In this document: piece after piece, positions 1 through 64,000 of the stretch | How the letters are laid out: the number at the start of each line of letters is the position of its first letter | Numbering within the stretch: the stretch's first letter is position 1 | Origin: Planctomycetota bacterium | GTDB taxonomy: Bacteria; Planctomycetota; PLA2 | Direction of reading: 5' to 3' | NCBI GenBank assembly: GCA_021776785.1 | Contig: JAJFFF010000001.1 | Coordinates: forward strand, 187,129-251,128 | Length of the DNA stretch: 64,000 nucleotides | Notes under the pieces: model-generated | What the model saw: only the letters and a program-made list of their open reading frames with translations | Told to the model about the DNA's origin: nothing | Database searches by the model: none | Position numbers and translations under genes: made by a program

Positions 1-802
1 AGATGTCGTACTTCTTGAGCCCCAATGCGTTCATGCGCGAATCCGCCGGAACGCGTCGGATCACAAGACCCGCGTCCGTCGGGATCTCAAGATGATGACG
101 CAACTCCGCGCTCGGCGCCGAAACCAGAGGGCGCGCTCCACTACGAACGAGCATCGCGCCGGGATCTCCCGGCCGCACGAACTCAACAAACACCGAGCCG
201 GATTCCTTGAGGAACGGATGGCGTTTGAACAGCTCGCCGAGTGATCCCTGATCCGTCGACGACGCCGACGTTGTGCTGTTCGGGGTGCTCGTCTTCGACT
301 CCAACTTGAGTTCGTAGCGACCGCCGCCGAGGCTCCGCAACTCGTAGCGAATGCTTTTTCCTTTTTCGCGAGCCGTACCGCGAATCGTCTCCCGTGAGCC
401 ACGGTCCGGAACCAGGATCTGAATCGCCGCGCCGCCGAAGCCGGGGAGCCCGGTGAATCCGCCGAGGCCGCCTAACCTCGTGGGGGCGCCGTCGGGGTTG
501 CCCCCGAGGCCGATTTCCATGAACATGCGGTTGCCCTTGAGCAACGTGCGCAGGGATTCGCGTGCCGCGGTCCGCGTTTTCGGATCTTTGTCGTCCAACT
601 GCTGGAGCAGCGACTGCAGCTTGGTCACGAATTCCTTTTGCTGCTCTAAGGCGGCGACACCAACCCGCACCTTAGGCGACGGGTCGTCGTTCGCATCGGC
701 CTTGGCCGCGTTGCGCTCGGCTTCCGTTGCGTCGTCGGTTCCGTCGCCCTGCGCCCAAACCGGCGCGCAAAAAACGCCCAAGGTCAAAACGCTGAGCGCC
801 AT
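1..802 (-). CDS. secreted/periplasmic hypothetical protein (5' part in window; 3' end beyond window start)
   Basis: Hand translation of the minus strand from the ATG at 802..800 gives MALSVLTLGVFCAPVWAQGDGTDD..., a signal-peptide-like N-terminus, and the frame stays open toward position 1. It is not in the ORF track because no stop falls in the window. It lies directly downstream of the anti-sigma gene (stop 817-819). Confidence 0.4.
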   Translation of the reverse strand, partial: MALSVLTLGVFCAPVWAQGDGTDDATEAERNAAKADANDDPSPKVRVGVAALEQQKEFVTKLQSLLQQLDDKDPKTRTAARESLRTLLKGNRMFMEIGLGGNPDGAPTRLGGLGGFTGLPGFGGAAIQILVPDRGSRETIRGTAREKGKSIRYELRSLGGGRYELKLESKTSTPNSTTSASSTDQGSLGELFKRHPFLKESGSVFVEFVRPGDPGAMLVRSGARPLVSAPSAELRHHLEIPTDAGLVIRRVPADSRMNALGLKKYDI

Positions 803-816
803 GAGGAATCGCACCA

Positions 817-1689
817 TTAGTCCTTCTCCTGCACGACCAATTGAATGTCGTGCCGTTCGCGTAACTCCGCGAGCGTTCCTTCATCCCGCACCATGCGCGG
901 CTTGCGTTCGGTTTGATCGAATAATTCGAGACGGTAGCGCTTCGCGCTGATCTTGATCAGCCGCACGCTCTGCGCGTTCGCCGGAAGGTAGCGCGTGGAC
1001 ACCGAGCCGCGCAGGGAGTTGCGCGCAATCGATGAAATCGCGATCGACAAAATGCCCGGATCGCTGACCTCTTCGAACGCCACCTCGAGACTGACCAGCG
1101 CATGCGACAACTCGCGCGCGCGCTCGCGCATCGGCGGACGCCGCTCCGCCCAAGCGGCAAGACGCGGCCGAAGCGGACCGACGCGCTCGCGAATCCCGAC
1201 GAGTTCTGTCTGCAACTGAGCGAACGGTGCGGCCGGATCGAGATTGCTCGCTTTGGTGAGCATCGCTTCGGTCGTCTCGATGGGGTCGCGGCTGTGGGCG
1301 ATCCACTGCGTGTCGCCGCTCGGGCTCACGTCCCCGTCCCGGGTGCGGTCCGCACTTGTCTCCAACGCGGCGCGTCCGGAGCGTTGGGCCAGCCAGTAGA
1401 CCGCCCCGTGGGACAGAGCGAGCAACGCGACGGCGGCCGCGGCGATGCCTACGCGGCGCCACCGCGGCGACCGCGACGGCGCCATCGGAGGACCGGCCCG
1501 AAGATCCGCGCCGCTGAACTCGGCCCGCGCCATCGGCAGCGTCTCCGAGAGGGCTTGGAGCCGCCGCAACGCATCCAACTGGGCCGCCAGGGCGGGTTCG
1601 CTCTCAAGGCGTGTACGCAGAGCTGCCGCCTCGTCCGGCGGGAGCCGGCCGTCAAGCAGAAGGGACAGAAACCAATCGTCACGCGACAT
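817..1689 (-). CDS. membrane-anchored anti-sigma factor (N-terminal anti-sigma domain, one TM helix, periplasmic C-terminal domain)
   Basis: The in-frame ATG at 1689 (MSRDDWFLSLLLDGRLPPDEAAALRTRLESEP...) overlaps the sigma gene stop as TAATG. A hydrophobic segment RRVGIAAAAVALLALSHGAVYWLA follows. The long 448-aa ORF in the track is an upstream frame extension. Confidence 0.6.
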   Translation of the reverse strand: MSRDDWFLSLLLDGRLPPDEAAALRTRLESEPALAAQLDALRRLQALSETLPMARAEFSGADLRAGPPMAPSRSPRWRRVGIAAAAVALLALSHGAVYWLAQRSGRAALETSADRTRDGDVSPSGDTQWIAHSRDPIETTEAMLTKASNLDPAAPFAQLQTELVGIRERVGPLRPRLAAWAERRPPMRERARELSHALVSLEVAFEEVSDPGILSIAISSIARNSLRGSVSTRYLPANAQSVRLIKISAKRYRLELFDQTERKPRMVRDEGTLAELRERHDIQLVVQEKD

Positions 1690-2276
1690 TACAACCACTC
1701 TCTCATACGCTCCACGAGGCGCTTGCGCGCCCGGGCGAGCCGTGTACTGACGGTTTTTGCGGGGCAACCGCAGATTTTTGACGCTTCGTCGTAGGTGAGC
1801 CCGCGCACGGAGCAGAGCACGTAGGCGTCGCGAAACTTCTCGGGGAGGGCGGCGATCGCGTCCCGCAGCGCCGCTTCCCCCTCCGAGAGCTGGGCCTCGG
1901 CGGCCGGCTGCGGGAGGGGGTTGGGGCCAAACCGGCGCTCGGTGGCGGCCACGGTCTGGTAGCGCGTGCGCGTGCTCTCGCGGCGGTGTCGGTCGTGGCA
2001 CAGGTTGCGCGCGACCGTGCAGATCCAAGCCGCGAACGGTCGCTGCGGATCGTACGCGTCGGGCCGTCGATAGAACCGGAGAAACACCTCCTGTCCAACA
2101 TCCTCGGCCGCGTGCCGATCGCCGGTCAGAAGCCACGCGAGATTGACGATGCGATCGCGCCACCGTCCGACCAACAAGTCGAACGCGGCGCGATCACCCT
2201 CGATCGTGCGCGAGGCCAGCGATTCGTCCGTAACGGCAGAGTCCATCGTGGACCCTACGCGTGCCGGTAATGCCAT
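1689..2276 (-). CDS. ECF (sigma-70 family, group 4) RNA polymerase sigma factor
   Basis: Region-2 and region-4 signatures are present: AAEDVGQEVFLRFYRR...FAAWICTVARNL and LPEKFRDAYVLCSVRGLTYDEASKICGCPAKTVSTRLARARKRL. The stop is translationally coupled to the anti-sigma gene. Confidence 0.85.
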   Translation of the reverse strand: MALPARVGSTMDSAVTDESLASRTIEGDRAAFDLLVGRWRDRIVNLAWLLTGDRHAAEDVGQEVFLRFYRRPDAYDPQRPFAAWICTVARNLCHDRHRRESTRTRYQTVAATERRFGPNPLPQPAAEAQLSEGEAALRDAIAALPEKFRDAYVLCSVRGLTYDEASKICGCPAKTVSTRLARARKRLVERMREWL

Positions 2277-2297
2277 GCTCCCGCTAACTCTCCGACA

Positions 2298-3188
2298 CTA
2301 CTTGTCGAGTCGGTTCAAAATTTCGTCGAGTTTGCGTTCGACGCGCGCGTTCGCATCGCCGGGCATCGTTGTGTGAGCGGCCATCATCTCTTCGAGAATC
2401 GAGAGGCGGTGCTCGTGATACGCCATCCGCTTTTTGTTGCGCTGGACTTGCGCCTGCTTAAGCGCGTGCCGCTCGCGCTCCGCCCACCCGGCGAGCGTCT
2501 TGGGTGCACGCACCTGAATGCGGCGCGCTGTGCCTTTGTTCAGCTGGTTGCGACGGGCCATCGCCCGGCGCCGCAACTCCGCGATCTCGCGTTCGAGCTT
2601 GTCCACGCGGCTGTGCGTCTTGTTGGCACGCTCGTGCATCGACTTACGCCGCGCCTCTTCTTCGCGTCGGCGCACATGCGCGCGCTCCATTTCGCGTTTG
2701 CGCTCCATGTCTTTTTTGCGCGCACCATCGGGGCGCGGAACATCGGGGCGATCGGGGCGCGCGACCAGACGTGCGCCGAGGCGCAACCGACCGACCATGG
2801 ACCCGTCACCGCGTCGCAGCGCGTAGGCCACCATCGCGCCGGCCTTGTGCTTTTGAATGGCTTTGACCAAGTCATCCGCCGTCTTCAGCTCCACATCCCC
2901 AAAGTGGGTGAGGACATCGCCGGCGCGGAAGCCGGCTTTGGCCGCCGCCGTGTTGGCGTGGACTTGCGCAAGGACAACGCCCTGCGTGACGCTCGCATCG
3001 ATGTCTTTAAACATCGCGCGGGTTTGCGCGTCCAGCGGCGCGACGCTCACGCCTAGGTACGGCGAGGCAGCCGCCGTGACCACCGCCTTGTCGGCGGCGA
3101 CGTCCTCAAACGACTGCGCCGGTGCAGCGGTTGTCAACACGAGGATGGCCAACCAATGAATAGGGCGGAAAGGAATGGTCGTAGGCAT
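2298..3188 (-). CDS. secreted PDZ-domain protein with basic coiled-coil C-terminal region
   Basis: N-terminal signal peptide MPTTIPFRPIHWLAILVLTTAAPAQS. PDZ-like core GVVLAQVHANTAAAKAGFRAGDVLTHFGDVEL. It sits immediately upstream of the sigma/anti-sigma pair on the same strand. Confidence 0.65.
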   Translation of the reverse strand: MPTTIPFRPIHWLAILVLTTAAPAQSFEDVAADKAVVTAAASPYLGVSVAPLDAQTRAMFKDIDASVTQGVVLAQVHANTAAAKAGFRAGDVLTHFGDVELKTADDLVKAIQKHKAGAMVAYALRRGDGSMVGRLRLGARLVARPDRPDVPRPDGARKKDMERKREMERAHVRRREEEARRKSMHERANKTHSRVDKLEREIAELRRRAMARRNQLNKGTARRIQVRAPKTLAGWAERERHALKQAQVQRNKKRMAYHEHRLSILEEMMAAHTTMPGDANARVERKLDEILNRLDK

Positions 3189-3332
3189 GATCGTCTCCGG
3201 TCGTTCGCCGACGGGAACTCCGTCCGCGGCGGCTACACTCGAGTTCTCGGGCTCTTCTTCACTACGAAATGTAGTCAGGAGAGCGCGACACCGCCTCCAA
3301 AATTCTCTGGCCGCGCGCTACACTCCGGCTTC

Positions 3333-5015
3333 GTGACGATTTCACTAAGGGTAAAACGGGGCGACGAACCGGCTCGGCAGGTCGATTTCGACCAGGTCAA
3401 GGTCATGGTGGGGTCGAACCCGCGCTGTGACCTCACGATCGAGGATCCGGGCGTCGATCCCGAGCAGTGCCTGGTCATTGCGCGCGGCGAGAGTGTCGAG
3501 ATCATCGACATCGGGGCGACCGGCGGCGTTTTGCTGAACGGAAAGCCGGTCCGCCACGCCGTCTTGGACGGCGGCGACGAAGTGTGGGTCGGGGGCACGG
3601 TGTTTTCTGTCGTCGGGAGCGACGAGGAGGCCGTGTCGTTTACGGAGTCGGTGTCCACGGTGCGCGCCGAGCTCGACACGAAACAGGAAGGAGCCGGCGC
3701 GGCGACCAAGCCGCGTCCTCAGCGTTCCGTGGGCGAGCCCGTGCTGCGCACACGCAAACCGGCGAAGGCAGCGGACACGCAGGGTCAGGTGTTTGCCCTC
3801 CTGCATCAGGTGCAGCGGCTGATCCAGTCGATCGGCACCAACGAGAACATTTTCGAGGCGATCCTCGACACCGTGTTTGCGACCGTGCCGGTGCGGCGTG
3901 CGTTTATCGGGTTGCTACGTCCCGCCGGCGATCTTTCGATCAAGGCGCACCGCAGCCGCGAAGTGGGACATACGGCCGGCGAACGCATCGAAGTCAGTCG
4001 CACGTTGGTCGGGCGCGTCATCGAGTCCGGTCGTGCGGTGCTCACATCGGACGCGGAAGCGGACGGCGACTTCAGTGCTGTGCAATCGATTCAACGGTTG
4101 CGCATCAAAGCGGCGCTCTGTGTCCCGCTCGTGATCGAGGACAAAGTCATCGGCATCCTGTACGGCGACAACCGCGAAAAGCCGGGCAGTCTGACGCGCG
4201 ACCATCTTTCGATTGTTTCCGCGTTGAGCAGCGTGGCGGCGGTGGCCGTGGAGCAGTTCCGACTGCTTGACGAATACAACGCGAAGGTCAAGATCGACCA
4301 AGCGCTCGCCATTGCGCAGTCCATTCAACGGAACTTCTTGCCGGATCGACCGCCGGCGATCGCGGGCCTCGACGTCTGGGGTCAAAGCGACAGTTGCGAC
4401 GAGACGGGCGGCGACTACTTCGACTACTTCACGCTCAAAGACGGCGCCTTGCGCGTTGTGATCGCGGATGTGACCGGCCACGGGGTCGGCCCGGCGCTGC
4501 TCATGGCGTCGGCGCGTTCGGCGTTGCGCGTGCTCGTCGATGCCGAACCGGATCTCGAGAAACTCGCCGACCGGCTCAACAACTTGATCGCGTCCGACGT
4601 CAACGACGGTCGCTTCATCACGTTGTTTATCGGCGACATGACGCCGACATCGTTTCGCCCGTTGGGCGCGGGCCACACGCCGCCGATTTGGTTTCGCGCC
4701 ACATCTCGAACCTTCCATCACGTGGCGAGTCTCGGTCCGCCGCTCGGCATCTTGCCCGGCATTCACTATCGGTGCGGTACCACGCTGCCGGTCGTCTCGG
4801 GCGATGTGATCTGCTTTTCAACCGACGGCATCATGGAGGCCATGAACGGCGCCCGGGAGCTGTTCGGAATCGAGCGGATCGAGCAGGTGATCGCGCGCCA
4901 CGCGGGTGAAAGTGCGGCCACGATCGGCGAGGCGATCCTCAGCGCCGTCGATGATTATGTGCAGGGAACGCCGCTTCACGACGACGCCACGCTGGTGATC
5001 GTGAAGATTCTATAG
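3333..5015 (+). CDS. FHA-GAF-PP2C (SpoIIE/RsbU-type) serine phosphatase
   Basis: FHA fold: VTISLRVKRGDE...VMVGSNPRCDLTIEDPGVDPEQCLVIARG...LLNGKPV. A GAF-like middle region follows. PP2C/SpoIIE motifs: GGDYFDYF...ADVTGHGVGPALLMA...FSTDGIMEA. The track ORF starts at 3156, but the real start is more likely GTG 3333 or ATG 3405, after the convergent PDZ gene. Confidence 0.75.
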   Translation: MTISLRVKRGDEPARQVDFDQVKVMVGSNPRCDLTIEDPGVDPEQCLVIARGESVEIIDIGATGGVLLNGKPVRHAVLDGGDEVWVGGTVFSVVGSDEEAVSFTESVSTVRAELDTKQEGAGAATKPRPQRSVGEPVLRTRKPAKAADTQGQVFALLHQVQRLIQSIGTNENIFEAILDTVFATVPVRRAFIGLLRPAGDLSIKAHRSREVGHTAGERIEVSRTLVGRVIESGRAVLTSDAEADGDFSAVQSIQRLRIKAALCVPLVIEDKVIGILYGDNREKPGSLTRDHLSIVSALSSVAAVAVEQFRLLDEYNAKVKIDQALAIAQSIQRNFLPDRPPAIAGLDVWGQSDSCDETGGDYFDYFTLKDGALRVVIADVTGHGVGPALLMASARSALRVLVDAEPDLEKLADRLNNLIASDVNDGRFITLFIGDMTPTSFRPLGAGHTPPIWFRATSRTFHHVASLGPPLGILPGIHYRCGTTLPVVSGDVICFSTDGIMEAMNGARELFGIERIEQVIARHAGESAATIGEAILSAVDDYVQGTPLHDDATLVIVKIL

Positions 5016-5065
5016 CCAGGCCCCGGGACGACGCTCTGGGCAACCGTTAAGATGGGCGGTTCGCC

Positions 5066-7165
5066 ATGGCACAAAACCAGACTTCCCGCGGTGGATCGAC
5101 CCGCCGCCGAGCCAAGACCGTGACACCCTCTGAGAAGCGCAACCAAGCCTCGCCGTCGCATCCCGTCGCGCACTACCCCGGCCACGCGGAGGTCTATCGC
5201 TTGATGACCTTGACGCGCCTGATCGACGACGAAGCGCCGAACTTTTTGCGCAAGGCGTTGGGCTGGTCGTACCACGCCCCGTGTGCCGGCCACGAAGCGA
5301 TTCAGCTGGCGTTGGGTTGCAGTTTTCGCGCGAGCCACGACTACCTGTTTCCGTACTACCGTGACTTGGCGACGTGCCTTGCCGCGGGCATGACGCCGAC
5401 CGAGATCATCTGGAACGGATTGTCGAAAGCGAACGATGTTGCCGGCGGCGGTCGGCACATGTCGAACCACTTCGCCAAGCCGTCGATTCACGTCCAGAAC
5501 GTGTCGAGTTGTGTCTCCAACCACAGCCAGCACGCGGCTGGGTTGGCGCGCGCGGTCAAGCACTACGGTTCCGATGCGGTTGTGTTCGCCAGCTTCGGCG
5601 AGTCGTCGGCGTCCGAAGGCTATGTATTCGAAGCGATCAACGGTGCCAGCCGCGAGCAGCTGCCGGTTGTGTTTGTCATGCAGGACAACGGCTACGGCAT
5701 CGGCGTGCCGAAACGCGAGCAGAGCGCGAATGCGCGCATCGCGGAGAACTTCAGCGGGATTGCGAATCTAAAGATCGAATACTGCGACGGCCGTGACGTC
5801 GCCGATTGCTTCCGTGCGATGGCGGAGGCCATTGCGTTCGCGCAGTCTGGCGAGGGTTGCGCGATTGTGTACGCCGATTGCGTCCGCATCGGTTCGCATT
5901 CCAACTCTGACGATCACAAGCAGTACCGCAGTCAAGAGGAACTCGATGCCGCGCGCGAGCGCGACCCGCTGCCGATCTTTCGCGAGACATTGCTCAACGA
6001 AGGGCACATGTCGAAGGACGAGCTCGCCGCCGTCGAGGCGCAAGTGAAAGCAGAGTTCGACCAGGCCGTCATCGACGGGATGGCGGCGGAGCCGGCGGAC
6101 CCGACCACCGTGCTCGAACATCTTTTGCCGCCCGCGTTCGACGCGGTGGAAGAGGCGAGCGACGAAGGACCGACGTGCACGATGCGCGAGGGCATCAACC
6201 GCGCGATGAAGGGTGAGTTTCGCGCCAACCCGGACACGTTTATGTGGGGCCAGGACATGGCCAGCGGGACCAAAGAAGGCATCTTCAAGGTCAGCGACGG
6301 GATGCAGGCGGAGTTCGGGGAGGCGCGTGTGTTCAACGCGCCGATCGCGGAAAACTACATCGTCGGAACGGCGAACGGTTTCTCGCGTTTCGATCCCAAG
6401 ATTCGCGTCGTGATCGAGGGGGCGGAGTTTGCGGACTACATCTGGCCCGCGTTCGATCAGGTAATCGAGCTCAGCCATGAGTACTGGCGGACCAACGGGC
6501 AGTTTTCGCCCAATGTCGTGGTGCGCCTCGCGTCCGGCGGCAACATCGGCGGCGGCCTCTACCACAGTCAAAACATCGAAGGCATTTTGGCGAACATTCC
6601 CGGCATCCGTGTTGTGCAGCCGGCATTCGCCGACGACGCGGCGGGACTGTTTCGCACAGCGATTCGCAGCCAGGGCGTCACGTTCTTTTTGGAGCCGAAG
6701 TTCCTTTACAACCAGCCGCGCACGCGGACCAACGTTCCGGATGACTTCGTCGTTCCGTTCGGAAGTGCGCGTTTGCGGCGCGAAGGCACCGATCTCTCGA
6801 TCGTGAGTTACGGGACGGGCGTGCATCACGCGATCGCCGCTGCGAACAAAGCCGAGGAGGAAGACGGCCTGTCCGTGGAAGTTCTCGATCTTCGTTCCAT
6901 CAACCCGCTCGACATGGACTCGATCGTCAAGACCGTGAACAAGACCAACCGTGTTCTCGTCGCCCACGAGGACAAATTGTTCGGCGGCTTCGGCGGCGAG
7001 GTCGCAAGCCAGATCGTGGACCGGTGTTTCGACCAACTCGATGCGCCGGTGGCCCGCGTCGGACAGGACTACATTCCGACACCGTTCGCCCGAAACCTGG
7101 AAGCGGCGATGCAGTTGAATGCGGACCGCGTCCTGAAAGCGATCCGCGACCTCGCCTCCTACTAG
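5066..7165 (+). CDS. 2-oxoacid dehydrogenase E1 component with fused alpha and beta subunits (TPP-dependent; pyruvate/acetoin/branched-chain type)
   Basis: The alpha part shows the TPP-binding pattern (YRDLATCLAAG, GESSASEGYVFEAINGAS, VVFVMQDNGYGIG). The beta part shows transketolase-like pyrimidine-binding and C-terminal domains (VFNAPIAENYIVGTANG, GGNIGGGLYHSQNIEG, GTDLSIVSYGTG). No E2 or E3 gene is adjacent. Confidence 0.85.
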   Translation: MAQNQTSRGGSTRRRAKTVTPSEKRNQASPSHPVAHYPGHAEVYRLMTLTRLIDDEAPNFLRKALGWSYHAPCAGHEAIQLALGCSFRASHDYLFPYYRDLATCLAAGMTPTEIIWNGLSKANDVAGGGRHMSNHFAKPSIHVQNVSSCVSNHSQHAAGLARAVKHYGSDAVVFASFGESSASEGYVFEAINGASREQLPVVFVMQDNGYGIGVPKREQSANARIAENFSGIANLKIEYCDGRDVADCFRAMAEAIAFAQSGEGCAIVYADCVRIGSHSNSDDHKQYRSQEELDAARERDPLPIFRETLLNEGHMSKDELAAVEAQVKAEFDQAVIDGMAAEPADPTTVLEHLLPPAFDAVEEASDEGPTCTMREGINRAMKGEFRANPDTFMWGQDMASGTKEGIFKVSDGMQAEFGEARVFNAPIAENYIVGTANGFSRFDPKIRVVIEGAEFADYIWPAFDQVIELSHEYWRTNGQFSPNVVVRLASGGNIGGGLYHSQNIEGILANIPGIRVVQPAFADDAAGLFRTAIRSQGVTFFLEPKFLYNQPRTRTNVPDDFVVPFGSARLRREGTDLSIVSYGTGVHHAIAAANKAEEEDGLSVEVLDLRSINPLDMDSIVKTVNKTNRVLVAHEDKLFGGFGGEVASQIVDRCFDQLDAPVARVGQDYIPTPFARNLEAAMQLNADRVLKAIRDLASY

Positions 7166-7222
7166 TTTTTGAGCCACAAACGGCGAAGCACGCACACCGG
7201 CCCTGTGCTAGGTTGATTCGTA

Positions 7223-7860
7223 TGGCCAAGCAGCCGAAGCTCGATGCGCTTGTGTTGTGTCAATCGATCGGCACCGACGAGCACCGAACGCGTTGGGATC
7301 TTCAGGGCGTGATTCGCGGTCGACTCGAAAGCACCGAGTTCCCGCTGCGCCTCCCCAGCCTCGGCGTCTACCTCGCGCTCACGGGCATGCACGGCGAGTA
7401 TGAGTTTGCGCTCGAGATCGTGGAACTCGCGACCGACCGGGTGATCACCGGCACGCGCATGAACGACGCCGTGCGAATCGACGATCCGCTCACGGCTTTC
7501 ACCGAGTGCATTCCGCTGCCGGCCGTCGTGCTCGAAAATCGCGGTCGCTACGCGTGCCGCCTGCTGGTGAATGGGGCTCTTTTTCACGAATCGACTTTCG
7601 ACGTGGATTGGCCCAAACCCGCCCAAGCGCAGGGGAGCATGAGTCCGACCAGTTTCGCCCGCGTGATCGAGCGCTTGAAGGCGAAGGAACCGGGTCTTTT
7701 AGACGCGAAGCTCGCCGAGATCTGTGGCGTCGATCCACAAGTCATCGAGGCGATGCAGAGGTCGTTTGAAGGGCTTGACCCTCAACTCGGCCAGGAGGTG
7801 CTCAGCCGGCTGTGCCACCACTACCGCCTGCGGCCGGAAGAGTTCTTCGAGGCCCACTAA
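7223..7860 (+). CDS. hypothetical protein (~212 aa), function unknown
   Basis: The ORF-track frame has an internal ATG at 7223 (MAKQPKLDALVLCQSIG...) after the E1 stop. I recognise no family. A T-rich hairpin follows it. Confidence 0.45.
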
Positions 7861-7972
7861 ACGCGTCGGCTGGCGTGGCGTTCGTTTCAGCATGGAGCGC
7901 GCGGGAGCCTCGCTCGCACGAACAAATTAGCGCGACGCGACACAGTAAAACTGGTCGCGCCGCGAAAAGCAG

Positions 7973-8012
7973 CCGGGGAGGCCGGTCCCCAGCCTTTGTT
8001 TGTTCGTTGTTT
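7973..8012 (+). terminator. candidate intrinsic terminator
   Basis: A short GC hairpin (GGGGA GGCCGG TCCCC) is followed by a T-rich run (cctttgtttgttcgttgtttgtgttgtg) between convergent genes. Confidence 0.35.
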
Positions 8013-8035
8013 GTGTTGTGGGTGCGGCTGCGCCG

Positions 8036-8260
8036 CTACTTGGAACTCGTCTTGCGCTTTTTGCGCGCGGGCGGCTTCGGCGGGGGCGGGCATTCGCACC
8101 ACCCCTCCAAATGACCGCAGTCGAGGCAGGTTTCGTAACGCTCGTGGTCGCAAACGACACAGCGAAACACGCCTTCTTCATCCTTGTAAGCCGTCGCGCC
8201 GCACTCTTCGCAGCGCCGCTTGGGCAAGGTCATAAGGCGTCGGTAGTTGATTTCATCCAT
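8036..8260 (-). CDS. small double Zn-ribbon protein with Lys-rich C-terminal tail
   Basis: Four Cys pairs (CEEC, CVVC, CLDC, CEC) in 74 aa, with a KKRKTSSK tail. A perfect TATAAT -10 box lies ~50 bp upstream on the same strand. Confidence 0.55.
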   Translation of the reverse strand: MDEINYRRLMTLPKRRCEECGATAYKDEEGVFRCVVCDHERYETCLDCGHLEGWCECPPPPKPPARKKRKTSSK

Positions 8261-8316
8261 AGATTGCCACTGGCAGCTTGGCTGCCTCCGGATGGAGGAT
8301 CCATCCGCAATCCATC

Positions 8317-8322
8317 ATTATA
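8317..8322 (-). promoter_or_regulatory. candidate -10 box (TATAAT) for the Zn-ribbon gene
   Basis: attata on the plus strand equals TATAAT on the minus strand, ~50 nt upstream of the ATG at 8260. There is no convincing -35 element. Confidence 0.3.
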
Positions 8323-8341
8323 CCACGACGTTGATTGTGAC

Positions 8342-9250
8342 TTAATCGCTTATGGCTAAACGGGTTACGTCCTTGGCCTTGGCGGCCTGGCGGGCCGCCG
8401 CCTTGTCGCCGGCCCGCTGATAGGCCGCGCTGAGGCCGCCATAGTGACGGATCGGGTCCAATCCGGTGTTCCAACACAGCTTGGCGCGGCACACGGGGCA
8501 TAAGACGGCGGGGCGTCGGTCGGACTCGCCGAGCGTGCGGACGCCGTTCATCAGGCATTTGTAGAAGATGCAGTGCGCCATCGAGAGCATGTGGCCCGAT
8601 TCATGGAGCGCGAGCGTCAGGACGCGGCGCAGATAGCGGGGGTCTTTGGCGCTACCCAGCCGTGATGTGCTCATGACGCCGACGCGAAGCCGAAAATGCG
8701 CCCAGCCAAAGGTCGGCCCGTGCTTGGTCAGGTGCAGATCGCGATCCGTCACGCCCAACACAAACACGCCGTCTTGCGGGAGTGCGGTGCGCAGCGCGGG
8801 CACCAGCTGCAAGATGTCGAAGCGGCGGCCCCCCGGGCGATACGCACGTTTCGGCATCGCCTGCGGCTTTAAGACCTTCACGTCCAAGCCGTAAAACGCG
8901 CGCATGACTTGGGCGAGTTTGGAAAGCAGCTTCTTATCCGACGGCGGCTGCGTGAGGAGGGGCAGCACGTAGATCTTTTTTCGGACGCGATCGGGACGCG
9001 TGGGTCCCACTTCGCGGTACTCGCGAAACGTCTGGCCGTCCTCGGGAAACACGTCCAACCACTCGCCGACCTTCGGCGCGGGGAGCGTTTGCCAGAAGTG
9101 GCCCGGTGCGGGGACGTCGGGTCGCTTTTCGGCGGCCCAGAGCGCCCAAGGCCAGGCCAGCGGCAACACGAGGAGGGCCAGGACGGTCCCCACGACCGCG
9201 CGGGGCCGCCAACGGCCCGTCCGGGGCGACGTTTTGGTGTTCCGATGCAC
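8342..9250 (-). CDS. archaemetzincin-like zinc metalloprotease (peptidase M54 family)
   Basis: HESGHMLSMAHC...C...C then CPVC matches the archaemetzincin HExxHxxGxxHC plus Cys4 signature. There is an N-terminal TM/signal segment. Confidence 0.7.
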   Translation of the reverse strand: MHRNTKTSPRTGRWRPRAVVGTVLALLVLPLAWPWALWAAEKRPDVPAPGHFWQTLPAPKVGEWLDVFPEDGQTFREYREVGPTRPDRVRKKIYVLPLLTQPPSDKKLLSKLAQVMRAFYGLDVKVLKPQAMPKRAYRPGGRRFDILQLVPALRTALPQDGVFVLGVTDRDLHLTKHGPTFGWAHFRLRVGVMSTSRLGSAKDPRYLRRVLTLALHESGHMLSMAHCIFYKCLMNGVRTLGESDRRPAVLCPVCRAKLCWNTGLDPIRHYGGLSAAYQRAGDKAAARQAAKAKDVTRLAISD

Positions 9251-9532
9251 ATGCGCGTTCTAGCACACGTCGCCGCTACCGTCTTTGCAATCCAGCAGCC
9301 CATTGAAAAAGTCACATGGGCTACGAGCGGGCCTCGAAGCCGATCTCTGCGTCTCGAATCCTCGCTGTAGCGTTGCTACAGCTGCGGTTCGCTCCTTGAT
9401 CTCGACTCCGATTCCTCGCTCTCGCGACTCCAAGCACTTCTTCAACGGCCCGCTAGACGTCCGTCGAAAAGTCGGCGCCGGGGACCAGCGACGCCCGGGG
9501 GCACTTGTTCGACCGGCTGTTAGGTTGAGCGC

Positions 9533-10636
9533 GTGGCGTTCCAAACTTGCCCTCGCTGTCGCGCGTTGCTCACGCCGGGCACCAAAGTCTGCCCCTACTG
9601 CGAGACGGATCAGGGTGCGGCGCTCGCGCCGACGCCGCAAGCGGACGCGCACAAGACCATGACGCTGGCGATGGGGGTCATCGGCGTCTGCGTGTTTTTG
9701 TACTTCGCCATGGTCGCCCTCGAACCCGAGCCGACCCGTGCCGAGGGAATGCAACAACCGTCGCCCGAGGCCGTTCGTATTTTCGGCCTCTACGACTCCA
9801 GCATGGCGCGCGGCTGCGGCCAATGGTGGCGCATGTTCACCGCCATGTTCCTTCACCTAAGCCTTATGCACCTGCTGATGAACATGGTGGCGATGTACAT
9901 CCTCGCGCCGATCGCGGCGCAGACGTTTGGGGCGGCGCGCGCGGTCGTGATCTACCTGGTCGCCGGCGCCGTTGTGGGGCTCGTGAACCACATGTACGGC
10001 CAAAACTGGGCGGGCGCGTCCGGCGCGATCGGCGGCCTCATCGGCGCGTGTGCCATGTACGGACACCGGCGCGGTCTGTTGGAACTCAAGCAGCGGATGA
10101 TGATGTGGATCGTGATCATCTTCGCGTTCGGCATGTTTTTCGAAAACGTCGATCACTTGGGCCACTTCGTCGGCATCACCGTCGGTGTCGGCATCGGGTA
10201 TGCCGCGTCCAACGTTCGTGCGCGGGGCAGCCGCCGTGACCGATTGTGGCACAGCAGTGCGTTGGCTTTGACGGTTGGAGTGGTCGCCATCGGCGCCGTG
10301 TATCTCGTGCCCAGCGTGTGGCGCGGCACGCAGTACGGAGCTGTCGGTCGCTACCAAGCCGAGTCCGAGCGCGTGTTTCGCCTCGCGAAGACCGCCATCC
10401 GAAATCCAGCCGGGAACAAGAAGGACGCGGCGCCGTTCGATGACGAGTCCGTCAAAGATTCACCGCGCGGCGCGGATGAGTTGCGCGACGCGCTCTTAGA
10501 CCTGATCGCGCGTGTGCGCGCGGACGCCGGCGCGCGCGACACGCTTACAGCGTGGACGAAAGCCGACGCGCTCTTCCGCACCTGGCGCAATACGTTGTTT
10601 TGCCAGTACTGCTATCGAAAGAACAAAGGCTCATGA
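9533..10636 (+). CDS. rhomboid family intramembrane serine protease with N-terminal Zn-ribbon
   Basis: N-terminal CPRC...CPYC. Multi-TM core with the catalytic GASGAIGGLIG motif (Gx-S-G) and a downstream His (MYGH). Confidence 0.8.
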   Translation: MAFQTCPRCRALLTPGTKVCPYCETDQGAALAPTPQADAHKTMTLAMGVIGVCVFLYFAMVALEPEPTRAEGMQQPSPEAVRIFGLYDSSMARGCGQWWRMFTAMFLHLSLMHLLMNMVAMYILAPIAAQTFGAARAVVIYLVAGAVVGLVNHMYGQNWAGASGAIGGLIGACAMYGHRRGLLELKQRMMMWIVIIFAFGMFFENVDHLGHFVGITVGVGIGYAASNVRARGSRRDRLWHSSALALTVGVVAIGAVYLVPSVWRGTQYGAVGRYQAESERVFRLAKTAIRNPAGNKKDAAPFDDESVKDSPRGADELRDALLDLIARVRADAGARDTLTAWTKADALFRTWRNTLFCQYCYRKNKGS

Positions 10637-10992
10637 ACGACCGCCCTATCTACGATTTCAACTCTTGGTTGGGCCTCAAGCTCAACGACGACGGGGTGAC
10701 CGTGGAACTCGACGCCCGCGCTCCGGAGCACCAAATCGGTAATGGCATGGTCCATTTGGGGGTCATAACGACCCTGGGAGAGGTCGCGGCCGCCCATGCG
10801 GCGGGCGTCGCCGTCATTCCGACCGCGGTGACCGCGAATCTTTTACGGCCCGCCGGAATCGGCCGTTTAACCGCAAAAGGCGAGGTTTTGAGCCGTGGCA
10901 AGCGACTTTGCACCGCCGAAGGCCGCGTCGAGGCCGGCGGAAAACTCGTCGCAAAGGTCACGGTCACCTTTGTTGTCGTGCCTTCGGCATGA
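10633..10992 (+). CDS. PaaI/4HBT hotdog-fold thioesterase
   Basis: MNDRPIYDFNSWLGLKL...MVHLGVITTLGEVAAAHA... is typical of PaaI-type thioesterases. The ATG at 10633 overlaps the rhomboid stop as ATGA. The track ORF starts earlier, at 10552. Confidence 0.75.
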   Translation: MNDRPIYDFNSWLGLKLNDDGVTVELDARAPEHQIGNGMVHLGVITTLGEVAAAHAAGVAVIPTAVTANLLRPAGIGRLTAKGEVLSRGKRLCTAEGRVEAGGKLVAKVTVTFVVVPSA

Positions 10993-11087
10993 ACTTCGCA
11001 AAACCCCAGTCGATCTGGCCGTATAGCGGGATAGAATCCCCCCGGGCCCAGATCATCCGGGTCTTACCCACCTAGAAAGGAATTTCC

Positions 11088-12155
11088 ATGCGTATCGGAC
11101 TGCGGATGGCGGTCGCCGCCCTTGCGGGCGCACTAGCCCTGTCCACATCAGGTTACGCCCAGTCGCTCGAGGACAAGCTCGAGAAGAAATTGGCGAAAGA
11201 CTTCGTCAAGAACGCGACCTGGGAACTCGACCTCGAAACGGCCAAGAAGAAATCAAAGGAGTCGGGCAAGCCGATCTTCGCGTACTTCACACGTTCGTAC
11301 GCGCCATGACCCCCTTGCAATGCGCTTGAGGGCGGTGCCCTCAACTCCGAAGATTTTAAGAAGTTTTCCAGCAACGTCGTGCTCTACCTGAACATCATGA
11401 CGCGGATTGAAGGCCGCAAAGATGATGCTCTGCTGAGTGAGCTCGCCGATCGTGTCGCCTTCCCCACCATGATGTGGCTCGGCGATGACGGTAAGCGCCT
11501 CGCCGGCCAGTCCGGCCGCGCCGTCGCTGATTTCGAAACGACGGCTGGTCTCCTCACCAAGCGTGCGGAACTGGTCAAAAAAGTTGCCGCTGGCGACAAG
11601 GACGCGAAGACCGAGTTGATGTTCCTCGAGTGCGATCTCGGCATCATCGACTTCGACACGCTCGAAGAGGGCGTGGATGTTTCCAAGCTCACTGCCAAGC
11701 AAAAAGAAACGTTCCAGCGCATGCGCGTCGATGCTGAAATCGACGACCTGCTGGCGATCGTAAGCGCGCGTCACAAGAGCCGCGAGGCTTATGAGACGGC
11801 CGTTCGCACGGCGGGCAAAGAGTTCGCGGCGATGGCGGCCAAGGGCGTCAAGCCGTCGAACAAGAACAAGCGGTTGCAGTACTTCCAGGCGATCTTTAGC
11901 TACGGCATGATCACAAAGGATGCTACGACGGCGACCGTTGGCTTGGACGGGCTCGAAGCCGGTCTTAAGGACAACGAACGCGCGATGACCTGGATTAACA
12001 AACAGCGTCAGGTCTTAAAAGACATGGCCGCCGATGCCGCCGATGAGGCGTGCGGGGATGGCTGTGAAGGTTGCGGCGAAGGCTGCGGCGAAGGTTGCGG
12101 CGAAGGTTGCGGCGACGGTTGCGGCGACGGTTGCGGCGACGGCTGCGGCGGATAG
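11088..12155 (+). CDS. candidate selenoprotein: periplasmic thioredoxin-fold (Thioredoxin_7-like) protein with U-P-P-C redox motif (in-frame TGA at 11307-11309) and C-terminal (GCGD/E)n Cys-rich tail
   Basis: Track ORFs 11088..11309 and 11379..12155 are in the same frame. They are separated only by the TGA at 11307-11309, with 23 stop-free codons between them. Read-through gives ...KPIFAYFTRSYAP-U-PPCNALEGG..., with Sec at the first Cys position of a WCxxC-type motif. A downstream Trx-fold continues (AFPTMMWLGDDGKRL). An 8-bp hairpin with a GGU apical loop lies 17-35 nt after the UGA. There is a signal peptide, and an SD (aaggaa) before the ATG. Confidence 0.6.
12055..12152 (+). repeat. tandem 12-nt coding repeat (ggYtgcggcgaM) x8 encoding GCGE/GCGD units
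   Basis: Direct tandem copies are visible in the sequence. They translate to CGDGCEGCGEGCGEGCGEGCGDGCGDGCGDGCGG at the C-terminus of the Trx-like gene. Confidence 0.85.
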
Positions 12156-12176
12156 CTCAACAGATACGTAAGTACA

Positions 12177-12212
12177 ACCCCGGAGCGTTGCGGCGCTTCG
12201 GGGTTTTTTCGT
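12177..12212 (+). terminator. rho-independent terminator
   Basis: ccccggagcg-ttg-cggcgcttcgggg hairpin (one G-U pair) followed by ttttttc, 20 nt after the stop at 12155. Confidence 0.65.
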
Positions 12213-12286
12213 CTTTGCGGTGGGGCGGACGCAGCAGCCCCCTTGCCGACGGAACTGCGGGCGGTCTTGCCGTGGGATGCCGGCGC

Positions 12287-12562
12287 CTACGAGAACTCGT
12301 GACGTTCTTTGTCGCCTTGGGCGATCGCGTCGCGGTAGTCCTGGCGCCGCTGCGCATACGCGGCCGCGGACTCCTTCAACTGAAATCCGTCGGGGTCTTC
12401 CCAGATGCGCGTGAGGATGGGAACGCACCATCCGCACCCGGTACCCGCATCGAGGCACTGACTCAGGAGCGAGGCGCGGACAGGACGTTCGCGCCGCGCG
12501 TAGTTCACAAGCTTGCGCAACGAAACGCGGTAGCAGTAACAGACGTTTTCGTCCGGGCCCAT
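12287..12562 (-). CDS. bfd: BFD-like [2Fe-2S]-binding domain protein (bacterioferritin-associated ferredoxin-like)
   Basis: VCYCYRVSLRKLVNYARRERPVRASLLSQCLDAGTGCGWCVP matches the C-x-C...C-xx-C BFD-like fold. 91 aa. Confidence 0.7.
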   Translation of the reverse strand: MGPDENVCYCYRVSLRKLVNYARRERPVRASLLSQCLDAGTGCGWCVPILTRIWEDPDGFQLKESAAAYAQRRQDYRDAIAQGDKERHEFS

Positions 12563-12594
12563 GGTGTCAGCCTACCGCATCCCGGTTCCGGTCG

Positions 12595-13347
12595 TTACTT
12601 GGTATCGTCCTTCTTCTTGCGCTTGCGGCGTTCGCGATTCTTGTCTTTGCGTGCTTGCTTTTCTTTGCGGTCGTTTGCTTTGGCCAAGCGCTTGTCGGCC
12701 GCGACGATCGGATTAAACGTCTTTTCGTTTTCGCGCCACCAGGCCAGCCACCCGTCCACGCCGCCCTTGACGTTTTCTTGGGTGGCGTAACGCAGCGCGC
12801 GTTGTGATGCGCCGTGGCGCCAGTTCGCGCGCTTGCCGGCCTTCAGAAACTTCAACAACTCGTCGATCACTTTTTTCGACGGGATGTTCGCCGCCGCTTG
12901 CAGGCGCGCTTCGCTGATTTCTTGGTCCGATGTCGTTTTGATGTTTGCGAGCAACGGCTTCAGCCCCGCCGGGTCGGCGAGGTCGTGCATCGCCTCCACG
13001 AGTTTTAAGCACTCCGGTTTCGACTCTTTCTTTTTCGTGAGCGCGGGAATGCGTTTGCCCATGGCGATCGCAGCCTTCTTGCGATCGGTCTTGCCCGTGC
13101 GCAGCGCCAACGATTCGGCGACCAGCTCGCGCACCGCTTGGTGTTTGTCGGTGAGCGCTTTGATCAACGCGGCCGTGACTTCCTTCTCTTGGACGGTGGC
13201 CGCTTCGCGCGCGCCTTCCAGGCGGATGTTGACTTCTTTGCTGGCGAGCTTTTGCACGGCCGAATCGCGCGGGGAGAAACCCTCCTCCTCGCCGAAGACG
13301 ATCGAAGTCAGGAACGCGACGAAAGCGAGGGAGAACAGCGTACGCAT
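12595..13347 (-). CDS. secreted HEAT/ARM-like repeat protein with Lys/Arg-rich C-terminus
   Basis: Internal ATG at 13347 (MRTLFSLAFVAFLTSIVFG, signal peptide). Repetitive helical A/L/K-rich units follow. The track ORF extends upstream into iscS. Confidence 0.55.
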   Translation of the reverse strand: MRTLFSLAFVAFLTSIVFGEEEGFSPRDSAVQKLASKEVNIRLEGAREAATVQEKEVTAALIKALTDKHQAVRELVAESLALRTGKTDRKKAAIAMGKRIPALTKKKESKPECLKLVEAMHDLADPAGLKPLLANIKTTSDQEISEARLQAAANIPSKKVIDELLKFLKAGKRANWRHGASQRALRYATQENVKGGVDGWLAWWRENEKTFNPIVAADKRLAKANDRKEKQARKDKNRERRKRKKKDDTK

Positions 13348-13408
13348 ACCTACTGAACTCGGATCGGCCGCCAAGGTTTCGGTAGCCGGCGACTCGAACG
13401 GGGGCGCT

Positions 13409-14581
13409 TCAGCGGCGCAGTTGGCGGGCGGCCGCGATGACAAGGTCCGCCGCCGTGGCGATCTCGGTCTCCGTCGTGAATCGGCCCAGGCCGAAGCGGA
13501 GCGAAGATCCGGCGCGGCTGGGGTTTACTCCCATCGCCGCCATGACGTGCGACATCGAAAGCTGGCCCGAGGCGCAGGCCGCCCCGCTCGAAATGGCGAT
13601 CTCGGGGACGGCCATCATGAGCGCTGTGTTTTCCACGCCAGGGATCGAGATGTTGAGGTTGCCCGGGAGCCGACCGTCGGGGTCACCGTTTTCTAATAGA
13701 TCGGGAATCCCGTCCTGGAGCCGGTCGCGCAGACGGTCGCGCAGGCTCGACACGCGGGCGGTCTCCTCGTCCATTTCGAGGCGGCACAGCTCGCACGCCA
13801 TCCCGAGTCCCACGATGCCGGGCACGTTCAGCGTACCCGCGCGCATGCCGCGCTCTTGGCTGCCGCCGAAGTTTTGCGCGACCAGGCGGACGGCCGGGTT
13901 GCGGCGTCGCACGTACAGCGCGCCCGCCCCTTGAGGTCCGTGAATCTTGTGCGCGGTGAGCGAGGCGAGATGGATGGTATCGGTGATCACGTTGAGGGGT
14001 AAACGTCCCACGCCCTGTGTGGCGTCCGAGTGGAGCCAGGCGCCGCACGCTTCCGCGATCGCGCCCAACTCGCGCACCGGTTGCGTCGTCCCGATTTCGT
14101 TGTTCGCCACCATCACCGACAGGAGTGCTGTCTTTTCGTCGGCGGCTGCGCGCGCGGCGTCCACCGAAACGCGTCCGAGAGAATCGACGGGCAAGACGGT
14201 GACCCGGACGCCCGCGGCTCGCAGCGACTCGACCGTGTCGAGCACGGCGGGGTGTTCAATCGGCGACGTGATGATGTGGTCGCGGACATCGCGGCGCGCG
14301 GCGACCGCCCCGCGAATCGCCAGGTTGTTGGATTCGGTCGCGCCCGAGGTGAACACGATTTCCCGGGATTCGGCGCCCAACAGTTGGGCGACCTGCTCGC
14401 GAGCGCGCTCGACGGCTTTTTCCGCATCCCAGCCAAAAACATGCGACCGGCTGGACGCATTGCCGAATTTCTCGCGAAAGTACGGCAGCATCGCGTCGAG
14501 CACCCGGGGGTCCACGGGCGTTGTGGCGTGATTGTCCAGATAGATCGGCATCGGATCGGGGCAGGGGGCGCGGTCGCTCAT
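13409..14581 (-). CDS. iscS: class I cysteine desulfurase (IscS/NifS family, PLP-dependent)
   Basis: IYLDNHATTPVDPRVLDAMLPYF, FTSGATESNNLAIRG and SLTAHKIHGPQGAGALYVRR (PLP lysine motif) are all present. It is divergent from the A-type Fe-S carrier gene. Confidence 0.9.
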   Translation of the reverse strand: MSDRAPCPDPMPIYLDNHATTPVDPRVLDAMLPYFREKFGNASSRSHVFGWDAEKAVERAREQVAQLLGAESREIVFTSGATESNNLAIRGAVAARRDVRDHIITSPIEHPAVLDTVESLRAAGVRVTVLPVDSLGRVSVDAARAAADEKTALLSVMVANNEIGTTQPVRELGAIAEACGAWLHSDATQGVGRLPLNVITDTIHLASLTAHKIHGPQGAGALYVRRRNPAVRLVAQNFGGSQERGMRAGTLNVPGIVGLGMACELCRLEMDEETARVSSLRDRLRDRLQDGIPDLLENGDPDGRLPGNLNISIPGVENTALMMAVPEIAISSGAACASGQLSMSHVMAAMGVNPSRAGSSLRFGLGRFTTETEIATAADLVIAAARQLRR

Positions 14582-14716
14582 TCCCTGGCTCGTCGGATGG
14601 TATCATTGGTGCACAAGAGGCCCGCGCGCCTCTAACTCGTGTTGTTCCAAAGACTTATCGAATCTACAGATTAGGATCGGTTGGCGGAGCGGCCAGGATC
14701 GGAGTCGGAGAGCATT

Positions 14717-15052
14717 ATGCCGAGCATCAGCATCACCGAAAAAGCGGCCGTCAAAGGCAAGGAACTGATCACGTCCCAGGCAGAAGGGATGGAGCAGCCG
14801 GGTCTGCGGGTGCGCGTCATCGGCGGCGGCTGCTCCGGCATGATGTATCAGATGGAGTTCGCCGACGGCCAAGCTGAAGGCGACGAAACGATGGAGCGCG
14901 ACGGCTTTCGGGTCTACATCGACAAGAAGTCGCTCTTTTTCCTCAACGGAAGCGAACTCGACTATCTCGAGGGCCTAACCGGAGCAGGGTTCAAATTCAA
15001 AAACCCCAACGCCACCGGCACCTGCGGCTGCGGCGAATCGTTTAGCGCCTAA
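14717..15052 (+). CDS. A-type iron-sulfur cluster carrier (IscA/ErpA/HesB family)
   Basis: MPSISITEKAAVKGKELI... ends in the conserved C-terminal CGCGESF. It is divergent from the cysteine desulfurase. The track ORF starts at TTG 14681, but the ATG at 14717 fits family N-termini. Confidence 0.8.
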   Translation: MPSISITEKAAVKGKELITSQAEGMEQPGLRVRVIGGGCSGMMYQMEFADGQAEGDETMERDGFRVYIDKKSLFFLNGSELDYLEGLTGAGFKFKNPNATGTCGCGESFSA

Positions 15053-15054
15053 AC

Positions 15055-15553
15055 CAACACCAACGGAACCAGCGGTCGGCGGACCCAGCGCGACGACCGC
15101 CTCAGCGATAAAGCCACCAGCATCCGCGGAGCGCGAGACACGCGCAGCAAGCGTGAGCGGCATTTGCGAACAACCCCAACCGCAAATCGATCGCATTCCT
15201 CTAGCCACTCAACGGCGTCAGCCGGTGAGGAATAAACACAGAACGGCGTCAGCCGGTGAGGAATAAACACTTGCGAACGACCCCAATCACGAAGCGATTG
15301 CGGTCCTCTACCCGCTTCACCGGCGTCAGCCGGTGAGCCATAAACACAGACCGGCGTCAGCCGGTGAGCCATAAACACAGACCGGCGTCAGCCGGTGAGC
15401 CATAAACACTTGCGAACGACCCCAATCGCGAAGCGGTTGCGGTCCTCTACCCGCTTCACCGGCGTCAGCCGGTGAGCCATAAACACAGAACGGCGTCAGC
15501 CGGTGAGCCATAAACATTTGCGGAGGACCCCAATCGCGAAGCGATTGCGGTCC
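15055..15553. repeat. compound REP/BIME-like intergenic repeat array
   Basis: About 7 copies of a 26-27-nt near-palindromic unit (ggcgtcagccggtgagccataaacac), mostly separated by 5-nt linkers. They are interleaved with 3-4 copies of a 51-nt unit (ttgcgaacgaccccaatcgcgaagcgattgcggtcctctacccgcttcacc) containing a CAATCGC-GAA-GCGATTG hairpin. The last copy forms a long GAGGACC..GGTCCTC hairpin abutting the stop of the minus-strand nuoB paralog. It lies between convergent genes. Confidence 0.85.
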
Positions 15554-16084
15554 TCACGCAACAGCGTCTTTGACCTGATCGAGGATCTCTTCGGCGTTTT
15601 TTTCGCCGCTGATCTGGTCTTGGAGCGTCATCAGCGCTTTGAGCACCGCTTCGGGGCGCGGCGGGCAACCGGAGATGTAGAGATCGACGGGGACGACCTC
15701 ATCGATGCCCTGGACCACCGGATACGACCGGAACATGCCGCCACTGCTTGCGCACGCGCCCATAGCGATCACCCATTTGGGCTCCGCCATCTGGTCGTAC
15801 ACGCGGCGCATGACGTCCGCCATCTTGTAGGTGAGCGTGCCGGCCACGACCATCACGTCGGCTTGCCGCGGGCTAAACCGGGCCACTTCGGCGCCGAATC
15901 GCGCCATGTCGAAGCGCGAACACGCGACGGCCATGAATTCGATGGCGCAACAGCTCAGGCCCATCGGCAGCGGCCAAAGTGAGTTCTTGCGGCTCCAGTT
16001 GACCAGCGCATCCAGGCGCGAAACGAAGAACCCGCCCTCGGTCTGCTGGTCGGGGGCATGGACATCGACGGTGGCTTTGCTCAT
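15554..16084 (-). CDS. nuoB: NADH-quinone oxidoreductase subunit B paralog (NuoB/NQO6, 20-kDa Fe-S subunit), monocistronic and head-to-head with nuoA
   Basis: [23 protein letters not shown]..., [14 protein letters not shown] and [13 protein letters not shown] are the N2 cluster ligand motifs. It is highly similar to the NuoB encoded at 16750. Confidence 0.85.
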
Positions 16085-16252
16085 GACGTGGTCAGTATAT
16101 CCTTTGGACCAAACGAGGTCGCGGCAAAGGGCGAACTACAGCCCGGGAAACCGCTCTTTGAGCGGGCATATCTGGAGAGCGGGGAGGCCCGATGGCATAA
16201 TCCCGCGCTCTGGGGCCTAGGGTCCCGTTTTGCCCCTCTCAACCACCCAAAA

Positions 16253-16750
16253 ATGCTCACGGCCTCGACACTATTCCAGGGGTTCGGGAACGTTCTCGTC
16301 TTCGGCGCGTTCGGAGCGATTTTCGTTTGGCTCAACCTCTTCGTCATCGGCAAGCTCCTTTTACGGCGCCCCGAGGCGCCCGACCAAGGCGACAAACGCA
16401 CCACCTATGAGTGCGGCGAACCGACGATTGGCGACGCGTGGATTCGGTTTGATATCCGCTTCTACACGATCAGCTTGATCTTTTTGATCTTCGACATCGA
16501 AGTCGCGTTGCTGTTTCCGTGGGCTGTGGTCTACGACGAATTCATCGCGGCCGGTCACGGCCTTGCGGCGTTTGTCGAGGTCTTGGTGTTTCTCGTCGTG
16601 CTCGGCGTCGGCCTCGCCTATGTCTGGGTGCGGCGCGACATCGAGTGGACGAGCACGCGCCCTGGACGCGCGGTGTCTGAAGAGACGCTCGAAGGCGGCG
16701 TTGTGCGGGAGCCGCCAGTGGCGGCGAGCCCGACGGAGGAAGTGTCGTAA
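16253..16750 (+). CDS. nuoA: NADH-quinone oxidoreductase subunit A
   Basis: [28 protein letters not shown]...[41 protein letters not shown] is the canonical NuoA/ND3 sequence. The internal ATG at 16253 is preferred over the track start at 16058. There is a 40-aa acidic/Pro C-terminal extension. Confidence 0.85.
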
Positions 16751-17841
16751 TGGCCGATCCCAAGACCATTCGTCCCGACACGGCGCGGCCTGGACGCCCG
16801 GCATACATGCCGCCGCCGGAGCGCTTCGATCCCGAGCTCGAACAGACGATTCTGCTCACCAAAGCGGAGTGGTTAATCGACTGGGGACGCAAGTCCGCAC
16901 TCTGGCCGTTGGGTTTTGGTCTCGCTTGCTGCGCGATCGAGATGATCTCGACGGCGATGGTGAAGTACGACATCTCGCGTTTTGGCGCGGAGGTGTTTCG
17001 CGCGACGCCGCGCCAAGCCGACGTGATGATCGTGGCCGGCACCGTGACGCACAAAATGGCGCCGCGCGTGCGTCGCCTTTGGGATCAGATGTCGAAGCCC
17101 AAGTGGGTGATCGCGATGGGTGCTTGCACCGTCGGCGGTGGCCCCTACTTCGTGCATGGCTATCACGTCGTGAAGGGCGTCGATAAGGTCGTGCCCGTCG
17201 ACATCTACTTGCCGGGTTGCCCGCCTCGCCCCGAAGCGTTGCTGGAAGCGGTCATGCGGTTGCAGGAACTCGTCACGTCGCGTTCCAAGCGTCTTAACGA
17301 TCAGGATCCCGACTACACGCCGCCCGAAAAGGGTTCGGTGCAAGCGGTGATGGATGGTTTGAGTCCGGCCGAGCCGTGGCTCACCGACGAGGCGAAGGTC
17401 CACAACGCCAAGAAGCAAGCGGCTGAAGAAGCGGCGGCCAAGAAGAAGGCGGAGGCTGCCGCTGCGAAGAAGGCGGCCGCGGAAGCCAAGAAGAAAGCCG
17501 CAGAAGAAGCCGCCGCGAAAGAAGCGGCGGAGCCCAAAGCCGATGCGCCCAAGGCGGAGCCGAAAGCCGACGCGCCCAAGGCGGAGCCGAAGGCCGACGC
17601 GCCCAAGGCGGAGCCGAAAGCCGACGCGCCCAAGGCGGAGCCGAAGGCCGAAACGCCCAAGGCGGAGCCGAAGGCCGAAACGCCCAAGGCGGAGCCGAAG
17701 GCCGAAGACGCGAAGCCTGCTGCTAAGCCGGACGCGCCCAAAGCGGACGCGCCGAAGCCGGACGCGGCTCCCAAGGATGCGCCCCAAAAAGAGGATCCCA
17801 AGAGCGGCGATCCCAAGAGTGGCGATGGGGGTGACGCATGA
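16750..17841 (+). CDS. nuoB: NADH-quinone oxidoreductase subunit B with ~180-aa Ala/Lys/Pro/Glu low-complexity C-terminal extension
   Basis: The NuoB core ([49 protein letters not shown]) is followed by (AEPKADAPK)n repeats. The start overlaps the nuoA stop. Confidence 0.9.
17534..17710 (+). repeat. tandem 27-nt coding repeat (~6.5 copies) encoding KAEPKADAP units
   Basis: The unit gccgaYgcgcccaaggcggagccgaaR recurs directly in the sequence. The antisense ORFs in the track (GRFGLRLRL...) are artefacts of this repeat. Confidence 0.85.
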
Positions 17842-18302
17842 TGACGCCCGCCGCCGCGCTGCAAGAAGCGCTTCCCGATGCGGTCGTCGAAGTCATTGAA
17901 GACGGCACGCATCCGTTTGTGCGCGTCCAAGGCGAGAAAATCGTCGAGGCCGCGCGCGTGCTGCGCGAAAAGTGCGGCGCCGAGATGTTGCACCAAGTCT
18001 CGGGCATGGACTTTGAAGACCGCTACGAAGTCGTTTACCACTTTGCGCGTCTCGCCAGTCCCGCCGAGTTTTTCTGCCTTAAGGTTTCGCTGCCGCGCGA
18101 CAACCCCCAACTACCGTCGCTCGCGAACGAGTGGCGTGCGGCGAACTGGGGCGAGCGCGAGACATGGGACTTGATGGGGATTCGATTCATCGGCCACCCG
18201 CATCACTACCGCATTTTGTTGTCGGAAGATTGGGTAGGCCACCCGCTGCGTAAGGACTATCAGATGCCGACGAGCTATCACGGCATCGATTGCACGAAGT
18301 GA
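17838..18302 (+). CDS. nuoC: NADH-quinone oxidoreductase subunit C (30-kDa subunit)
   Basis: DRYEVVYHF...[23 protein letters not shown] is the NuoC family signature. It overlaps nuoB (ATGATG). Confidence 0.9.
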
Positions 18303-19483
18303 CCATGGAAACGATCCAGGGAGTCAAACTCAACGAGGGCGAACGCGCCGCGCCGGTTCTGCCGCGCGACATTCAATCGGATGAGCTCGTCTTCAACATG
18401 GGCCCGCAGCACCCGTCCACGCACGGCGTGTTGCGCTTGATGTTGCGGACCGACGGCGAAGTCGTGTTGGAGGCGCAGCCGCTTATCGGCAATCTCCATC
18501 GCTGCTGCGAAAAGATCCTCGAGAACCTGACGTATGTGCAGGGCCTGCCCTATGTCGATCGCATGGACTATCTCGGTGCGATCAACATGGAGATGGGGCT
18601 TGTGCTGCCCGTCGAAAAAGCGGCCGGTGTCGAAGTGCCGAAGCGCGCGCAGTATCTGCGCGTCGTCATGTGCGAATTGAACCGCGTGATCAGTCACCTG
18701 TTTGCGGCCGGCCAGTTCGGTCTCGACATGGGCGCGTTCACACCGTTCCTCTACATGTTCCGCGAGCGCGAAGAGGGCATCAATGTCCTCAACGAGATCA
18801 CGGGTGGGCGGCTGCTTTACCACTACATCCGCTACGGCGGCGTGACGCGCGACGTTCCCAAGGGTTGGATCGAGCGCTGCTTGAAGTGGTGCGATCGCGT
18901 TGACGAACACATGGACGAGTACAACTCGCTCCTTACGTACAACCACATCTTCTTGAATCGCACGTGCGGCGTCGCCGTGCTCGACAAAGAGACGTGCTTG
19001 GACTACGGCGTTACCGGTCCGATTCTGCGCGCCGCCGGCGTGCCGCGCGATCTGCGCAAGGACATGCCTTACTCGTGTTATGAGGACTTCGACTTCGACG
19101 TCCCCGTCGGACCGTTCGAGAAGGGCGTCGCCGGCGATTCCTGGAACCGCCACCGCCAGCGTTTGCGCGAGGCGGAAGAGAGCATCAAGATCATTCGCCA
19201 GGCGTTGAAGAACTTGCCCGAGGGCGAGACGCAACACCCGAAGGTGACGCGCGCGTGGAAAGCGCCTGCCGGTGAGGCTTACGTCGCATCGGAAGCACCG
19301 CGCGGCGAGATCTCTGCGTACTTCGTATCCGACGGCGGCAAGTTCCCGTACCGCATGCGGATGCGCGGCCCGTCGTTTTACAACATCGCCGTTTTGGAGA
19401 CGTGCTCGCGCGGACTCTTAATCGGTGACCTGATCGCGCTCATGGGGAGCGTGGACATTACTTTGGGCGAGGTGGACCGATGA
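18290..19483 (+). CDS. nuoD: NADH-quinone oxidoreductase subunit D (49-kDa subunit)
   Basis: NMGPQHPSTHGVLRL...RMDYLGAINMEMGL...YYNIAVLETCSRGLLIGDLIALMGSVDITLGEVDR is canonical NuoD. Confidence 0.9.
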   Translation: MHEVTMETIQGVKLNEGERAAPVLPRDIQSDELVFNMGPQHPSTHGVLRLMLRTDGEVVLEAQPLIGNLHRCCEKILENLTYVQGLPYVDRMDYLGAINMEMGLVLPVEKAAGVEVPKRAQYLRVVMCELNRVISHLFAAGQFGLDMGAFTPFLYMFREREEGINVLNEITGGRLLYHYIRYGGVTRDVPKGWIERCLKWCDRVDEHMDEYNSLLTYNHIFLNRTCGVAVLDKETCLDYGVTGPILRAAGVPRDLRKDMPYSCYEDFDFDVPVGPFEKGVAGDSWNRHRQRLREAEESIKIIRQALKNLPEGETQHPKVTRAWKAPAGEAYVASEAPRGEISAYFVSDGGKFPYRMRMRGPSFYNIAVLETCSRGLLIGDLIALMGSVDITLGEVDR

Positions 19484-20580
19484 TCCTCGCCGAAGTGGTC
19501 CCGCTGTCCGCCAAGCTCGCCGTCCTCATGGCGGACTTTGTCGGCGCATCGCCGATCTGGATTTTTCATGCGATCGGATCGTTGATCGTGGCGGTCGGTG
19601 TGTTGGCCTTAGTCGTCACACCGGTCGGTCTCGGCGGCGTGTACTTGGAGCGCAAGCTCGCCGGCCGCATGCAAAACCGTAGCGGTCCGAACCGCGTCGG
19701 CCCGTACGGCTTGCTGCAAACGCTCGCCGATGGCGTGAAGCTCCTCGCGAAAGAGGACATTGCGCAGGAAGGCGCGGACCTTCCGCTCTTCCGCATGGCG
19801 CCCTACATCGTGTTCCTGGCGGCGTTCGCTGGGTTTGTGGTGTTGCCCTTTGCGCCAGGAGTGATCGCCGCGGACTTAGATGTCGGCATCTTTTACTTCT
19901 TGGCGCTCATCGGACTCGAGACGATCGGCATCGTCATGGCGGGCTGGTCGTCGAACAACAAGTGGTCGCTGCTTGGTTCCATGCGCGAAGTCGCGCAGGT
20001 CGTGAGCTACGAACTGCCGCTCGGTATTTCCGCGATGGTGCCCGTGATTGCGGCGGGCACGATGTCGGTCTACGGCATCACCGAAGCCCAAAGCGGCCAC
20101 ATCTTCAACTGGTTTCTACTCAAGGACGGCTACTGGGCGATCGTCATGATCCCGTCGTTCTTGGTCTTTTATGTGTCGAGTCTCGCGGCCGCCAAGCGCG
20201 CGCCGTTCGACCTGCCCGAGGCGGAGTCGGAACTCGTTGCCGGATTCCACACCGAGTATTCGGGGATGCGTTTCGGCATGTTCTTCCTGCCTGAATACGC
20301 CGTGATGTTGTCGCTAAGCGGCATCACGACGGCGCTCTTTTTGGGTGGCTGGCACGACCCGTTCGGCATGTCCGGCGAGGGTGGAACGTTTCACAATGTG
20401 TGGTGGTGGGGCCTGATCTGGTTCTTCTTAAAAGCCACGATCTTGTTCCTGTCGCAGATCCTGTTGCGCTGGACGCTGCCGCGTCTGCGCGTCGACCAGG
20501 TGATGTACCTCTGCTACAAGGTTTTGCTGCCCATTTCGATGGTGTGTCTCGTGGTGGCCGCCGCGATGAGGTTGATCTAA
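19480..20580 (+). CDS. nuoH: NADH-quinone oxidoreductase subunit H (ND1)
   Basis: ERKLAGRMQNRSGPNRVGPYGLLQTLADGVKLL... is canonical NuoH, and the protein is multi-TM. It directly follows nuoD, with no nuoEFG between. Confidence 0.9.
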   Translation: MILAEVVPLSAKLAVLMADFVGASPIWIFHAIGSLIVAVGVLALVVTPVGLGGVYLERKLAGRMQNRSGPNRVGPYGLLQTLADGVKLLAKEDIAQEGADLPLFRMAPYIVFLAAFAGFVVLPFAPGVIAADLDVGIFYFLALIGLETIGIVMAGWSSNNKWSLLGSMREVAQVVSYELPLGISAMVPVIAAGTMSVYGITEAQSGHIFNWFLLKDGYWAIVMIPSFLVFYVSSLAAAKRAPFDLPEAESELVAGFHTEYSGMRFGMFFLPEYAVMLSLSGITTALFLGGWHDPFGMSGEGGTFHNVWWWGLIWFFLKATILFLSQILLRWTLPRLRVDQVMYLCYKVLLPISMVCLVVAAAMRLI

Positions 20581-21056
20581 TGCTGAGCTTTCGCCAATGG
20601 GCCGGCAACGTGTGGAACGGTCTTAAGACGACCTTTACCGGGCTGTCGATCACCGTCCCTTACATCTTTCGTAAGCCGTACACGCTGCAATACCCCGAAG
20701 AGGTGCCGGAGATTCCGACGACGGAACGCGGCCTGCACAACTTCGAGGTCGATCTCTGCATCGCCTGCGATCAGTGCGCCAAGATTTGCCCCGTCGATTG
20801 CATCGCGATCGAGGCGGAAGGCAAAGGCAAGTTCGCGCGCATGACGAAGTTCGAAATCGACTACACGAAGTGCCTCTTTTGCGCGCTTTGCTGTGAGCCG
20901 TGCCCGACCGAGTGCATTCACATGGGCCCGACGTTTGATCTTGTCGGGTACACGCGCGAAGAAGTCATCATCAACTACGCGGACCGCGAGAACCCACGGA
21001 CGTTTTCGGACGGCGAAAAGTTGCCGTACGAAATCGTCTCGTTCGCGAGGAAATAA
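20580..21056 (+). CDS. nuoI: NADH-quinone oxidoreductase subunit I (2x[4Fe-4S] ferredoxin-like)
   Basis: CIACDQCAKICP and CLFCALCCEPCP are two CxxCxxCxxxCP motifs. The start overlaps the nuoH stop (TAATG). The track ORF has a spurious N-terminal extension from 20400. Confidence 0.9.
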   Translation: MLSFRQWAGNVWNGLKTTFTGLSITVPYIFRKPYTLQYPEEVPEIPTTERGLHNFEVDLCIACDQCAKICPVDCIAIEAEGKGKFARMTKFEIDYTKCLFCALCCEPCPTECIHMGPTFDLVGYTREEVIINYADRENPRTFSDGEKLPYEIVSFARK

Positions 21057-21059
21057 CGG

Positions 21060-21557
21060 ATGGGTATCGACGCGATCGTCTGGTGGCTGTTTGCCGCTGT
21101 TTCCGTTGTGGGAAGTTTGTTTGCGGTGCTCTCGCCGAGCATCGTGCGGGCTGTGTTCTCGCTTCTGCTCGCGTTCGGCGGAGTCGCCGGCATCTATGCG
21201 GTGGCGGGCGCGGACTTCTTGGCGATTTTGCAAATCGTCGTCTACGTCGGCGGCGTGCTCGTACTGATCGCATTCGGCATTTTGCTGACGGGGCGGACAG
21301 CCCAGGCGTTGGGCGAGCACGAGGTCAAGAACCGCCCGCTCGGCATCTTGATCGCGGCCGGCATCTTCATCGGCCTGCTTGGCGCGCTCATGAAGTCGAG
21401 CTTCAAAATCGGCGGTAACGCCACCAATGAACCGACGACCGAAGCCATCGGCAAGCTCTTGCTCGGCGACTACATCGTCGCGTTCGAGTTCGCATCGGTG
21501 TTCCTGTTGATGGCGCTGATCGGCGCTGCGTACTTGGTGCGAAGGGAAGAGGCATGA
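21060..21557 (+). CDS. nuoJ: NADH-quinone oxidoreductase subunit J (ND6)
   Basis: Hydrophobic ~165-aa protein in the position and size of NuoJ. LAILQIVVYVGGVLVLIAFGILL matches the NuoJ core. Confidence 0.85.
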   Translation: MGIDAIVWWLFAAVSVVGSLFAVLSPSIVRAVFSLLLAFGGVAGIYAVAGADFLAILQIVVYVGGVLVLIAFGILLTGRTAQALGEHEVKNRPLGILIAAGIFIGLLGALMKSSFKIGGNATNEPTTEAIGKLLLGDYIVAFEFASVFLLMALIGAAYLVRREEA

Positions 21558-21859
21558 GTATTGGTCCGTACCACTACCTCGGTCTCGCCGCGGCGCTATT
21601 CGCCATCGGTGTGATCGGTGTCGTCACGCGGCGTAACGCGATCGGCGTACTGATCGGCGTCGAGCTGATGCTCAACGCGGCCAACATCAACCTTGTCGCG
21701 TTCAGTCGCTTCAGCGGCGGGCTCGATGCGCAGATCTTTGCGATCTTCGTCATCGTGATCGCGGCAGCGGAAGCCGCCGTCGCGCTGGCGATCATTTTGC
21801 AACTCTTTGAAAAGCGCAGCGACGTCGATGTGGACCGCGCGCGGACGTTGAGGGGCTAA
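21554..21859 (+). CDS. nuoK: NADH-quinone oxidoreductase subunit K (ND4L)
   Basis: ~100 aa with 3 TM helices. GLAAALFAIGVIGVVTRRNAIGVLIGVELMLNAANINLVAFS is the canonical NuoK sequence. Confidence 0.9.
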   Translation: MSIGPYHYLGLAAALFAIGVIGVVTRRNAIGVLIGVELMLNAANINLVAFSRFSGGLDAQIFAIFVIVIAAAEAAVALAIILQLFEKRSDVDVDRARTLRG

Positions 21860-21863
21860 ACGA

Positions 21864-23873
21864 GTGCAAGTCGATCTTCCTTCTTACGTCCCGTGGATCA
21901 TTTTTGCGCCGGCGATTGCCGCGCTGATCCAGCACTTCCGTGGCGAGAAGTTGCCGCGCAAGGGCGACCTCGTCGTCATCGGCGGCATCTTGGTGTCGGC
22001 GTTTTTGAGCTTCCGCCTCATGTTCGAGTGGGCGGCCCTTGAGCCCGGCCAATACTTCGAGCAGACGTGGTCCTGGTTCACGCTTGCCGGCGGTCATACG
22101 TTCACGATGGGCATCGTGGTCGATGGGTTAACCGCGTCGTTGCTTTGCGTGGTCACACTCGTCGCGACGCTGGTGTTCTGTTTCTCAACGGCCTACATGA
22201 AGGGTGACGAGTACTACCACCGCTTCTTCTTCTGGCTTTCGTTCTTCGCCGTGTCGATGTTGATCCTCACGCTCGCGGACAACTTGCTCATGCTCTTCAT
22301 GGGCTGGGAGCTCGTGGGCCTTTGCTCATACAAGCTGATCGGCTTTTGGAGCAAGGAGATCCCGAACGCGGAGGCGGCCAAGAAAGCGTTCATCACGACG
22401 CGCGTGGGCGACGTCGGCATGCTCATCGGCATGTTGATCCTCTACGCGACATGCGACTCGCTTTCGATCAAGGCCATCTTCGAGGGCGTGCAGGCCGGCA
22501 AGTTCGCCGGTTCCGAGACCGCGCTCACGTGGGCCGGGATCGGCATCTTCTTCGGCGCGGTTGGTAAGTCGGCGCAGTTCCCGCTCCAGATCTGGCTGCC
22601 GGACGCGATGGCGGGTCCGACACCGGTTTCCGCCCTCATCCACGCGGCCACGATGGTCGCGGCGGGCGTATATCTGACGGCGCGAATGTTCCCGATCTTT
22701 ACGCCGGACGCGCTCGGCTTTATCGCCTGGACCGGCGGCATCACGGCGCTCCTGGCGGCATTGGTCGCGTTTACGCAGACCGACATCAAGAAGGTGCTCG
22801 CGTACTCGACGGTGAGTCAGCTCGGGTACATGATCATGGGTGTCGGCGTCGGCGCGCCGTGGGCGGGCATGTTCCACCTCACGACGCACGCGATGTTTAA
22901 GGCGTGCCTGTTCCTGGGTTCGGGTTCGGTCATCCACGCGATGCACCACGCCCAAGACCTAAAGGACATGGGCGGATTGGCCAAAAAGATGCCGATCACG
23001 TTCGCCACGTTCTCCATCGCGACGTTGGCGCTTGCGGGCGCACCGTTTTTCTCGGGCTTTTTGAGCAAGGACGCGATCCTGATCGAAGCGTGGGAGAACG
23101 GGCACGGAGCGCTGTTTTTCATCGGACTCGGCGCCGCGTTCGGCACCGCGTTCTACATGGGCCGCTTGGTCTACCTCTGCTTCTTGGGCAAGCCGCGCAA
23201 CCAGGAGAAGTACGACCACGCGCACGAGTCGCCGTGGGTCATGACGGTGCCGCTGATCATCTTGGCGGCGCTCTCGCTGTCGGTGTTTTACGACGGGTTC
23301 GCGGACAAGTTCTATCGGACGCCCGCGTACGCCGCGGAGTTTCCGATCACGGAGACGAACACGCACGCGTACTGGACGACGGGCCAAAGACCCGACGACT
23401 TCCACGAGGGCCACGGCCCGAGTTGGTTTCACACCGTCGCGATGTTGATGGGGGTGATCGGACTCGGTGTCGGCGGCGCGATCTTTATGTCCGGCAAGCG
23501 CAACGAGAAGACGCGCTTGTTGCCGTCGGGCCTGCACGACCTGGCCGCGGGCAAGTACTACATGGATGAACTCTATCTCGATGGGTTTGTCGCCTCTGCG
23601 AATCGTCTGGCCGACGGCTGCACATGGGTGGACGACAACATCGTCGATGGGTTGGTCAATACATCCGGGAAGGGCGGCCTCGTCTTAGGCGTGGTGAGCG
23701 CGGACGCGGATCAGTTAGTGGTGGACGGCGCCGTCAACTTGACGGCCGCCGCGACACAGGGTGCCGGTGCGGTTGCTTCGACCGCGCAATCGGGACGGGT
23801 ACGTAACTATTTGGCTGCAGCACTCGGCGTTACCGCCGTCGCAGTCGTTCTCTTAGTGTTCGTGATTGGATAA
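21864..23873 (+). CDS. nuoL: NADH-quinone oxidoreductase subunit L (ND5, antiporter-like)
   Basis: 669 aa. MGWELVGLCSYKLIGFW and the TTHAMFKACLFLGSGSVIHAMHHAQDL motif are present. Confidence 0.9.
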   Translation: MQVDLPSYVPWIIFAPAIAALIQHFRGEKLPRKGDLVVIGGILVSAFLSFRLMFEWAALEPGQYFEQTWSWFTLAGGHTFTMGIVVDGLTASLLCVVTLVATLVFCFSTAYMKGDEYYHRFFFWLSFFAVSMLILTLADNLLMLFMGWELVGLCSYKLIGFWSKEIPNAEAAKKAFITTRVGDVGMLIGMLILYATCDSLSIKAIFEGVQAGKFAGSETALTWAGIGIFFGAVGKSAQFPLQIWLPDAMAGPTPVSALIHAATMVAAGVYLTARMFPIFTPDALGFIAWTGGITALLAALVAFTQTDIKKVLAYSTVSQLGYMIMGVGVGAPWAGMFHLTTHAMFKACLFLGSGSVIHAMHHAQDLKDMGGLAKKMPITFATFSIATLALAGAPFFSGFLSKDAILIEAWENGHGALFFIGLGAAFGTAFYMGRLVYLCFLGKPRNQEKYDHAHESPWVMTVPLIILAALSLSVFYDGFADKFYRTPAYAAEFPITETNTHAYWTTGQRPDDFHEGHGPSWFHTVAMLMGVIGLGVGGAIFMSGKRNEKTRLLPSGLHDLAAGKYYMDELYLDGFVASANRLADGCTWVDDNIVDGLVNTSGKGGLVLGVVSADADQLVVDGAVNLTAAATQGAGAVASTAQSGRVRNYLAAALGVTAVAVVLLVFVIG

Positions 23874-23876
23874 GCG

Positions 23877-25436
23877 ATGTCAGCGCTGACCTTTGCCATT
23901 TTTGCCCCGATTGTGGGCATGATCGCCATCCTCTTTGTCAAAAAAGAGGAAGCCGAGAAGGCGAAAACCATTGGTTTTCTCACCTCGCTGGTGATGTTTG
24001 CAGCCTGCACGTATGTCGCGTGGCAGTGCTTCCACATTCCGGAGGGCCAGCAGTACGTTCTGGAATCGAAGGCGCTTTGGATCGACCTCGGCGGGTCGTT
24101 CCAAGTGCACTATCACATCGGCGTGGACGGCTTGTCCGGCATGCTGATCTTCCTGACGGGTTTGCTGTCGGTGTGCGCCGCGCTCGCGTCGTTCACGATC
24201 AAGCAAAGCGTGCGCGGCTACTGGGCGATGTTCCTGTTGCTCCACTGCGGCGTCATCGGAACGTTTGCGTCCTTAGACATGTTCCTGTTCTACGTGTTCT
24301 GGGAGATCATGCTCCTGCCGATGTATTTCCTCATCGGCGTGTGGGGCGGGCCGCGGCGGATCTATGCCGCGATCAAGTTCTTCCTATACACGTTGTTTGG
24401 CTCGATCTTCCTGCTCGCAGGCATCCTGATCGTGTACTTCGCCGTTACGGCGGAGGGTTCCGGATTTACGGGGAACCCATTTAGCATCCCGGACCTAACG
24501 GACTACGCGCTCGCGATGAAGGGGAGCGGAGGCATCCTCCACAACTTCGCGTCGAGCCTGTCGTGGATCCCAACGGCTGTGTTCTGGGGTATGTTCGTCG
24601 CCTTCGCGGTGAAGGTGCCGGTGTTCCCGTTCCACACGTGGTTGCCCGACGCGCACGTTGAAGCGCCGACGCCGATCTCGGTCATCCTGGCCGGCATCCT
24701 GTTGAAGCTCGGCGGCTACGGCATGTTGCGCATCAACTTCCCGCTGTTCCCCGAGGTGTTGGCGGATAGCGCGTTCATCATCGGAACGTTGGGCTGTATC
24801 AGCATCGTGTACGGCGCGCTCGTCGCGATGGCGCAGACTGACTTCAAGAAGATGGTCGCGTACTCGTCCGTGTCGCACATGGGCTTTTGCTTGCTCGGCT
24901 TCGCATCGATGACGAGCGAAGGCATGAACGGCGCGATTCTGCAGCTGTTTAACCACGGCACGATCTCCGGCATGCTGTTCTTGGTGGTCGGCGTCGTGTA
25001 CGAACGCGCGCATCACCGCGACTTAAACCGCTTCGGCGGCTTGATGTGGCGCATGCCTGTGTACGCCACGATTTCGTCGATTGCGATCTTCGCGTCGATC
25101 GGCCTCCCAGGCCTGTCCGGTTTCTGGGGCGAGTTCTTGTCGTTCGCCGGATCGTTTAAGGGCCTCTACAGCGGCGCGAAGATCATCACGGTCATCGCTA
25201 CGCTCGGCCTTGTGTTCACGGCGGCGTACTACTTGCGCGCCATCCAAAAGGTGTTTCTCGGGAAGACCAACCCCGCGTGCGAACAGTTCCCTGACCTGGA
25301 CAAGCGCGAGTTCTGGATGATCATGCCGCTGCTTGTGCCGACGATCTTGTTCGGTATCTATCCGAAGTACTTAATCGAGATCTACCAACCGTTCGTGGAG
25401 AGCTTCATGACCCTGGTGGCTAAGGTCGGAGCGTAG
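23877..25436 (+). CDS. nuoM: NADH-quinone oxidoreductase subunit M (ND4)
   Basis: FYVFWEIMLLPMYFLIGVWGG...HTWLPDAHVEAPTPISVILAGILLKLGGYG is canonical NuoM. Confidence 0.9.
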   Translation: MSALTFAIFAPIVGMIAILFVKKEEAEKAKTIGFLTSLVMFAACTYVAWQCFHIPEGQQYVLESKALWIDLGGSFQVHYHIGVDGLSGMLIFLTGLLSVCAALASFTIKQSVRGYWAMFLLLHCGVIGTFASLDMFLFYVFWEIMLLPMYFLIGVWGGPRRIYAAIKFFLYTLFGSIFLLAGILIVYFAVTAEGSGFTGNPFSIPDLTDYALAMKGSGGILHNFASSLSWIPTAVFWGMFVAFAVKVPVFPFHTWLPDAHVEAPTPISVILAGILLKLGGYGMLRINFPLFPEVLADSAFIIGTLGCISIVYGALVAMAQTDFKKMVAYSSVSHMGFCLLGFASMTSEGMNGAILQLFNHGTISGMLFLVVGVVYERAHHRDLNRFGGLMWRMPVYATISSIAIFASIGLPGLSGFWGEFLSFAGSFKGLYSGAKIITVIATLGLVFTAAYYLRAIQKVFLGKTNPACEQFPDLDKREFWMIMPLLVPTILFGIYPKYLIEIYQPFVESFMTLVAKVGA

Positions 25437-25440
25437 CCCC

Positions 25441-26949
25441 ATGTTGCTCGCGCAGTCTTGGATCCCCGATCTCTCGGCGATCTTCACGCAGTTCGCCGCC
25501 GAAGCGGTGTTGTGCTTGGCGATCCCGGTGATCATTTTGGCCGACGTGTTCGCCGGCCCGGCGCGCCGCGAGAAGGTAGCGGGGCTGATCGGTATGGGGG
25601 CGTTGGTGCTGGCATTCGTGCTCGCACTCATCCAACCCGCCGACGGCGTCATGCTGACGAAGCTTCTGCGCGCGGACGGCTTAGCGAAGGCCTTCCGGCT
25701 GATCGCGATTGCCACCGGCGTGATCGCCGCCGTCGGCGCCATGCGCGGCGAGATTACGAAAGCGCGCACGGAGTTTTACGTGTGCCTGCTCGGCGCCGTC
25801 GTGGGGGCCTGCCTGACCGCGGCCGCCAACGATCTGGCGATGCTGTATCTCGCGATCGAAACGCTTTCGATCGCCGGCTATCTCCTCGCGGGCTTTCGCA
25901 AGGACAACGCCAAGAGCGCCGAGGCTGCCATGAAGTACGTGATCTTCGGCGCGATCGCGTCGGCGATCATGCTCTACGGCATGACGCTTGTGTACGGCTT
26001 TGCCGGCACATCGACGATCGCCACGCCGGAAGGAATGACGTACGCATCCATCGCAAGCGAAGCGGCAACCGCCGCCATGTCGCCCGCGTTCTTGATCGCG
26101 GTCGTCTTGGTGTTCGCCGGTCTCGCCTACAAAATCGCGGCGGCTCCCTTCCAGTTCTGGTGCCCGGACGTTTACGAGGGCGCACCCACTTCGGTCGCGG
26201 CGTTTTTGGCCGTGGCAAGCAAGGGCGCGGGCTTCGCGGTCATCCTGCGCTTTTTCTCAGCCGTGACGAGCGGCGGCGACATGACGGAGACCCTGCAGGC
26301 GGTGCTGCTCATTGTCGCGTTGGTCACGATGACCATCGGCAACCTGGCGGCACTGCGGCAAAACAACGCGAAGCGTCTGCTCGCGTACAGCGCCATCGCG
26401 CACGCGGGATACCTGTTGGTCGGCGTCGCCGTAACCAATCAGGCCGGCGCGACGGCGGTGGTGTTCTACATGATGGTCTACCTGTTTATGACGCTCGGTG
26501 CGTTCTACATGGTGGGCATCGTGGAGAGGCAGACCGGTCGCACCGATATCGACGCCTACACGGGCCTTGGCTTCCGCGCCCCGATGTTCGCAGCGTGCTT
26601 GGCGATCTGCTTGATCAGCTTGACGGGCCTGCCGCCGACGGCCGGTTTCCCGGGCAAGTTCTTCCTGTTCCAGCAGGTATTTGCGCACGCGGGCGAGCAG
26701 CAATCGTCGCTCTTTTTCTGGGGCGGCGTGATTGGGTTGCTCAACGGCGTGATTTCGCTGGGCTACTACACGCGCTTTCTCAAAGTCATGTATCTCTGCG
26801 ACCGTGACCAGATCCCGACGGGAAGTTTCGCGTTTGGCGGCATCGACCGCGGCATGGTGTTGATGCTGACGGCGCCTGTCTTGGTGTTGGGCATCGCGTT
26901 TCAGGGATTGCGTGAACTGGCGGACACGCTGGCGAAGGGGATCTTTTAA
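25441..26949 (+). CDS. nuoN: NADH-quinone oxidoreductase subunit N (ND2)
   Basis: LAMLYLAIETLSIAGYLLAGF...FQFWCPDVYEGAPTSVAAFL is canonical NuoN. Confidence 0.9.
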   Translation: MLLAQSWIPDLSAIFTQFAAEAVLCLAIPVIILADVFAGPARREKVAGLIGMGALVLAFVLALIQPADGVMLTKLLRADGLAKAFRLIAIATGVIAAVGAMRGEITKARTEFYVCLLGAVVGACLTAAANDLAMLYLAIETLSIAGYLLAGFRKDNAKSAEAAMKYVIFGAIASAIMLYGMTLVYGFAGTSTIATPEGMTYASIASEAATAAMSPAFLIAVVLVFAGLAYKIAAAPFQFWCPDVYEGAPTSVAAFLAVASKGAGFAVILRFFSAVTSGGDMTETLQAVLLIVALVTMTIGNLAALRQNNAKRLLAYSAIAHAGYLLVGVAVTNQAGATAVVFYMMVYLFMTLGAFYMVGIVERQTGRTDIDAYTGLGFRAPMFAACLAICLISLTGLPPTAGFPGKFFLFQQVFAHAGEQQSSLFFWGGVIGLLNGVISLGYYTRFLKVMYLCDRDQIPTGSFAFGGIDRGMVLMLTAPVLVLGIAFQGLRELADTLAKGIF

Positions 26950-27455
26950 TGCTCGACCACGAAGCGAAGATCTCGGTCCTGAATCGGACACTTCATCACA
27001 CCGTGAACTCGGTGCTGCAATACGTCGAAGTTTCGACGCCCTATATTCCGGCGGGATTTGAGGATCGATACGAAGCGGTGAAACTTCTCCGCGACGAGGA
27101 AATCGCGAGCGCCAACAAGTTGGTCGACATGATCAACGGGCTGGACGGCGTTCCGTCGGTCGGCGTCTTTCCGTATTGGAACGTCGACCTGAACTATCTC
27201 GATTTTCGTTTCATGGCGGAGTTCGCCGCGCAGCACATCGCGAAAGCGATCGCCGTTTTGGAGCGTGACCTGGCAACCGTTGGCCGCGACGCCGAGTTGG
27301 TGGCGCTCCTGGGCGACGTCTTGAAGCAACGACGCGTCCATCACGACGCTTTGCTGGTTGCCAGTGGTGCCGCCGACGAAATCGCTGCCGAAGCCGCTGC
27401 CGAGGCCGCCCAAAAATCGACCGACGAAGCCAAAACCGCTGACGCGGCGGAGTAG
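26949..27455 (+). CDS. hypothetical protein translationally coupled to nuoN (168 aa, helical, Ala/Glu-rich C-terminus)
   Basis: The ATG overlaps the nuoN stop (TAATG). I recognise no family. Confidence 0.5.
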   Translation: MLDHEAKISVLNRTLHHTVNSVLQYVEVSTPYIPAGFEDRYEAVKLLRDEEIASANKLVDMINGLDGVPSVGVFPYWNVDLNYLDFRFMAEFAAQHIAKAIAVLERDLATVGRDAELVALLGDVLKQRRVHHDALLVASGAADEIAAEAAAEAAQKSTDEAKTADAAE

Positions 27456-27521
27456 CGCGTTCCGCGCGCGGTGACCGGAATCGGCGGCGCTGTTTCCGGG
27501 CGATCGGGTTACGATGCCGAC

Positions 27522-28253
27522 GTGCTTCGATGGGCGATTTTCTTGGCTGTGTTGGGTGGCGCGTCCGGTTGCGGCGACGAGCCCGCTCCGACGCCTTCGG
27601 TGGACGCTTCCGCGTGGCAGGAGCAGCGCGACCGCATGGTTGCGACCACGATTGCTACGCGCGGTGTGAAGGACGAAGCCGTGTTGGCCGCGATGCGATC
27701 GGTTCCGCGGCATGCGTTTGTGCCGGAGTCGCATCGGCAGCACGCGTACGACGATCGCCCGCTTCCCATCGGCGACGGACAGACGATCAGCCAACCGTTT
27801 CTCGTTGCGATCATGGCGCAGGAGGCGCACATCGAGCCCGGCGACAAGGTGTTGGAGGTCGGGACCGGGTCCGGCTACAGCGCGGCGGTGTTGTCGAAGC
27901 TGGCGAAAAACGTGTGCACGATCGAAATCGTGCAGTCGCTCGGTGAGCAAGCCGCGGCGCGCCTTAAAGAACTCGGGTTTTCCAACGTCGCCGTTCGCAT
28001 CGGCGATGGCTACCAGGGTTGGGCGGAAGAGGGGCCGTTTGACGCGATCATCGTGACGGCGGCGTCGCCCGAAGTGCCCGAACCGCTCAAGCAACAGCTC
28101 AAGGTCGGTGGTCGGCTCGTGATTCCGGTCGGCACCAACGTGCAACACCTGCGCGTCATCACGTGCCATCTCGATGGGTTTCGCGAGGAGCCGCTCTTTC
28201 GCGTGCGGCTGGGCCCAATGACCGGCGAAGCAGCGAAGGCCGAGGACCGCTGA
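27522..28253 (+). CDS. pcm: protein-L-isoaspartate O-methyltransferase, lipoprotein form
   Basis: Pcm motifs are present (GDGQTISQPFLVAIMAQ, VLEVGTGSGYSAAVLSKLA, RLVIPVG). GTG 27522 gives MLRWAIFLAVLGGASGC, a lipobox-like signal. The track ORF starts at 27471. Confidence 0.8.
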   Translation: MLRWAIFLAVLGGASGCGDEPAPTPSVDASAWQEQRDRMVATTIATRGVKDEAVLAAMRSVPRHAFVPESHRQHAYDDRPLPIGDGQTISQPFLVAIMAQEAHIEPGDKVLEVGTGSGYSAAVLSKLAKNVCTIEIVQSLGEQAAARLKELGFSNVAVRIGDGYQGWAEEGPFDAIIVTAASPEVPEPLKQQLKVGGRLVIPVGTNVQHLRVITCHLDGFREEPLFRVRLGPMTGEAAKAEDR

Positions 28254-28301
28254 CGCGACGTAGCGCGGCTCTGCTCACACGAACCTGCTAGCGGGAACGT
28301 G

Positions 28302-29207
28302 TCAGTTCTGCGCGGACGCAGCGGCGTCGCGGCGGGCCGCCGCGTAGATCGGCCGAATCTTGGCGGTCGCGATCGCTGCTTGTGCACGAAGCTCTTCGCT
28401 CGGGTCGGACTGTGCGCCGTGCAGCGTTGGCAGCGCGGCGGTGGCGCGCGCGCCGTAGTCTCCCAACAAGATGGCCGCTTCGACGCGCACGTCGTCGTCT
28501 TCGGACGAGGCGAGGCACGAGATCAACGCCCAGATCGCGGCGTCTTGATACATGCCGATGCTGCGGAGGGCATCCGCGCACGCGAGAGCCAGAAACGGAT
28601 CGTCGCGGTGGAGCTCGTCGCGAAGCGCGGCGGCAATGGGGCGCGCGTCGCGACCATACATCGAAAGCGCGTCCGCGACGCAACAACCGAGTTCGCCACC
28701 CTCGTCGGTCAACATCGCGGCGAGCGGTTCCAACGCTTCGGGAGCGCCGGTTCGGCCGAGCGCCCAGATCGCGCGGCGCCGCACGTCATCGGCGTCTTGG
28801 TCCGCGATGCGCAATAGGTCGGACACGGCCAGCGTCGCCGCCGGACCGATCGCGCCCAACGCGCGACACGCCAGCAAGCGGACGGCGTCGCGCTCGTCCG
28901 TCAAACAGATCATCAGATCCGGAACCGCGACCACGCCGACGGCGCCGAGCGCGTCCGCGGCGTCGCACGCGAGATCTTGGTCGCGGCCCTTGAGCACGCC
29001 GATCAGCGCGGGCAACGCCGGGCGTGCACTCTCGCCGAGGCCCTCAAGCACAAACATCGCGTCGCGCTGCAAGCGGGGGCTGCCCTGGGCGACCGCATCC
29101 GCGAGGTCGGCAGCGGCGATGGCCGCCTTTGGTCCCATGGAACGGAGCCTGTCCCTCGCGTCTTGGTCTCCGCGCCAGAGACGCTCTAACAAAGCTTCAA
29201 TTTTCAC
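28302..29207 (-). CDS. HEAT-repeat (PBS-lyase-type) protein
   Basis: Recurrent ~30-aa units of the form D..VR..A..ALG.IG...A.P.L...L.D. Confidence 0.65.
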   Translation of the reverse strand: MKIEALLERLWRGDQDARDRLRSMGPKAAIAAADLADAVAQGSPRLQRDAMFVLEGLGESARPALPALIGVLKGRDQDLACDAADALGAVGVVAVPDLMICLTDERDAVRLLACRALGAIGPAATLAVSDLLRIADQDADDVRRRAIWALGRTGAPEALEPLAAMLTDEGGELGCCVADALSMYGRDARPIAAALRDELHRDDPFLALACADALRSIGMYQDAAIWALISCLASSEDDDVRVEAAILLGDYGARATAALPTLHGAQSDPSEELRAQAAIATAKIRPIYAAARRDAAASAQN

Positions 29208-29519
29208 CGCAGCCCTAACCTACATGGCTTTGGTGACGGATGCCGCTATGACCGCAACATGGTTCCGCGGGAAAGTGCGGCGGCGTTTAACGCTCACGAC
29301 ACGCGCGCGGGCGCGGTCGTTGCAAGCGGCCGCGATGGGCCGTTTCATGGGTGAAATCGAGGGAGTTGAGCTGAGTTTTCGTGCCACCGGGACAAAATCG
29401 GAAAAAAGTACCGCGAATGTGGCGGACTCCGCGGCAAAACGTCGTTGATGCCAGTGGTTGTGGGTGGGTAGCCCTGCTTTGCCGTCATTTACCCGTGGGG
29501 AGCCCACTCGCCCAGGGTT

Positions 29520-29730
29520 GATTATTTTGAAAGTGCCGAAACACGTCTAACTGGATTGGTCGCAGCGCCGGTGGAGAGCCTTTGGGATTGGTCTCTCCGC
29601 CGGATCCCTGTCTGTGGTCCGAATTCCCGTTTCCATCGAGACCTATCGAGAGGTGGGTAACACCGACGTGCCGAAGCCTTTCAAAGCAACCTGCGAGGGC
29701 CCGGCCTTTGGGCCGGGCTTTCGTTTTTTC
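29520..29730 (+). ncRNA. candidate small RNA ending in an intrinsic terminator (no family assigned)
   Basis: It lies in a 737-bp gap with no credible CDS. Paired segments are visible (ccggtggagag/ctctccgccgg). A strong plus-oriented terminator closes it at 29697-29730, with no plus-strand CDS upstream. Confidence 0.2.
29697..29730 (+). terminator. rho-independent terminator
   Basis: gggcccggcc-tttg-ggccgggc hairpin followed immediately by tttcgttttttc. Confidence 0.65.
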
Positions 29731-29944
29731 AGCGCACGTTGCGCAAGCCCCTTTGGCCCAACATCTGACGAAGCAGGCATGCCCTTGGATGTGCGTCGTC
29801 GCCTCTGGCGGCTTGTGTGCGTGTTCACTGGTGGCGCGTCGTAGTTAGACGCTCGGGCGGTTTGCATGCCCCTCGGATGATGCGGATGTGCTTGCGATGC
29901 GAGGCGTACGGCTCACGCTTTCGGTCCGTGACTGCGGCTCGCCG

Positions 29945-31012
29945 CTAGTCGCCCACCGCGCCCGTGAGGCCCCGGGCCCCGGCCCCAGCAACAAGCGCGG
30001 CCCAGGCTAGTTTGGCCGTACCGTCGTGGTTGCGCAGTCCGATCGTCGCTAAAAAACCGCGGAACGCGGGCGCGGTTGATCCGTAGTACACGGTGAACGT
30101 GTCCACAGTCGCTTCCGACCAGTCGTGGAGGTGTTCGAATGCGATGTGCGAGATCGTTGTCTTGTGGTCATCCCATGCGGCGAACACCGCGACGACGAAA
30201 TCGCGTTGCATGGTTTCGCTGCTCCCGGTGTCGGGACTTGAGGGGTAGCCGCACTCTTGGATGATCACTTCGCGTCCCGGATACGCCGCCGTGATGGCGT
30301 CGAAATCAGAACCGACGACGCTTGGGGCGCGTACCAAGCCGTTCGCCGCGAGTGGGTAATACGTTACCGAGACGAAGTCCGTCACCTCGTTCAACGTTGC
30401 GATGCGTGCTTGGCTCGCGCCGATGAGTTCGTTGAACTGCGCGGTTACGCCGACGGCGAGTCCGGGTCGCAACGTCCGTGCGTGTGCGCGCGCCGCCATG
30501 AGAAACGTGCGGTACGCAGCGTAGTCTTCCTCCGTCTGCAACACGCTCGCCACCTCGTTGCCGATGGCTAGCGCGGGAATGTCGACGTCGGGCATGCGCG
30601 CGAACAAAAAGTCCAAGAGCTTGGCGAAACGCTGGATCATGACGGGGTCGTCCCACGCCACGTTTTGTAGATCCGCGGGCACCTCGCGCCGCACCGTGTT
30701 GATCGGTCGCAGTGTGAGATACAACGGAATCCCGCGCGCCGGGTAGTAGATGTTGGCGATATCGGGGAACGTCGCGTCGTACGTCTCAGGCGCACCCTCG
30801 AGACCGCTCCAATCCAGATGCAGATGAAGCGCCCGCGCACCCGCGCTCACCGCGAGATTGACCGCGGCATCGAAGTCGCCGTCGGACGCTTCCGACGCAT
30901 GGATGCCGAGCACGCGCCAGTCCGGCCCTGCTCCGGGTGCGTTGCTTCCGCCTCCGCATCCCGCCAACACGAGAAGCGAAATCAAGCCGAGGCGCGCAGC
31001 GTGCGTGATCAT
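29945..31012 (-). CDS. lipoprotein, putative clan GH-A (TIM-barrel) glycoside hydrolase
   Basis: The ATG at 31012 gives MITHAARLGLISLLVLAGCGGG (lipobox). The AIGNEV motif resembles the conserved N-E acid/base of GH-A families. Confidence 0.5.
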   Translation of the reverse strand: MITHAARLGLISLLVLAGCGGGSNAPGAGPDWRVLGIHASEASDGDFDAAVNLAVSAGARALHLHLDWSGLEGAPETYDATFPDIANIYYPARGIPLYLTLRPINTVRREVPADLQNVAWDDPVMIQRFAKLLDFLFARMPDVDIPALAIGNEVASVLQTEEDYAAYRTFLMAARAHARTLRPGLAVGVTAQFNELIGASQARIATLNEVTDFVSVTYYPLAANGLVRAPSVVGSDFDAITAAYPGREVIIQECGYPSSPDTGSSETMQRDFVVAVFAAWDDHKTTISHIAFEHLHDWSEATVDTFTVYYGSTAPAFRGFLATIGLRNHDGTAKLAWAALVAGAGARGLTGAVGD

Positions 31013-31157
31013 GGCCGCCGTTTTCGCAAAGGCCGTTCCGCGGTCAACCCCGTTGCGAACGCAAAGATGCCGGGCGCCGCTGTGCACAACCCATACAAAC
31101 TGTGCGCGATGCGCAGGAAGGACCGCCCCGGTTTGAAACGAGGCGGTTTGACCTTCC

Positions 31158-31463
31158 TTACATCAGCCCGAGCTGTAGCTTGGCTGCTTCGCTGAGCTTG
31201 GTCTGATCCCAGGGCGGATCCCAAACCAGGTCAACGGCGGCGGTGTCGACGCCTTCGACGGCGAGGACTTTTTGTTCGACTTCGCCGGGCAGCGTGCCCG
31301 CCACCGGACACGCCGGCGACGTCAGCGTCATCTTCACGTACGCGTGGTCATCGGCATCGACCTTGACCTCGTAGATCAAGCCCAAGTCGTAGATGTTGAC
31401 CGGAATTTCTGGGTCAAACACCGTTTGCAGCGCCGCGATGATGCGTTCTTTTGTGGATTCCAT
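31158..31463 (-). CDS. sufT: Fe-S cluster assembly protein SufT (DUF59/MIP18 family)
   Basis: IYDLGLIYEVKVDADDHAYVKMTLTSPACPVAG matches DUF59. It is the last gene of the suf operon. Confidence 0.75.
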   Translation of the reverse strand: MESTKERIIAALQTVFDPEIPVNIYDLGLIYEVKVDADDHAYVKMTLTSPACPVAGTLPGEVEQKVLAVEGVDTAAVDLVWDPPWDQTKLSEAAKLQLGLM

Positions 31464-31478
31464 CGTTTCGTCTCTCTT

Positions 31479-31922
31479 CTACTCCGTGGTCGCGACTTTG
31501 TCTTCGCCCTTGAGCGCGGCGAGCAGTGTGTGCCACGACAGCGTCGCACACTTTACGCGCATCGGGAACTCTCGCACGCCGGAGAACACGGCCAATTTTT
31601 CCAAACTTTCGTGGGGCTCGACCGGCTTCGTGACCAACTCGCGAAAGTGGCCAAACAGCTCTTTGGTCTGCGCCACGGTCATGCCCTTGACCATTTGCGT
31701 CAGCAGCGACGCCGATGCCGTGGAGATCGCACATCCCTGCCCCTGAAACGAGACGTCCGCGATGGTTTCGCCGTCCATCGTCACGAACATGTGAATGCGA
31801 TCGCCGCAAAGAGGGTTGTGCCCATCGGCTTCGCGCTGCGCGTTTTCGATCACACGAAAGTTCCGCGGCTTGCGCCCGTGGTCCAGAATCAACTGCTGGT
31901 ACAGATCGCGCAGTTCGCTCAT
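31479..31922 (-). CDS. sufU: SufU/IscU-like Fe-S scaffold / sulfurtransferase (NifU N-terminal fold)
   Basis: NPLCGDRIHMF, FQGQGCAISTASASL and VKCATLSWH are present. The internal ATG at 31922 overlaps the sufS stop. Confidence 0.8.
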   Translation of the reverse strand: MSELRDLYQQLILDHGRKPRNFRVIENAQREADGHNPLCGDRIHMFVTMDGETIADVSFQGQGCAISTASASLLTQMVKGMTVAQTKELFGHFRELVTKPVEPHESLEKLAVFSGVREFPMRVKCATLSWHTLLAALKGEDKVATTE

Positions 31923-33157
31923 GCGCCAAACAACTCCCGCACCTGGGCCATACCCGCCGCCAATGCGGCGACTTCTTCGTGCGTGTTGTAGAGCGCAAAC
32001 GACGCGCGCGCCGTCGCGTGGACGCCGAAGCTCTCCAGCAACGGTTGCGCGCAATGGTGGCCAGTTCGTATGGCGACGCGAGCTTGGTCCAGGATCGTGC
32101 CGATGTCGTGTGGGTGCACACCATCCATGACGAACGCGACGACGGCCGCTTTGTGGGCTGCGGTCCCGATCAGGCGGACATCATCCCATTGACGTAGCCG
32201 GGCGGTCGCGTCGTCATGCAGCGCACGCTCGTGAAGCGCCGCCCCGTCGAGGTCGATGGTCTTCATCCATTCGAGCGCCGCGCCGAGGCCGACGGCGCCC
32301 GCTATGTTGGGCGTCCCGGCTTCGAACTTATAGGGCAGGTCGTTCCAGACGGTGTTGGTCAGCGACACCAGTTTGATCATGTCGCCGCCGCCTTGATAGG
32401 GCGGCATGTCGTCCAGTAACTCCTGTTTCCCGTAAAGCACGCCGATACCAGTCGGGCCGAAGACTTTGTGGCCGCTAAACGCAAAGAAGTCGGCGCCCAA
32501 CGCCTGCACATCGACGCGCTGGTGCGGCATCGCCTGCGCCCCGTCCACCAAAACGGCGACGCCGCGCTCATGCGCAAGGCGGACGATCTCGGCAACCGGG
32601 TTGATCGTACCGATCGCGTTGGACGTATGCACCACCGACACAAACTTCGTGCGTTCGGTGAGCAATGCGCGCCACGCGTCGAGGTCGAGCTCGCCCTGCG
32701 GCGTGACGGGCGCGACGCGAACGACCGCCCCCGTCTGCTCCGCGACCATCTGCCACGGCACAAAGTTGGAGTGGTGCTCCATCTGCGTGATCAGGATTTC
32801 GTCGCCGGCGCCCAACAGCGGTCGCACATAACTCTGCGCGACCAAGTTGACCGACTCGGTGGTCCCGCGCGTGAACACGATCTCACAACGATCATGGGCG
32901 TGGATGTAGCGCTGAACGATGTCCCGCGCGTTTTCGTAGCGCCGCGTGGCCTCCGCGCTTAGGCGGTGGACGCCGCGGTGCACGTTGGACGTAGCGTCGC
33001 GATACAGGTCCAGGACCGCATCCAGCACACACTGCGGCTTTTGCGCCGTCGCCGCGTTGTCGAGATACGCGAGCGGCGGCTCCGTACCCGATGAGCGGGC
33101 AAAAAACGGGAAGTCGTTGCGAATCGCATCGACAGAAAATCCGGTGGCCTGAGACAT
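31919..33157 (-). CDS. sufS: class II cysteine desulfurase SufS
   Basis: AYLDNAATAQKP, FSGHKVFGPTGIGVLYGK and RTGHHCAQPLL (active-site Cys loop) are present. The start is at ATG 33157; the track ORF has a 147-aa spurious N-terminal extension. Confidence 0.9.
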   Translation of the reverse strand: MSQATGFSVDAIRNDFPFFARSSGTEPPLAYLDNAATAQKPQCVLDAVLDLYRDATSNVHRGVHRLSAEATRRYENARDIVQRYIHAHDRCEIVFTRGTTESVNLVAQSYVRPLLGAGDEILITQMEHHSNFVPWQMVAEQTGAVVRVAPVTPQGELDLDAWRALLTERTKFVSVVHTSNAIGTINPVAEIVRLAHERGVAVLVDGAQAMPHQRVDVQALGADFFAFSGHKVFGPTGIGVLYGKQELLDDMPPYQGGGDMIKLVSLTNTVWNDLPYKFEAGTPNIAGAVGLGAALEWMKTIDLDGAALHERALHDDATARLRQWDDVRLIGTAAHKAAVVAFVMDGVHPHDIGTILDQARVAIRTGHHCAQPLLESFGVHATARASFALYNTHEEVAALAAGMAQVRELFGA

Positions 33158-33183
33158 GGGGAAGCGCGCGAGGCGCTGCGGGA

Positions 33184-34452
33184 CTAATCGATTTCGTCCG
33201 GCAGACGCTCCGCGATCAAGTTGTTGATGTGTTCTCGGACGGGCTCGATCTCGATTTGATTGGTGACTTCGCTCGCGAAGGCGCGAACCAAGAGCTTGCG
33301 AGCTTCCGGCGCTCGTACGCCGCGCGCACGCAGATAAAACAGCGCGTCCTCGTCGAGCTGACCGATCGTCGCGCCGTGCGTGCACTTCACGTCGTCGGCG
33401 TAGATCTCCAACTGCGGCTTGGAGTCCGCGACCGCCTCGTTGCTGAGCAGTAAGTTTGAGCTCGACTGCTTGGCGTCGGTCTTTTGCGCGTCGGGGAACA
33501 CGTGGATGTATCCGCTGAACACGCTGCTCGACTGATCGCCGAGGATGCCCTTGTACAGCTCGTGGCTGTCGCAGTGCGGCTTCCGGTGCTCCAGCCACGT
33601 GTGATTGTCAACGTGTTGCGCGTCTCTCGTCAATGAAACGCCGTTGAGCGTCGTGACAATCCCTTCGCCGTCGAGCGCGGCGCGCAGGTTGTTGCGGACA
33701 AGGCGCCCGCCGACGGTCGCGACCGAATTCGTCAACCGCGAATCGCGATCCTGGTGGATGTGCGTCGCCGTAACGTGAAGTGCGTGGTCATTTTCGGTCT
33801 GCAAGCGATGGTGAACGAAGCTCGCGTTGGCGCCGACGATTGTTTCCGTCACCGAGTTGGTGAAGTGCGCTGCCTCGCCGTGCGAGACGTACTGTTCCAC
33901 CAATGTCGCTTCCGCGCCGTCGTCGATCATGAAGAGGTTGCGCGGATAAACCGACTTTTCGGTGCCCACATAGAGCACGTAGAGCGGTTCTTCGATGCGC
34001 GTGCCTTTGGGCACATGGAGAAACGCACCGTCTTCTAGAAACGCCGTGTTGAGGGCGGTGAACGGCTGCGTTTCGGCATCCGCGAACTTCGCCAGACGCG
34101 CGCCGACCAAGTCGGGGTTTTGTTCCAGCGCGTCTTTCAGGCTTAGGAAGGTCACGCCGCTCGGAACGTGCGACAGATCCGCGCGGAAGTGGCCGTCCAC
34201 AAACACGAGTCCGCGGCCGAGGCCGAGTGACTGGGCGTCGGCCGACGCCAACAGGTTGGTCGTGGGGCGTCCCAGCGGCAACGTGAGGTTGGCGATGGGA
34301 GACACATCGGTGTACGCCCATTCCTCCTCGCGGCGCGTCGGGAAGCCGAGCGCGCGGAAGCGATCGATGGCGCGACGCCGCAGCGTCTGCACGGCATCGT
34401 CGCGCCCATCCGCGAACTCATTAAACTTGGTAGCAAAATGCTCGGTGTTCAT
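33184..34452 (-). CDS. sufD: Fe-S cluster assembly protein SufD
   Basis: Between sufC and sufS. C-terminal SufB/D beta-helix signature (LLLSNEAVADSKPQLEIYADDVKCTHGATIGQLDEDALFYLRARG). Confidence 0.85.
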   Translation of the reverse strand: MNTEHFATKFNEFADGRDDAVQTLRRRAIDRFRALGFPTRREEEWAYTDVSPIANLTLPLGRPTTNLLASADAQSLGLGRGLVFVDGHFRADLSHVPSGVTFLSLKDALEQNPDLVGARLAKFADAETQPFTALNTAFLEDGAFLHVPKGTRIEEPLYVLYVGTEKSVYPRNLFMIDDGAEATLVEQYVSHGEAAHFTNSVTETIVGANASFVHHRLQTENDHALHVTATHIHQDRDSRLTNSVATVGGRLVRNNLRAALDGEGIVTTLNGVSLTRDAQHVDNHTWLEHRKPHCDSHELYKGILGDQSSSVFSGYIHVFPDAQKTDAKQSSSNLLLSNEAVADSKPQLEIYADDVKCTHGATIGQLDEDALFYLRARGVRAPEARKLLVRAFASEVTNQIEIEPVREHINNLIAERLPDEID

Positions 34453-34464
34453 CGGTTCTCGCTT

Positions 34465-35223
34465 TTAGCTAGCCGCTCCGGCGAGCTCTTCGACCCAGCC
34501 GTAGCCCTTTTCTTCGAGCTCCAGCGCCAACTCCTTGCCGCCCGACTTCACGATGCGGCCTTGGTGCAACACGTGCACGTGATCCGGCACGATGTAGTTC
34601 AGCAAACGCTGGTAGTGGGTGATGACTAAGAATCCGCGATCCTTGTTGCGGAGACGGTTGACGCCGTCGGCGACGACGCGCAGCGCGTCGATGTCGAGGC
34701 CGGAATCCGTTTCGTCCAAGACGGCGAGCTTCGGATCGAGCACGGCCATCTGGAAGATCTCGTTGCGCTTCTTTTCGCCGCCCGAGAAACCCTCGTTAAC
34801 CGCACGCGACAAGAACTTCTCGTCCATATCGAGCTCTTTGGCTTTCGCCTTCGCGAGCTTTAGGAAATCGATCGCGTCCAGTTCTTCCAAGCCGCGCGCC
34901 TCGCGCACGGCGTTTACGCCCGCGCGCAGGAAGTAGCTGTTGGACACACCCGGAATCTCGACGGGGTACTGGAACGCCAAGAACAGGCCGGCGTGCGCCC
35001 GCGCGTCGGGAGCCATGTCGAGCAGGTCCTGGCCCAAGAAGTCGACGCTGCCTTCCGTGACTTCGTATTGGTCGCGTCCCGCCAGAACGCTGGCGAGGGT
35101 GCTCTTGCCGGACCCGTTCGGGCCCATGATGGCGTGCACTTCGCCCGCGTCGATGGAAAGGTTAATGCCGCGGAGGATCTCTGTGTCCTCGATACCGGCG
35201 TGCAAGTTGCTGATCTTGAGCAT
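34465..35223 (-). CDS. sufC: Fe-S cluster assembly ATPase SufC
   Basis: Walker A (GPNGSGKST), ABC signature (FSGGEKKR), Walker B ([12 protein letters not shown]) and the H-loop are all present. The start at 35223 is 3 nt after the sufB stop. Confidence 0.9.
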
Positions 35224-35225
35224 GA

Positions 35226-36674
35226 CTACCCTACGCTCCCTTCGAGGCTGATCCCCAGGAGCTTTTGTGCCTCGACCGCGAACTCCATCGGGAGCTCGCG
35301 GAAAACCTCTTTGCAAAATCCATTCACGATCATCGAGACGGCGTCTTCTTCCGAGATGCCGCGCTGCGCGCAGTAAAACATCTGGTCTTCGCCGATCTTG
35401 CTGGTCGTGGCTTCGTGTTCGACCTGTCCGGTCTTGTTGCGGACTTCGATGTAAGGAAACGTGTGCGCTCCGCACTTGTCGCCGATCAACATCGAATCGC
35501 ACTGACTGTAGTTCCGCGCGTTCTCCGCCTTGGGCATGATCTTCACGAGCCCGCGGTAAGTGTTTTGCGCTTTACCCGCGGAGATGCCCTTCGACACGAT
35601 CACACTGCGCGTGTTCTTGCCGATGTGGATCATCTTCGTGCCCGTGTCCGCCTGCTGGTAGTTGTTCGTGAGCGCAACCGAGTAGAACTCGCCGACGCTC
35701 TCGTCGCCCTGCAGGATGCAGCTCGGGTACTTCCAGGTGACTGCGGAACCGGTTTCAACCTGCGTCCAAGAGATCTTGCTCTTGAATCCGCGGCATGCAC
35801 CGCGCTTCGTAACGAAGTTGAAGATGCCGCCCTTGCCGTTCTTGTCACCGGGATACCAGTTCTGGACGGTGGAGTACTTGATCTGGGCGTTGTCGAGCGC
35901 CACGAGTTCGACAACGGCGGCATGCAGTTGGTTCTCGTCGCGCATGGGGGCTGTGCACCCCTCGAGATAGCTCACGTACGCGCCTTCTTCGGCGATGATG
36001 AGCGTGCGCTCAAACTGTCCCGTGTTGGCCGCGTTGATGCGGAAGTACGTGGACAACTCCATGGGGCAACGAACGCCCTTCGGGATGTAGACAAACGACC
36101 CGTCGGTGAACACGGCGCTGTTGAGCGCCGCAAAGAAGTTGTCGTTGCGCGGTACGACCGAGCCCACGTACTTCTTCACTAGTTCGGGGTGCTCGCGCAC
36201 GGCCTCGCCGAACGAGCAGAAGATGATGCCCTTCTCTTCGAGCGCGCCCTTAAACGTTGTGGCGACGGACACACTGTCAAACACCGCGTCCACGGCGACG
36301 CCCGCGAGCATCTTTTGTTCCGTGAGCGGGATGCCGAGTTTTTCATACGTAGCGAGCAGCTCGGGATCGACTTCGTCCAAGCTCTTCGGCGCGTTCGTTG
36401 TTTTCGGCGCGGAGTAGTAACACGCCGCTTGGTAGTCGATGGGCTCGTATTGGAGCTGAGCCCAATGGTGGGGCTCCTTCATCTTCTTCCACGCGGCGAA
36501 CGCTTCTAAGCGCCACTGCAGCATCCACTCGGGCTCTTCTTTTTTGGCCGAGATAAAGCGAATGGTCCCTTCGTCAAGCCCGACCGGAGCGGCGTCCGCT
36601 TCGATGTCGGTGACAAAGCCCCATTTGTAATCTTGATCGATCCGCTCTTGGATCGCGTCGTCGGTTGTCGACAT
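35226..36674 (-). CDS. sufB: Fe-S cluster assembly scaffold SufB
   Basis: 482 aa from ATG 36674 ([27 protein letters not shown]...). C-terminal ...[37 protein letters not shown]. Confidence 0.9.
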
Positions 36675-36679
36675 ACCTA

Positions 36680-37117
36680 CTAAACCTCCGCCGTCCGAGA
36701 CGAGAACGACATACCCGACGCCATCTCCGAGAGGGGGATGGCATCGAGCGCGTTTCGAACGGCCTGATTGATTCGTTGCCAGTTGGCGCGCGCCGGACAC
36801 GTTTTCTCGATGCCGCACGGGTCCGCTTCCAAGTCCAAGCACTCCGTGATCGCAATCGGCCCTTCCAGGGCGCACACGATCTCACGCACGGAGATGTTTT
36901 TGGGTTCGCGCGCGAGTGCGTAGCCGCCCTTGACGCCGCGATGCGATGTCAAAAGGTCCGCACGAGCGAGCGCTTTTAAGATCTTGCTCGTGGTCGGAAG
37001 CGGCAAGTTCACCATCTGCGCTAAGTCCCGCGCGTTGTGCACGGCGCTTCGCTCCTTCACCGCAAAATGGGTGAGGATGACGATGGCGTAGTCGGTTTGC
37101 TTGGTGATGCGCAGCAT
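36680..37117 (-). CDS. Rrf2-family transcriptional regulator (IscR/SufR-like, probable Fe-S sensing)
   Basis: The wHTH ([19 protein letters not shown]...) is followed by three clustered Cys ([16 protein letters not shown]). It is the first gene of the suf operon. Confidence 0.8.
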
Positions 37118-37387
37118 GAGTCGAATTCCGGCCCCAAAACCGCCCGTCAGCTCTCTCATGCTGACCCTCGCAGAAGTCGGCGAGGAAAAGAGGATGCTTT
37201 GGGTCCCGTTTCCAAGGGAACCCTATCAGGACCGCTCGAACCGTCAAATTATCGAGGGGCTTGTCGTCCCGACTTCCGAGAAGTCTAATTTCGATAAGTC
37301 CATGACCACAAAGTAGTTATGGAATTAGGACTGGTTAATTCCTCTTTTTGGGGCGCGGGCTTTTCGGGGGATTTCGCGCGGGCGGAT

Positions 37388-38479
37388 CTAGACGCCGGAC
37401 GACCACTCCAGCTGGAACTGTTTCGGGCCGTTTCCGGAGAGTTCATCGACGCGCGCTTTCACGCGGTCGGCGATATCGCCAAACGCCTTCGACGTAGCGC
37501 TCTCGGGGGCTGCGATGACGATCGGTTGACCGGTGTCGCCGCCCGGCGGCACGGCCGGATCGAGAGGGAGTTTGCCGAGCAGCGGAAGGCCGTATTGCTC
37601 GGCGGCTTTTTCGCCGGCGCCGCTCATGAAAATGTCGGTGATCTCACCGCACTTCGGGCACGCAAAGCCCGCCATGTTTTCCACGACGCCGATCACCGGC
37701 ACCTTCACGGCTTTAAACATCTCGATCGCTTTCAACACGTCGAGGAGCGCCACATCTTGCGGCGTGGTCACGACTACCGCGCCATCGAGCGGCACCGTTT
37801 GGCTCAGGCTCAACACCGCGTCGCCGGTGCCCGGCGGGAGATCGACAATCAAGTAGTCGAGTTCGCCCCACGCTACGCCCATCAGGAGCTGCTGCACCAT
37901 CTTGCCGACCATCGGTCCGCGCCAGACGACCGCGGCTTGATCCTTCGGCATGAGGAACGCGATCGAAATGACCGAGATGCCGTGCGTGTCCGCCGGGATC
38001 ACGCGCTGCTGCGCATCGCCGCGCGCTTTGTGACCGATGGTGCCGGTCATGATCGCCGCGCTCGGGCCGTAGATGTCGGCGTCGAGGAGCCCGACCTTGT
38101 GGCCCTTCTGCGCGAGAGCGACCGCCATGTTGACCGAGACCGTGGACTTGCCAACGCCGCCCTTGCCCGCGCCGACGGCGACGATGTGACGAATCGACTC
38201 CTTGAGTGCGGCGCCCGCCGCTTGCGGCGTGGGCGCGCCGCCCGTCCCTTCCCCGGCTTGTTGCGGGGGCTCGGCGAACGAGACAAAGACGTCCTTCACG
38301 CCTTCGATGGCCTTGATCTTCTCTTTGACGCGCCCGGCGAAGGCGGGTTTCTCCGCCAACGGAATCCGCATTTGCACGGTGATGAGAACTTTGCCGGCCG
38401 TTTCCTTAAACCCCGCGATTAGGTTCGGGGCGACGATGCCCTTGAGCGCGGCAGCGACCGCATCCAGTGTGATTGACAT
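37388..38479 (-). CDS. apbC: Fe-S cluster carrier ATPase ApbC/Mrp (NBP35 family)
   Basis: N-terminal DUF59-like domain, deviant Walker A (GKGGVGKSTVSVN) and CPKCG cluster motif. The ATG at 38479 overlaps the upstream stop. Confidence 0.85.
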   Translation of the reverse strand: MSITLDAVAAALKGIVAPNLIAGFKETAGKVLITVQMRIPLAEKPAFAGRVKEKIKAIEGVKDVFVSFAEPPQQAGEGTGGAPTPQAAGAALKESIRHIVAVGAGKGGVGKSTVSVNMAVALAQKGHKVGLLDADIYGPSAAIMTGTIGHKARGDAQQRVIPADTHGISVISIAFLMPKDQAAVVWRGPMVGKMVQQLLMGVAWGELDYLIVDLPPGTGDAVLSLSQTVPLDGAVVVTTPQDVALLDVLKAIEMFKAVKVPVIGVVENMAGFACPKCGEITDIFMSGAGEKAAEQYGLPLLGKLPLDPAVPPGGDTGQPIVIAAPESATSKAFGDIADRVKARVDELSGNGPKQFQLEWSSGV

Positions 38480-39312
38480 CAGACGGAAATCTCCTCGGTG
38501 ATCGCGAAGTCGCGGTCGCCACGATGAACGCGGCACGCGGTGGTCTTCGGGTCGTGTTCGAAAAACAAGATCCACTCCTCGTCCGCAGCGCGGCCGACCC
38601 ACGTCAGCTTTTCTTCCACGGTCTTGAGCGGTTCATTGTCGTACGCCATGACGTACGGCGTGCGTAGGTGCGACGTGGTCGGAACCAGGTCGGCGGTGTA
38701 GAGCAACGACTGCGCGCCGTCGCTCACTTTGACAAGTTGCATGGCGGGCGTGTGCCCGTCCACGGGAAGCACTTCGATGCCGTCGGCGATCTCGGCGCGG
38801 CCGTCGATCAATTCGAGGCGATCCTCGCGATACAGCGGCATGAAGTCGTCGGGCCGAAAACTGCCGCCGTCTTTCAGACTCGGCTCGCGCGCCCACTCGA
38901 ACTGACGACGTTGCACGTGATAGCGCGCGTTCGGAAAGACCGCGTTGCCGTCGGCGCGCGTCGATCCGCCGCCGTGGTCAAAATGCAGGTGTGTCAGCAA
39001 CACGTCGGTAATCGTTGCGGGATCAAACCCGGCGGCTTGCAGCGCGACGTCGGGAAGCATGGTTCCTTGCAGGTTGTAGATGCCGTTCAGCTTGTCGCTG
39101 AACTTGTCTCCGATGCCCGTGTCCACCAGCCATGTGCGGTCCGGCCCCTCGATGAGGAGAAGGCGCATCGCGAGTTCGATCCGGTTGCGTTCGTCAGGCG
39201 GATTGGACCGCTCCCAAAGCGGGCGCGGCACAATTCCCAGCATCGCGCCGCCGTCGAGGCCAAAAAGCCCGCTGGGGATGGAGTGAACGCGATATTTTCC
39301 GATCTGAAGCAC
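38479..39312 (-). CDS. MBL-fold metallo-hydrolase
   Basis: THLHFDHGGG (HxHxDH) with downstream His/Asp ligands. Confidence 0.75.
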   Translation of the reverse strand: MLQIGKYRVHSIPSGLFGLDGGAMLGIVPRPLWERSNPPDERNRIELAMRLLLIEGPDRTWLVDTGIGDKFSDKLNGIYNLQGTMLPDVALQAAGFDPATITDVLLTHLHFDHGGGSTRADGNAVFPNARYHVQRRQFEWAREPSLKDGGSFRPDDFMPLYREDRLELIDGRAEIADGIEVLPVDGHTPAMQLVKVSDGAQSLLYTADLVPTTSHLRTPYVMAYDNEPLKTVEEKLTWVGRAADEEWILFFEHDPKTTACRVHRGDRDFAITEEISV

Positions 39313-39450
39313 AGCCCTTCATTTTGACGGTCCGGCCAAGGTCTCGCCACGGCTGCCGGAGGCGCCAAGTCCCGCCCAAAATCCGACGGCGTCCTACAGG
39401 GGAAGCTCAGCCCTCCGAAAACAAAGCGGCGGGCGGCGGAGATCGCGCCG

Positions 39451-40326
39451 TTGGGGACTTCCTTGAAGATTACGCGGCGGAGATTTTTGCACGGCGTCGG
39501 TGGGGGCATCGTGGCGGGCGCGGCCTATGCGGTCGGCGTGGAGCCCTCGTGGCTCGACGTGACAGAGCGCGCCCTGGCGGTGCCCGATTTGCCGCGTGCG
39601 TTCGACGGATACCGGATCGCGCACCTGAGCGACCTCCACCTCGGCGGCGGCGTGCCGGCGTCCTTGCTGGAGCGAGCCGTCCGCGCCGCGACCGCGTTCG
39701 AGCCGGACCTGGTTGTGGTGACCGGCGACGTGGTGGATGACGGCGGCCCCGATGCGCCGCTTGCCGACGTGACCGCGGTGCTCGGCGAGTGCCACGGCAA
39801 GGACGGTGTCTTGTGCACGCTCGGCAACCATGACACAACCTCGTTTCGCGAAGGCGGGCAGTTGTGTGAGCACGCGGTGGCGCGCCTTCGCGCGGCGATC
39901 GAAGGCGGCGGCGCCGACCTGTTGCGCAATCGCTTTGTTCGCGTGCGGCGCGGTCGTGACGCGTTGCGGGTGGTCGGGTTGGGCGACCTGTGGAGCGGTG
40001 ATTTCGAACCGGCGACGACGCGCGTGCACGAGCCCGATGGCGTGACGGTGGCGTTGTCGCACAACCCGGACACAGCACCCGAATTGGCGCGGCGCGGTGC
40101 CAAGATCATCCTGTCGGGGCACACTCACGGCGGGCAGGTGTGCGTCCCGTTTTACGGGCCGCCTTGGATTCCCTTGCGGCATCCGGAGTACCTCGCGGGG
40201 CGTTTTGACGTCGGTGCCGCGCAGCTCTACGTCAACCGCGGCTTGGGGTTCTCGCATCGCGTGCGTTTCCGGGCGCGGCCAGAAACGACGCTGCTTACAC
40301 TGCGCCGAGCCAACCGTCCCGCATGA
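39451..40326 (+). CDS. Tat-secreted calcineurin-like metallophosphoesterase
   Basis: Twin-arginine motif (TRRRFLHG). Phosphoesterase motifs GDVVDDG, GNHD, GHTHGG. Confidence 0.75.
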   Translation: MGTSLKITRRRFLHGVGGGIVAGAAYAVGVEPSWLDVTERALAVPDLPRAFDGYRIAHLSDLHLGGGVPASLLERAVRAATAFEPDLVVVTGDVVDDGGPDAPLADVTAVLGECHGKDGVLCTLGNHDTTSFREGGQLCEHAVARLRAAIEGGGADLLRNRFVRVRRGRDALRVVGLGDLWSGDFEPATTRVHEPDGVTVALSHNPDTAPELARRGAKIILSGHTHGGQVCVPFYGPPWIPLRHPEYLAGRFDVGAAQLYVNRGLGFSHRVRFRARPETTLLTLRRANRPA

Positions 40327-41032
40327 CGGGAACCACGGCCAGCGCATTCCACGCGCTTGCCAAGGCTACGTCTTCGGCGAACCCGCGTTCTCTCAGCTCG
40401 CGCCCGCTCGCGCATTCCGCCATGACGTCCTCCAACCGGTTGCGCTGACTCCAAAACGCGGCCTCGCAGACGGCGGCCTCCGGCGACCGCGTGCCCGGTA
40501 ACTTCGCGATCACCGCGCCCGCGCCGAGATAGTCTTCAAGGCTGACGCGCAACGTGTCGTCTTGCCAGCGTTCCCCGCACGCGAGCACCGTGATGGTTGT
40601 GCCGCCCGCGCCGGCGTGGCGTGCCGCCGCATCGGCGTTGACCAGGCCCGCGACGATGAGTGCCGGGACGCTCGGCGCGGCGGCACAACACGTGGCGCCG
40701 TTGGGCGAAGCCAAAACGATCCGTGCGCCGCGGGGCGCGTTCCGCATGGACACGGGCGATAGCGAGAACCCATCCGGTTGGTTCTGCGCTTCCTCCCGCG
40801 AGACCGCACCGATCGCCCCTTCCCGGGCGGTCACAGCCACTCGATCCTCATCCCAGGCGCAGGGGCGCACCGTGGCGCCGGCGGCGACCGCGTAGGCGAC
40901 CGCCGACGAAAAGCTCAACACGTCCACGACGATGAGAACGTCTTTTTCGGCAGCGGCCGCGAGCGCTCCGCGGCGGCCCCAGCGGAGGCGCACGTCAAAC
41001 CCGTGCTGCCCTGTCCAAATCGGATCGCCCAT
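40295..41032 (-). CDS. 2-phosphosulfolactate phosphatase (ComB)-like protein
   Basis: LIVVDVLSFSSAVAYAVAAGA...GERWQDDTLRVSLEDYLGAGAVI resembles the ComB family. Start taken at the internal ATG 41032. Confidence 0.45.
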   Translation of the reverse strand: MGDPIWTGQHGFDVRLRWGRRGALAAAAEKDVLIVVDVLSFSSAVAYAVAAGATVRPCAWDEDRVAVTAREGAIGAVSREEAQNQPDGFSLSPVSMRNAPRGARIVLASPNGATCCAAAPSVPALIVAGLVNADAAARHAGAGGTTITVLACGERWQDDTLRVSLEDYLGAGAVIAKLPGTRSPEAAVCEAAFWSQRNRLEDVMAECASGRELRERGFAEDVALASAWNALAVVPVMRDGWLGAV

Positions 41033-41168
41033 CGGGGTAGCGTATCCGCAAACCCGCGCCATCCGGACCGGAATTGAGGGTTGGAAACGCGGCGCTCCTG
41101 TCCGACTTAGATTCTTGCGCTGCGCGGGACCTCCCGAGGCGCTGGTGATAGTCTGTGGGGTCCTCCAC

Positions 41169-44100
41169 ATGACGAAAAGCCGAGCTGCGGGGCGCAACCC
41201 GCGCGACTATTTTTATGGCGACGTGATGCGCCTCCCTCCGGGGACGCGCAACCCCGATCACTACACGCTGTTGGGCCTTCGTTTTTTTGAGGATGACCAC
41301 GACACGATCCTGCGCGGCTCGCTCGAACGCATTCGCCTTCTGGAGACGTGTCAGGTGGACCCGCGGCCGGGCTATCGCAAGATGGCGGAACGTCTTTTGG
41401 TCGAAGTCCGTGACGCGCAACTCACGCTTCTCGACTCGAAAAAACGCAGCGACTACGACGCCGCGTTGATCGGTCGCCAGGAACTGGCGCGCAAGGAGCA
41501 AGGGATCGACGAAGATGTGCAGCTGCCCGTCGGCTCGATGTTTCACGATCGGTATCGCATCCTGCGGGAGGTGCGCGTAGGCGGGCTCGGTTCGGTGTAC
41601 GAAGCGATGGATCGCAACCTGCGTGCGAAGGTCCATATAAGCGTGCTGCGACCGTCGCTTTCGCGCGATCGTTCGTTGCGTCGCCCCATCGAGAACGAAG
41701 CGCGCAAGGGGGTCACGACGCAACACGCGAACCTGCTGCGTCTGGATGAGATTGGCGACGCGGGCGGCGTGTTCTTTGTCCGCAGCCGCGCGCACGAGTC
41801 CAAGAGTCTGCGGCAAGTGTTGGAGCTGCAGGAGTCCGGGCGGTTGGATGCGGACGAGGTTTGGCGTATTGGACGGGAAGTGTTGGCGGCATTGCGGCCG
41901 ATTCACGACATCGGTGGCGCGCACGGTCGGCTGCGACTGGACAACGTGCTGATCGGTGGCGACGGAAGCGTTCTCGTGTCCGACGCATTTATCGCGCGCG
42001 CCGTCGCCGACGCGATTGCGCAGCAACCGGGACCGGAGGCGACTCCGGCGGGCGACATCGCGGCGTTGGGGGTCTTGCTTTATCGGCTCTTGACCGGCAA
42101 GCAATTCCGGCGGGACGACGGCGCCGCCGCGTATCCCGAAGAGACGCCGTCGCGCTTGATCGAGGCGATGGGGGCCCTGCTCGCGCCGGACGCGCGCCGC
42201 CCGACCGATGCGAAGGCGGCGGCGGGATGGTTCGTCGAAACGCCCGAGCTGCCTGACGGCAAAGAGATTCCGTGGAAGTGGGTCGCGATCGCGGCGAGTG
42301 TGGTCGCTCTCATACTCATGCCGTTTGCATTTCGTTCGGGCGGCGACAACGCCAACGGCGGCGACGAGTCGTCGGCTCTCGAGGCGCGAAGCTGGCGATC
42401 GCTTGCCGAGGGGCGCTACGAAGCGGTCATCGCGTCTCTGCAAGGCCAACACGATCGGGCGCTGGTGGTCGCGCTTGCACGCGCGTACGAGTCCGCGGCG
42501 AGAGACGATGAAGCGAGGGGCAACGTGTGGCGGGCGCAGCAACGCCTTGCGCACGCGCAGAAGCTGGAGCCGAATTCCCGACGCGAGCGCGCCTACGCGC
42601 GCGTTGCGGCGATCGCGCAGTCCAAGTTGGACGCACTTGTATTGCCGGACGACAAGCCCCGGCAAGAAGCGGTGTTCTCGTTGGATGTGCGCGCTGCGCA
42701 CCTAGCGATCGTCCGCCTCGGCGGCGAGGAACTCGATCTCACCAGCGGGGTCGCGTCCAAGCGGTTGTCCCTGGGCGAGGGCGAGCATCGTCTGGCGTGC
42801 GAGCTTGTCGATGTGGCCGGCAACAAGCGGACGGAGACGGTCGTCTTCGCGGTGGATCGCACTCCGCCCAGCATTGTCATCGAGTCGCCGGAAGATGGCG
42901 CGCGACTGACCAAGCAGACGATTCCGGTCGTGCTTCGCGTGAAGGAGAAGCATCCGCGTGAGCATTTGCGGGTCCAGGCCGTGCCTGTGGCTTGGACCGG
43001 GGCCGCGATCAAAACGTCGGTGACGTTTAAGGACGGCAATCACTCGGTTGTCGTGGAGGCGACCGATGCGGCTGGCAACATCGCCACCGCCACCGCGCGC
43101 GTCATCGTTGACACGCTGGGGCCTAAGATTCAACTCACGACACGGCGCGTTGTCACCAAGAGTGGCCGCGCGGAGATCGTCGGGCGCGTCACCGGTCGCG
43201 TGAGCGCTCTTCGCATTGACGGCCGCAACGTCTCTTACGACGCCGACGGGTCGTTTACGCATGCACTGGACGTGATGCGTGATCGGACGATCAAAGTCGA
43301 AGCGCAAAGCGCGTCGGGCCTGACCGATGCGGCCGACGTCGTGATTTTGTTCGATCAGATCGCACCGCAGATTGCTGCGAACCCGCGCCGCACCGACAAA
43401 GATGGGCTCGTCCTGTACGGGTCGCGTGAGATCGCGGCCAAGGAAGTGGCCGTCGGACTTCGGGTCAAAGACAAAACGGAACTTCGCTTTGAAACCAAGC
43501 ACGGTCGCATTGCAAACGGAAGTTGGTTCGTGCCCACGCGCGGCGGGCGCCATCGCGCCAAACTCACCGTCATCGACGAAGCCGGGTGGCGTTCGAGCTT
43601 GGAGATTGAACTCGAAGGACGCGCAGGGAGACCGAAGCTGCAGGTGAAGTGTGCGCTCGACGAGGGGTTCGTTTCCGACCGCGATGTTGTTTTGGACATT
43701 GATTCCGACGGACCGGTGCTGGTGCAGGGGCAACAACGGCGAGCCGGTCGCATCCGGTTGCCGCTCAAGGAGGGCTCCGTGTCGGTCTCCGTCGTCCGGC
43801 GCGATCGGTACGGAAACGAGGCGGAGTGGAAGCGCGAGTTCCATGTCGATCGCACGCCGCCCGAGCTCAAGTTGCTCGGGGGCAGCGAGTTCGGCATGGT
43901 GAACCAAAAGATCCGTTTTCGCGCGAACGAGCCGCTCCGCGAAGTTCGTTGCGTCGGCAAAGTGTTTTCGGCCAACTCCAACGACGTCGAGGTGGACGCT
44001 GAATTGGGTCCCGGCAAACGTACGATTTCCGTGTTGGCGCGCGACCGCGCCGGTAATCAGTCGAGGACGAAGTTCAACATCGAAGTCGTGAACCACGTCC

Positions 44101-44714
44101 TGCGCTTGGGCGGCAAGGGAGCGGTGAAGATCCCTTTTCCGGCCAAGCTGTCGATGTCGAAGTTCACCATCGAGTGCTGGGTGCGCGGTACCGCACCGGT
44201 GCGCACGATGGTGATCTTGAGCAACTATTTCGACGGCGGGGCGGCGCTCGTGTGGTCGCACAACGCCAGCGGCCCTTACGCGGTGTGGCTCGATCCGGTC
44301 CACGGACGTCAGACGATCGAGCACGCGCGGCCGTGGCGGTGGGACGAGTGGACGCACTTGGCGCTTTGCGGCGACGGGCGCAAAGTACGATTCTTCGTCG
44401 ATGGAAGCTTGCAGGGTTCGTTCGTTTCGCGCACGCCGTGGAAGCCGAGCTCGAAAGGGTTTCTCGTCGGCGGCGACCCGGACGCGCGCCGCGTGGCCCG
44501 TAACCACTTTGCGGGCGAAGTCGACGAAGTGCGCATCTCCTCGTCGGCCCGTTACACGCGCGCGTTTACGCCGCAACGGCATTTCAAGACCGACGACAAG
44601 ACCCACGTCCTGTTGCGTTTCGATTCCGGTGACAAACGCCAATTGCGAGACGCGTCCGGCAACGGCCGCCACGGCGAAGTCGTTGGTGAAGTGCAAACCG
44701 TGCGTTCGCCCTAA
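41169..44714 (+). CDS. large transmembrane protein: cytoplasmic degenerate Ser/Thr kinase-like (pseudokinase) domain, one TM helix, extracellular bacterial Ig-like repeats, C-terminal LamG/concanavalin-A-like domain
   Basis: Kinase-like core with a Gly-rich loop (VGGLGSVYEA) and Lys (AKVHISVL). The catalytic loop HGRLRLDN lacks the HRD Asp, and DAF replaces DFG. TM helix WKWVAIAASVVALILMPFAF. Repeated VD.AGN..T..V.F.VD.T.P Ig-like units. The LamG-like C-terminus has FTIECWVR...WTHLALCGDG...FFVDGSL...FAGEVDEVRIS. Confidence 0.65.
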   Translation: MTKSRAAGRNPRDYFYGDVMRLPPGTRNPDHYTLLGLRFFEDDHDTILRGSLERIRLLETCQVDPRPGYRKMAERLLVEVRDAQLTLLDSKKRSDYDAALIGRQELARKEQGIDEDVQLPVGSMFHDRYRILREVRVGGLGSVYEAMDRNLRAKVHISVLRPSLSRDRSLRRPIENEARKGVTTQHANLLRLDEIGDAGGVFFVRSRAHESKSLRQVLELQESGRLDADEVWRIGREVLAALRPIHDIGGAHGRLRLDNVLIGGDGSVLVSDAFIARAVADAIAQQPGPEATPAGDIAALGVLLYRLLTGKQFRRDDGAAAYPEETPSRLIEAMGALLAPDARRPTDAKAAAGWFVETPELPDGKEIPWKWVAIAASVVALILMPFAFRSGGDNANGGDESSALEARSWRSLAEGRYEAVIASLQGQHDRALVVALARAYESAARDDEARGNVWRAQQRLAHAQKLEPNSRRERAYARVAAIAQSKLDALVLPDDKPRQEAVFSLDVRAAHLAIVRLGGEELDLTSGVASKRLSLGEGEHRLACELVDVAGNKRTETVVFAVDRTPPSIVIESPEDGARLTKQTIPVVLRVKEKHPREHLRVQAVPVAWTGAAIKTSVTFKDGNHSVVVEATDAAGNIATATARVIVDTLGPKIQLTTRRVVTKSGRAEIVGRVTGRVSALRIDGRNVSYDADGSFTHALDVMRDRTIKVEAQSASGLTDAADVVILFDQIAPQIAANPRRTDKDGLVLYGSREIAAKEVAVGLRVKDKTELRFETKHGRIANGSWFVPTRGGRHRAKLTVIDEAGWRSSLEIELEGRAGRPKLQVKCALDEGFVSDRDVVLDIDSDGPVLVQGQQRRAGRIRLPLKEGSVSVSVVRRDRYGNEAEWKREFHVDRTPPELKLLGGSEFGMVNQKIRFRANEPLREVRCVGKVFSANSNDVEVDAELGPGKRTISVLARDRAGNQSRTKFNIEVVNHVLRLGGKGAVKIPFPAKLSMSKFTIECWVRGTAPVRTMVILSNYFDGGAALVWSHNASGPYAVWLDPVHGRQTIEHARPWRWDEWTHLALCGDGRKVRFFVDGSLQGSFVSRTPWKPSSKGFLVGGDPDARRVARNHFAGEVDEVRISSSARYTRAFTPQRHFKTDDKTHVLLRFDSGDKRQLRDASGNGRHGEVVGEVQTVRSP

Positions 44715-44731
44715 GCGCCGCGTTTCACGGC

Positions 44732-45550
44732 CTAGTACGCGCGGTTGTCCGCAAGCGTGCGCGCGTAGCGCAACCCCGCCGACGTCTGAGACGGATACCA
44801 ACTCAGTCGCTCTCCATCGACCAGGAGCGCGCGGCGGCCTTCGCGGAGGGCGTATGCGTCCGGTGCGAGCGCCGCGGCCTCGGGAAACAGATCGAGATCG
44901 CGCGGGAACCTAAACGCGAACGGTTCGCTGGAGAAAAGGACCAGGTCGGCGTTTGTGTCCGCGACTTGTTTAGGCGTGAGGGTTGGATAGCGGCGCTGCT
45001 CCGGCGCGAGCGCGTTTTGCATGCCCGCGCATGTCAGGAGCTGGGAGATATACGTGTCGTGCGCCGCGGCCATCCACGGGTCTCTCCAGATGAGGTAGAG
45101 AAAACGCGGCGCGTTCGGTTGTCGCGCTGGTGCGCGCGCGAGTTGCTCACCGAGTTCGCCGGCCAGGCGCGCGGCCTCGGTCGCCGCACCGAGCGCCGTT
45201 CCAAGATCGCGCCAAAGAGCGGGCACCTCGTGCGGAGACTCGGGGTTGGTGAGGCAGACCGGAAAAGACCGCGCGAGATCCTCGATGTGTGCGCGCTGGT
45301 TTTCTTCCTTGTTGGCCAACACGAGGTCGGGTTGCAGCGCGCGAATCGCAGCGACGTCTGGGTTTTTTGTGCCGCGTACGGTCGGCACGGCGTCCACCGC
45401 GCCGGAAGGGCGGATGCAAAACTTGGTGCGCGCGACCAGCGCGGCACCCGCGCCCAGTTGAAAGACCGCTTCCGTTAAGGAGGGAACAAGGGAGACGACA
45501 CGTTGTGCGGTGCCGCGCTGCGGCGGCCCGAGCCAAGTCGTATCGGCCAT
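44732..45550 (-). CDS. TroA/BtuF-like periplasmic-binding-fold protein (cobalamin/Fe3+-siderophore family) with no detectable signal peptide
   Basis: VVSLVPSLTEAVFQLGAG...VG..KNPDVAAIRALQPDLVLA is typical of BtuF/FhuD-type PBPs. No signal peptide precedes either candidate start. Confidence 0.55.
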   Translation of the reverse strand: MADTTWLGPPQRGTAQRVVSLVPSLTEAVFQLGAGAALVARTKFCIRPSGAVDAVPTVRGTKNPDVAAIRALQPDLVLANKEENQRAHIEDLARSFPVCLTNPESPHEVPALWRDLGTALGAATEAARLAGELGEQLARAPARQPNAPRFLYLIWRDPWMAAAHDTYISQLLTCAGMQNALAPEQRRYPTLTPKQVADTNADLVLFSSEPFAFRFPRDLDLFPEAAALAPDAYALREGRRALLVDGERLSWYPSQTSAGLRYARTLADNRAY

Positions 45551-45607
45551 GCCGCGATGATAGCGGGGTTTGTAAATGGCCCAACAATCGCGGACCATGG
45601 GCACGGT

Positions 45608-46123
45608 ATGAGGTTGGTGTATTTGTTGCGTCACGGCATCGCGATCGATCGGACCCATCCCGATTGCCCGCGCGATTCAAAACGGGCACTGACGGCCAAG
45701 GGCCACCGCCGCACCGTCGATGCCGTGCGCGGACTTGCGACCATGGGCGTGACGGCGACCGCCATGGCGGCGAGCCAGTATGCGCGCGCCATGGAAACCG
45801 CGACGATAGCCCAGCGTGGTTTGGGGTTATCCGCGGAGATCCAAGCGTGGCCGGACCTTGAGCCGTCGGGCGCCGTCGCGGCCACGGCGCGTCGCCTGAT
45901 GGCGAGCACGGACGGACCGATTTTAGTGGTCGGGCATGCGCCGCATCTCGATCACGTGATCGCCACGCTCACCCAGGCGCGCGTCCGCCTCAAAAAAGCT
46001 GGCGCCGCGTGCGTTGACCTCGATGACCGCCGTCTGGTGTGGCTCATGGAGCCGCGCGCTTTGCGCAAGCTCGGCACGCGGTCGTCCAACCAGGAGAGCG
46101 AATCGAATGAGGCGCCCGTTTGA
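45608..46123 (+). CDS. sixA: phosphohistidine phosphatase SixA (histidine phosphatase superfamily)
   Basis: MRLVYLLRHGIAID carries the RHG catalytic motif. ~170 aa. The stop overlaps the ppx start. Confidence 0.7.
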   Translation: MRLVYLLRHGIAIDRTHPDCPRDSKRALTAKGHRRTVDAVRGLATMGVTATAMAASQYARAMETATIAQRGLGLSAEIQAWPDLEPSGAVAATARRLMASTDGPILVVGHAPHLDHVIATLTQARVRLKKAGAACVDLDDRRLVWLMEPRALRKLGTRSSNQESESNEAPV

Positions 46124-47613
46124 GCGAAAAACAAGTACCGCCCGCGCCGCTGGCGGCCGTCGATCTCGGCTCCAATAGCTTCCACCTGGTTGTTGCGCGC
46201 TTTGTGAAAGGCGAGACAGAGGTCGTGGACCGACTGCGAGAACAGGTGCAACTGGCGGCAGGATTGGACGAGAAGCATCACCTGCAGAAACGCGTCCGGA
46301 AGCGCGCGCTCGCCGCGCTTGAACGATTCCGTGAGCGCCTGCGCGGCGTGCCGCGTGCACGGTTGCGCGCGGTCGGCACGAACACGTTTCGAAAAGTTCG
46401 CGACGGCGGTCGCTTTCGTGTGGATGCTGAGGCGGCGCTCGGCTGCCCGATCGAAATTCTGAGTGGCCCGGAAGAGGCGCGATTGATTTTTCACGGCGTC
46501 GCGCACTCGATGCCGCCCGAGGACGGCGACATGCTTGTCGTCGACATCGGGGGGGGCAGCACCGAGTGCATTCTCGGCGCGGGCTTTGACGCGCGCCTCG
46601 TCCAGAGCGTGCAGCTGGGATGCGTGAGTCACACGCAGCGCTTTTTTGCGGACGGCGTCATGAAACGTTCGCGGTTTCGCGAAGCGATCATGGCGGCCCG
46701 TGTGTCGTTGCGCGACGTGGAGCGTCAATTCAGCGAACGCGAATGGACTCGTGTCGTGGGGGCGTCCGGCACGATCCGCGCAGCACTCCAGGTGGCGCGC
46801 GAGTGCGGGTGGGCCGATCGCACACTCGGGCGTGACAGTCTCAACGAACTCCAGGAGGCGTTGATCGACGCGCGCCATGTCGAAGACCTCGATCTTCCTG
46901 GGCTCAAGTCGGAGCGCGCGTCGGTCCTGGCAGGCGGCGTGGCCGTGTTGCGGGCGGTGTTCGATGCGCTCCACATCGAAGCGATGCAAGTCGCATCGGG
47001 TGCGCTGCGCGAAGGGATTCTGTACGACCTCGTCGGGCGGTTGGGCCATGACGATGTTCGCGATCGATCGATCGAGAAGCTGCAGCGCCGTTTCGATGTT
47101 GATCTAACGCAGGCGCAACGCGTCCGCACGACCGCATTGGAAATCCTGAGCGAGGTTGCGCGTCCGTGGAGGCTCGACAAGGAGTGGGCCACGTCCTATC
47201 TGTCTTGGGCGAGTTCACTCCACGAGATCGGACTCGCCATCTCGTATGTGAAACATCAAAAGCACGGGGCGTATCTGATCGGCGAGTCTGAGCTCTCCGG
47301 TTTTTCCCGCGACGACCGCCAAGTGCTGGCGGCGATGGTCGCGTGTCACCGCGGGCCGTCGCGCCACGAGCTGTTTTTAGAACTTCCCAAACGCGTGGCG
47401 CGCGCCACACGGCGCATGACGGCAATCTTGCGCTTGGCTGTCCGCATGCGGCGCGGGCGCGGCGGTGGCTTACCCGCTTTCTCGGTTGACGCCGGCCGCG
47501 ATCGTATTGGGTTGGATCTGGTGGACGGATTCGCAGCGCACCCGCTTCTACAACGCGACCTGCAAAAAGAGGTTGGTCGACTCCAACAGCTTGGCGTCGT
47601 GTTGGAGATCTGA
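46120..47613 (+). CDS. ppx: exopolyphosphatase / guanosine pentaphosphate phosphohydrolase (Ppx/GppA)
   Basis: AAVDLGSNSFHLVVARF...AVGTNTFR...VVDIGGGSTE is the ASKHA fold of the Ppx/GppA N-domain. A C-terminal HD-like domain follows. Confidence 0.85.
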   Translation: MSEKQVPPAPLAAVDLGSNSFHLVVARFVKGETEVVDRLREQVQLAAGLDEKHHLQKRVRKRALAALERFRERLRGVPRARLRAVGTNTFRKVRDGGRFRVDAEAALGCPIEILSGPEEARLIFHGVAHSMPPEDGDMLVVDIGGGSTECILGAGFDARLVQSVQLGCVSHTQRFFADGVMKRSRFREAIMAARVSLRDVERQFSEREWTRVVGASGTIRAALQVARECGWADRTLGRDSLNELQEALIDARHVEDLDLPGLKSERASVLAGGVAVLRAVFDALHIEAMQVASGALREGILYDLVGRLGHDDVRDRSIEKLQRRFDVDLTQAQRVRTTALEILSEVARPWRLDKEWATSYLSWASSLHEIGLAISYVKHQKHGAYLIGESELSGFSRDDRQVLAAMVACHRGPSRHELFLELPKRVARATRRMTAILRLAVRMRRGRGGGLPAFSVDAGRDRIGLDLVDGFAAHPLLQRDLQKEVGRLQQLGVVLEI

Positions 47614-47634
47614 CGCTAGCCGGAGCGGTCGCGC

Positions 47635-48396
47635 CTACTCGCAATCCAAACCGGCGAAGATGTCTTCGACCGGCGTCGCGCGCGGCTCCCCGAAAAACTC
47701 AAAGCACTCCACGTGCGGGCGCGGCACGAGCATCGATGTTTCCGGACCTTCGGGAAAAAGCGTCACGATCGCGTCGTGAATGCGCAGGCACCGCTCCTTG
47801 GTATCGACCTCGGACGGTGTCAGCGTCAATACGCAGTGCATTTGGTCGCGGGGTGTTCCAAACATCAGGCGCGGCTTCGCTCGTTCCACGACGTCGGGTC
47901 CGTACGCGAGCATCGCGAATCGAATGTCGCGATCTAACAGCGCGTGCCGGATCGCCCAATGGGCCGCGATGTGGTCGGCATGCGCATTGATACCGCGCGG
48001 GTCGTGCCCGACCAACACCTGTGGGTTCAAGCTATCGATGACTTCCGTGATCGTGCGGGCGACGGCGCGCAGGTCGTGGCGCGCCAATCCGGAGTCCGGA
48101 AACGTGCCCGGCAAGAGTGCGTCAAGGCGGACTTCACGCTGTACGCGCTCGAGCCGTTCATAGCGCACGGCGGCGACTTCGTCCGGAGTGATTCCACGCT
48201 GCGGGCCCATCGACGACGCCTCGCCGCGCGTGAGACACAAAAACACAGTCGCTGTGTCCTCGTCTTTCCCGTAGCGCGCAAGGAGACCCGCGCATCCGTA
48301 CGATTCATCATCGGGGTGCGGGAGTACAACGAGGAGGCGGCGCTTGCGTTCTCGCAATCGCGTCAGGGCATCGGTCCACGGCATGGTGTGGACCAT
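47635..48396 (-). CDS. PIG-L/LmbE family N-acetylglucosaminyl deacetylase (MshB/BshB-like)
   Basis: LLVVLPHPDDESYGCAGLLAR (HPDDE zinc motif) with a downstream HxDH. Confidence 0.75.
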   Translation of the reverse strand: MVHTMPWTDALTRLRERKRRLLVVLPHPDDESYGCAGLLARYGKDEDTATVFLCLTRGEASSMGPQRGITPDEVAAVRYERLERVQREVRLDALLPGTFPDSGLARHDLRAVARTITEVIDSLNPQVLVGHDPRGINAHADHIAAHWAIRHALLDRDIRFAMLAYGPDVVERAKPRLMFGTPRDQMHCVLTLTPSEVDTKERCLRIHDAIVTLFPEGPETSMLVPRPHVECFEFFGEPRATPVEDIFAGLDCE

Positions 48397-48418
48397 TATT
48401 CACGATGCGCTCGACAAC

Positions 48419-49330
48419 CTAGCGCGAGACGAGTGTCTGCGCCCACCGTGCAAACTGACGGAGGTCGGAGAAATACTCGATGCCGCGCGGCCCGCGCCGC
48501 GTGCCGCGCGCTCCCACACCGCCGACGACCAACTCGCATGCCGCGGGCAAACTCTGACGGAGCAGAGCCAGCTGGCGATCGGTTTCGATGCCGGCGGACG
48601 AGAGTGAAACGCCGATGCCGACGGCCTTGGCGTCGCATTCCTGCGTGGCGGCGACGGTCTCCGCGATCGGTGTGCAGCGTCCGAGAATATGCGGACGTAC
48701 TCCAACCGTTGTGGCTGCGACCGCACACATCTGCACCCCGAGCCCGTGTTCCTCATCCGGAAGCGTTGCGAGAACGATCGTCGGAGACTTGAATGAGACT
48801 TCGAACTCGCTGCGCAACCGGCGCAAAAAGTCCTGCATCACTTCGGTCACGAAATGCTCGTGCCGAATCTTTAATGTTCCGTCGCGCCAGAGCGCCCCGA
48901 CGCGCGTGAGCAACGGTGCGACTCGCTGATCGAGAAGACGAACAGCTCCCATCGAACGATAGGCGTCTCGAAGCAGCCCGACCAGAGTGATCGCGTCATA
49001 CGTGCGGACCATCTGCACCATCGCCTGGATTTCAGGAGTACTGCTCGACGGTTCCGGATCGGGTTCGCGGGCGACGAGGGCGGCCAGCTCTTCGTCGGAA
49101 GAGCGCACAACTTTCCCCGGGCGGTTGCCGCGCTGCAGAGCCTCCGCAACGCGTCGCAACCACGCGAGGTGATCGTCGTTGTAGCGCCGATGGCCGGACG
49201 GGAGCCGGATCGGAACCGGCTTGCCGTAGCGCCGCTCCCAAACTCGAATCGTGTCCGAGGAGATCCCTGTCGCTTTGGCAAGTTGCCCAATCGACATCAA
49301 GTCAGCGGTGTTCACTTCTGTACTGTCCAT
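48419..49330 (-). CDS. MerR-family regulator with C-terminal cobalamin-binding domain (CarH/LitR-like light-responsive repressor)
   Basis: N-terminal MerR HTH (MSIGQLAKATGISSDTIRVWERRYG). C-terminal B12-binding domain with the DxHxxG motif (LPDEEHGLGVQM). The start is ambiguous: ATG 49330 or 49297. It is divergent from the ybgA-like/photolyase operon. Confidence 0.75.
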   Translation of the reverse strand: MDSTEVNTADLMSIGQLAKATGISSDTIRVWERRYGKPVPIRLPSGHRRYNDDHLAWLRRVAEALQRGNRPGKVVRSSDEELAALVAREPDPEPSSSTPEIQAMVQMVRTYDAITLVGLLRDAYRSMGAVRLLDQRVAPLLTRVGALWRDGTLKIRHEHFVTEVMQDFLRRLRSEFEVSFKSPTIVLATLPDEEHGLGVQMCAVAATTVGVRPHILGRCTPIAETVAATQECDAKAVGIGVSLSSAGIETDRQLALLRQSLPAACELVVGGVGARGTRRGPRGIEYFSDLRQFARWAQTLVSR

Positions 49331-49395
49331 TAATTTCCATGATTGTCCAATAAAAAACATAGACATAGGGCCTGGAGACCGGAACATGACTCGTC
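49300..49395. promoter_or_regulatory. AT-rich divergent promoter/operator region between the CarH-like gene and the YbgA-photolyase operon
   Basis: It contains tgtccattaatttccatgattgtccaataaaaaacatagacatag, which stands out against a ~68% GC background. TGTCCA occurs twice as a direct repeat. Confidence 0.4.
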
Positions 49396-50361
49396 ATGGG
49401 TCTGCAAGTCTCTGGACGACCGCGGTTGGGAATCAGCAGTTGTCTGCTCGGCGAAAAAGTTCGCTTCAACGGTGGTCACAAGCGGGACCGGTACCTCACC
49501 GACACTTTGGGCGCGTTGTGCGACTGGGTCATGGTGTGTCCGGAAGTCGAACTCGGCCTCGGTTCGCCGCGCGAGACGCTCCGTCTGGTCGGTGACCCCA
49601 CGCAGCCGCGGCTACATGAGCCGGCGACCGACATCGATCGGACGCGCGCGATGCATCGGTTTGCCGGTGACCGCGCGCGGGCGTTACGCGTCGAGGGCTT
49701 GCACGGGTTCGTGTTCAAAAAAGACTCCCCAACGTGCGGGATGGCGCGCGTGAAGGTTTGGCACGAGAGCGGCGGCGGATCGGAACGCAAAGGTGTCGGC
49801 CTGTTCGCCGCCGCAGTCATGAAAGCGTTTCCGCTCCTCCCTTGTGAAGAGGAGGGGCGGCTCCATGACATGCCGTTGCGCGAGAACTTTATCGAGCGCG
49901 TGTTTTGCTACCAGCGGTGGCGCGATTCGTTTGACAAGCGCGTGCGTCGCGGAAACTTGGTTGCGTTTCACACGGCGCACAAGCTGACGCTCATGGCGCA
50001 CTCGCCGGTGCGCTACCGAGAACTTGGTCGCATCGTCGCCGCGCTCGGAACGCGTCCGTTGCGTGAAGACATCGATGCGTACGGAGAACAGTTCATGGAA
50101 GCACTTCGACTGCTGGCGACGCGCCGCAAGCACACCAACGTCTTGCAGCACATCGCCGGATACTTCAAACGAAAGATCGACTCCGATGATCGTACCGAAC
50201 TCGCCGGTTGCATCGAGGACTACCACGCGGGAAGCGTGCCGTTGATCGTCCCGCTCACGTTGGTCCGTCATCACCTGCGCCGCCATCCCGACGCCTGGTT
50301 GGAGTGCCAGACTTATCTTCACCCGTACCCGGCGGAGCTCATGCTTCGTAACCACGTATGA
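49396..50361 (+). CDS. DUF523 (TudS-like) + DUF1722 (YbgA-like) fusion protein
   Basis: N-terminal LGISSCLLGEKVRFNGGHK is the DUF523 Cys-rich signature. The C-terminal half resembles YbgA, the gene found upstream of phr in E. coli. It overlaps the photolyase start. Confidence 0.7.
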   Translation: MGLQVSGRPRLGISSCLLGEKVRFNGGHKRDRYLTDTLGALCDWVMVCPEVELGLGSPRETLRLVGDPTQPRLHEPATDIDRTRAMHRFAGDRARALRVEGLHGFVFKKDSPTCGMARVKVWHESGGGSERKGVGLFAAAVMKAFPLLPCEEEGRLHDMPLRENFIERVFCYQRWRDSFDKRVRRGNLVAFHTAHKLTLMAHSPVRYRELGRIVAALGTRPLREDIDAYGEQFMEALRLLATRRKHTNVLQHIAGYFKRKIDSDDRTELAGCIEDYHAGSVPLIVPLTLVRHHLRRHPDAWLECQTYLHPYPAELMLRNHV

Positions 50362-51764
50362 GCCGTTCAACACCGCCTGCGCGCGTGCGCGTCGTACAGG
50401 ATGCGCCGCTCCGGCCGACCGGGGATTTCGTACTGTATTGGATGATCGCGACGCGCCGCACGACGTCGAACTTTGCGCTTGATCGTGCGGTGGAGCACGC
50501 CGCGGCGCTCAAGAAACCGATCGTCGTGCTCGAGCCGCTCCGCGCGGGGTACCGCTGGCGCAGCGACCGGATCGATACGACGCTCGTCGCCGGAATGTCC
50601 GACAACGCGCGTCGCTTCGCGGGCGAGCCCGTGGCGTATTACCCCTATGTCGAGCCCGAGGCCGGTGCGGGCCAGGGGCTGCTCGCAGCGCTGGCGGAGC
50701 GCGCCTGCGTTGTCATCACGGATGACTTCCCGTGCATATTTTTGCCGCGCATGGTGCGCGCGGCCGGCGAGCAGCTGTCGGTGCGGTTAGAAGCCGTCGA
50801 TTCCAACGGAATCGTGCCGATGCGATCGACGCCGGATGCGTTTCCCACGGCGTACTCGTTCCGGCGGTACTTGCATCGGAATCTCTCGCCGTACTTGGGC
50901 GAGGCGCCCTATGCTCGCCAACGTGTGGCCGGCGTGGCTCCGCGCATCGAGCTGCCGCCCGCGGTCGTGAAGCGGTGGCCCCTCGCGTCGCTGGAATCCG
51001 TGCCGCCGCGCGGCGCTACCGCGGCGCAGCAAACGCTCGTCGACTTTTTAGCGCGCTTGGATCGTTACGGCGATGATCGCAACTCGCCGGAAAACGACGC
51101 GACGAGCGGCCTCTCCTCGGCCCTTCACTTCGGCCACATCTCACCGCATGAGATCTTTCACGAACTCGCGGACCAAGAGGATTGGACGCCCGACGATCTG
51201 GCGGACACCGTCAAGGGCAACCGCGCGGGTTGGTGGGGGATGAGCGAATCCGCGGAGGGGTTCCTCGACCAGCTCATTACGTGGCGCGAGCTCGGCTACA
51301 ACATGTGCGTGCACCGACCGGACGACTACGACCGATACGAGTCACTCCCGTCTTGGGCGCAAGTAACACTTGAGGCGCATGCCGGAGACGAACGCGAGTT
51401 TGTGTACACGCTCGAGCAATTCGACACGGCGCAGACGCACGATCCGATCTGGAACGCGGCCCAAACGCAACTCCGCCGCGAGGGGCGCATTCACAACTAC
51501 CTGCGCATGCTCTGGGGCAAAAAGATCCTGGAGTGGACGGCGTCCCCGCGCGACGCGCTCGCCGTGATGATCGAGCTCAACAACAAGTACGCGCTCGACG
51601 GCCGCAACCCAAACTCGTACAGCGGGATCTTTTGGTGCCTGGGTCGGTACGACCGCGCCTGGGGTCCGGAGCGTCCGATCTTCGGCAAGATTCGCTACAT
51701 GAGCTCGGACAACACGCGGCGCAAGTACAAGCTCAAGAGCTACTTGGAAGCGTACAGCTCCTGA
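50358..51764 (+). CDS. phr: deoxyribodipyrimidine photolyase, class II CPD type
   Basis: FVLYWMIATRRTTSNFAL is the class II N-terminal signature. The C-terminal FAD-binding region has RMLWGKKILEW...GIFWCLGRYDRAWGPERPIFGKIRYMS. Confidence 0.85.
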   Translation: MSRSTPPARVRVVQDAPLRPTGDFVLYWMIATRRTTSNFALDRAVEHAAALKKPIVVLEPLRAGYRWRSDRIDTTLVAGMSDNARRFAGEPVAYYPYVEPEAGAGQGLLAALAERACVVITDDFPCIFLPRMVRAAGEQLSVRLEAVDSNGIVPMRSTPDAFPTAYSFRRYLHRNLSPYLGEAPYARQRVAGVAPRIELPPAVVKRWPLASLESVPPRGATAAQQTLVDFLARLDRYGDDRNSPENDATSGLSSALHFGHISPHEIFHELADQEDWTPDDLADTVKGNRAGWWGMSESAEGFLDQLITWRELGYNMCVHRPDDYDRYESLPSWAQVTLEAHAGDEREFVYTLEQFDTAQTHDPIWNAAQTQLRREGRIHNYLRMLWGKKILEWTASPRDALAVMIELNNKYALDGRNPNSYSGIFWCLGRYDRAWGPERPIFGKIRYMSSDNTRRKYKLKSYLEAYSS

Positions 51765-52210
51765 AAGTTGGGGAGGTCCGCGACCGTTTTGTAGTTGTAC
51801 GAGCGGACGACCTGGCCCTGTTCGAGCAGCACTGCGCCCGGCATCTGCCACGGATCCCCGACGGGTTTTCCGGCCCCGTAGCCGGCGAAGATCGCCTTGA
51901 GGCCGCGCCACCAAATCTTTGGATGCAGGATGAGTGAGATCGGGTTGCCGCGTTTCAGTTCGAATTCGCGGTAGATGTTTTTGTCAGGGTCGCTGAAACG
52001 TGCAACATCATCGAGCTTGTATTTCGCGAATAGCTCCCGCGCTTGCTCGTCGGTTCCGAGATGAACGAGGGCGAGACGCACACCGTGCGCCTCCATCGCG
52101 GGACGTTGCGCGGCGAGTGTCGCCAGCGTCTCGCGACAAAACGTTCAGCCGAGGTGGCGCAAGAAGACCGCCAAGACAGGGCCGTCTTCCGACATTTTTT
52201 GAAGTGTCAT
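51740..52210 (-). CDS. candidate selenoprotein: PRXL2/SelU-like (AhpC-TSA_2 family) thioredoxin-fold protein with G-U-T-F-C motif (in-frame TGA at 52147..52145)
   Basis: The track ORF 51740..52096 starts at an internal Met. The frame stays open upstream through one TGA to the ATG at 52210, which overlaps the cfa-like stop (ATGA). Translation gives [52 protein letters not shown]... The Sec sits where PRXL2-family proteins have the first Cys of CxxC (compare the human PRXL2A 'RRPGCFLCRE' segment). A 6-bp hairpin (UGUCGC...GCGACA) lies 6 nt after the UGA. Confidence 0.6.
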
Positions 52211-53241
52211 GCATTTCTCCGGAATCGATAGTGGGCAACGTGCCACTCCTGGCCGTCGCGGTAGCCGAACAGTTCCGCGCACGCCAAAAAAAACATGCGC
52301 CATCGCGCGAACCAGCGCGCCGCCGAATTCGCGCCGTAGCAGTCGGCGAAAACAGGCATTACGCGTTCGCGTTCGCGGTCAAGGTTGCGCAACCAGTGTT
52401 CCGACGTCTTTTGGTAGTGAATTCCGTTGACGAACCACCGATCCTCGAGCGCGAGGTCGCGATCGAAGCTCGGGAGCAGGTCGTAGTCCGGCATGAGACC
52501 GCCCGAAAAGAAGTGACGGCCCATCCAGTTGCTCGGGCCATCCGTCTCGAACGGATACGTGAACTGCTTGTGGCAAAACACGTGCACGAACAACCGGCCG
52601 TCCGGACGCAGCCACGACGCTACGCGTTGCATCAACGTTTGGTAGTTACGGACGTGTTCAAACATCTCGACGCTGACGACGCGGTCAAACACCTGTCCGG
52701 GTTCGAACGCGTTGACGTCGGCGGTCCGCACGTCGATCGACGTGACCCCGCGCGCTTCGATAAATCGGCGCTGTGGCGCGGAGTTGGAAACGGACACGAC
52801 GCGGCAGTTCGGAAAGTGCTCCGCGATGTAGAGGGAGAGCGATCCCCAGCCACAGCCGAGATCCAACACGTCCATCCCGTCCTCGATGCCCGCGCGTTCA
52901 CAAGTCAGGGCGAGCATCGCTTCCTCCGCTTCGTCCAGCGTGTGCACACCGTCCGGGTAGTAGCACGAGCTGTATTTCAGCCGCTTTCCCAGCGCGCACT
53001 GGAAAAACTGCGAGGGCACTTCGTAGTGCTGCTCGTTGGCCTTTTCGGGAACGAGCGCCACGGGGCTTGCTTTGAGGCCGCGCACGAACGCTGCGCGCTC
53101 GCCGGGGGTGCGTCCGAGCTCATCCGATAGACGTTCGCGGATCAGCCGGCGAATGCCCCAGCGCAACATCGGTGTCGGGACGAGGCTCCGCTCGGCGAGG
53201 GATAGACCGATGGCGCTCACGCGTCCTCCTTGGGAGGCCAT
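52207..53241 (-). CDS. cyclopropane-fatty-acyl-phospholipid synthase family SAM-dependent methyltransferase (second, divergent paralog)
   Basis: [24 protein letters not shown]...[17 protein letters not shown] is the Cfa/mycolic-acid synthase fold. The start is uncertain (ATG 53241 or 53169). The track ORF extends to 53424. Confidence 0.75.
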
Positions 53242-53987
53242 GGGAAAAACACGCTCGTTGTTTCCTGGTAGCGGCGGTAGTCTTCGCCGCGACTCTTGAG
53301 CGCTTGTTTTTCCGTGTACGGGATGCCGGTTAGGCGGAACAAGAACAGAAACATCAGAACCGGGCCGAGCCAAGTCAATAGGTGTCCGCCGCCGATACAC
53401 ACGTACGCGAACCAGTGGGTCCACTCAAAAAAGTAGTTGGGATGCCGTGAGTAGCGCCAGAGTCCCGCGCGACAGGTCTTGCCTGGATGTTGCCGGCGCC
53501 AGCGCGCGAGTTGCTGGTCTGCGACCATTTCCCCGGCTACCGCGATCACGGCGACGGCAGCGCCAACGTAGTCCCATCCGTCGAGCGGACCGGCGCGCCC
53601 CATGGCTGCATAGAACACGAGCGAAAACAGGACGGCGACAACGGCCTGCCCTTGGTAGAACACGAAGAAGTACAGCGGCGCGCGCTCGCCCCAGTGCTCG
53701 CGCATTGCGCGGTAGCGACCGTCTTCTTTAGCCTCGCCGCGGACGCGGTTCCAAAAGAGGTGCAAAAACAAGCGTCCGGCCCAGGCAGCGGCGATTACCG
53801 CTACGAGTGTGCGGCGCGCGAGCTCACCTTCACGAAGCGCGGCGTAGAGTACGGCCAACGCGCCGAGGGCGAACGCCCAAGCGGCATCCACGCTTGTGGC
53901 GTTCCTGGTTCGGAGTTGGCGCGCCCAAAGCGCGGCCATGCCCAAGCCAACGCCCAACAGCCCCCAGAGAGGCAGGAGCCAACTCAT
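53217..53987 (-). CDS. DUF1295 family membrane protein (steroid 5-alpha-reductase/ICMT-like fold)
   Basis: Multi-TM protein. [21 protein letters not shown] is the DUF1295 signature. The ATG at 53987 overlaps the cfa stop (ATGA). Confidence 0.7.
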
Positions 53988-55243
53988 CGCAGTCTTCCCG
54001 CGAGCGATGATTCGGGGCGCTCCCATACGAGGTGCTGGGTACCGATGAACCGCTCGTCGAATCCGCCCTCGCAATACGCGAGGTAAAACTCCCACATCCG
54101 CAGAAACAACTCGTTGTAGCCCAGTGCGCGGATCGCCTCGATGTGCGTATGAAAGTTCCGGCGCCACCGGCGCAACGTTTCGCCGTAGCTCGGCGTTAAG
54201 TCAAACACCTGCGTCGGAGCGAGGTCCGTGCGCTTCGCGGCCGCTTGCATCAGGACCGTGACAGATGGAATGCAGCTCCCAGGGAAGATGAATTTCTTGA
54301 TGAAATCCACGTCGTTTTTGCACTCGTCAAAGTAGCGGTCGCGGACCGTGATGGATTGCAAGAGCATCGCGCCGTCCCGTCGGAGAAGTTGCTCGCAGGT
54401 TTCGAAAAACGTCGCGTAGTAGCGGTGGCCAACCGCTTCAATCATTTCGATCGACACGATTTTGTCGTACGTCCCCGAGAGATCTCGGTAGTCGCGCAGC
54501 AAGACCGTGACGCGATCCGAGAGACCCGCGGCTTCCACGCGCGCTTTCGCGAGGTGGAGCTGCTGTTCAGAAATCGTCGTTGTCGTCACGCGGCAACCAT
54601 GGCGTTGCGCCGCGTGGATCGCGAAGCCACCCCAGCCGGTTCCGATCTCCAGCACATGGTCGTCTTTGCCGATCTGCAGCGCGTCGCCGACGCGGTCGTT
54701 CTTGTTGCGCTGCGCCTCCGCGAGCGATTCACGCGCGTCTTCGAACAACGCGCACGAGTACGTCATCGATTCGTCCAGAACGAGCCGGAAGAAGTCGTTG
54801 CCGATGTCGTAATGCGCAGCGATGTTGCGTTTGGCGCCGCGTCGCGTGTTGCGTCGCAGCGTGTGCGCCGCGCGCAAGAGCGGTTGGACCAAGCGCGCAG
54901 CGCCTCTCTCCATTCCGTTCATTACGTCACGGTTCGCGACAAACGCTCGGACGAGCGCGGTGAGGTTGTCGACGTCCCAGAGCTTCTCGAAGTACGCCTC
55001 GGCCGCCGCGTTGTGTCCCCCGCGCACGACGCGACCGTAAAACGCCGCGTCGTGGACGGTCACAGCCGCCGTGCGTTCCGCCGGAGCGTCGGCCGAGCCG
55101 AACGTCGTGGTACCGTCCGGATCGGTCCACACGATGTGGCAATCACGAAGCGCGTCCAAGCGCCGGAGGAACGCTCGTCGCGCCCAGCTTCCCAGCAAGC
55201 GGACGTGCTGTATCTCGTGTTCGCGTAAGACGGCGGATTTCAT
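53984..55243 (-). CDS. cfa: cyclopropane-fatty-acyl-phospholipid synthase (Cfa-type lipid methyltransferase)
   Basis: AHYDIGNDFFRLVLDESMTYSCALFE, VLEIGTGWGGFAIHAAQRHGCRVTTTTIS and YDKIVSIEMIEAVG are present. The start is at ATG 55243; the track ORF carries a 199-aa spurious extension. Confidence 0.85.
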   Translation of the reverse strand: MKSAVLREHEIQHVRLLGSWARRAFLRRLDALRDCHIVWTDPDGTTTFGSADAPAERTAAVTVHDAAFYGRVVRGGHNAAAEAYFEKLWDVDNLTALVRAFVANRDVMNGMERGAARLVQPLLRAAHTLRRNTRRGAKRNIAAHYDIGNDFFRLVLDESMTYSCALFEDARESLAEAQRNKNDRVGDALQIGKDDHVLEIGTGWGGFAIHAAQRHGCRVTTTTISEQQLHLAKARVEAAGLSDRVTVLLRDYRDLSGTYDKIVSIEMIEAVGHRYYATFFETCEQLLRRDGAMLLQSITVRDRYFDECKNDVDFIKKFIFPGSCIPSVTVLMQAAAKRTDLAPTQVFDLTPSYGETLRRWRRNFHTHIEAIRALGYNELFLRMWEFYLAYCEGGFDERFIGTQHLVWERPESSLAGRLR

Positions 55244-55968
55244 CGAACGGTCCTCGGATGCGGGATGAAAGGAACGCGCTTCAGGCGTAACCGAAGCGCT
55301 TGCCAGTAAATCGCTGCGGTGATACGCAGCGTCAGGAAAGGCCACCGAACAAGCGCCCGCGCGAGCGAGCCGCCCGTGATCGGGCGCCGCTTTAGACTCA
55401 GCGTGGCTTCGAAGTGCGTCGCGTCGTCGCGCACGTTTTCCATATGCACGGCGAGGCTCTCGTCCGGCGTCGAGAACGCCCAGTCGCACCGGTAGTTCAT
55501 GTCGAGGAACGGAGAGACGTGAAACTCCTTGCGGAAGCGGCCGCGCAATCCGTCCAAGACATACGTGTGGCGTTCGTTCCACGGCGTGTTCGTGATCTCG
55601 GCGCACAGCGCCACGACGCGCTTTCCCGCGTCGTCGAAACAGTAGTAGAACGTTACGGGGTTGAAGCAGTAACCGAACAACCGCAGATTCGTCAGCATGC
55701 GGATCGGTCCCGTCGGTCGGACGCCGAGCTTTTTTTCCACGACATCGCGCACGCACTCCGAAAGCGGCTGCTTCGGATGGCCCAGGTAGTCTTTGCGCCG
55801 AAACCACGCGAGGTTGAAACGGCGGGCCGACCAGAGCCAACGGCGGTCAAACACCTGCGGTAGCTCGTCGAGATCGAGATAGAGTTGGTAGAGGCAATAG
55901 CGAAAGGCGTGCGGTTTCGGGATGTGTCGCTCGTGGTCCACGGTGCCTTCGTAGATCGCGCTATGCAT
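55240..55968 (-). CDS. DUF1365 family protein
   Basis: SAIYEGTVDHERHIPKPHAFRYCLYQLYLDLDE... fits DUF1365. This family is typically found with Cfa and FAD amine-oxidase genes. Confidence 0.7.
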   Translation of the reverse strand: MHSAIYEGTVDHERHIPKPHAFRYCLYQLYLDLDELPQVFDRRWLWSARRFNLAWFRRKDYLGHPKQPLSECVRDVVEKKLGVRPTGPIRMLTNLRLFGYCFNPVTFYYCFDDAGKRVVALCAEITNTPWNERHTYVLDGLRGRFRKEFHVSPFLDMNYRCDWAFSTPDESLAVHMENVRDDATHFEATLSLKRRPITGGSLARALVRWPFLTLRITAAIYWQALRLRLKRVPFIPHPRTVR

Positions 55969-57202
55969 GCACCGGCTCCAACGCGCGTACGACGCGCAGA
56001 GCGCTATTCACGCCATCTTCGTGGAAACCGTTGAACCAATACGCCCCGCAGTAGTGCGTGTTGCGAGAACCGCTGATCTCGGACCAGCGCTGCTGGGCGG
56101 CGATGCTTTCCGTGGTGAACAACGGATGATCGTACGTAAAGCGTCGCAGCACCTTGTCGGGTGCGATCGCGCCGGTTCGGTTGAGTGTGACGAGGAACGG
56201 CGCGTGCGACGGCAGCGACTGCAAGATGTTGAGGTTGTAGGTGACTGTGGCGCGAGACGTGTCCGGCTGCACGTGATAGTTCCACGCGGCCCACGCTCGC
56301 CTTACGCGCGGCATCAGCGTTTGATCCGTGTGCAGCACGACGTCGTTGGATTGATAGGGCAGCGCTCTGAGGATGTCTCGCTCGTCCGGCGACGGGTCGC
56401 GGAGCAGCCGCAACGCCGCGTCGCTGTGTGTGGCGAATACGACGTGGTCGAATCGTTGCGACCCCGCGGCCGTCCGTACGTCGACGCCGCTCGCGGTGCG
56501 TGCGACGGCGACGACGGGCGTGGACAGACGAATTCGATCCGTGAACGGGCGCGTGATGGCGTCCACGTAGCGGCGGGACCCACCGCGGACGACGCGCCAC
56601 TGCGGGCGTTCGTCTACCGAGAGCATGCCGTGATTCTGAAAAAAGCTCACGAAGAACCGCAATGGAATTTGCAGAAAGCGCTCCGGATCGGTGGACCACA
56701 CCGCAGAACCCATCGGCACCAGGTAGTGCTCGACGAAACGGCGTCCGTAGCTGCGCTCCTTGAGAAATTCGCCGAGGGTCGCGGGCGCTGACGCGTCCCC
56801 GATCGTCGCCGGCGCTTCGCGGTGAAATCGCAAGATGTCACGGATCATCTTGAGGAACGACGGCCGCATCAGGTTGCGCCGCTGCGCGAACATCGTGTTG
56901 AGCGACGTGCCGTTGTATTCGAGACCGGTCTGTTCGCAGCGCACCGAGAAACTCATCGCGGACGGTTGGGAGGCGACGTCCAACTCGTCTAGAAGCGCGA
57001 TGAAGTTCGGATACGTCCAGTCGTTAAACACGATGAAGCCGGTATCGACGTCGTAGGATCTTCCGTCCTGCGCAACCGTAACGGTGGCCGTGTGACCGCC
57101 GACGTAGTCGTTGGCTTCAAACAGAGTGATGTCGTGGGCCTTGTGCAGGTGGTGCGCGGCGACGAGGCCCGAGATGCCGGTCCCGATGATCGCAATGCTC
57201 AC
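55961..57202 (-). CDS. FAD-dependent oxidoreductase (flavin amine-oxidase/phytoene-desaturase-like)
   Basis: GTG 57202 gives VSIAIIGTGISGLVAAHHL, a Rossmann dinucleotide motif. It overlaps the desaturase stop (GTGA). Confidence 0.8.
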   Translation of the reverse strand: MSIAIIGTGISGLVAAHHLHKAHDITLFEANDYVGGHTATVTVAQDGRSYDVDTGFIVFNDWTYPNFIALLDELDVASQPSAMSFSVRCEQTGLEYNGTSLNTMFAQRRNLMRPSFLKMIRDILRFHREAPATIGDASAPATLGEFLKERSYGRRFVEHYLVPMGSAVWSTDPERFLQIPLRFFVSFFQNHGMLSVDERPQWRVVRGGSRRYVDAITRPFTDRIRLSTPVVAVARTASGVDVRTAAGSQRFDHVVFATHSDAALRLLRDPSPDERDILRALPYQSNDVVLHTDQTLMPRVRRAWAAWNYHVQPDTSRATVTYNLNILQSLPSHAPFLVTLNRTGAIAPDKVLRRFTYDHPLFTTESIAAQQRWSEISGSRNTHYCGAYWFNGFHEDGVNSALRVVRALEPVHA

Positions 57203-58134
57203 CGGCTCGCCTCGCGGACGCGCGGAGGAACGTCGTTGAGGTCGCGAATGATCCCCAGCCACGACAACACGACGAGCCCGTAGTAAGTGATGTCGATCTC
57301 CCACCACCAAAAGCCCTGGCGTACAGAGCCGGGGTAGTGATGGTGGTTGTTGTGCCAACCTTCGCCGAGTGTCAGGACGGCGAGCCAAAAGCTGTTTCTG
57401 CTGTCGTCGTCTGTGTCGTAGCGACGTCGGCCGACGGTGTGGGCGAGCGAGTTGATGGCACTTGTCGCGTGAAACAGAGCGACCGTCGAGATCCCAAACC
57501 CCCAGACCACGAACTGCATGCCGCCCGTCGCGTAGAGAGCGACGACGAGCAATCCCGGCGCAACCGTGTCAAAACGGTCGAGCCAGCGAAGCTCCGGGTA
57601 GCGAGCGAGATCAGGCACCCGGCTCAGATCGGTACGGAAGTTCTTGCGCGACGTGAACCAGCCGACGTGGCTCCAATAAAACCCGTGTTCATGGGGAGAA
57701 TGGACGTCTGCGGCCTCGTCGGAGTGGCGGTGGTGGTGCCGATGATGGGCCGCCCACCAAAGTGGACCCCGCTGCGCGGACATGTTGCCCACGACGGCGA
57801 AACAGAACTGGGCTACGCGCCCGGTCCGAAATGTCCGATGGGAGAAATAGCGGTGATAAAAGCCGGTGATGGCAAACATGCGGACGACGTACAGTCCGAT
57901 GGCGACCCAGAGCGCCGGCCAACTCCAGCCCACCCATAGGACGCCGAAGCAGAGGACATGGAGGAGGACGAACGGGATGCACCGAAGCCAATCGTCCACT
58001 CTGCCCTCGTCGTGCTCGGCCGGTCCCGCCTGGGAGTCGAACCAACGGGCGACCGCGAGCCCGGTTCGTCGCAACGCACTTCGCCTTGCCGTGGGCGCTG
58101 GCAAGCGAGTTCTAGGACGAGTGGAGAGAGGCAT
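57199..58134 (-). CDS. membrane acyl-lipid/acyl-CoA fatty acid desaturase (delta-9-type, di-iron His-box family)
   Basis: Three His boxes are present: HRYFSH, HHRHHHRH, HNNHHH. Multi-TM. The annotated start overlaps the divergent TlpA-like start and may lie further downstream. Confidence 0.85.
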   Translation of the reverse strand: MPLSTRPRTRLPAPTARRSALRRTGLAVARWFDSQAGPAEHDEGRVDDWLRCIPFVLLHVLCFGVLWVGWSWPALWVAIGLYVVRMFAITGFYHRYFSHRTFRTGRVAQFCFAVVGNMSAQRGPLWWAAHHRHHHRHSDEAADVHSPHEHGFYWSHVGWFTSRKNFRTDLSRVPDLARYPELRWLDRFDTVAPGLLVVALYATGGMQFVVWGFGISTVALFHATSAINSLAHTVGRRRYDTDDDSRNSFWLAVLTLGEGWHNNHHHYPGSVRQGFWWWEIDITYYGLVVLSWLGIIRDLNDVPPRVREASR

Positions 58135-59305
58135 GTTCGAGCGAATCTATCGAAATGATGCTGTCGCGTCCCGGCCGCGCCGTACCCTGTGGCGCGTGAA
58201 AACCTGGATTTTGCCGACGATGGCCCTTGCAATCGTCGCAGGGTGTCGTTCGTCGTCAAATGCGCAGCAACGGTTTGAGACTAGTTACGCCGCATACCAA
58301 GCGGATGGATTCAGCGATCGGGAGATGGCCCGTCTTTCGAAACAGGCTGTGGCGGTCGCCGAGAGTGATGGAATCTCTGATGAGGCGCGTTTCGATACGC
58401 TGTTGCGGGCCGCACGAGCCACGTCTGAGGGCGGCTCGTACAAGCGTTCGCGTAGGGCTCGAGGCCGGATTTTCCCCGCGCTCCTCCGGCTTAGCCGCCA
58501 TGACGATCACCGTCTTGCCCAGGTGATTCAGGCTCTGTCCCACCTCGGGAGATTCGATCCGAGCGAGGCGAAAAAAGAAGAACAAGAATATGTCCAATAC
58601 TTGGACAAAGTCGCCGCCGTGGGACCCGTCGAGTGGGTGCAGCCCGCTGTGGCCTGGGCTCGGGCGCATCACCGCGTCGCGCGCGATCTGCATGTCGAGC
58701 CGATCAGCGAAGCCGAGCGTGCGGAGACGCGCGAGTGGATTAAGTTGAGCTACCGCGGTTGCGAACACCTGCCGGACTCGCAGTGGGCGTCCGACGTCCG
58801 CCAGTTCTGCAGCCGTTCGATGAGCCAACTCGACCAGTTGGTCATCGGGCGGCCCGCGCCCGAGATTGCGTCGCGCGATTTCTCGGGGCGTGACCTGCGG
58901 CTATCCGAATACCGCGGCAAGATTGTCGTCGTTTCGTTTTGGGCGACCTGGTGCAAGCCGTGCATGGCCAAGTTCGACGATCAACGCGACCTCGTCAACG
59001 CGATGCAAGGCAAGCCGTTCGCGCTGCTGGGTGTCAACAACGATCGGGATGCAGCGCGTGCGCGGGCTGTGGCAGGCAACGGCAAATTGAACTGGCGCAA
59101 CTTCCGCGACGACCCGGAAGCCGGGGCGGGCGAGTGCGCCGACGCCTTCGCCGTGCGCATGTGGCCGTCCGTTTTCGTCCTCGACGCCGAGGGCGTGGTG
59201 CGCGCGATCAACCCGCGCCGCGACGACCTGTGGGACATCTGCAAATCGCTGGTGGCTGAAGTTGAAGATTCCCACCCGATCGCGGCGGCCGCCGGCAGCG
59301 ACTAG
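58133..59305 (+). CDS. TlpA-like thiol:disulfide oxidoreductase lipoprotein (thioredoxin fold, WCKPC)
   Basis: Lipobox LAIVAGC. Trx motif VVSFWATWCKPCMAKF. The start is uncertain: ATG 58133 gives a long pre-lipobox leader. The track ORF starts at 57866, inside the desaturase gene. Confidence 0.75.
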   Translation: MFERIYRNDAVASRPRRTLWRVKTWILPTMALAIVAGCRSSSNAQQRFETSYAAYQADGFSDREMARLSKQAVAVAESDGISDEARFDTLLRAARATSEGGSYKRSRRARGRIFPALLRLSRHDDHRLAQVIQALSHLGRFDPSEAKKEEQEYVQYLDKVAAVGPVEWVQPAVAWARAHHRVARDLHVEPISEAERAETREWIKLSYRGCEHLPDSQWASDVRQFCSRSMSQLDQLVIGRPAPEIASRDFSGRDLRLSEYRGKIVVVSFWATWCKPCMAKFDDQRDLVNAMQGKPFALLGVNNDRDAARARAVAGNGKLNWRNFRDDPEAGAGECADAFAVRMWPSVFVLDAEGVVRAINPRRDDLWDICKSLVAEVEDSHPIAAAAGSD

Positions 59306-59473
59306 GTCAACGTAACCGAATTTTCTGCAACGCCTTACGGCGTATGGTGCGTCCGCTTTGTCGTCAACGCCCTTGTTTCGGCACACGTTCGACCCGCAGG
59401 CTGAGGCGAAGCGGGCGGAGAAACCGGTTTTGCCGCCTTAACTTCAGCCATACCGCTCCGATACGTCCTTTGC

Positions 59474-61993
59474 ATGAAGTGGGCGCAATGGATCTTGGTT
59501 TTGGCGTTGGGGGCCGTGGCGTCGTGTAGCACGAAGGTCGGCGCCTTCCCCGTCGTCGAAGCGCCGGATCCGGATCCGGAACCGGAACCCCCGGCGCCCG
59601 ATCCCGGCAACAGCCGTGTGTCGGGCCTCGCCGCGGTGAACGGCCCGGATGGCATCGCGTCCGTCACACTGCTGGTGCACGACCCCGAATCGGACCCGGT
59701 GACGGTGCTCTTTGAGTACTCGGTGGCGGGCGTCGAGTGGTTCGCGTGCGGGTTGGTCGATGTGGCCGCCACCACGGCGGCGACGCCGGCCGGAAGCACG
59801 CTCGACGTACAGTGGTACTTAGACGACTTAGGGTTTCGCGGCGTCGGCGGATTCTTGCGCGCCACGCCGACCGACCTCGATGGCGTCGGCACGTCGCAGA
59901 TGATTCCGATCACGAACCCGGACCGGCGCCGCGCACGCGCCGCCGACGTCGAGTTCTACATGATTCACTACGGCGGATTCAGCGACGAGCAGATCCGCGT
60001 GGCCGAAACGTACGACTTGGTCATCCTGCATCCGTTCAGCGGCAATCTGCCCGCGGCGATCGTGCACGACATTGCCGACGGTATCGACCCGAGCGATCCC
60101 GCCGACGACGTCTTGGTGTTGGGTTACATCTCGATCGGCGAAGACCTTCGCACGGTGGGTATCACGGACGAGGAGATGTTGCTCGACCCGCGTTTTGTCG
60201 GCGACGGGACGGGGCCGCGCATCGACCCGCGCGGTCCCGGTTCGGACGGGCAGCGCTTGACGGGGCTCGATCCGCTGGGACTCCCGACGACGGGGCCGAC
60301 CGGTTACGCGTCGTGGTACCTAGACGACAACGACACACACAACTCGCCGACGTACACCGGCGACGGCAAACCGGACCGCAACGTGATCTTCGGCGGGTGC
60401 TTTGTCAACGCGGGCGATCCGAAGTGGTTTGATGCGTTGGACGGTATGGAGTTCGACGGCGTCGACGGCATGCCGGGCATCAAGGAACTCCTCACGGGCT
60501 TTGGGCGCGGGTACGGCTGCGACGGGTTGTTTTTGGACACCATCGACACGTGCGCGCCGAACTCGTTTACCGACGAGACGAGCCCGAACCAATCCGAGTA
60601 CGAATGGACCGCGCAGGGGTTCACGGACTTCATGGAGCTTCTGGACGCGCGCTACCCGCAGCACATCATTTTGCAAAACCGCGGGCTGTTCTTTTTCGAT
60701 CCGCGGCATCCGCACTACGAGGTGTCGCCGCGCGCGTCGATTCACTACCTGAAGTTTGAGAGCTTTCGCCTGAACTCGAACCAGTTCGAGGACTTCGACC
60801 CGTTCTTCTTTCCGGACAACAAGTTCAACGTGGCGCCCAAGCTGATGGCGGAGGCTAACCGCGACGATGGGTTTACCGTTCTCTCGCTCGGCTATGCCGA
60901 GGGGCCGGCGATCGACCTCGCGACTCTAAACGGCGAATCGACGGCCGGGTTAGACACGCTGATCGAAGACATCTTGGAGAACCAGGATCGTGTCGGGTTC
61001 CGCCACTACATCACCGATGGTGGCGTGGCGTTTTCCAACACGTTCGTGCGCGACTTCGCGGACATGGATGATCGCGAGCCGCCGGTTTGGACGAGCACCT
61101 ACAACGCCAACATTCAGCCCTTCCCGACGCCGCCGGGCGCGCCCGCATCGCGGATCGGCGTGCAGCAGGCGGTCGCGGGCACCGATGAAGTTACGGTGCG
61201 ATGGGACGTCGCGCTCGACCTCAATCGCGTGAACTACGTCCTCTACATGAGCGACATCCCGCTCGATTTTGCGGACCTCTCCAGCGCGGATCGTATCGAG
61301 TTGGAGCCCGAAATCGGCGCCGGCTATGCGCAGGGCGTGGGGCCGACGACGTACGCGCATCAGGCCACGATCGGACCGCTCGAACGCGGCTCGACGTTTT
61401 ACTTCTGCATTCGCGCCGTGGATCGCTTGGGGAACGAAGATCAAAACGAGGTCGTGCTGACCGCGCGTCTGCGTGGGTTGGAGACGATCACGATCGACGG
61501 CGAGTTCGATGACTGGGATGACATTCCGCTCGCGATGACCGATCCCGACGACGCGGACTCGTCGTCGGGTCCGAACTGGCGCGAGATCCAAGTCGCCAAC
61601 GATCTCGACAACGTGTACATCCGCTTCACGTCGGAGAACGCGTTCAACTTGGACGGCGGCCCCGGCTTTGGGTTTTCACGGACCCTGATCCTGATCGACA
61701 CCGATGACGATGCGGCGACCGGCTACAGCTTTGGGTCGGTCGGCAGCGAACTCATGGTGTCAGGCGACACGCTGAACCGACAGGAGGACGGGTCGTTTAA
61801 CGCGGGCCAGATTCAGGTGCTCAGCGTGAACCCCGAGACCAATGTCGCGGAGTGCGAGCTTGCGATCCCGATCAGCCGCATTCGCGCCGAATCGCCAGGC
61901 ACGAACCGCATCCGCATCTTGTTCTTAAACGACGAGACGTTCGACACGGCGCCGGACGCTGGCTACCTCGAGTTCGACATCGTCGGCGAGTAA
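59474..61993 (+). CDS. large lipoprotein with GH114-like TIM-barrel glycoside hydrolase domain and C-terminal beta-rich domains
   Basis: Lipobox ALGAVASC. A Pro/Asp/Glu linker follows. YDLVILHPF...VLGYISIGE resembles the GH114 (endo-alpha-1,4-polygalactosaminidase/PelA-like) core. Confidence 0.5.
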   Translation: MKWAQWILVLALGAVASCSTKVGAFPVVEAPDPDPEPEPPAPDPGNSRVSGLAAVNGPDGIASVTLLVHDPESDPVTVLFEYSVAGVEWFACGLVDVAATTAATPAGSTLDVQWYLDDLGFRGVGGFLRATPTDLDGVGTSQMIPITNPDRRRARAADVEFYMIHYGGFSDEQIRVAETYDLVILHPFSGNLPAAIVHDIADGIDPSDPADDVLVLGYISIGEDLRTVGITDEEMLLDPRFVGDGTGPRIDPRGPGSDGQRLTGLDPLGLPTTGPTGYASWYLDDNDTHNSPTYTGDGKPDRNVIFGGCFVNAGDPKWFDALDGMEFDGVDGMPGIKELLTGFGRGYGCDGLFLDTIDTCAPNSFTDETSPNQSEYEWTAQGFTDFMELLDARYPQHIILQNRGLFFFDPRHPHYEVSPRASIHYLKFESFRLNSNQFEDFDPFFFPDNKFNVAPKLMAEANRDDGFTVLSLGYAEGPAIDLATLNGESTAGLDTLIEDILENQDRVGFRHYITDGGVAFSNTFVRDFADMDDREPPVWTSTYNANIQPFPTPPGAPASRIGVQQAVAGTDEVTVRWDVALDLNRVNYVLYMSDIPLDFADLSSADRIELEPEIGAGYAQGVGPTTYAHQATIGPLERGSTFYFCIRAVDRLGNEDQNEVVLTARLRGLETITIDGEFDDWDDIPLAMTDPDDADSSSGPNWREIQVANDLDNVYIRFTSENAFNLDGGPGFGFSRTLILIDTDDDAATGYSFGSVGSELMVSGDTLNRQEDGSFNAGQIQVLSVNPETNVAECELAIPISRIRAESPGTNRIRILFLNDETFDTAPDAGYLEFDIVGE

Positions 61994-62004
61994 TACTATC
62001 GCCG

Positions 62005-62895
62005 CTACGCGGGCTTGGGCGCGCGCCACTCGTATTCGGAGAGGCGCGCGATCTCTTCGCATCCGTGGCGTTGAAACAGCTTCACCATGCCCGCGTTCTC
62101 AGCCGCCGTTCCGCCGTGGTAGGTCTTGCCGCCTTGCGCTGCCATCATCGTGAAGCCGCGCCGGTGAACCCACGTTCCGAGTCCCTTTCCACGCGCTCCT
62201 TGCACGATGCCCATGTAGGTTAGTCGCGACCAACCGTCGCTCGGTGCGACCTGGGCGCATACGAACGCGACGGGCGCGTCGTCGAGATAACCGATCGCGA
62301 CACAATCGTCGCCGTGGGTCAGCTCCGGATCGGCGAGGTACGACTCCAACATCGCGGCCGGGTCGTCGTCGGGCGTGAGCCCGTGCGGATCGCCAGCACA
62401 CGCCGCGGCGTACATGCGCGCCGCTTCCGCGCGACCGACTTCGCCCATGGTCTTCCACTGAATCGGTGTACCTTCGTCGTTGGGCAGCGTCGCCACGTCC
62501 GTCTTGAATTCCAGCCGCTCGCCGAGCGCGGTGAACCCGCTTGCGATCAGGGCTTGTTGGTACGGCGCGAGGGACGGATCGACGCGCGTGCGTGCCGACA
62601 TGCCGATCGCGTTGCGCGCGCACGCACGGACGATCGCCGGACCCACGAGTTCCGCGGCGGCCGCCTCGTCGCCGACCGGTCCCACGAGCTTGTAAAGACC
62701 GCCTCCCAACCCCGCCAGCCGCACCGCCGCGACGATCGACTCTTCGCGCCGCGCCACGAAAAAATCGGCCAGGTCGGTCGCGCCGCTGGCGATGCGTTCG
62801 CGCATTTGTTGGACGCGCTGCACACGCTCCTCGGGCCCGAGTTGTTTTCCGGTCAACGCGACATACGCGTCTAGTTCGTTTCGTCGTAAATGCAC
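62005..62895 (-). CDS. GNAT-family N-acetyltransferase (C-terminal GNAT domain)
   Basis: VAIGYLDDAPVAFVCAQV...GIVQGARGKGLGTWV matches GNAT motifs A and B. Confidence 0.6.
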   Translation of the reverse strand: MHLRRNELDAYVALTGKQLGPEERVQRVQQMRERIASGATDLADFFVARREESIVAAVRLAGLGGGLYKLVGPVGDEAAAAELVGPAIVRACARNAIGMSARTRVDPSLAPYQQALIASGFTALGERLEFKTDVATLPNDEGTPIQWKTMGEVGRAEAARMYAAACAGDPHGLTPDDDPAAMLESYLADPELTHGDDCVAIGYLDDAPVAFVCAQVAPSDGWSRLTYMGIVQGARGKGLGTWVHRRGFTMMAAQGGKTYHGGTAAENAGMVKLFQRHGCEEIARLSEYEWRAPKPA

Positions 62896-62954
62896 AACCG
62901 AAGCGTATCAGGTTGTTTGGGCGTCGTTTGGGTGGACGCCGCTATGATGCGCGG

Positions 62955-63356
62955 ATGGAATTCGGCGAACGAACCCCCGGCGTGGAGTACGAGGAGCGTC
63001 CGGTCGCGTACGGCGTCGCGTTCGACGACGCCGGGCGCGTGCTCTGCGTGTGCGCGCCCGGCAGTTTTTACCTTCCTGGCGGGTGGATTCACGAAGGCGA
63101 GTCCCCGGAGGAGGCGCTGGTCCGTGAGGTCGCGGAGGAGACCGGCTACCGGGTGACCGTGGGGGAGGAAGTGGCGCAGGCGACCCAAGTAGTTCCCGCG
63201 TTCCTCAAGCGCGGTGTGTACTTTCGTATGACGCTTGGTGATCGCGATCCCGAGGGGGCGTTCGATCACCAGCACGTCTGGCTGTCGTTTGACCAAGCGG
63301 CCTCCTCGCTGTCGGAACCCGCACACGCCTGGGCGTTGCAGCAAGTGCCGCGTTGA
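62955..63356 (+). CDS. NUDIX hydrolase
   Basis: Nudix box GGWIHEGESPEEALVREVAEETG. The internal ATG at 62955 is used; the track ORF 62541.. has a spurious Arg-rich extension. Confidence 0.8.
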   Translation: MEFGERTPGVEYEERPVAYGVAFDDAGRVLCVCAPGSFYLPGGWIHEGESPEEALVREVAEETGYRVTVGEEVAQATQVVPAFLKRGVYFRMTLGDRDPEGAFDHQHVWLSFDQAASSLSEPAHAWALQQVPR

Positions 63357-63391
63357 ACGCCCCGTTCCAAGAAACGGGGCGTTCTGTTACG
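63356..63391 (+). terminator. rho-independent terminator
   Basis: Perfect 11-bp hairpin aacgccccgtt-ccaaga-aacggggcgtt followed by ctgtt, directly after the NUDIX stop. Confidence 0.55.
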
Positions 63392-63601
63392 AGGATGTAA
63401 CTCTGGCGACGGGCCCAAACGGCTTGCTGACCGGCATCGCGTTGGTGCAGGCGCACGGCGACCCACACGCATTGCACGGGGCCTGCTCTCGCGAGGCGCG
63501 TATCAACTGACGGTGCGGAGAAAATCGGGTCGCGTGCGGAACCGCGTGACCCCTCACGAATGTCCCGTGCGCGGCTTGCGCGGGTGAGGGCCTAGGAAAA
63601 C

Positions 63602-64000
63602 ATGCGCGTGCGGATTTTGGCAGCGCTCCTGTTTTTTTCGGGAGCGGGAGCTCTCGTGTTGGAGGTCGTGTGGTTTCGCCGCCTCGCCCAAGTGGCGGGG
63701 GCGACATCGGTCGCGCTTGCGGCGGTATTGGCGGCCATCATCGGCGGGATGGCGCTGGGAGCGTTCTTGGGGGGAGGTCATGCGGAGCGATCGCGCGCGC
63801 CGTTGCGGCTCTACGCGTGTCTGGAGTTGTTCATCGCACTGTTTGCGCTGGCGAGCCCGTGGATACTGGACGCGTCCGGAGCCGCGTTTGTCGCATTGAC
63901 GCGCGCGCTCCCGGAGGCGCCGCTGCTCCTCGCGCTTGGACGCTTCGCCCTGGCCGCGCTGATGCTCGCGCCGGCCGCGATTTGCATGGGCGCCACGCTC
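63602..64000 (+). CDS. N-terminal membrane domain of a spermidine-synthase-like (polyamine aminopropyltransferase family) protein, partial
   Basis: LLFFSGAGALVLEVVWFRRLAQVAGATSVALAAVLAAIIGGMALGAFLGG resembles the conserved TM N-terminus of membrane-anchored SpeE-like proteins. The ORF runs off the window end. Confidence 0.4.
   Translation, partial: MRVRILAALLFFSGAGALVLEVVWFRRLAQVAGATSVALAAVLAAIIGGMALGAFLGGGHAERSRAPLRLYACLELFIALFALASPWILDASGAAFVALTRALPEAPLLLALGRFALAALMLAPAAICMGATL

Follow-up and report, generated by a model that had tools for sequence, protein, structure and literature searches.

Several kinds of short repeats are known from the spaces between bacterial genes. The MIRUs of mycobacteria are found at about 40 loci per genome, between co-directional genes of operons, and the BOX elements of S. 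pneumoniae, of which there are over 100 dispersed copies, are probably mobile. REPs and the BIMEs of E. coli are GC-rich imperfect palindromes located by stop codons, arranged in mosaics of two units with conserved linkers, and their proposed roles are transcription termination and protection of the mRNA 3' end. The units of BIMEs alternate in orientation and REPINs are inverted pairs, arrangements that comprise HH or TT dimers and Y/Z alternation. A REP is an extragenic, imperfect palindrome of 20-40 bp that forms a stem-loop and belongs to a dispersed family, carries an unpaired GTAG or CGTC tag at the end of its stem (PMC3733652), and is associated with a RAYT, a transposase of the Y1 type (IS200/IS605-like, PF01797) whose gene usually has REPs on its flanks. 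GTAG REPs have been reported in the PVC superphylum, which includes the Planctomycetes, and R. baltica is named among the species in which REP families coexist (Di Nocera et al. 2013, PMC3733652); REP clusters, along with the DNA that flanks them, are often tandemly reiterated (PMC3733652).

The locus considered here is part of a 64-kb window, which is the whole stretch of planctomycete DNA that was analyzed, and consists of a 501-bp spacer between two convergent genes. The first gene encodes an iscA/HesB-type Fe-S carrier of 111 aa (14717-15052, + strand; PF01521 Fe-S_biosyn, E=7e-22), and the exact IscA-type protein is also encoded by Logan contig SRR15505517_38109. The second is a stand-alone nuoB paralog of 176 aa, hereafter nuoB' (15554-16084, - strand; PF01058 Oxidored_q6, E=1e-29), which is divergent from the nuoA-nuoB-nuoC-nuoD-nuoH... 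operon starting at ~16.1 kb. The two Pfam matches agree with the identities that an earlier note on this DNA had assigned to both neighbors. The neighborhood of the array is rich in Fe-S assembly genes.

That note described the spacer as entirely filled with repeats, which is not the case: the 111 bp next to iscA (15053-15163) are unique. On the + strand this segment is very poor in T, with 6 among its 111 nt. It has no similarity to the corresponding spacers of related loci and contains no significant hairpin (fold of 15060-15110: -16.6 kcal/mol, z=-0.85). It is also C/A-rich. We speculate that a C/A-rich, T-poor segment of this kind, with no convincing hairpin, would suit termination of iscA by a factor-dependent mechanism.

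The repeat array proper (15164-15561) is an ordered head-to-tail mosaic of two palindromic unit types, B0-A1-A2-B1-A3-A4-A5-B2-A6-A7-B3. It comprises eleven units in a single orientation: seven A units, three good B units and one degenerate B unit, which we list below on the - strand, the strand of nuoB'. The A unit, GGCGTCAGCCGGTGAGCCATAAACAC (its pattern is also written GGCGTCAGCCGGTGAG..ATAAACA), was found with up to two mismatches in seven copies, all read on the + strand and starting at 15214, 15245, 15322, 15353, 15384, 15461 and 15492, while none was expected from shuffled sequence. Each 26-nt unit is followed by 5 nt, giving a period of 31 nt. Tandem-repeat analysis (TRF) recovered this period (31 nt, 2.9 copies, 100% matches) along with two longer ones, 108 nt (94%) and 139 nt (94%, score 556), which correspond to B+2A and B+3A, respectively. 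The ordered mosaic, and the seven or so A copies mostly separated by 5-nt gaps, were thus correctly recognized in the earlier note, as both the mapping of units and the tandem periods confirm. A head-to-tail unit of 10-150 nt, with high identity between copies at a single locus, is also what defines a tandem repeat, and the array agrees with this definition.

The A units form short hairpins with a stem of 4-8 bp and a 4-nt loop, and fall into three blocks. A1 and A2 (15212-15270, - strand) are mutually identical and represent a GGAAT variant whose stem, CGGC/GCCG, is 4 bp long; A3, A4 and A5 (15319-15409, - strand) are 100% identical to each other and form the hairpin ACCGGC-GTCA-GCCGGT, the stem of A3 reaching 8 bp because of the flanking TC/GA; and the third block contains A6 and A7 (15458-15517, - strand). 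As RNA, the hairpin ACCGGC-GUCA-GCCGGU is predicted at -12 kcal/mol, whereas the AACGGC variants reach only -7.

The B units have longer, interrupted stems of 13-19 bp. A 30-nt B core is present in three copies (starts 15279, 15418 and 15526; none expected from shuffles; unit pattern CCAATCRCGAAGCGRTTGCGG), to which a fourth, degenerate copy can be added, in keeping with the three to four copies counted earlier; between A blocks, the B unit measures 48 nt, however, and not 51 nt as had been stated. B0 (15164-15211, - strand) is an old degenerate copy, with 36 of 48 positions (75%) identical to B1 and B2, that has lost the canonical hairpin and has CTAG at the position where B1 and B2 have GTAG. 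B1 (15271-15318, - strand) and B2 (15410-15457, - strand) are identical at 46 of 48 positions, and in both the hairpin is directly preceded by GTAG on the - strand. Each has one substitution in the stem (CAATCAC in B1, GCGGTTG in B2), and B2 prefers an alternative pairing on the - strand, GUGAAGCGG/CCGCUUCGC. The stem CAATCGC-GAA-GCGATTG, which the earlier note gave for the B unit in general, is perfect only in the last copy, B3.

B3 (15518-15561, - strand) has its first 38 nt in common with B1 and B2, with three differences from each, and then continues as coding sequence. It forms the hairpin TTGCG-GAGGACC-CC-AATCGC-GAA-GCGATT-GC-GGTCCTC-A-CGCAA, in which 19 bp are interrupted by one 2x2 internal loop and one bulge. 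The core arms (15523-15537 and 15541-15555) are 93% complementary, and TTGCG/CGCAA extends the pairing to 15518-15561. A terminal hairpin had been proposed at this place; it is present, although larger than the ~16 bp claimed. Its position also differs from the one given, immediately after the nuoB' stop codon: the stop (TGA, 15556-15554, - strand) and the last two sense codons are contained within the arm of B3 on the nuoB' side. B3 is predicted to fold at -35.1 kcal/mol (z=-6.6) as - strand RNA and at -30.6 kcal/mol (z=-7.3) as + strand RNA. The internal B units are much weaker: -23.2 kcal/mol (z=-2.9) for B1, -22.5 for B2 in its alternative pairing, and -22.6 for B0 with its flanks included.

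Could the array be a REP/BIME-type cluster, in which a dispersed palindrome family moved by a RAYT encoded elsewhere has been reiterated here with flanking DNA? The array shares with REPs and BIMEs its GC-rich imperfect palindromes by a stop codon, its two-unit mosaic and its conserved linkers, and the roles proposed for those elements could also be proposed here. Both A and B have the properties of the REP palindrome in length, imperfection, stem-loop formation and extragenic position, they directly follow a stop codon, and on the - strand the hairpins of B1 and B2 are immediately preceded by a GTAG (GGGTAG-AGGACC...). The tag is restricted to these two units, however, being replaced by CTAG in B0 and by coding sequence (GTGA) in B3; the A unit has no terminal tag, its CGTC lying within the stem and loop. 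In contrast to the alternating units of BIMEs and the inverted pairs of REPINs, all seven A and all four B units have the same orientation.

The earlier note, which likened the architecture to REP/BIME elements, proposed to count both units genome-wide, to look for a RAYT gene and to compare the locus among related strains. Pattern scans calibrated with shuffles found no copy of A or B outside the array in the 64-kb window, and word-7 blastn of A, B0, B2, B3 and the unique spacer against the window returned only chance matches of 8-15 nt. The A pattern (23 specified bases) had no exact match in GTDB (185,579 genomes, one per species), among 241 million records of JGI metagenomes, or in viral contigs of IMG/VR, the B pattern had none in the GTDB species genomes or IMG/VR viral contigs, and the whole array had no blastn match among PLSDB plasmids. 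Accordingly, the dispersion expected of a REP is lacking in the window and the public collections searched. A census of GTAG-tagged hairpins in the window returned four isolated, unrelated sites and no family. Among ~49 ORFs of the window that were scanned, Pfam searches identified neither a Y1 (PF01797) RAYT nor any other transposase. Confinement of the units to this one place had been named beforehand as the outcome that would indicate a local duplication instead of a REP family, and this is what was found, to the extent of the window and the collections searched.

The absence of further copies from the window has to be read against the fact that small REP families of 20-100 copies predict at most about one further copy per 64 kb. 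Even so, with the array and its uniform orientation as observed, its assignment to the REPs, REPINs or BIMEs is unsupported, and we regard descent from a dispersed family as doubtful. A more specific version, in which B would be the first sighting of an undescribed GTAG-tagged REP family in an uncultured lineage of Planctomycetota and the array a BIME-like cluster in the making, with its RAYT elsewhere, appears quite improbable. Two features would set such a cluster apart: its exclusively head-to-tail order, and the combination of a REP with a second, untagged hairpin (A). If a dispersed family did exist, it would extend REP/RAYT biology in the Planctomycetota.

Comparison with related loci provides a different perspective on the B unit. 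The closest NuoB' homologs are 84-89% identical, and those with a named source are annotated as Planctomycetota. Convergent synteny of nuoB' and iscA is kept in eight related loci, with spacers of 28 bp (L091), about 29 bp (L012), about 35 bp (L013), 44 bp (L092), 77 bp (L003 and L005), 91 bp (L008, GCA_021776735.1) and 230 bp (L009). The iscA/nuoB' spacer is generally labile. The spacers of all eight relatives lack A and B units, and the 501-bp spacer thus represents an expansion private to this lineage.

Two of these relatives nonetheless have hairpins that resemble the core of B. In L009, GCUGAAAUCGC-UUC-GCGAUUUCAGC overlaps the nuoB' stop codon and shares the 15-mer AAUCGCUUCGCGAUU with B3; in L091, a GCGC-UUC-GCGC hairpin is found inside the 28-bp spacer. 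Both loci have a CGC-TTC-GCG core that overlaps or closely follows the stop codon of nuoB'. L092 has the same 3' nuoB' codons as L009, yet the hairpin is absent. These similarities suggest, with moderate strength, that the core of B derives from a native terminator hairpin of nuoB' and not from an imported element, and a native origin also argues against insertion of a REP. The homology between B3 and the hairpins of L009 and L091 rests on a palindromic core of 9-15 nt. As DNA, GCGAAGC is an extraordinarily stable mini-hairpin motif (PMC13037366), and because the B core is thus a thermodynamically favored short palindrome, it could have originated convergently.

Several features of the array are consistent with activity in termination on the nuoB' strand. 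On the - strand, B3 is followed by AAAUGUUUAU, such that a GC-rich stem-loop and a U-rich tract are found at the 3' end of the gene; the tract directly after the B3 hairpin is provided by the end of A7, which reads AUGUUUAU on the - strand. UGUUUAU is present seven times on that strand, each time 2-6 nt after a hairpin. As U tracts they are poor, with 5 U in 8. A terminator consensus scan of 14500-16300 identified seven sites, compared with 1.7 expected from shuffles; four of the seven are overlapping registers of A4/A5, and these two units are terminator-like on the - strand only. Thus B3 has the sequence features of an intrinsic terminator, and A4 and A5 are predicted terminators in the consensus scan. 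The suggestion that the last B copy terminates and stabilizes the nuoB' transcript is plausible in light of the strong stem-loop at the 3' end of the gene and the tract that follows it.

The folding of the array could alternatively indicate an independent structured noncoding RNA, either a sponge or decoy whose multiple hairpins would capture an RNA-binding protein, or a set of tandem small RNAs. Its eleven stem-loops are regularly spaced, and the whole array folds better than shuffled sequence on both strands (z=-4.7 on the -, z=-6.4 on the + strand). Excess folding, however, is expected of any stack of palindromes. No Rfam family matches the array, a promoter scan identified no sigma-70-like promoter in or beside it, the relatives lack it, and with no homolog in the searched collections there is no support from covariation. 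The loops (UGAC, UUC) have no known protein-binding motifs such as GGA, so that a sponge of the CsrA type, for which GGA loop motifs would be needed, was rejected. Taken together, an independent RNA is very unlikely. A sub-threshold match to Guanidine-II (23.8 bits; gathering score, 32) is located inside the nuoB' coding sequence, at 15685-15730.

Coding potential was considered as well. There are open frames of 109, 63 and 67 aa on the - strand in the array, but their GC3 is 0.46-0.59, compared with 0.78-0.81 in the flanking genes, and two of the array periods (31 and 139 nt) are not multiples of three. The 63-aa repeat ORF has no homolog in a word-indexed search of 5.8e9 protein clusters, and HMMER searches with the array frames against 1.84e9 representatives produced only three matches, which were weak, involved repetitive proteins unrelated to the array and were rejected. 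With low GC3, off-frame periods and no credible homologs, the small Met/His ORFs are best seen as artifacts of the repeats, as had been proposed.

The regular phasing of the A units might instead reflect a function at the DNA level, with ACCGGC-N4-GCCGGT as the binding site of a regulator or nucleoid protein. A period of 31 bp corresponds to about three helical turns, so that all sites would point to the same side of the helix, and the surrounding Fe-S assembly genes, together with an Rrf2 regulator at the related locus L006, would suit a regulatory role. The sites are nevertheless located between two 3' ends, with no promoter there to regulate; no gene of the window, those of the suf and nuo operons included, has the motif upstream; and the relatives have no such sites. 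We consider this function extremely improbable. Comparison of the sequence by eye with the consensus of IHF and IscR sites gave no match. Nor is the array a CRISPR array, in which identical repeats of 24-48 nt would alternate with unique spacers of a comparable length: neighboring A units have only 5 nt between them, and the B units found between the A blocks are repeats as well. A resemblance between the A unit and the 3' end of iscA (CACCGGC...GCCTAAAC...) is not significant, and iscA was therefore rejected as the source of A.

Tandem repeats may be collapsed or expanded during assembly, raising the question of whether unit number or order is an artifact. An independent Logan short-read assembly of run SRR15505517 breaks inside the array, and it also breaks nearby, in a 27-nt coding repeat of nuoB, where the contig from the nuoC side ends before reaching the array. 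From the iscA side, by contrast, a Logan contig matches exactly through the unique spacer and B0-A1-A2-B1, which independently confirms the left half of the array. Its end coincides with the B1/A3 junction, the first 31-mer common to B1 and B2, where a k=31 graph would have to branch; the break would thus be explained by the repeat itself. Diagnostic SNPs (GGAAT versus GCCAT in A; A in B1 versus G in B2) order the units unambiguously, and the existence of the array would not be in doubt even if the copy numbers were wrong. An assembly error in number or order is therefore highly unlikely. The Logan contigs of SRR15505517 cover only sequence of the window. No record was found of the exact NuoB' or of the 519-aa ORF at 23877-25436 in the nuo region.

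We favor the view that the array is probably a lineage-specific compound tandem duplication, or minisatellite, of the module at the 3' end of nuoB' that contains its putative terminator. Read on the nuoB' (-) strand, this module would comprise a long B hairpin over the stop codon, UGUUUAU, the short GC hairpin A and a 10-nt linker. The array would have grown by repeated local duplication, through unequal recombination or replication slippage. The latter is classically promoted by hairpins that are stable on single-stranded DNA. On the + strand, the loop region of B is GCGAAGC, and the mini-hairpin formed by this sequence would favor slippage at B.

The graded identities among the units point to several rounds of duplication, from which we infer a tentative order of events. 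B0, together with its own A variant (A1 and A2), would represent the oldest stage; a more recent duplication of 108 or 139 nt would have generated B1-A3-A4-A5 and B2-A6-A7; and very recent 31-nt duplications would account for the identity of A3, A4 and A5. The array starts and ends with a B unit, which a single simple tandem duplication cannot yield. The A unit has no match elsewhere in the window or in the relatives, and because of this a foreign element may have been inserted as the seed of the array.

Functionally, B3 with AUGUUUAU would be the working intrinsic terminator of nuoB' and a barrier to 3' exonucleases. Ten more hairpins come after it, six of which have UGUUUAU 2-6 nt downstream; these ten could serve as back-up terminators or could be neutral passengers. 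As B3 includes the stop codon, a terminating ribosome would be expected to melt it, and back-up hairpins downstream could then be useful. That only B3 is strong, with B0, B1 and B2 at -22 to -23 kcal/mol, would agree with B3 being the native terminator and the others unselected copies. The hairpins may also keep convergent transcription from iscA away from nuoB'. In function, the array would be at most a redundant terminator and 3'-end protector.

The biological consequences of the array are small, and we regard it as a fairly ordinary bacterial minisatellite. It would illustrate that the spacer between convergent genes can expand from tens of bp to 500 bp as copies of its own terminator hairpins are stacked, it would be convenient as a VNTR marker for typing strains of this planctomycete, and it explains both the breaks in short-read assembly and the spurious Met/His-rich ORF calls at the locus.

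Compared with the other known systems, the array resembles the MIRUs in its head-to-tail organization, its unit length of tens of nucleotides, its intergenic location and its contact or overlap with a stop codon. It differs from them in being restricted to a single locus, in lying between convergent genes and in being compound, with two unit types and nested periods. The modular BOX elements (boxA-boxB(n)-boxC) likewise reiterate a short module between others and are intergenic and structured, but there is no sequence similarity to the array, whose outer module apparently derives from a local terminator. Like intrinsic terminators, B3 is found where a gene ends and combines a GC-rich stem (19 bp) with a U-rich stretch behind it; the U tracts of the array are short and interrupted (UGUUUAU), however, and there are eleven hairpins where one or two are usual and where relatives with a hairpin at the 3' end of nuoB' have a single one. 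As in bacterial VNTRs, the near-identical copies imply recent slippage and probably variation in copy number. In its likely mode of action, the array would come closest to tandem intrinsic terminators or to REP-type stabilizers of the 3' end; in its organization, its nearest counterpart is a bacterial minisatellite confined to a single locus.

The spacer between the convergent nuoB paralog (nuoB') and iscA undergoes fast turnover within the clade. In two metagenomic loci with this synteny, L009 and L092, the last 33 nt of nuoB' are identical while the spacers are completely different, spanning 230 bp in L009 (2457-2686) and 44 bp in L092 (1324-1367). The L009 spacer has a hairpin overlapping the stop at one end and, at the iscA end, a textbook bidirectional terminator (AAAAAACCCC-GTAG-GGGGTTTTTT).

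The Guanidine-II (mini-ykkC) riboswitch model of Rfam gives a hit within the nuoB' coding sequence, antisense to it (window 15685-15730, plus strand). It scores 23.8 bits (E=0.06), below the gathering score of 32, and is almost certainly due to chance.

Apart from the Fe-S and complex I genes, other proteins encoded in the window include a 258-aa protein (11379-12155, plus strand) without a Pfam match, which ends in a tail of Cys, Gly and Glu/Asp residues (...ACGDGCEGCGEGCGEGCGEGCGDGCGDGCGDGCGG*) that may be metal-binding. The tail derives from seven copies of a 12-nt tandem repeat (12066-12150). The same gene is called on a contig of the independent Logan short-read assembly (run SRR15505517), and in two relatives that share the nuoB'/iscA synteny (L003 and L008) the matching position is occupied by Pfam-less genes of similar size, encoding 260 and 249 aa. 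Further along the plus strand, a 1260-aa protein (40932-44714) contains Glucodextranase-B/Big_13 Ig-like and Laminin_G_3 domains, together with a weak protein-kinase match (30.3 bits, slightly below the Pfam cut-off of 31.7).

The operon-encoded NuoB (16750-17841, plus strand) is extended at its C terminus by ~190 aa in which Lys, Ala, Pro and Glu are abundant. Part of this extension arises from a 27-nt tandem repeat (17526-17747; 6.7 copies with 95% matches) encoding PKAEPKADA-type units. This repeat is a break point of the Logan assembly. Long NuoB proteins, of 290-347 aa, are likewise found in relatives.

The stand-alone NuoB paralog is 176 aa in length (15554-16084, minus strand), and its gene shows a consistent linkage to genes of Fe-S assembly, not to the nuo operon proper. 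Here nuoB' converges on iscA, which has a class-V cysteine desulfurase gene beside it (13409-15052 for the two). The window also contains a complete suf-type Fe-S assembly operon (31158-38602, minus strand), encoding Mrp/NUBPL, SufB, SufC, SufD, SufS, a NifU-N domain protein and a FeS_assembly_P protein; therefore, genes for Fe-S biogenesis and complex I are concentrated in these 64 kb. In L006, a related locus from another Planctomycetota lineage, the gene order is iscA-nuoB'-mrp/NUBPL-rrf2-sufB-sufC-sufD, all on the same strand (4063-8732). The paralog may have a role tied to Fe-S cluster delivery, rather than serving as a second complex I subunit.

Follow-up and report, generated by a model that had tools for sequence, protein, structure and literature searches.

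The window, i.e., the whole 64-kb stretch of planctomycete DNA that was analyzed, contains the 11 genes nuoABCDHIJKLMN, which form a complete and self-contained NDH-1-type operon for a complex-I-like enzyme. This operon is lengthened by two lineage-specific downstream genes for a ferritin-fold protein and a protein-L-isoaspartate O-methyltransferase (PCMT). Head-to-head with nuoA lies a stand-alone nuoB, here called NuoB', which judged from its sequence is an ordinary, unmodified NuoB of the 14-subunit type. Tentatively, and with a confidence just short of even, the region is read as an ordinary 11-subunit NDH-1-type enzyme beside a relocated canonical nuoB that is linked to Fe-S maturation and probably serves canonical partners elsewhere.

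Table 1. Features of the nuo region, in positions of the window.
Feature	Position	Strand	Basis
IscS/NifS-type cysteine desulfurase gene	13409..14581	-	Pfam Aminotran_5, E 8e-75
A-type Fe-S carrier gene (IscA/ErpA/SufA family), convergent with NuoB'	14681..15052	+	Pfam Fe-S_biosyn, E 1e-21
Local array of repeated hairpin units, flanked by IscA and the NuoB' 3' end	15164..15555	.	TRF
Stand-alone canonical-type nuoB (NuoB'), 176 aa	15554..16084	-	PF01058 and NCBIfam equivalog NF011390
-10-like hexamer TATACT, 9 nt ahead of the NuoB' start codon	16094..16099	-	Five-region intergenic alignment
Predicted conserved sigma-70-type promoter of the nuo operon	16173..16201	+	Promoter search and alignment
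nuoA	16254..16750	+	Pfam Oxidored_q4, E 1e-29
Operon nuoB, 363 aa	16750..17841	+	PF01058
nuoC	17838..18302	+	Pfam Complex1_30kDa, E 3e-38
nuoD	18290..19483	+	Pfam Complex1_49kDa, E 6e-88
nuoH	19480..20580	+	Pfam NADHdh, E 1e-112
nuoI	20580..21056	+	Pfam Fer4 families
nuoJ	21060..21557	+	Pfam Oxidored_q3
nuoK	21554..21859	+	Pfam Oxidored_q2
nuoL	21864..23873	+	NCBIfam NF005141, 626.5 bits (cut-off 556)
nuoM	23877..25436	+	TIGR01972, 566.5 bits (cut-off 263.8)
nuoN	25441..26949	+	TIGR01770, 348.1 bits (cut-off 332.6)
ORF168, ferritin-fold four-helix-bundle protein, 168 aa	26949..27455	+	Pfam Ferritin, AlphaFold2, Foldseek
Protein-L-isoaspartate O-methyltransferase gene (pcm)	27471..28253	+	Pfam PCMT, E 2e-59

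The operon spans positions 16254-26949 and all eleven genes are backed by Pfam or NCBIfam, in agreement with the gene map and coordinates of a preliminary description of this DNA. The start of nuoA was set at the ATG ahead of the conserved region and that of nuoI at the ATG overlapping the nuoH stop codon (158 aa are called in relatives); two 4Fe-4S motifs, CxxCxxCxxxCP, are visible in the nuoI translation. As had been described, nuoD runs straight into nuoH, with a 4-bp overlap and no gene in between. When NuoE, NuoF and NuoG from one planctomycete 14-gene operon were searched against all six frames of the window, no matches were obtained (E <= 1e-3), and the Pfam domains of ~40 further ORFs were unrelated to these subunits. 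The earlier statement that the N-module is not encoded here thus holds within the 64 kb. The best PDB match of NuoD was the cyanobacterial NdhH (6hum_H, E 6e-100), and NuoC, NuoD and NuoH showed only 30-40% identity to their 14-type counterparts. Complex-I-like operons of 11 genes without the N-module are a known and widespread class whose electron donor is unknown (PMC11238625), and the proposed match to 11-subunit NDH-1-type complexes is supported. The electrons would have to come from a donor that is not the canonical N-module; cyanobacterial NDH-1, the closest solved relative, suggests by analogy that this is likely reduced ferredoxin or another docking partner.

Within the operon, a divergent and long-tailed NuoB competent for N2 is encoded. 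In this protein, the divergent core keeps all N2 ligands and is followed by a C-terminal extension of ~185 aa that closes with (AEPKADAPK)n repeats, and a 27-nt tandem repeat is present in the gene (6.7 copies at 17526-17705). Relatives of this protein are 254-294 aa long and have a common conserved segment after the core. Among the NCBIfam models for NuoB, the operon protein passed those at subfamily level alone, and in a neighbor-joining (NJ) tree its clade was monophyletic in 100/100 bootstraps on a long branch.

NuoB', on the other hand, scored 296.7 bits on the NuoB equivalog model (cut-off 281). Its best PDB match was Nqo6 of T. thermophilus (E 3.6e-61), with which the N2 ligands C45, C46, C111 and C140 align one-to-one, so that the presence of all N2-cluster cysteines noted before could be verified. 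The two NuoB proteins had also been called near-identical, which is not correct, as they share 52% identity over 164 residues and 50-59% across relatives. Orthologues of NuoB' with 78-89% identity were found in many Planctomycetota MAGs. The core of NuoB' is 75% identical to planctomycete 14-type NuoB (maximum 83%) and 56% identical to the operon NuoB, and the planctomycete 14-type proteins are 76% identical to one another. At 17 alignment columns that separate the operon NuoB from canonical NuoBs, NuoB' has the canonical residue at 15 and the operon-type residue at 1, and only five of its positions are specific for the orphans. In the NJ tree, the orphans were monophyletic in 82/100 bootstraps and nested in the planctomycete 14-type group in 70/100. 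Approximately 160 loci were retrieved with NuoB', and all but about ten of these contain a regular nuoB in nuoA-N operons with EFG, or split operons. On these alignments and trees, NuoB' descends from the nuoB gene that planctomycetes carry in their 14-gene nuoA-N operons, and shows no drift toward the operon NuoB.

NuoB' is intact and under purifying selection. An undamaged ORF of 176-178 aa was found in many lineages, the dN/dS amounts to 0.05-0.22 at a dS of ~0.4-1.3, all four N2 cysteines are conserved, and the GC3 of 0.81 resembles that of the neighboring genes. The view that NuoB' is a decaying remnant or results from faulty annotation has its isolation from other 14-type genes as the sole argument; it is refuted by these conservation data and retains next to no probability. 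The preliminary description had named a degraded pseudogene in related strains as a finding that would speak against its reading; instead, about eight related lineages carry the gene in intact form.

In these lineages (the window, L001, L005, L089, L091, L093 and L094 among them), NuoB' lies head-to-head with nuoA. An IscA-type gene adjoins NuoB' in every orphan locus in which that flank is covered. In the window, the A-type carrier reached 120.7 bits on TIGR00049 (cut-off 58.8), and the best NCBIfam matches of the desulfurase next to it were IscS-subfamily models, under their cut-offs; an IscS-type desulfurase also neighbors the IscA/NuoB' pair in the other six named loci. Besides IscA, the companions within the NuoB' clade are either this desulfurase or an mrp/suf Fe-S assembly operon. 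The latter is found in L002, in the order IscA, NuoB', Mrp, Rrf2, sufBCDSUT; IscA and NuoB' overlap there by 4 bp, a gap of 9 bp is also present, and the nearest 10 kb are free of nuo genes. In E. coli, the Fe-S subunits of complex I are matured by A-type carriers (PMC11327457). Since stand-alone nuoB genes remote from other nuo genes were also identified in other phyla (L055, L056, L069, L075), a nuoB split from its operon is not unusual.

This neighborhood could also mean that NuoB' is no longer respiratory and, as a partner of IscA and Mrp/ApbC, holds [4Fe-4S] clusters or serves as an intermediate in their assembly. The invariant adjacency of IscA, the tight IscA-NuoB'-Mrp operon heading the suf cluster in L002 and the abundance of Fe-S biogenesis genes in the window (IscS-like, IscA, SufB, SufD, NifU, Mrp) would fit such a role. 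NDUFAF2, a paralogue of the subunit NDUFA12, offers a precedent as an assembly factor of complex I. However, a change of function is expected to alter the constraint on the protein, and neither this nor more than the few orphan-specific positions was observed; to our knowledge, a NuoB-fold Fe-S carrier is without precedent. This role is regarded as improbable.

The spacer between NuoB' and nuoA is 169 bp long (the NuoB' start codon ends at 16084, the ATG of nuoA is at 16254), as against the 170 bp stated before. A divergent promoter region shared by both genes had been proposed, which holds only loosely: instead of one shared element, the spacer contains two separate back-to-back promoter-like elements. 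In the window, L001, L005, L089 and L091, a hexamer TATACT, TATACT, TACACT, TAGAAT or TATAAT is located 9-10 nt before the NuoB' ATG, which suggests a NuoB' promoter that would give a leaderless transcript. The predicted nuo promoter consists of a -35 TGGAGA, a 17-nt spacer and an extended -10 TG-n-CATAAT, and was the sole promoter-like site found by the search in 15300-16400. Its -10 coincides with GGATTATnCCA on the reverse strand, of which 10/11 bases are invariant in five related intergenic regions, showing that this sigma-70-like element upstream of nuoA is conserved. At the other end of NuoB', the repeat array has periods of 31, 108 and 139 nt. The unit GGCGTCAGCCGGTGAG occurs in 7 exact copies in the array, nowhere else in the window and in none of 174 related loci. 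The minus-strand RNA of the array has a folding z of -6.3 and terminator-like hairpins were flagged; the array is likely a terminator or 3'-UTR structure.

The preliminary description had proposed NuoB' as an alternative PSST subunit of the same membrane arm, used under different conditions. In the 11-subunit enzyme, it would then take the place of the tailed operon NuoB and, e.g., under Fe-S or oxidative stress, give a tail-less Q-module variant. The divergent pair is kept in all seven named loci, the own -10 element of NuoB' at a fixed distance from its ATG implies independent regulation, the two NuoB forms would differ functionally because only the operon protein has the long C-terminal extension, and no second nuo cluster was found in the sampled contexts, which are weak tests. 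Against the exchange, NuoB' shows no adaptation to 11-type partners: it has kept the 14-type residue at 15/17 columns and an unchanged rate. The low identity of NuoC, NuoD and NuoH to their 14-type counterparts also speaks against it. Moreover, the gene in L002 has no nuo operon beside it, and the operon NuoB itself retains all N2 ligands under even stronger constraint than NuoB'. The exchange is thus not supported by these data and is considered unlikely.

Because NuoB' has the sequence and the rate of a protein still bound to canonical partners, it would most likely serve a canonical complex I, as the N2-carrying subunit for canonical-type subunits encoded outside the window. For this relocated canonical nuoB, the fixed neighborhood would be explained by the supply of Fe-S clusters rather than by an adaptation to the 11-subunit enzyme. 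Conversely, the head-to-head arrangement has persisted across about eight lineages whose dS is saturated, which by gene-neighborhood logic argues for a functional tie to the 11-gene operon. In the ~200 kb sampled from the NuoB' clade, 14-type nuo genes were absent. A nuoA-C-D-E-F-G operon lacking nuoB did not turn up, and the single context inspected for the nearest 14-type NuoD contained its own nuoB; GenBank accession blocks tied no sampled 14-type NuoD to an orphan-carrying MAG. Both of the latter are weak tests.

Downstream of nuoN, ORF168 overlaps the nuoN stop codon (TAATG at 26947-26951), as described before. Its match to Pfam Ferritin (PF00210) is borderline, with 24.6 bits and a cut-off of 24.5. 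The AlphaFold2 model (mean pLDDT 93) gave bacterioferritin and Dps as top Foldseek matches, and predicts a soluble ferritin-fold protein without canonical diiron motifs: ExxH is absent from helix B and D both in ORF168 and in the family consensus. Invariant residues of the family are N, S, Q, Y, W and D, most of them in a long VGVFPYWNVDLNYLD loop. Close family members are very few, with 2 representatives at E <= 1e-30 among 1.84 billion proteins; 56 close homologues were found, and all of those with an organism name are from Planctomycetota. The suggestion that ORF168 is an accessory subunit is in line with the order nuoN-ORF168-pcm in 6/6 related contigs examined, but for this soluble protein association with complex I is a candidate only. 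For pcm, the alternative start GTG 27522 gives MLRWAIFLAVLGGASGC in the translation, and from this start the product would have a lipoprotein-like signal peptide.

Compared with the 11-subunit NDH-1-type class, the operon shares the eleven core genes and their order, lacks NuoEFG, encodes a NuoD nearest to NdhH among solved structures, contains the motifs of the Q-module as well as the two clusters of NuoI, and likewise does not encode its donor (PMC11238625). It differs from NDH-1 in that ferredoxin-docking subunits of the NdhS, NdhV and NdhO type were not seen with it, in the C-terminal extension of its NuoB with the variable repeat tail, in the ferritin-fold and PCMT genes appended after nuoN, and in the second, canonical nuoB. 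In cyanobacterial NDH-1, exchangeable NdhD/NdhF paralogues give NDH-1L and NDH-1MS, a swap of antiporter-like membrane subunits that was shown biochemically. Here, too, an extra core-subunit gene off the main operon could give an alternative enzyme form, but it encodes the N2 subunit and its exchange is hypothetical. ORF168 shares the four-helix-bundle fold of bacterioferritin and Dps chains (TM 0.65-0.76) and differs from them in the missing ExxH and in its place after nuoN. In contrast to canonical NuoB genes, NuoB' is encoded alone beside IscA and not between nuoA and nuoC, and neither the window nor the related loci sampled contain 14-type partner genes. The protein itself has the length, the four N2 cysteines and the numbering of canonical NuoB/Nqo6/PSST (T. 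thermophilus 2FUG/4HEA), and is 75-83% identical to the NuoB encoded in planctomycete nuoA-N operons (e.g., L003, L092, L006, L012).

The gene map of the preliminary description was confirmed by an ORF listing and by Pfam and NCBIfam scans, which placed all eleven homologues of NuoA, B, C, D, H, I, J, K, L, M and N contiguously and in that order at 16254-26949. The window has a G+C content of ~63%, its nearest relatives are uncultured Planctomycetota MAGs, and Rfam families were found nowhere in it.

Coordinates of the nuo genes, the lone nuoB and the Fe-S assembly cluster in the window
Feature	Position	Strand	Product or content
lone nuoB (NuoB')	15554-16084	minus	176 aa
nuoA	16254-16750		
nuoB (operon)	16750-17841		
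nuoC	17838-18302		
nuoD	18290-19483		
nuoH	19480-20580		
nuoI	20580-21056		
nuoJ	21060-21557		
nuoK	21554-21859		
nuoL	21864-23873		
nuoM	23877-25436		
nuoN	25441-26949		
Fe-S assembly cluster	31158-39312	minus	SufT-like, NifU/SufU, SufD, SufB, Rrf2, Mrp/ApbC, metallo-beta-lactamase-fold gene

The nuoD and nuoH genes overlap by 4 bp, therefore no gene is missing between them. When the NuoE, NuoF and NuoG proteins of a planctomycete 14-gene operon (L004) were used as tblastn queries, no six-frame match was obtained in the 64-kb window, and some 40 further ORFs were found to encode domains unrelated to NuoE/F/G. Within the 64-kb window, the claimed absence of these three genes from the locus was thus upheld.

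Complex I-like operons of eleven genes that do not encode the N-module form a known and widespread class, of which the electron donor is unresolved (PMC11238625), and the earlier assignment of the operon to the 11-subunit NDH-1 type is right, although the class was already known. The closest solved structure to NuoD is cyanobacterial NdhH (6hum, E 6e-100), which scored 338 bits, compared to 136 bits for MbhL and 114 bits for HycE. The NuoB encoded in the operon aligns with Nqo6 and contains all ligands of the Fe-S cluster N2 (CC...C...C), and both 4Fe-4S motifs are present in NuoI. Together, the N2 ligands and the type of NuoD indicate that the Q-module is of the quinone-reducing complex I/NDH type rather than that of a [NiFe] hydrogenase. 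Upstream of nuoA, a sigma-70-type promoter was identified at 16173-16201 (TGGAGA, 17 nt, extended -10 CATAAT); it is the sole such site in the region scanned and coincides with a near-invariant base block in five related intergenic regions. Because of the NdhH-like NuoD, the N2 ligands, the NuoI motifs and this promoter of its own, it is concluded that the operon specifies a self-sufficient NDH-1-type enzyme.

Two further observations were made on these enzymes. At NuoD residues ~70-76 (window ~18480-18500) the highly conserved motif LHRGxEK reads LHRCCEK; the same two positions are CC, SC or CA in relatives with the 11-gene operon and SK, AK or GK in planctomycete NuoDs of the 14-type, i.e., from NuoA-N operons that include NuoEFG. 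In the related locus L089, pyruvate:ferredoxin oxidoreductase genes (17808-20534) lie ~8 kb away, and their product might supply reduced ferredoxin, which an enzyme without N-module would need.

Three features of the operon are lineage-specific: a tailed NuoB, the 168-aa ORF168 after nuoN, and a PCMT gene (pcm) after ORF168. The operon NuoB, which forms a long-branch clade in a neighbour-joining tree (100/100 bootstraps), has a C-terminal extension of ~185 aa (window 17300-17841), which consists of a conserved segment of ~45 aa, a stretch rich in Ala, Lys and Glu, and finally a Pro-rich tail. The length of this tail varies among relatives, so that operon NuoBs total 254-363 aa; a 27-nt tandem repeat (6.7 copies, 95% identity) encodes part of it in the window. 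Pairwise dN/dS for operon NuoB was 0.04-0.16.

The nuoN stop and the ORF168 start overlap as TAATG, as had been described before. The order nuoN, ORF168, pcm was found in 6/6 related contigs, where the start of ORF168 abuts or overlaps the nuoN stop. Close homologues of ORF168 numbered 56 in 5.8 billion proteins, all of the organism-named ones being from Planctomycetota; at E <= 1e-30 there are two 50%-identity representatives, around which uncharacterised ferritin-like proteins are grouped more loosely. The AlphaFold2 model is confident (mean pLDDT 93) and shows four helices bundled as in ferritins, to which one more helix is added at the C-terminus; Foldseek matched it to bacterioferritin (Bfr) and Dps chains in the PDB (TM 0.65-0.76, E ~5e-4). 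ORF168 therefore shares the four-helix-bundle fold of ferritin, bacterioferritin and Dps, but it does not have their canonical diiron ligands (E, ExxH, E, ExxH): ExxH on helix B or D is absent from both the ORF168 of the window and the family consensus. The invariant residues are N12, N20, S21, Q24, Y25 and those of the 71-85 loop; they are concentrated in a long loop between helices, VGVFPYWNVDLNYLD. It is only the conserved, translationally coupled synteny with nuoN that points to an association of ORF168 with the complex, and a role of the protein in connection with the nuo enzyme, be it accessory, in assembly or in iron handling, is plausible. In pcm (window 27471-27640), a possible alternative GTG start at 27522 would yield MLRWAIFLAVLGGASGC, a lipoprotein-like signal peptide with a lipobox cysteine, so that the PCMT may be exported rather than cytoplasmic.

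The lone nuoB that lies divergent from nuoA had been described as a near-identical copy of the operon gene. However, its product NuoB' and the operon NuoB share 52% identity (50-59% across seven related genomes), and together with the tree this identifies them as old paralogues of different kinds and rejects a recent duplication. NuoB' scores above the curated NuoB equivalog threshold (NF011390, 296.7 bits vs. a cut-off of 281), its top solved match is Nqo6 of T. thermophilus, and its N2 ligands C45, C46, C111 and C140, including the tandem CC, are in register with those of Nqo6. An identity as hydrogenase small subunit was rejected, since MbhJ and HycG reached 94 and 81 bits, respectively, vs. 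209 for Nqo6.

Using NuoB' as query, ~160 loci were retrieved from genome and metagenome collections, and all but ~10 of them contain a regular nuoB in EFG-containing nuoA-N operons, or in split operons of other phyla; Planctomycetota, Verrucomicrobiota and Gemmatimonadota are among the phyla represented. The metagenome scan returned mostly canonical operons and added three or four new orphan loci. In the core domain, NuoB' is 75% (maximum 83%) identical to planctomycete 14-type NuoBs, which are 76% identical to each other, and 56% identical to the NuoB of its own operon. In the neighbour-joining tree the orphans are monophyletic (82/100) and nested in the planctomycete 14-type group (70/100), without a long stem. 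Of 17 alignment columns in which operon-type and canonical NuoBs differ consistently, 15 are occupied in the orphans by the canonical residue and one by the operon-type residue. Pairwise dN/dS of 0.05-0.22 rejects decay, and the orphan was not found to be a pseudogene in the relatives, an outcome that had been considered earlier. From identity, tree, alignment columns and dN/dS it is therefore concluded that NuoB' is a canonical NuoB that is unmodified and under full constraint.

The start of the lone nuoB is separated from nuoA by 169 bp. In five related intergenic regions a -10-like hexamer was observed 9-10 nt ahead of its ATG, with no Shine-Dalgarno sequence, which suggests an independent, leaderless transcript. 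No shared operator could be recognized in the 169-bp spacer, where the nuoA promoter block and this -10 element are the only conserved parts and no palindrome is prominent. A compact hairpin-repeat array at 15164-15555 separates the 3' end of the lone nuoB from the A-type Fe-S carrier gene IscA; it consists of 31-nt units in 108/139-nt higher-order repeats, in which GGCGTCAGCCGGTGAG occurs in seven exact copies. The array is absent elsewhere in the window and from 174 related loci; folding of its minus-strand RNA gave z = -6.3, and its units look like intrinsic terminators.

A shared layout of nuoN...nuoA, divergent NuoB', convergent IscA-type carrier and then an IscS-type desulfurase was found in the window, L001, L005, L089/L090, L091, L093 (one contig with L087) and L094, and partly in L095; synonymous sites are saturated between these lineages. 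The locus L002 differs. Here NuoB' is part of an Fe-S assembly operon (lactamase-B, IscA, NuoB', Mrp/ApbC, Rrf2, sufBCDSUT), in which IscA and NuoB' overlap by 4 bp, and no nuo genes are present within 10 kb. Therefore, the invariant neighbour of NuoB' is the A-type carrier and not nuoA. The suf/mrp cluster of the window, a complete Fe-S assembly set, is located 4-11 kb downstream of the nuo operon. In L002 the lactamase-fold gene and mrp directly flank the inserted IscA-NuoB' pair, which a rearrangement has therefore shifted between the ends of a ~25-kb neighbourhood. The L002 operon hints at a dedicated role of NuoB' in Fe-S assembly, but the NuoB' sequence offers no support for such a role, which is considered highly improbable.

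Maturation of Fe-S subunits of complex I by A-type carriers is known from E. coli (PMC11327457). The simplest reading, favoured tentatively and at a little short of even confidence, is that NuoB' would still work with partners of canonical type, the genes of which lie in another part of the genome, and that its stable neighbourhood would reflect Fe-S cluster supply. Genes for such partners (NuoC/D/H/I and NuoEFG of the 14-type) were found neither in the window nor in the related loci sampled, and with the NuoD of the closest canonical operon (L004) as query the best matches were just 63-70% identical. An exact-sequence look-up placed ORF168 on one 4.8-kb Logan contig and NuoB' on no contig.

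The preliminary description proposed that NuoB' exchanges with the operon NuoB in the 11-subunit enzyme. The strikingly conserved head-to-head pairing of NuoB' with the 11-gene operon is consistent with this, as is the failure to find a canonical operon without nuoB: in the one context obtained (P0178/L092) the 14-gene operon is complete and includes a nuoB, and the GenBank accession blocks of five NuoB' and five 14-type NuoDs share no MAG, a weak negative. However, NuoC, NuoD, NuoH and NuoI of the operon are 30-40% identical to the canonical ones, and docking onto such partners should leave co-adaptation in NuoB'. Co-adaptation is dramatic in the operon's own NuoB, but none is visible in NuoB' towards the 11-type partners. 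The sequence thus lends no support to a near-identical, swappable paralogue, and the exchange is regarded as rather doubtful. In a fuller version, likewise unlikely, the clade would have lost its 14-subunit complex I except for nuoB; the tail-less NuoB', with a leaderless promoter of its own and alongside Fe-S supply genes, would swap with the tailed NuoB of the 11-subunit enzyme, so that the very N2 subunit is exchanged and electron input or regulation changes, and ORF168 would be a new protein of ferritin fold that serves this enzyme as an accessory or in assembly.

Dispersed nuo genes were also observed in other phyla. A lone nuoB, with several kb around it free of other nuo genes, occurs in L055, L056, L069 and L075 (Acidobacteriota, Oligoflexia, Bryobacterales and Bacteroidia contigs), and isolated nuoA-nuoB pairs occur in L044, L059, L060 and L072 (Ignavibacteria and Kapabacteria contigs); the fragmentation of nuo operons is thus no rarity. 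In the planctomycete contigs L003 (1722-3717) and L004 (1717-3188), an RVT_1 reverse transcriptase and a bAvd accessory gene immediately upstream of the 14-gene nuo operon form an arrangement that looks like a diversity-generating retroelement; L003 additionally encodes an HRDC protein and an adjoining kinase/FGE-sulfatase-domain protein.

Should NuoB' become part of the 11-subunit enzyme, an N2 subunit that can be exchanged would be seen for the first time; should it belong to a canonical complex I with dispersed genes, this is ordinary operon fragmentation and of value as an annotation note only. The clade offers three conserved and easily followed handles, namely the tailed NuoB, the nuoN-coupled ferritin-fold gene and a canonical NuoB tied to Fe-S carriers. 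Compared with the known eleven-gene systems the novelty is modest: the locus represents a clade-specific variant, with a tailed NuoB, an appended ferritin-fold gene and PCMT, and a stray canonical nuoB.

Follow-up and report, generated by a model that had tools for sequence, protein, structure and literature searches.

The gene at 41169..44714 (+) of the window (viz. the whole stretch of 64,000 nucleotides that was analysed) is complete and encodes a protein of 1181 aa, in which a J-like domain, a pseudokinase domain, one transmembrane (TM) helix, six Ig-like repeats and a LamG domain follow each other, and this protein is probably (at a probability of about 0.55) a bitopic inner-membrane receptor-type pseudokinase, which would serve as a non-catalytic scaffold or allosteric receptor between the periplasm and the cytoplasm. 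The open reading frame is intact with its stop codon included, its ATG start at 41169 is supported by nine homologues, full-length or partial, and the identical protein is called on a Logan contig; the 1181-aa protein described in an earlier, sequence-only reading of this DNA is the product of a real, intact gene. The order pseudokinase–TM–Ig repeats–LamG proposed there is likewise confirmed, but the J-like domain at the N-terminus had been overlooked. The protein belongs to a very small and undescribed group of planctomycete pseudokinases, comprising about 15 sequences, all of them from Planctomycetota metagenomes, and a search of the literature on planctomycete pseudokinases and J-domain fusions returned nothing relevant.

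The pseudokinase domain (residues 122-345; 41532..42203, +) has, by significant similarity in both sequence and structure, a Hanks-type (ePK-like) kinase fold. Residues 122-312 match NCBIfam PknB_PASTA_kin with an E value of 5.8e-23; for NF033483 (Stk1/PknB PASTA kinase) the score of 81.7 bits lies below the cut-off of 450, and this match spans only the kinase N-lobe and a part of the C-lobe. No PASTA repeats were matched in the Pfam/NCBIfam profile search of the 1181-aa protein. The similarity to StkP in a phmmer search of the PDB (E 2.5e-17) and to M. tuberculosis PknB by BLASTP (E 3e-15) is well above chance, so that the kinase-like similarity on which the sequence-only reading depended is not a spurious one. 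In the AF2 models, which were built on nine sequences only, the kinase domain has a pLDDT of 84.8, and Foldseek matches it to PknA/PknI/PknB with E values of ~1e-15 to ~3e-15 and TM scores of 0.70-0.77. The Pfam Pkinase score (PF00069, 30.5 bits) is slightly under the gathering cut-off of 31.7, and precomputed PF00069 hits exist for relatives of the protein bearing HGD at the HRD position.

In ungapped alignments with StkP and PknB, the sequence HGRLRLDN (41922..41945) falls on the HRDLKPxN of these kinases, with H252-G253-R254 standing in place of H-R-D, and DAF (41982..41990) falls on DFG, whose metal-binding Asp is kept as D272. The pseudokinase call made earlier from HGR and DAF is thereby borne out, and the alignment offers no shifted register for the catalytic Asp: D258 was rejected for this role, as it lies four residues past the HRD position, in the slot of the 'E' of KPEN, and also varies in the family (D/D/H/H/S/K/Q/H/H). 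However, the degradation of the active site extends to two features that had been overlooked, viz. the β3 Lys, which is replaced by Ser158 (41640..41642; aligned with K40 of PknB and K42 of StkP), and the activation segment, which is about 18 residues shorter than that of PknB. The position of the first Gly of the G-loop is occupied by R136. Of the residues expected in a competent kinase, the β3 Lys and the HRD Asp are missing from the window protein and the DFG Asp is retained. If the term pseudokinase is applied to any kinase fold in which one or more of K/D/D are substituted (bioRxiv 10.1101/2025.01.12.632604), then the window protein, as judged from its sequence, is a pseudokinase with two of these residues substituted, and the family as a whole qualifies by the substitution of one of the three. 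Due to the loss of the β3 Lys, the HRD Arg and Asp and the DFG Gly, and the short activation segment, the window protein is predicted to be incapable of acting as a canonical phosphotransferase.

The kinase domain is followed by a juxtamembrane segment and a single TM helix (residues 346-390; 42204..42338, +) recognised by hydropathy. The helix, at residues ~370-390, is the sole Kyte-Doolittle window above 1.4, and basic residues are clustered N-terminal of it in the relatives, which indicates an N-in/C-out topology. The membrane-proximal periplasmic region (residues 391-485; 42339..42623, +; 40% pairwise identity) showed no family match in the Pfam search, and its sequence looks helical and TPR-like in character. 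Beyond it are six Ig-like β-sandwich repeats (residues 486-977; 42624..44099, +) of about 80 aa each, which end in a D-x-A-G-N-type motif followed by VDxxPP. As a self-BLAST of the ectodomain detected no internal repeats, the six repeats were delimited by the periodicity of these motifs, which occur at residues 548, 633, 713, 803, 879 and 959. The Pfam families matched within the repeats are Glucodextran_B (three stretches), Big_13, BiPBP_C and HYR, and the scores for Glucodextran_B and Big_13 (60.1 bits each against a gathering score of 27) identify the repeats as bacterial Ig-like domains. The C-terminal part (44100..44711, +) consists of a Laminin_G_3 domain (978-1130) and a conserved tail (1131-1181) carrying the motif 'LLRFD...DASGNGRHG'. 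PF13385 Laminin_G_3 is matched by residues 981-1128 (E 1e-18, 68.4 bits against 27.6), which places the domain, a β-sandwich by type, within the concanavalin-A-like lectin superfamily, and the LamG region of pappalysin-2 is a weak match (E 0.005). Thus, the Ig-like repeats and the C-terminal LamG domain of the sequence-only reading both pass the Pfam cut-offs. [quoted passage not shown] The order of the domains is also the reverse of that in eukaryotic receptor kinases.

If the protein is a non-catalytic receptor, then the ligand of its LamG head would be located in the periplasm or envelope, with a glycan as the most plausible candidate, and ligand-dependent clustering would join the N-lobe of the pseudokinase to that of a partner, which could be either a second copy of the same protein or an active Hanks kinase whose gene lies elsewhere in the genome. 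The clustered protein would then function as an allosteric regulator or scaffold and not as an enzyme, and the J-like domain, devoid of HPD, would be a conserved protein-docking or output module and not an activator of the Hsp70 ATPase. The mean pairwise identity is highest in the J-like domain (64%), the best-conserved region of the protein, followed by the pseudokinase (53%) and the ectodomain (34-51%), and this gradient towards the cytoplasm argues for a selected cytoplasmic function; the earlier suggestion of a non-catalytic scaffold is strengthened, short of being established, by the conservation within the family. A distinctly less probable explanation is that the protein is a structural component of the envelope, in which the Ig stalk and LamG head would tether or organise a polymer of the periplasm or cell wall, and the cytoplasmic domains would serve only for anchoring or oligomerisation with no signal being transmitted. 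This explanation is consistent with the observations that the best relatives of the ectodomain outside the family are giant multi-Ig adhesin-like proteins, that no signalling partner is conserved nearby, and that a phosphoesterase, which resembles the envelope-type YaeI/LpxG and not a PPP protein phosphatase, stays close to the gene in 5 of 6 loci. However, both the J-like and the pseudokinase modules outrank every module of the ectodomain in conservation, which is unexpected for a mere anchor.

The gene divergent to that for the pseudokinase (40295..~41032, -) is, as noted earlier, ComB-like (2-phosphosulpholactate phosphatase family): it matches PF04029 with an E value of 4.7e-25, its product as called on the Logan contig has 245 aa, and the scores for all NCBIfam 2-phosphosulfolactate phosphatase models are below cut-off. 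In the relatives, synteny is partly preserved over the block suf–mrp–MBL–metallophos–comB–pseudokinase, and the downstream genes are different in each locus. The idea that the ComB-like or Metallophos neighbours are functionally linked to the pseudokinase gene was rejected, and their proximity is treated as inherited gene order. The partner Ser/Thr kinase sought on the basis of the sequence-only reading is not encoded anywhere in the window: searches of every ORF of 80 aa or more with a catalytic-loop regular expression and PknB-type phmmer found no active kinase and returned only the pseudokinase gene itself. The FHA-GAF-PP2C (SpoIIE) gene named as another candidate does exist at 3333..5015, but it is 36 kb from the pseudokinase gene, no evidence linking the two was found, and it was rejected as a partner. 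At the family loci, no consistent adjacency of a kinase, FHA or DnaK gene was found. In locus L002 only, an unrelated FHA gene is present near the orthologue. A role in anti-phage defence (PADLOC PD-T4-6, MADS6) was also considered and rejected as reflecting generic kinase-core similarity only; the PD-T4-6 matches (E to 8.5e-26) are restricted to residues 121-319, and the protein differs from this system in its architecture and in its missing catalytic residues.

Bacterial pseudokinases are barely studied, and their current classification consists of seven families, none of which is from Planctomycetota or has the architecture of the window protein. By analogy, the closest counterpart is the mycobacterial MviN pseudokinase with its carbohydrate-binding module. 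M. tuberculosis MviN (MurJ, Rv3910; ActPs3; PMC12599244) similarly combines an intracellular Hanks-fold pseudokinase, TM and an extracytoplasmic β-sandwich of the sugar-binding type, and it is a scaffold and not an enzyme, being phosphorylated by PknB and recruiting FhaA (PMC12599244). The residues of the back-to-back N-lobe dimer (Leu/Asp equivalents) are conserved in both, and the activation loop, shortened here, is deleted in MviN/ActPs3 (~40 residues). However, none of the three catalytic motifs is left in ActPs3, a loss which by the description of this type is not shared by the window protein, and its ATP pocket is filled with aromatic residues; further, ActPs3 is actinobacterial, is fused to the MurJ flippase and lacks a J-like domain and Ig stalk, whereas the present family is planctomycetal, stand-alone and bitopic, with the DFG Asp kept and the HRD Asp usually kept. 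With regard to the dimer residues, R128/L151/E194 are in register with R10/L33/D76 of PknB in the BLASTP alignment and are invariant in a 13-sequence alignment of the family. The back-to-back interface is, as a standard, disrupted by the mutations L33D and D76A (PMC13434768), and the MviN pseudokinase dimerises via analogous residues (PMC12599244). However, the conservation of these residues is equally expected from PknB-like ancestry alone. The families ActPs1, ActPs2, GLW, CP1, DYD and DLHK do not fit, as they are set apart by their published descriptions: these report GLW in place of HRD, a β3 Arg with DYD, COG3899 or helicase domains and, for CP1/DLHK, the lack of a TM, whereas the present family has HGD/HGR, a β3 Ser, DAF/DFC, one TM and a J-like domain. 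Planctomycetes, DnaJ and LamG are mentioned in neither of the two papers that give these descriptions.

In both sequence and structure, the nearest relatives of the kinase domain are the PASTA kinases of the PknB-StkP type (KAPD family), which share with the window protein the order kinase–juxtamembrane–one TM–repeated extracytoplasmic domains and the residues of the dimer interface. However, these kinases are active and possess an intact K/D/D set, a phosphorylatable activation loop and PASTA repeats, which the window protein does not. M. tuberculosis PknI is also among the best structural matches (E ~1e-13, TM 0.72-0.75). It is a low-activity, pseudokinase-like receptor kinase, but both its catalytic Lys and its catalytic Asp are kept, a J-like domain is absent and the ectodomain is a different one.

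The distribution of the substitutions within the family is of importance in considering whether some chemistry could persist. The β3 position is Ser or Thr and the first Gly of the G-loop is replaced by Arg in all 16 sequences, G138 and G141 are invariant, and H252, G253 and L255, which anchor the catalytic loop, are invariant or nearly so. The HRD position reads HGD in 14 of the 16, with HGR limited to the window protein and its nearest relative, P0002. The DFG Asp, invariant in the first nine members, is present in 15 of 16 sequences, and the DFG Gly is missing in the same proportion; the exception in both cases is P0245, which has EFG. Due to the retention of the catalytic Asp in most relatives, weak activity may have existed, or may persist, in the family. 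Nucleotide binding could also occur if the DFG Asp and the conserved R136, R152 and R256 replaced the Lys, by analogy with the Arg-for-Lys substitution proposed for the DLHK and ULK4 pseudokinases (PMC12599244). The protein would then be an atypical active enzyme or nucleotide-binding switch, with ATP held by these residues, for which the invariant G-loop positions, the DFG Asp and the prevalence of HGD could be cited, together with the precedents for atypical activity in WNK, POMK, ULK4 and the proposed DLHK mode (PMC12599244) and for alternative chemistry in SelO-type AMPylation. However, the catalytic base of the window protein is an Arg, the metal-binding Asn varies within the family, the P+1 and activation segment are truncated, and no compensating Lys is conserved in the family, and we consider this explanation improbable.

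The N-terminal helix and J-like domain (residues 10-101; 41196..41471, +), recognised by AF2, Foldseek and weak profile matches, are separated from the pseudokinase by an acidic linker (residues 102-121; 41472..41531, +) of low conservation (30% pairwise identity) and low AF2 confidence (pLDDT < 50 at residues 103-113). The AF2 model of the J-like region (pLDDT 89.5; helices 11-19, 31-34, 44-63, 69-88 and 90-111) displays the four-helix J-domain fold at residues ~22-101, and the best 16 Foldseek matches in the PDB are all J-domains (e.g. Tid1, TM 0.76; HscB, rmsd 1.8 A). By profile, DnaJ is the best PDB match (E 0.1), hhalign against the J-domain gives a marginal match, and PF00226 is absent in the window protein at E <= 10. 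The HPD motif is lacking, with Q62-V63-D64 (41352..41360) at its position, x-[A/V]-D in most of the family, and a family-specific loop, C-x-x-D-x-R-P, standing in its place. A link with HscB and Fe-S, suggested by HscB being among the J-fold matches and by Fe-S genes being near, was rejected, as the similarity is no better than to other J-domains. It is quite improbable that the protein is a membrane-tethered co-chaperone, whose J-like domain recruits DnaK/Hsp70 (e.g. for secreted or envelope proteins) with the pseudokinase serving as a module of the client or adaptor type: the J fold is confidently predicted, the HPD Asp and the helix-II arginines R49 and R54 are conserved, and related planctomycetal modules exist with an intact HPD and PF00226 matches, but the His-Pro has been replaced, and a change of the HPD His to Gln, the residue present in the window protein, led, in each of the systems examined, to the loss of Hsp70 stimulation (PMC8215388).

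The four-helix J fold with its helix II–loop–helix III hairpin is common to DnaJ, HscB, Tid1 and Tim16/Pam16, and the HPD signature is missing as in Tim16/Pam16 ('class IV' J-like proteins). Unlike the known J-like proteins, however, the domain described here is fused to a pseudokinase and has no detectable sequence family membership, and such a fusion of a crippled J-domain, which is at the same time the most constrained part of the protein, is unusual. The only solved structures aligned over both modules (~370-410 columns) are those of the DnaJB1-PRKACA (J-PKAc) chimera of fibrolamellar carcinoma, but this chimera arose by accident as an oncogenic fusion in humans, its kinase is active and its HPD intact, and the likeness is architectural only (rmsd 26 A overall). 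If the reading of the protein as a non-catalytic receptor is carried further, the LamG head on its six-Ig stalk might sense an envelope or imported glycan, with the output via the HPD-less J-like domain and not via phosphorylation, for example if this domain, in the manner of Pam16, sequestered or regulated a partner, be it a true J-protein/Hsp70 pair or some other one. This is a tentative extension and, in such specific form, rather unlikely. If true, it would represent a mode of output undescribed for bacterial Hanks-type receptors and a Planctomycetota-specific class of receptor pseudokinases.

That the gene is a decaying relic, viz. a pseudogenised kinase without function, is highly improbable, for although the window protein and P0002 differ from the rest of the family in the loss of the catalytic Asp, the change of LRP to LRL and a shorter activation loop, the reading frame is intact over 3.5 kb and the proteins are 36-53% identical from end to end between MAGs, and 22-34% of the alignment columns of the cytoplasmic modules are invariant. 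The family forms a natural series, in most members of which the Lys is lost but HGD is kept, and in two of which the catalytic Asp is also lost, and this series could show a route from a receptor kinase to a scaffold. The practical impact of this pseudokinase family is modest pending the identification of a ligand or partner. Further, a related N-terminal module, 'PPDHYTLLGL', is shared by many small, uncharacterised membrane proteins of planctomycetes, and due to its widespread occurrence an explanation of the J-like module may also explain many of these proteins.

The gene encoding the pseudokinase lies on the + strand, in an open reading frame that terminates at 44714 and whose longest reading opens at 40932. 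If translation is taken to begin at the ATG at 41169 (MTKSRAAGRNPRDYFYG...), then a protein of 1181 aa results; the starts of the homologues are all located at or downstream of this ATG, and a 16.6-kb Logan contig (run SRR15505517) encodes an identical protein. The coordinates given here were verified by re-translation. In the AF2 model, residues 10-101 (41196..41471) form a short helix and a four-helix J-type domain, which an acidic, poorly conserved linker (residues 102-121; pLDDT <50 at 103-113) joins to a kinase fold at residues 122-345, supported also by Foldseek. A juxtamembrane segment (residues 346-369, from the family alignment) leads to the transmembrane (TM) helix at residues 370-390, which by hydrophobicity is the only such helix in the protein. 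Residues 391-485 have no Pfam match and read as helical from sequence; they are followed at residues 486-977 by six Ig-like repeats of ~80 aa each, recognised by Pfam (matches to Glucodextran_B, Big_13, BiPBP_C and HYR) and by the periodicity of a D-x-A-G-N-type motif closing each repeat (residues 548, 633, 713, 803, 879 and 959), and then by a Laminin_G_3 domain (residues 978-1130; Pfam E 1e-18). Immediately N-terminal to the TM helix, the relatives carry a strongly basic stretch (e.g. RRRSKRLPLL, KRRRTRL), which points to an N-in/C-out topology, and since the Planctomycetota are diderm, the "ectodomain" is periplasmic and not truly extracellular. The tail after the LamG domain (residues 1131-1181; 44559..44711), conserved in the homologue alignment, carries the motif LLRFD...DxSGxGxHG, which we take to resemble the strand pair usually preceding Laminin_G_3 domains; the domain may be circularly permuted, or the tail may supply a C-terminal strand that completes the sandwich.

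The cytoplasmic region resembles Hanks kinases to a degree well beyond chance. The similarity is seen with the NCBIfam model PknB_PASTA_kin (E 5.8e-23), with StkP in the PDB (E 2.5e-17) and with PknB by BLASTP (E 3e-15), and Foldseek places the AF2 model of residues 1-372 (pLDDT 84.8) on PknA, PknI and PknB with E of ~1e-15 to 1e-11 and TM of 0.65-0.77; the Pfam Pkinase score of 30.5 bits falls narrowly under the 31.7-bit threshold. The StkP and PknB alignments are gap-free across the N-lobe and across the catalytic and DFG region, and due to this the register is firm. In this register K40 of PknB corresponds to S158, H136-R137-D138 to H252-G253-R254, K140 to R256, N143 to N259 and D156-F-G to D272-A-F, and thus two of the three catalytic residues (viz. 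the β3 Lys and the HRD Asp) are lost; the activation and P+1 segment is also ~18 residues shorter than in PknB. No catalytic Asp is present in a shifted register: D258 sits at the position of the KPEN "E" and is not conserved in the family. As the similarity is also significant, both conditions set for refuting the sequence-only reading of this protein as a pseudokinase turn out in its favour; the reading is correct, although its description was incomplete. The pseudokinase may bind nucleotide, its retained DFG Asp and several conserved arginines being reminiscent of the proposals made for the bacterial pseudokinase family DLHK and for ULK4.

The protein belongs to a small, previously undescribed planctomycetal family. 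A search of 5.8 billion sequences recovered only nine full-length or near-full-length relatives (identity 36-53%), the named ones all from Planctomycetota MAGs, and profile searching with the cytoplasmic half brought in three fragments before the score dropped from 374 to 138 bits, where ordinary PASTA-type kinases begin. Exhaustive HMMER searching of 1.84 billion cluster representatives gave about six full-length clusters and fragments, the remaining matches being giant multi-Ig proteins or generic kinases, while the GTDB species genomes scanned contained three loci, each in a Planctomycetota MAG. All 16 family sequences have Ser or Thr at the β3 position, Arg in place of the first Gly of the G-loop and Gly in place of the Arg of HRD. 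The DFG Gly is missing in 15 (the exception, P0245, reads EFG), while 15 of the 16 retain the DFG Asp and 14 the catalytic Asp (as HGD). This audit indicates that the family as a whole consists of Lys-less pseudokinases. The form HGRLRL is limited to the protein described here and its nearest relative P0002, which also have the shortest activation segments, and thus the loss of the catalytic base is a further step in that lineage. The family in this way provides a neat evolutionary series, in addition to an unusual and strongly conserved J-like module. At one locus of a MAG (L006, 1067..~2640), the family match of the orthologue, P0137, ends at about residue 245, from where the same 524-aa ORF runs on into methyltransferase-like sequence; the protein could be genuinely truncated, or a frameshift or chimeric assembly could be the cause.

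For the J-like domain, a profile of residues 1-114 has DnaJ J-domains as its top PDB matches with marginal significance (E 0.1-0.8), and the hhalign match is likewise marginal. AF2 models this segment with confidence (pLDDT 89.5), and the best 16 Foldseek matches of the model are all J-domains, including those of DNAJC12 and E. coli DnaJ; the model superimposes on Tid1 with TM 0.76 and rmsd 2.6 A and on HscB with rmsd 1.8 A, and the two-domain model aligns with the DnaJB1-PKAc chimera over ~400 columns. The HPD tripeptide is lost, its place being taken by Q62-V63-D64, in a loop that is near-invariant in a 13-sequence alignment (C61, R66 and P67 invariant, D64 nearly so) and divergent in the two most divergent family members. 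Replacement of the HPD His by Gln abolished Hsp70 stimulation in every system tested (PMC8215388), and by analogy canonical co-chaperone activity is unlikely. Even so, no other part of the protein is as well conserved as this domain (64% mean pairwise identity, 34% invariant columns); identity is 53% for the pseudokinase and 34-51% for the ectodomain modules, so that conservation favours the cytoplasmic modules. Related modules that share the start of the domain (Y..WL.IPPG..PPDHYTLLGL) recur in dozens of small proteins of 100-200 aa (P0079-P0134), planctomycetal where the source is named; in several a TM helix follows the module, and HPD is intact and PF00226 (DnaJ) matched in some but not in others. 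They seem to form an uncharacterised family of J or J-like modules, specific to the lineage and associated with the membrane.

When compared by description, this protein does not match any of the seven families of bacterial pseudokinases so far published, and neither bacterial pseudokinase paper (PMC12599244; bioRxiv 10.1101/2025.01.12.632604) mentions Planctomycetes, DnaJ or LamG. The active PASTA kinases are the closest relatives in sequence, but their defining features all fail here. In function, the nearest parallel is the MviN pseudokinase with its carbohydrate-binding module (ActPs3), which shares the order pseudokinase, TM helix and sugar-binding-type β-sandwich, an activation-loop deletion and the dimer residues, and whose scaffolding role is likened to that proposed below. 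However, the present protein falls outside ActPs3, as it retains the DFG Asp, differs in motifs, phylum and architecture, and has a J-like domain whereas ActPs3 has none. The architecture had also been regarded, wrongly, as rare and eukaryote-like: a kinase followed by a TM helix is the commonest layout among bacterial STKs, found in 25 of 42 families (bioRxiv 10.1101/2025.01.12.632604); what is rare here is the family itself and its J-like fusion.

Three residues invariant in the family alignment, viz. R128, L151 and E194, are the counterparts of PknB R10, L33 and D76. The mutations L33D and D76A serve to break the dimer that PknB and StkP form back to back through their N-lobes (PMC13434768), and the MviN pseudokinase dimerises through analogous residues (PMC12599244). 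The mechanism favoured here is that the LamG head, on a six-Ig stalk estimated at ~20 nm, would recognise a ligand in the periplasm or envelope, and that clustering would then join the N-lobe to that of a second copy or of an active kinase encoded elsewhere. The pseudokinase would work allosterically or as a scaffold, with the J-like domain serving as a docking or output surface.

No other kinase gene was found within the 64,000-nt window, and across the compared loci the pseudokinase gene has no consistent neighbour that encodes a kinase, an FHA protein or a chaperone. The FHA-GAF-PP2C gene suggested as a partner (3333..5015, +) is real (SpoIIE E 1e-42, GAF E 1e-14, FHA E 1.5e-9) and indicates that Ser/Thr phospho-signalling exists in the source genome, but nothing was found to connect it with the pseudokinase. 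Active-looking Hanks kinases are encoded a few genes downstream of two orthologues, viz. a 713-aa Pkinase+TPR and a 1888-aa Pkinase+AAA_16+SBP_bac_5 protein at L001 (11078..19081) and an 872-aa Pkinase at L008 (14765..17383), an arrangement not conserved in the window.

Upstream of the gene are sufBCD, an Mrp/NUBPL ATPase, a YtnP-like MBL lactonase, a YaeI/LpxG-like metallophosphoesterase and a divergent ComB-like gene. This block is partly kept beside the orthologues, which we attribute to inheritance of the gene order rather than to an operon; the downstream genes differ at every locus. The calcineurin-type phosphoesterase (39451..40326, +; under the NCBIfam cut-offs) is a Metallophos protein whose gene lies 0-2 genes upstream of the pseudokinase gene in five of six loci (including L003, L004, L006 and L008); at L006 it is the immediate upstream neighbour, in the same orientation and ~65 bp away. 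The Fe-S cluster assembly block (33184..38602, -; SufD-like, SufC and SufB-like, then the Mrp/NUBPL P-loop ATPase) shows synteny with two orthologous loci, L001 and L003; both have an extra Rrf2 gene, and L003 also NifU and rhodanese genes. Downstream, beyond a convergent TroA-like binding protein, genes for a SixA-like phosphohistidine phosphatase (59 bits, where the cut-off is 74.5) and a Ppx/GppA exopolyphosphatase (45608..47613, +) overlap by 4 nt and are probably co-transcribed. A candidate light-response cluster lies at 48419..51764, with a CarH-like MerR-family regulator containing B12-binding domains on the - strand, and a DUF1722/2-thiouracil-desulfurase gene and a weak photolyase FAD-binding-domain protein on the + strand.

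Follow-up and report, generated by a model that had tools for sequence, protein, structure and literature searches.

Within the window, that is, the whole 64-kb stretch of DNA that was analysed, a carH/litR-like regulator gene lies divergent from rudS, a YbgA-like gene of the long form, which is followed by the gene of a class II CPD photolyase (Table 1). The start codons of the regulator and rudS genes are 65 bp apart, and rudS overlaps the photolyase gene at an ATGA. An earlier reading of this sequence, hereafter the preliminary description, had placed a DUF523/DUF1722 (YbgA-like) gene and a class II photolyase gene divergently from the regulator, and both are found where it put them. It had also called the divergent region strikingly AT-rich, in agreement with our finding that positions 49316..49366 form the lowest-GC 51-mer of the window (29.4% versus 63.1% for the whole 64 kb). 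The start of the regulator is uncertain, GTG 49315 and ATG 49297 being alternatives to the annotated ATG 49330. From ATG 49330 to the operator described below there are only 13 nt. A PIG-L/LmbE-family deacetylase gene lies downstream of the regulator gene, and the loci most closely related to this one (L083, L084 and L085) all share the arrangement. The PIG-L gene is probably co-transcribed with carH and would therefore be autoregulated together with it.

Table 1. Features of the carH–rudS–phr locus and of a BtuF-like reading frame in the window
Feature	Position	Strand	Basis or remark
BtuF-like ORF	44732..45550, or ..45598 by gene call		TroA_like, 147 bits
PIG-L/LmbE-family deacetylase gene	47635..48396	-	PF02585, 3e-23; 22 nt downstream of carH
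carH/litR-like regulator gene	48419..49330	-	303 aa; start same as public gene call
Half-site-like repeats TGTCCA and TTTCCA	49324..49329 and 49334..49339	+	Read from the sequence
Palindromic operator, 22 bp, TGTCCAATAAAAAACATAGACA	49344..49365	.	PWM, uniqueness, orthologous site in L083
Putative rudS–phr promoter	49360..49387	+	-35 TAGACA (right operator arm), 16-bp spacer, weak -10 GAACAT
rudS (YbgA-like long form, TudS + DUF1722)	49396..50361	+	PF04463, 1e-35; PF08349, 3e-42
Class II CPD photolyase gene	50358..51764	+	TIGR00591, PDB matches; ATGA overlap with rudS

The regulator and its divergent neighbours

The regulator is built of a MerR winged-helix, a four-helix bundle and a Rossmann B12 domain, with Pfam matches to MerR_1 (5e-14), B12-binding_2 (7.5e-9) and B12-binding (PF02310; 25.5 bits, under the Pfam cut-off of 32.1). 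Its recognition motif RxWERRY is present as IRVWERRYG, in which W31, E32, R33 and R34 are invariant among 47 homologs. The cap motif Wx9EH reads W148-RDGTLKIRH-E158-H159; W, E and H vary in none of the 47 homologs and align with W131, E141 and H142 of Thermus CarH. An intact Wx9EH cap is what separates CarH from the B12-independent CarA (PMC9304148). For the B12 domain we tested the Rossmann motif D/ExHxxG-x41-SxT/V-x22–27-GG, and found E193-E-H195-G-L-G198, S242-L-S and G270-G271, all invariant in the 47 homologs, with a first gap of 43 residues compared to 41 in the reference motif. The DEEHGLG string, which had been reported as a DxHxxG motif, is real but was read in the wrong register, as the motif is ExHxxG (E193, H195 and G198), as in CarH. 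Three elements of the light-response signature (GxxW, EH, GxxH and GxxxP; PMC11796333) are present and invariant, namely GxxW (G145..W148), EH and GxxxP (G217..P221). The GxxH position reads DxxH (D192-E-E-H195), with G found there in 22 of the 47 relatives, and the residue following the cap Trp is Arg.

The AF2 model of the regulator has a pLDDT of 92.1 and a pTM of 0.81. Using this model in Foldseek, we found that the top 13 matches are full-length Thermus CarH chains, 5c8d and 5c8e being the best PDB matches, and in sequence the regulator can be aligned from end to end with T. thermophilus CarH 5c8d (E 2e-22). The CarH/LitR architecture suggested previously is thus upheld by the Pfam modules, the invariant cap and His loop, and the best match to Thermus CarH. 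The C-terminal domain, for which alignment with B12 domains had been named as the decisive point, does align with them, both in sequence and in fold (TM 0.85 and rmsd 2.5 Å on the B12 domain of CarH). Because it scores 105.6 bits against the NCBIfam CarH equivalog NF052513, whose cut-off is 400, the regulator is a distant relative rather than an equivalog of the curated CarH set.

The rudS product matches PF04463 (TudS) over residues 12–153 and PF08349 (DUF1722) over residues 196–312, and the Cys residues of its SSCLLG, CPEV and SPTCG align with those of TudS 6z92 (motifs SxC, CPE and SPxCG). From its sequence, it is predicted to be a tRNA 4-thiouridine desulfidase in which a TudS [4Fe-4S] desulfidase domain is joined to DUF1722. 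Such TudS–DUF1722 fusions function as the tRNA s4U desulfidase RudS, whose genes have been reported in light-responsive operons alongside photolyase (PMC11417400). The photolyase itself scores 334.7 bits against the class II model TIGR00591, under its cut-off of 550, compared to 37 bits against E. coli-type class I models, and its best PDB matches over residues 7–467 are class II enzymes, i.e. M. mazei 2xry (3e-66), 8oet and rice 3umv. The preliminary description saw in this arrangement the conserved E. coli ybgA–phr pair. In E. coli a DUF1722 gene likewise overlaps a photolyase gene by 4 bp; however, no MerR/B12 regulator gene adjoins it in the annotated stretch. Since E. coli YbgA is DUF1722 only, without a TudS domain, and phr encodes a class I photolyase, the linkage is functionally analogous rather than conserved synteny.

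The intergenic operator

The operator has the structure TGTCCA-ATAAAAAACA-TAGACA, an inverted repeat TGTC-N14-GACA whose arms are each a CarH-type TnnACA half-site, facing outward and resembling a -35 hexamer. It is the sole exact TGTC-N14-GACA in the 64 kb. With a PWM derived from other genomes it scores 29.1 bits, compared to 6.6 for the second-best site in the 64 kb and a maximum of 19.6 over 20 shuffles; one-mismatch cores are rarer in the window than expected by chance (6 versus 23). In L083, a 70%-identical relative, the orthologous palindrome TGTCCAGCTAATTTCCTGGACA occupies the same position. Of 80 homolog loci from Planctomycetota, Eisenbacteria and Holophagaceae, 46 have an operator-type site upstream of carH, the background rate being 0.005 per 230 bp, and 18 have the exact core, where about 0.2 would be expected. 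Cultured relatives with homologs include Engelhardtia mirabilis Pla133 (loci L013, L055 and L087) and Rohdeia mirabilis Pla163 (L068).

On the carH side, TGTCCA at 49324 and TTTCCA at 49334 precede, with a 10-bp period, the TGTCCA at 49344 that forms the left palindrome arm. A TGTCCA direct-repeat operator had been proposed before, together with a search for the 11-bp direct repeats typical of CarH/LitR. The repeats exist, but the conserved operator is the 22-bp palindrome, which includes one TGTCCA copy only, and the search upstream of 80 homologs revealed no 11-bp periodicity of TnnACA/TGTnnA, the inverted TnnACA pair being conserved instead. We also considered that the operator might be the tandem repeats TGTCCA/TTTCCA/TGTCCA at 49324..49349, bound by a CarH tetramer as in Thermus, with the downstream TAGACA incidental. 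Characterised CarH tetramers do bind three or four tandem TnnACA repeats, and three half-site-like hexamers, two of them exact, do lie on the same strand here; however, their period is 10 bp instead of 11, the middle one, TGGAAA when taken on the reading strand, has no ACA core, and the first overlaps the annotated ATG of the regulator. The two extra repeats are, moreover, missing in L083, which retains the palindrome only, and no flanking position is conserved over the 46 aligned operators. The TGTCCA hexamer as such shows no enrichment over the 64 kb, with 23 occurrences compared to 20 expected. Taken together, a direct-repeat operator appears unlikely. Beside the palindrome, the extra repeats at 49324..49339 may have arisen by chance or may have an auxiliary role, in which case they could serve further DNA-binding domains of a tetramer.

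Elsewhere, class II photolyase, rudS or furan-fatty-acid genes occur within 6 kb in 27 of the 80 homolog loci, and in L006 and L080 genes of these kinds have extra operators upstream; in relatives, such operators, or carH itself, adjoin the furan-fatty-acid operon. The preliminary description suggested that the regulon may extend into the adjacent lipid operon, which is the furan-fatty-acid operon of the window. Our operator scan of the 64 kb found no operator preceding it. A one-mismatch core at 57463 was rejected as lying inside the desaturase gene, and a 3.2-bit PWM match at the desaturase start (58134) as being within noise; the lipid operon is therefore not assigned to the regulator. As a separate observation, this operon appears to end in a SelL-like selenoprotein gene that was shortened by both the ORF listing and the gene caller, and the hairpin after its in-frame TGA has a folding energy no better than shuffled (z = -0.65).

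The BtuF-like ORF had been put forward as a possible cytoplasmic corrinoid-handling partner. Its product has no hydrophobic N-terminus, but a link to B12 is not supported: it scores 42.7 bits against the BtuF equivalog NF002894 (cut-off 234), matching TroA_like only, the heme-binding HmuT scores as high as BtuF, and in none of the 80 other loci does a BtuF-like gene accompany carH. Scanning the full 64 kb with Rfam gave no cobalamin riboswitch and no other RNA, and no tRNAs were found either; without such a riboswitch, one way in which this gene might have been tied to B12 falls away.

A predicted light switch and its relation to known systems

No promoter passed a sigma-70 scan of the intergenic region of the window, the proposed rudS–phr site being sub-threshold, so the promoter proposal is drawn from relatives. 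In L083 the equivalent position reads TGGACA-N17-CAGAAT, and the operators of L063, L067 and L083 are each overlapped by promoter-like matches. A TAnnnT hexamer lies 15–17 bp past the carH-proximal arm in 19 of 46 homolog loci and at almost no other offset. The position of this -10-like hexamer suggests that the operator arm is itself the -35. The rudS–phr transcript is predicted to be leaderless, or nearly so, at ATG 49396.

We consider it likely that the locus is a CarH/LitR class I B12 light switch, in which a repressor on the palindrome would shut the two divergent promoters in the dark and come off in the light. Our analysis shows the domain architecture, the conserved motifs, the fold, the gene order, and an operator that is unique in the window and conserved across genomes; that the regulator binds AdoCbl, responds to light, represses and oligomerises, and where the promoters lie, is inferred. 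In the dark, the regulator would carry adenosylcobalamin, with His195 as the lower axial ligand and W148, E158 and H159 forming a cap over the adenosyl group, and would oligomerise and bind the palindrome. The outward-facing TnGACA arms would at the same time be the -35 boxes of the two divergent promoters, so that one bound oligomer would block RNA polymerase towards both carH(–PIG-L) and rudS–phr. UV, blue or green light would break the Co–C bond, upon which the oligomer would fall apart and both operons would be transcribed. RudS would then strip UVA-reactive 4-thiouridine from tRNA, and the class II photolyase would repair cyclobutane pyrimidine dimers, a reaction that requires light. The core of the preliminary description, a divergent CarH/LitR AdoCbl photoreceptor-repressor that predicts light-induced photoreactivation, is supported by every computational test. 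Several observations speak against the light-switch reading: PF02310 and the CarH equivalog model score under their cut-offs, GxxH reads DxxH, Arg follows the cap Trp, the operator is an inverted repeat rather than a set of tandem 11-bp direct repeats, the intergenic region gave no sigma-70 promoter, and the annotated ATG leaves only 13 nt to the operator.

A light-independent regulator is improbable, whether it would need an antirepressor as CarA does, act for a separate LOV photoreceptor in the manner of class II LitR, or sense the availability of B12 instead of light. B12-independent CarA and LOV-dependent class II LitR do belong to the same family, and the present regulator has neither the GxxH element nor a His following the cap Trp; however, CarA is without the cap Trp and class II LitR without the Rossmann B12 domain, while here neither the Wx9EH cap nor the His loop varies among the homologs. 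The window ORFs that we examined include no LOV, BLUF or CarS-like gene, and the genes under control, i.e. the photolyase and the desulfidase that acts on a UVA chromophore of tRNA, are needed specifically in light. Least probable of all is a classical MerR-type activator remodelling the promoter from a palindrome between -35 and -10, as the MerR-family DNA-binding domain, the dyad-symmetric site and the prevalence of activators on palindromes among MerR proteins would suggest, since the -10-like hexamer of the relatives, 15–17 bp past the arm, leaves the palindrome outside a 19–20 bp -35/-10 spacer and the CarH/LitR members described in the literature surveyed are repressors.

Compared with characterised systems, the regulator has its best sequence and structure match in Thermus thermophilus CarH (LitR, TT_P0056). 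The two share the three-module architecture, the RxWERRY helix, the Wx9EH cap and the E-x-H-x-x-G...S-x-L...GG loop; Thermus carH is also divergent from a photolyase-containing operon, crtB–phr, and its half-site is TnnACA, one copy of which overlaps the -35 (PMC9304148). The proteins are, however, only about 25% identical, and Arg stands here in place of the His that follows the cap Trp in Thermus CarH and forms its bis-His adduct in the light state. The Thermus operator comprises three tandem direct repeats at 11 bp instead of two outward half-sites spaced 16 bp centre to centre, and its target operon begins with a carotenoid gene rather than with rudS and a class II photolyase gene; we saw no carotenoid gene in the window ORFs that were examined.

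The class II LitR proteins of Pseudomonas (PplR1/PmlR2) are likewise MerR-type repressors, with a regulon that contains photolyase and the furan-fatty-acid methylase UfaM, and also RudS (PMC11417400). Their operator is made of two hexamers, T(G/A)TACA-N12-TGTA(C/T)A, overlapping the -35 (PMC9758184), with a spacer of N12 compared to N10 here. In contrast to the complete B12 module of our regulator, they have no Rossmann B12 domain and receive their signal from a short LOV protein. For CarH/CarA of Myxococcus and Cystobacter, operator design has been described as plastic; recognition of the CarA/CarH operator involves inverted repeats, and in Cystobacter the working form of CarH is a dimer. These operators differ in being about 55 bp long, with five 11-bp repeats, and in controlling carotenogenesis; the antirepressor CarS takes part there, and none is evident at this locus. 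The two CarH proteins with characterised operators use tandem 11-bp direct repeats, unlike the inverted repeat here.

Systems of this kind are already known, given the divergent arrangement of Thermus carH and crtB–phr and the reports of RudS in light operons, and the palindromic operator is the one unusual feature here. In our literature search we found no palindromic class I LitR operator, no CarH in Planctomycetes, and no tested CarH from Planctomycetota, Eisenbacteria or Holophagaceae. We tentatively suggest that a large clade of AdoCbl CarH photoreceptors in these three groups may recognise a dyad 22-bp site, TTGTCyAG-N8-CTrGACAA, rather than direct repeats, that one bound unit may shut two divergent -35 boxes, and that the regulon may join tRNA 4-thiouridine removal, class II photorepair and, often, furan-fatty-acid synthesis. 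If true, recognition of a dyad site would mean that the DNA-binding domains are arranged differently in the dark-state oligomer. A compact palindromic operator whose arms serve as two divergent -35 boxes would also suit CarH-based optogenetic switches as an alternative part. The supposed working of the family is left unchanged, and we regard this as a clean annotation result more than a discovery. In summary, this locus brings Planctomycetota and two neighbouring groups, for the most part uncultured, within the B12-photoreceptor paradigm, and offers a concrete, testable link of light sensing to tRNA 4-thiouridine removal, a connection made only as speculation in the RudS paper (PMC11417400).

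Domain composition and fold of the regulator

The window is part of a metagenome-assembled genome (MAG) from the Planctomycetota. Its MerR/B12 regulator, CarH, matches a protein encoded on a public contig at 100% identity and has Planctomycetota MAG proteins as its closest named relatives. The reading frames of the regulator, the TudS+DUF1722 gene and the photolyase were all found as listed in the preliminary description. A search of solved structures gave Thermus thermophilus CarH (5c8d, E 2e-22) as the top match over the full length. W148/E158/H159 align with its adenosyl cap (W131/E141/H142) and E193-x-H195-x-x-G198 with its His177 loop; the B12 motif noted earlier is thus present, in the register E-x-H-x-x-G, with the noted D one residue further upstream. 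Across 47 aligned homologs, both sets of residues are unchanged, and so are the RxWERRY recognition helix, S242-L243, G270-G271, G145 and G217..P221. The AlphaFold2 model from this alignment has a mean pLDDT of 92, its 13 best PDB matches are full-length CarH chains, and the isolated CarH B12 domain fits onto it with a TM of 0.85 at 2.5 Å.

An intact Wx9EH with the classic B12 motif separates AdoCbl-dependent CarH from B12-independent CarA (PMC9304148), and presence of the Rossmann module separates it from class II LitR (PMC9758184); by these sequence features, the regulator falls with AdoCbl CarH. Its PF02310 score lies below the Pfam threshold, and the NCBIfam CarH equivalog model, which has a cut-off of 400, gives 106 bits. 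GxxH is one element of a published light-response signature (PMC11796333), and the regulator has DxxH at this position. The cap Trp is followed by Arg, where Thermus has the His responsible for its bis-His adduct in the light state. His is absent from this position (residue 149) in all 47 clade members, of which 36 have Ala, so the adduct of Thermus CarH cannot form in the clade. AdoCbl binding, the light response and the oligomeric state of the regulator are properties that we infer.

Features of the carH locus and their coordinates in the window
Feature	Coordinates	Strand	Description
SixA-like histidine phosphatase and Ppx/GppA genes	45503..47613	+	
PIG-L/LmbE-family deacetylase	47635..48396	-	22 nt downstream of carH; best NCBIfam match BshB2, well below cut-off
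carH	48419..49330	-	Regulator, 303 aa; MerR_1, B12-binding_2 and B12-binding matches
Operator palindrome	49344..49365		TGTCCAATAAAAAACATAGACA; 29.1 bits by weight matrix
rudS (YbgA-like)	49396..50361	+	TudS (PF04463) + DUF1722 fusion, long form
phr	50358..51764	+	Class II photolyase; ATG overlaps preceding stop as ATGA
AhpC-TSA_2/SelL-related redox gene	51740..52210	-	In-frame TGA 52145..52147
Lipid operon	52207..58134	-	Desaturase, amine-oxidase-like, DUF1365, CFA synthase, DUF1295, CFA-like methyltransferase
Fatty-acid desaturase	57199..58134	-	First gene of lipid operon
Operator-like site	58591..58607		TGTCCAATACTTGGACA; operator arms with 5-bp spacer

The operator and the putative divergent promoters

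The start codons of carH and rudS lie 65 bp apart, and the AT-richness ascribed to this region is borne out, as the lowest-GC 51-mer of the 64 kb (49316..49366, 29% vs 63%) falls there. There are TGTCCA copies at 49324 and 49344 and a TTTCCA between them; the TGTCCA direct repeats had been proposed as a plausible operator. The canonical CarH operator consists of tandem 11-bp repeats, nnnnTnnACAn, of which Thermus carH has three at 11-bp spacing. We fetched 80 loci of regulator relatives from Planctomycetota, Eisenbacteria and Holophagaceae, and the tandem pattern was not seen upstream of carH in these loci. The most strongly enriched words there (TGGACA, CTGGAC, CTAGACA) combine into a 22-bp inverted repeat, TTGTCyAG-N8-CTrGACAA. 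In 18 of the 80 loci its exact core, TGTC-N14-GACA, is found in the 200 bp upstream, compared to 0.0024 per 200 bp elsewhere. A weight matrix built solely on the other genomes picks out the window palindrome; the runner-up in the 64 kb scores 6.6 bits and the maximum in 20 block-shuffled windows is 19.6. Sites of at least 18 bits, 30–260 bp upstream of the HTH, are present in 46/80 loci, a partly circular count since some of these sites also served to train the matrix.

The closest relative, at 70% identity, shares the rudS/carH/PIG-L order and has a perfect TGTCCAGCTAATTTCCTGGACA as far from each of the two genes as in the window; the extra TGGAAA/TGGACA repeats are missing from it. Conservation across the 46 aligned sites is confined to the palindrome. 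Thus, the real operator has one TGTCCA copy as its left arm, while the other copy, which overlaps the annotated carH ATG, is lineage-specific or due to chance. The operator-like site at 58591..58607 lies in one of the lower-GC stretches of the window, within an AhpC/TSA-type thioredoxin-fold coding region, and is plausibly a chance occurrence.

The two arms are outward-facing TnnACA half-sites of the CarH type, and both (TAGACA, TGGACA) resemble the −35 consensus. Of 46 homolog loci, 19 have a TAnnnT hexamer 15–17 bp past the carH-proximal arm, with almost none at other offsets, and a promoter scanner put −35 boxes in the arms in three loci (L063, L067, L083). The window elements, TAGACA-N16-GAACAT towards rudS and TGGACA-N16-GACAGT towards carH, are weak and below the scanner threshold. 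In known CarH systems, a half-site is reported to overlap the −35 box; repression here would use the same overlap, applied symmetrically to two divergent promoters. Use of the weak elements would leave the rudS transcript with almost no leader and would make GTG 49315 or ATG 49297 a likelier carH start than ATG 49330, for which reason we mark the carH start codon as uncertain.

Predicted target genes and extent of the regulon

The rudS product keeps all three TudS Fe–S cysteines. Published work characterised the TudS–DUF1722 fusion as the desulfidase RudS, which takes 4-thiouridine off tRNA, and its authors note that RudS genes are often members of light-responsive operons that also contain photolyase and MerR/LitR regulators (PMC11417400). 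Of the suggested conservation of the E. coli ybgA-phr pair, the 4-bp overlap is shared, yet YbgA is DUF1722 alone, without TudS, and the E. coli photolyase is class I; we take the likeness for a functional linkage that recurs, and not for conserved synteny.

As the PIG-L gene follows carH so closely and keeps this place in the three closest loci, it is probably part of an autoregulated carH transcript; the deacetylase may be a light-regulated step of low-molecular-weight thiol metabolism. Between this pair and a BtuF-like gene lie the SixA-like and Ppx/GppA genes. The GppA substrate, (p)ppGpp, is an alarmone that the RudS paper ties to UVA-crosslinked tRNA (PMC11417400), which may be a coincidence. 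The BtuF-like protein, put forward earlier as a possible corrinoid partner, is a TroA-like binding protein without signal peptide that scores far below the BtuF model and is as near to heme-binding as to B12-binding proteins. No cobalamin riboswitch for its gene was found in the window, nor such a gene beside carH in the other 80 loci, and we leave it out of the system.

The lipid operon corresponds to the furan-fatty-acid operon of R. sphaeroides (RSP1091–1087, including UfaD and UfaO, the DUF1365 protein), which guards against singlet oxygen (PMC7380195); the desaturase is an added first gene, and we read the whole as a module of singlet-oxygen defence. The operon directly follows carH in three homolog loci (L072, L074, L076), separate operators precede lipid-operon genes or photolyase in two (L006, L080), and photolyase, rudS or lipid genes lie within 6 kb of carH in 27 of 80. 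In the window, the operon and phr converge, its first gene and the thioredoxin-fold gene have back-to-back starts, and the matrix scan found no operator above noise before it. The proposed reach of the regulon into this operon is unsupported at this locus; for the clade, comparison of the loci makes such control plausible. The annotated start codons of the desaturase and of the AhpC/TSA lipoprotein-like gene (+) overlap in the sequence CATG (58132..58135). This leaves no intergenic promoter space, so at least one start is probably wrong; the latter gene may start at MALAIVAGC, about 58221.

The SelL-related gene is listed and gene-called as a fragment of 113–118 aa. Readthrough puts the TGA in a G-U-x-F-C redox motif, and an in-frame TGA occurs at the matching position in two other loci (L020, L028), so its product is a probable selenoprotein. 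A hairpin after the TGA in the SelL-related gene is no better than in shuffled sequence. Its ATG and the stop codon of the CFA-like gene overlap as ATGA, which would make the SelL-related gene the last gene of the furan-fatty-acid operon.

Relation to known light-responsive systems

One homolog locus (L088, 7001..12202) carries two carH paralogs in tandem, the second starting 134 nt past the end of the first, followed by SRPBCC/polyketide-cyclase, amine oxidase and photolyase genes; the pair recalls the carA-carH tandem of myxobacteria.

Thermus carH is likewise divergent from a photolyase operon, crtB-phr, and class II LitR regulons of Pseudomonas include photolyase and a furan-fatty-acid enzyme, with RudS added by the RudS paper (PMC11417400). 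The inverted operator geometry is the one departure, with a 10-bp spacer compared to tandem direct repeats in Thermus and Bacillus CarH and N12 in Pseudomonas class II LitR; since CarH operators are reported to be plastic (PMC9304148), we rate it a modest variant. Given the similar Thermus and Pseudomonas regulons, the kind of system is known, and the window locus is a new, distant member of it.
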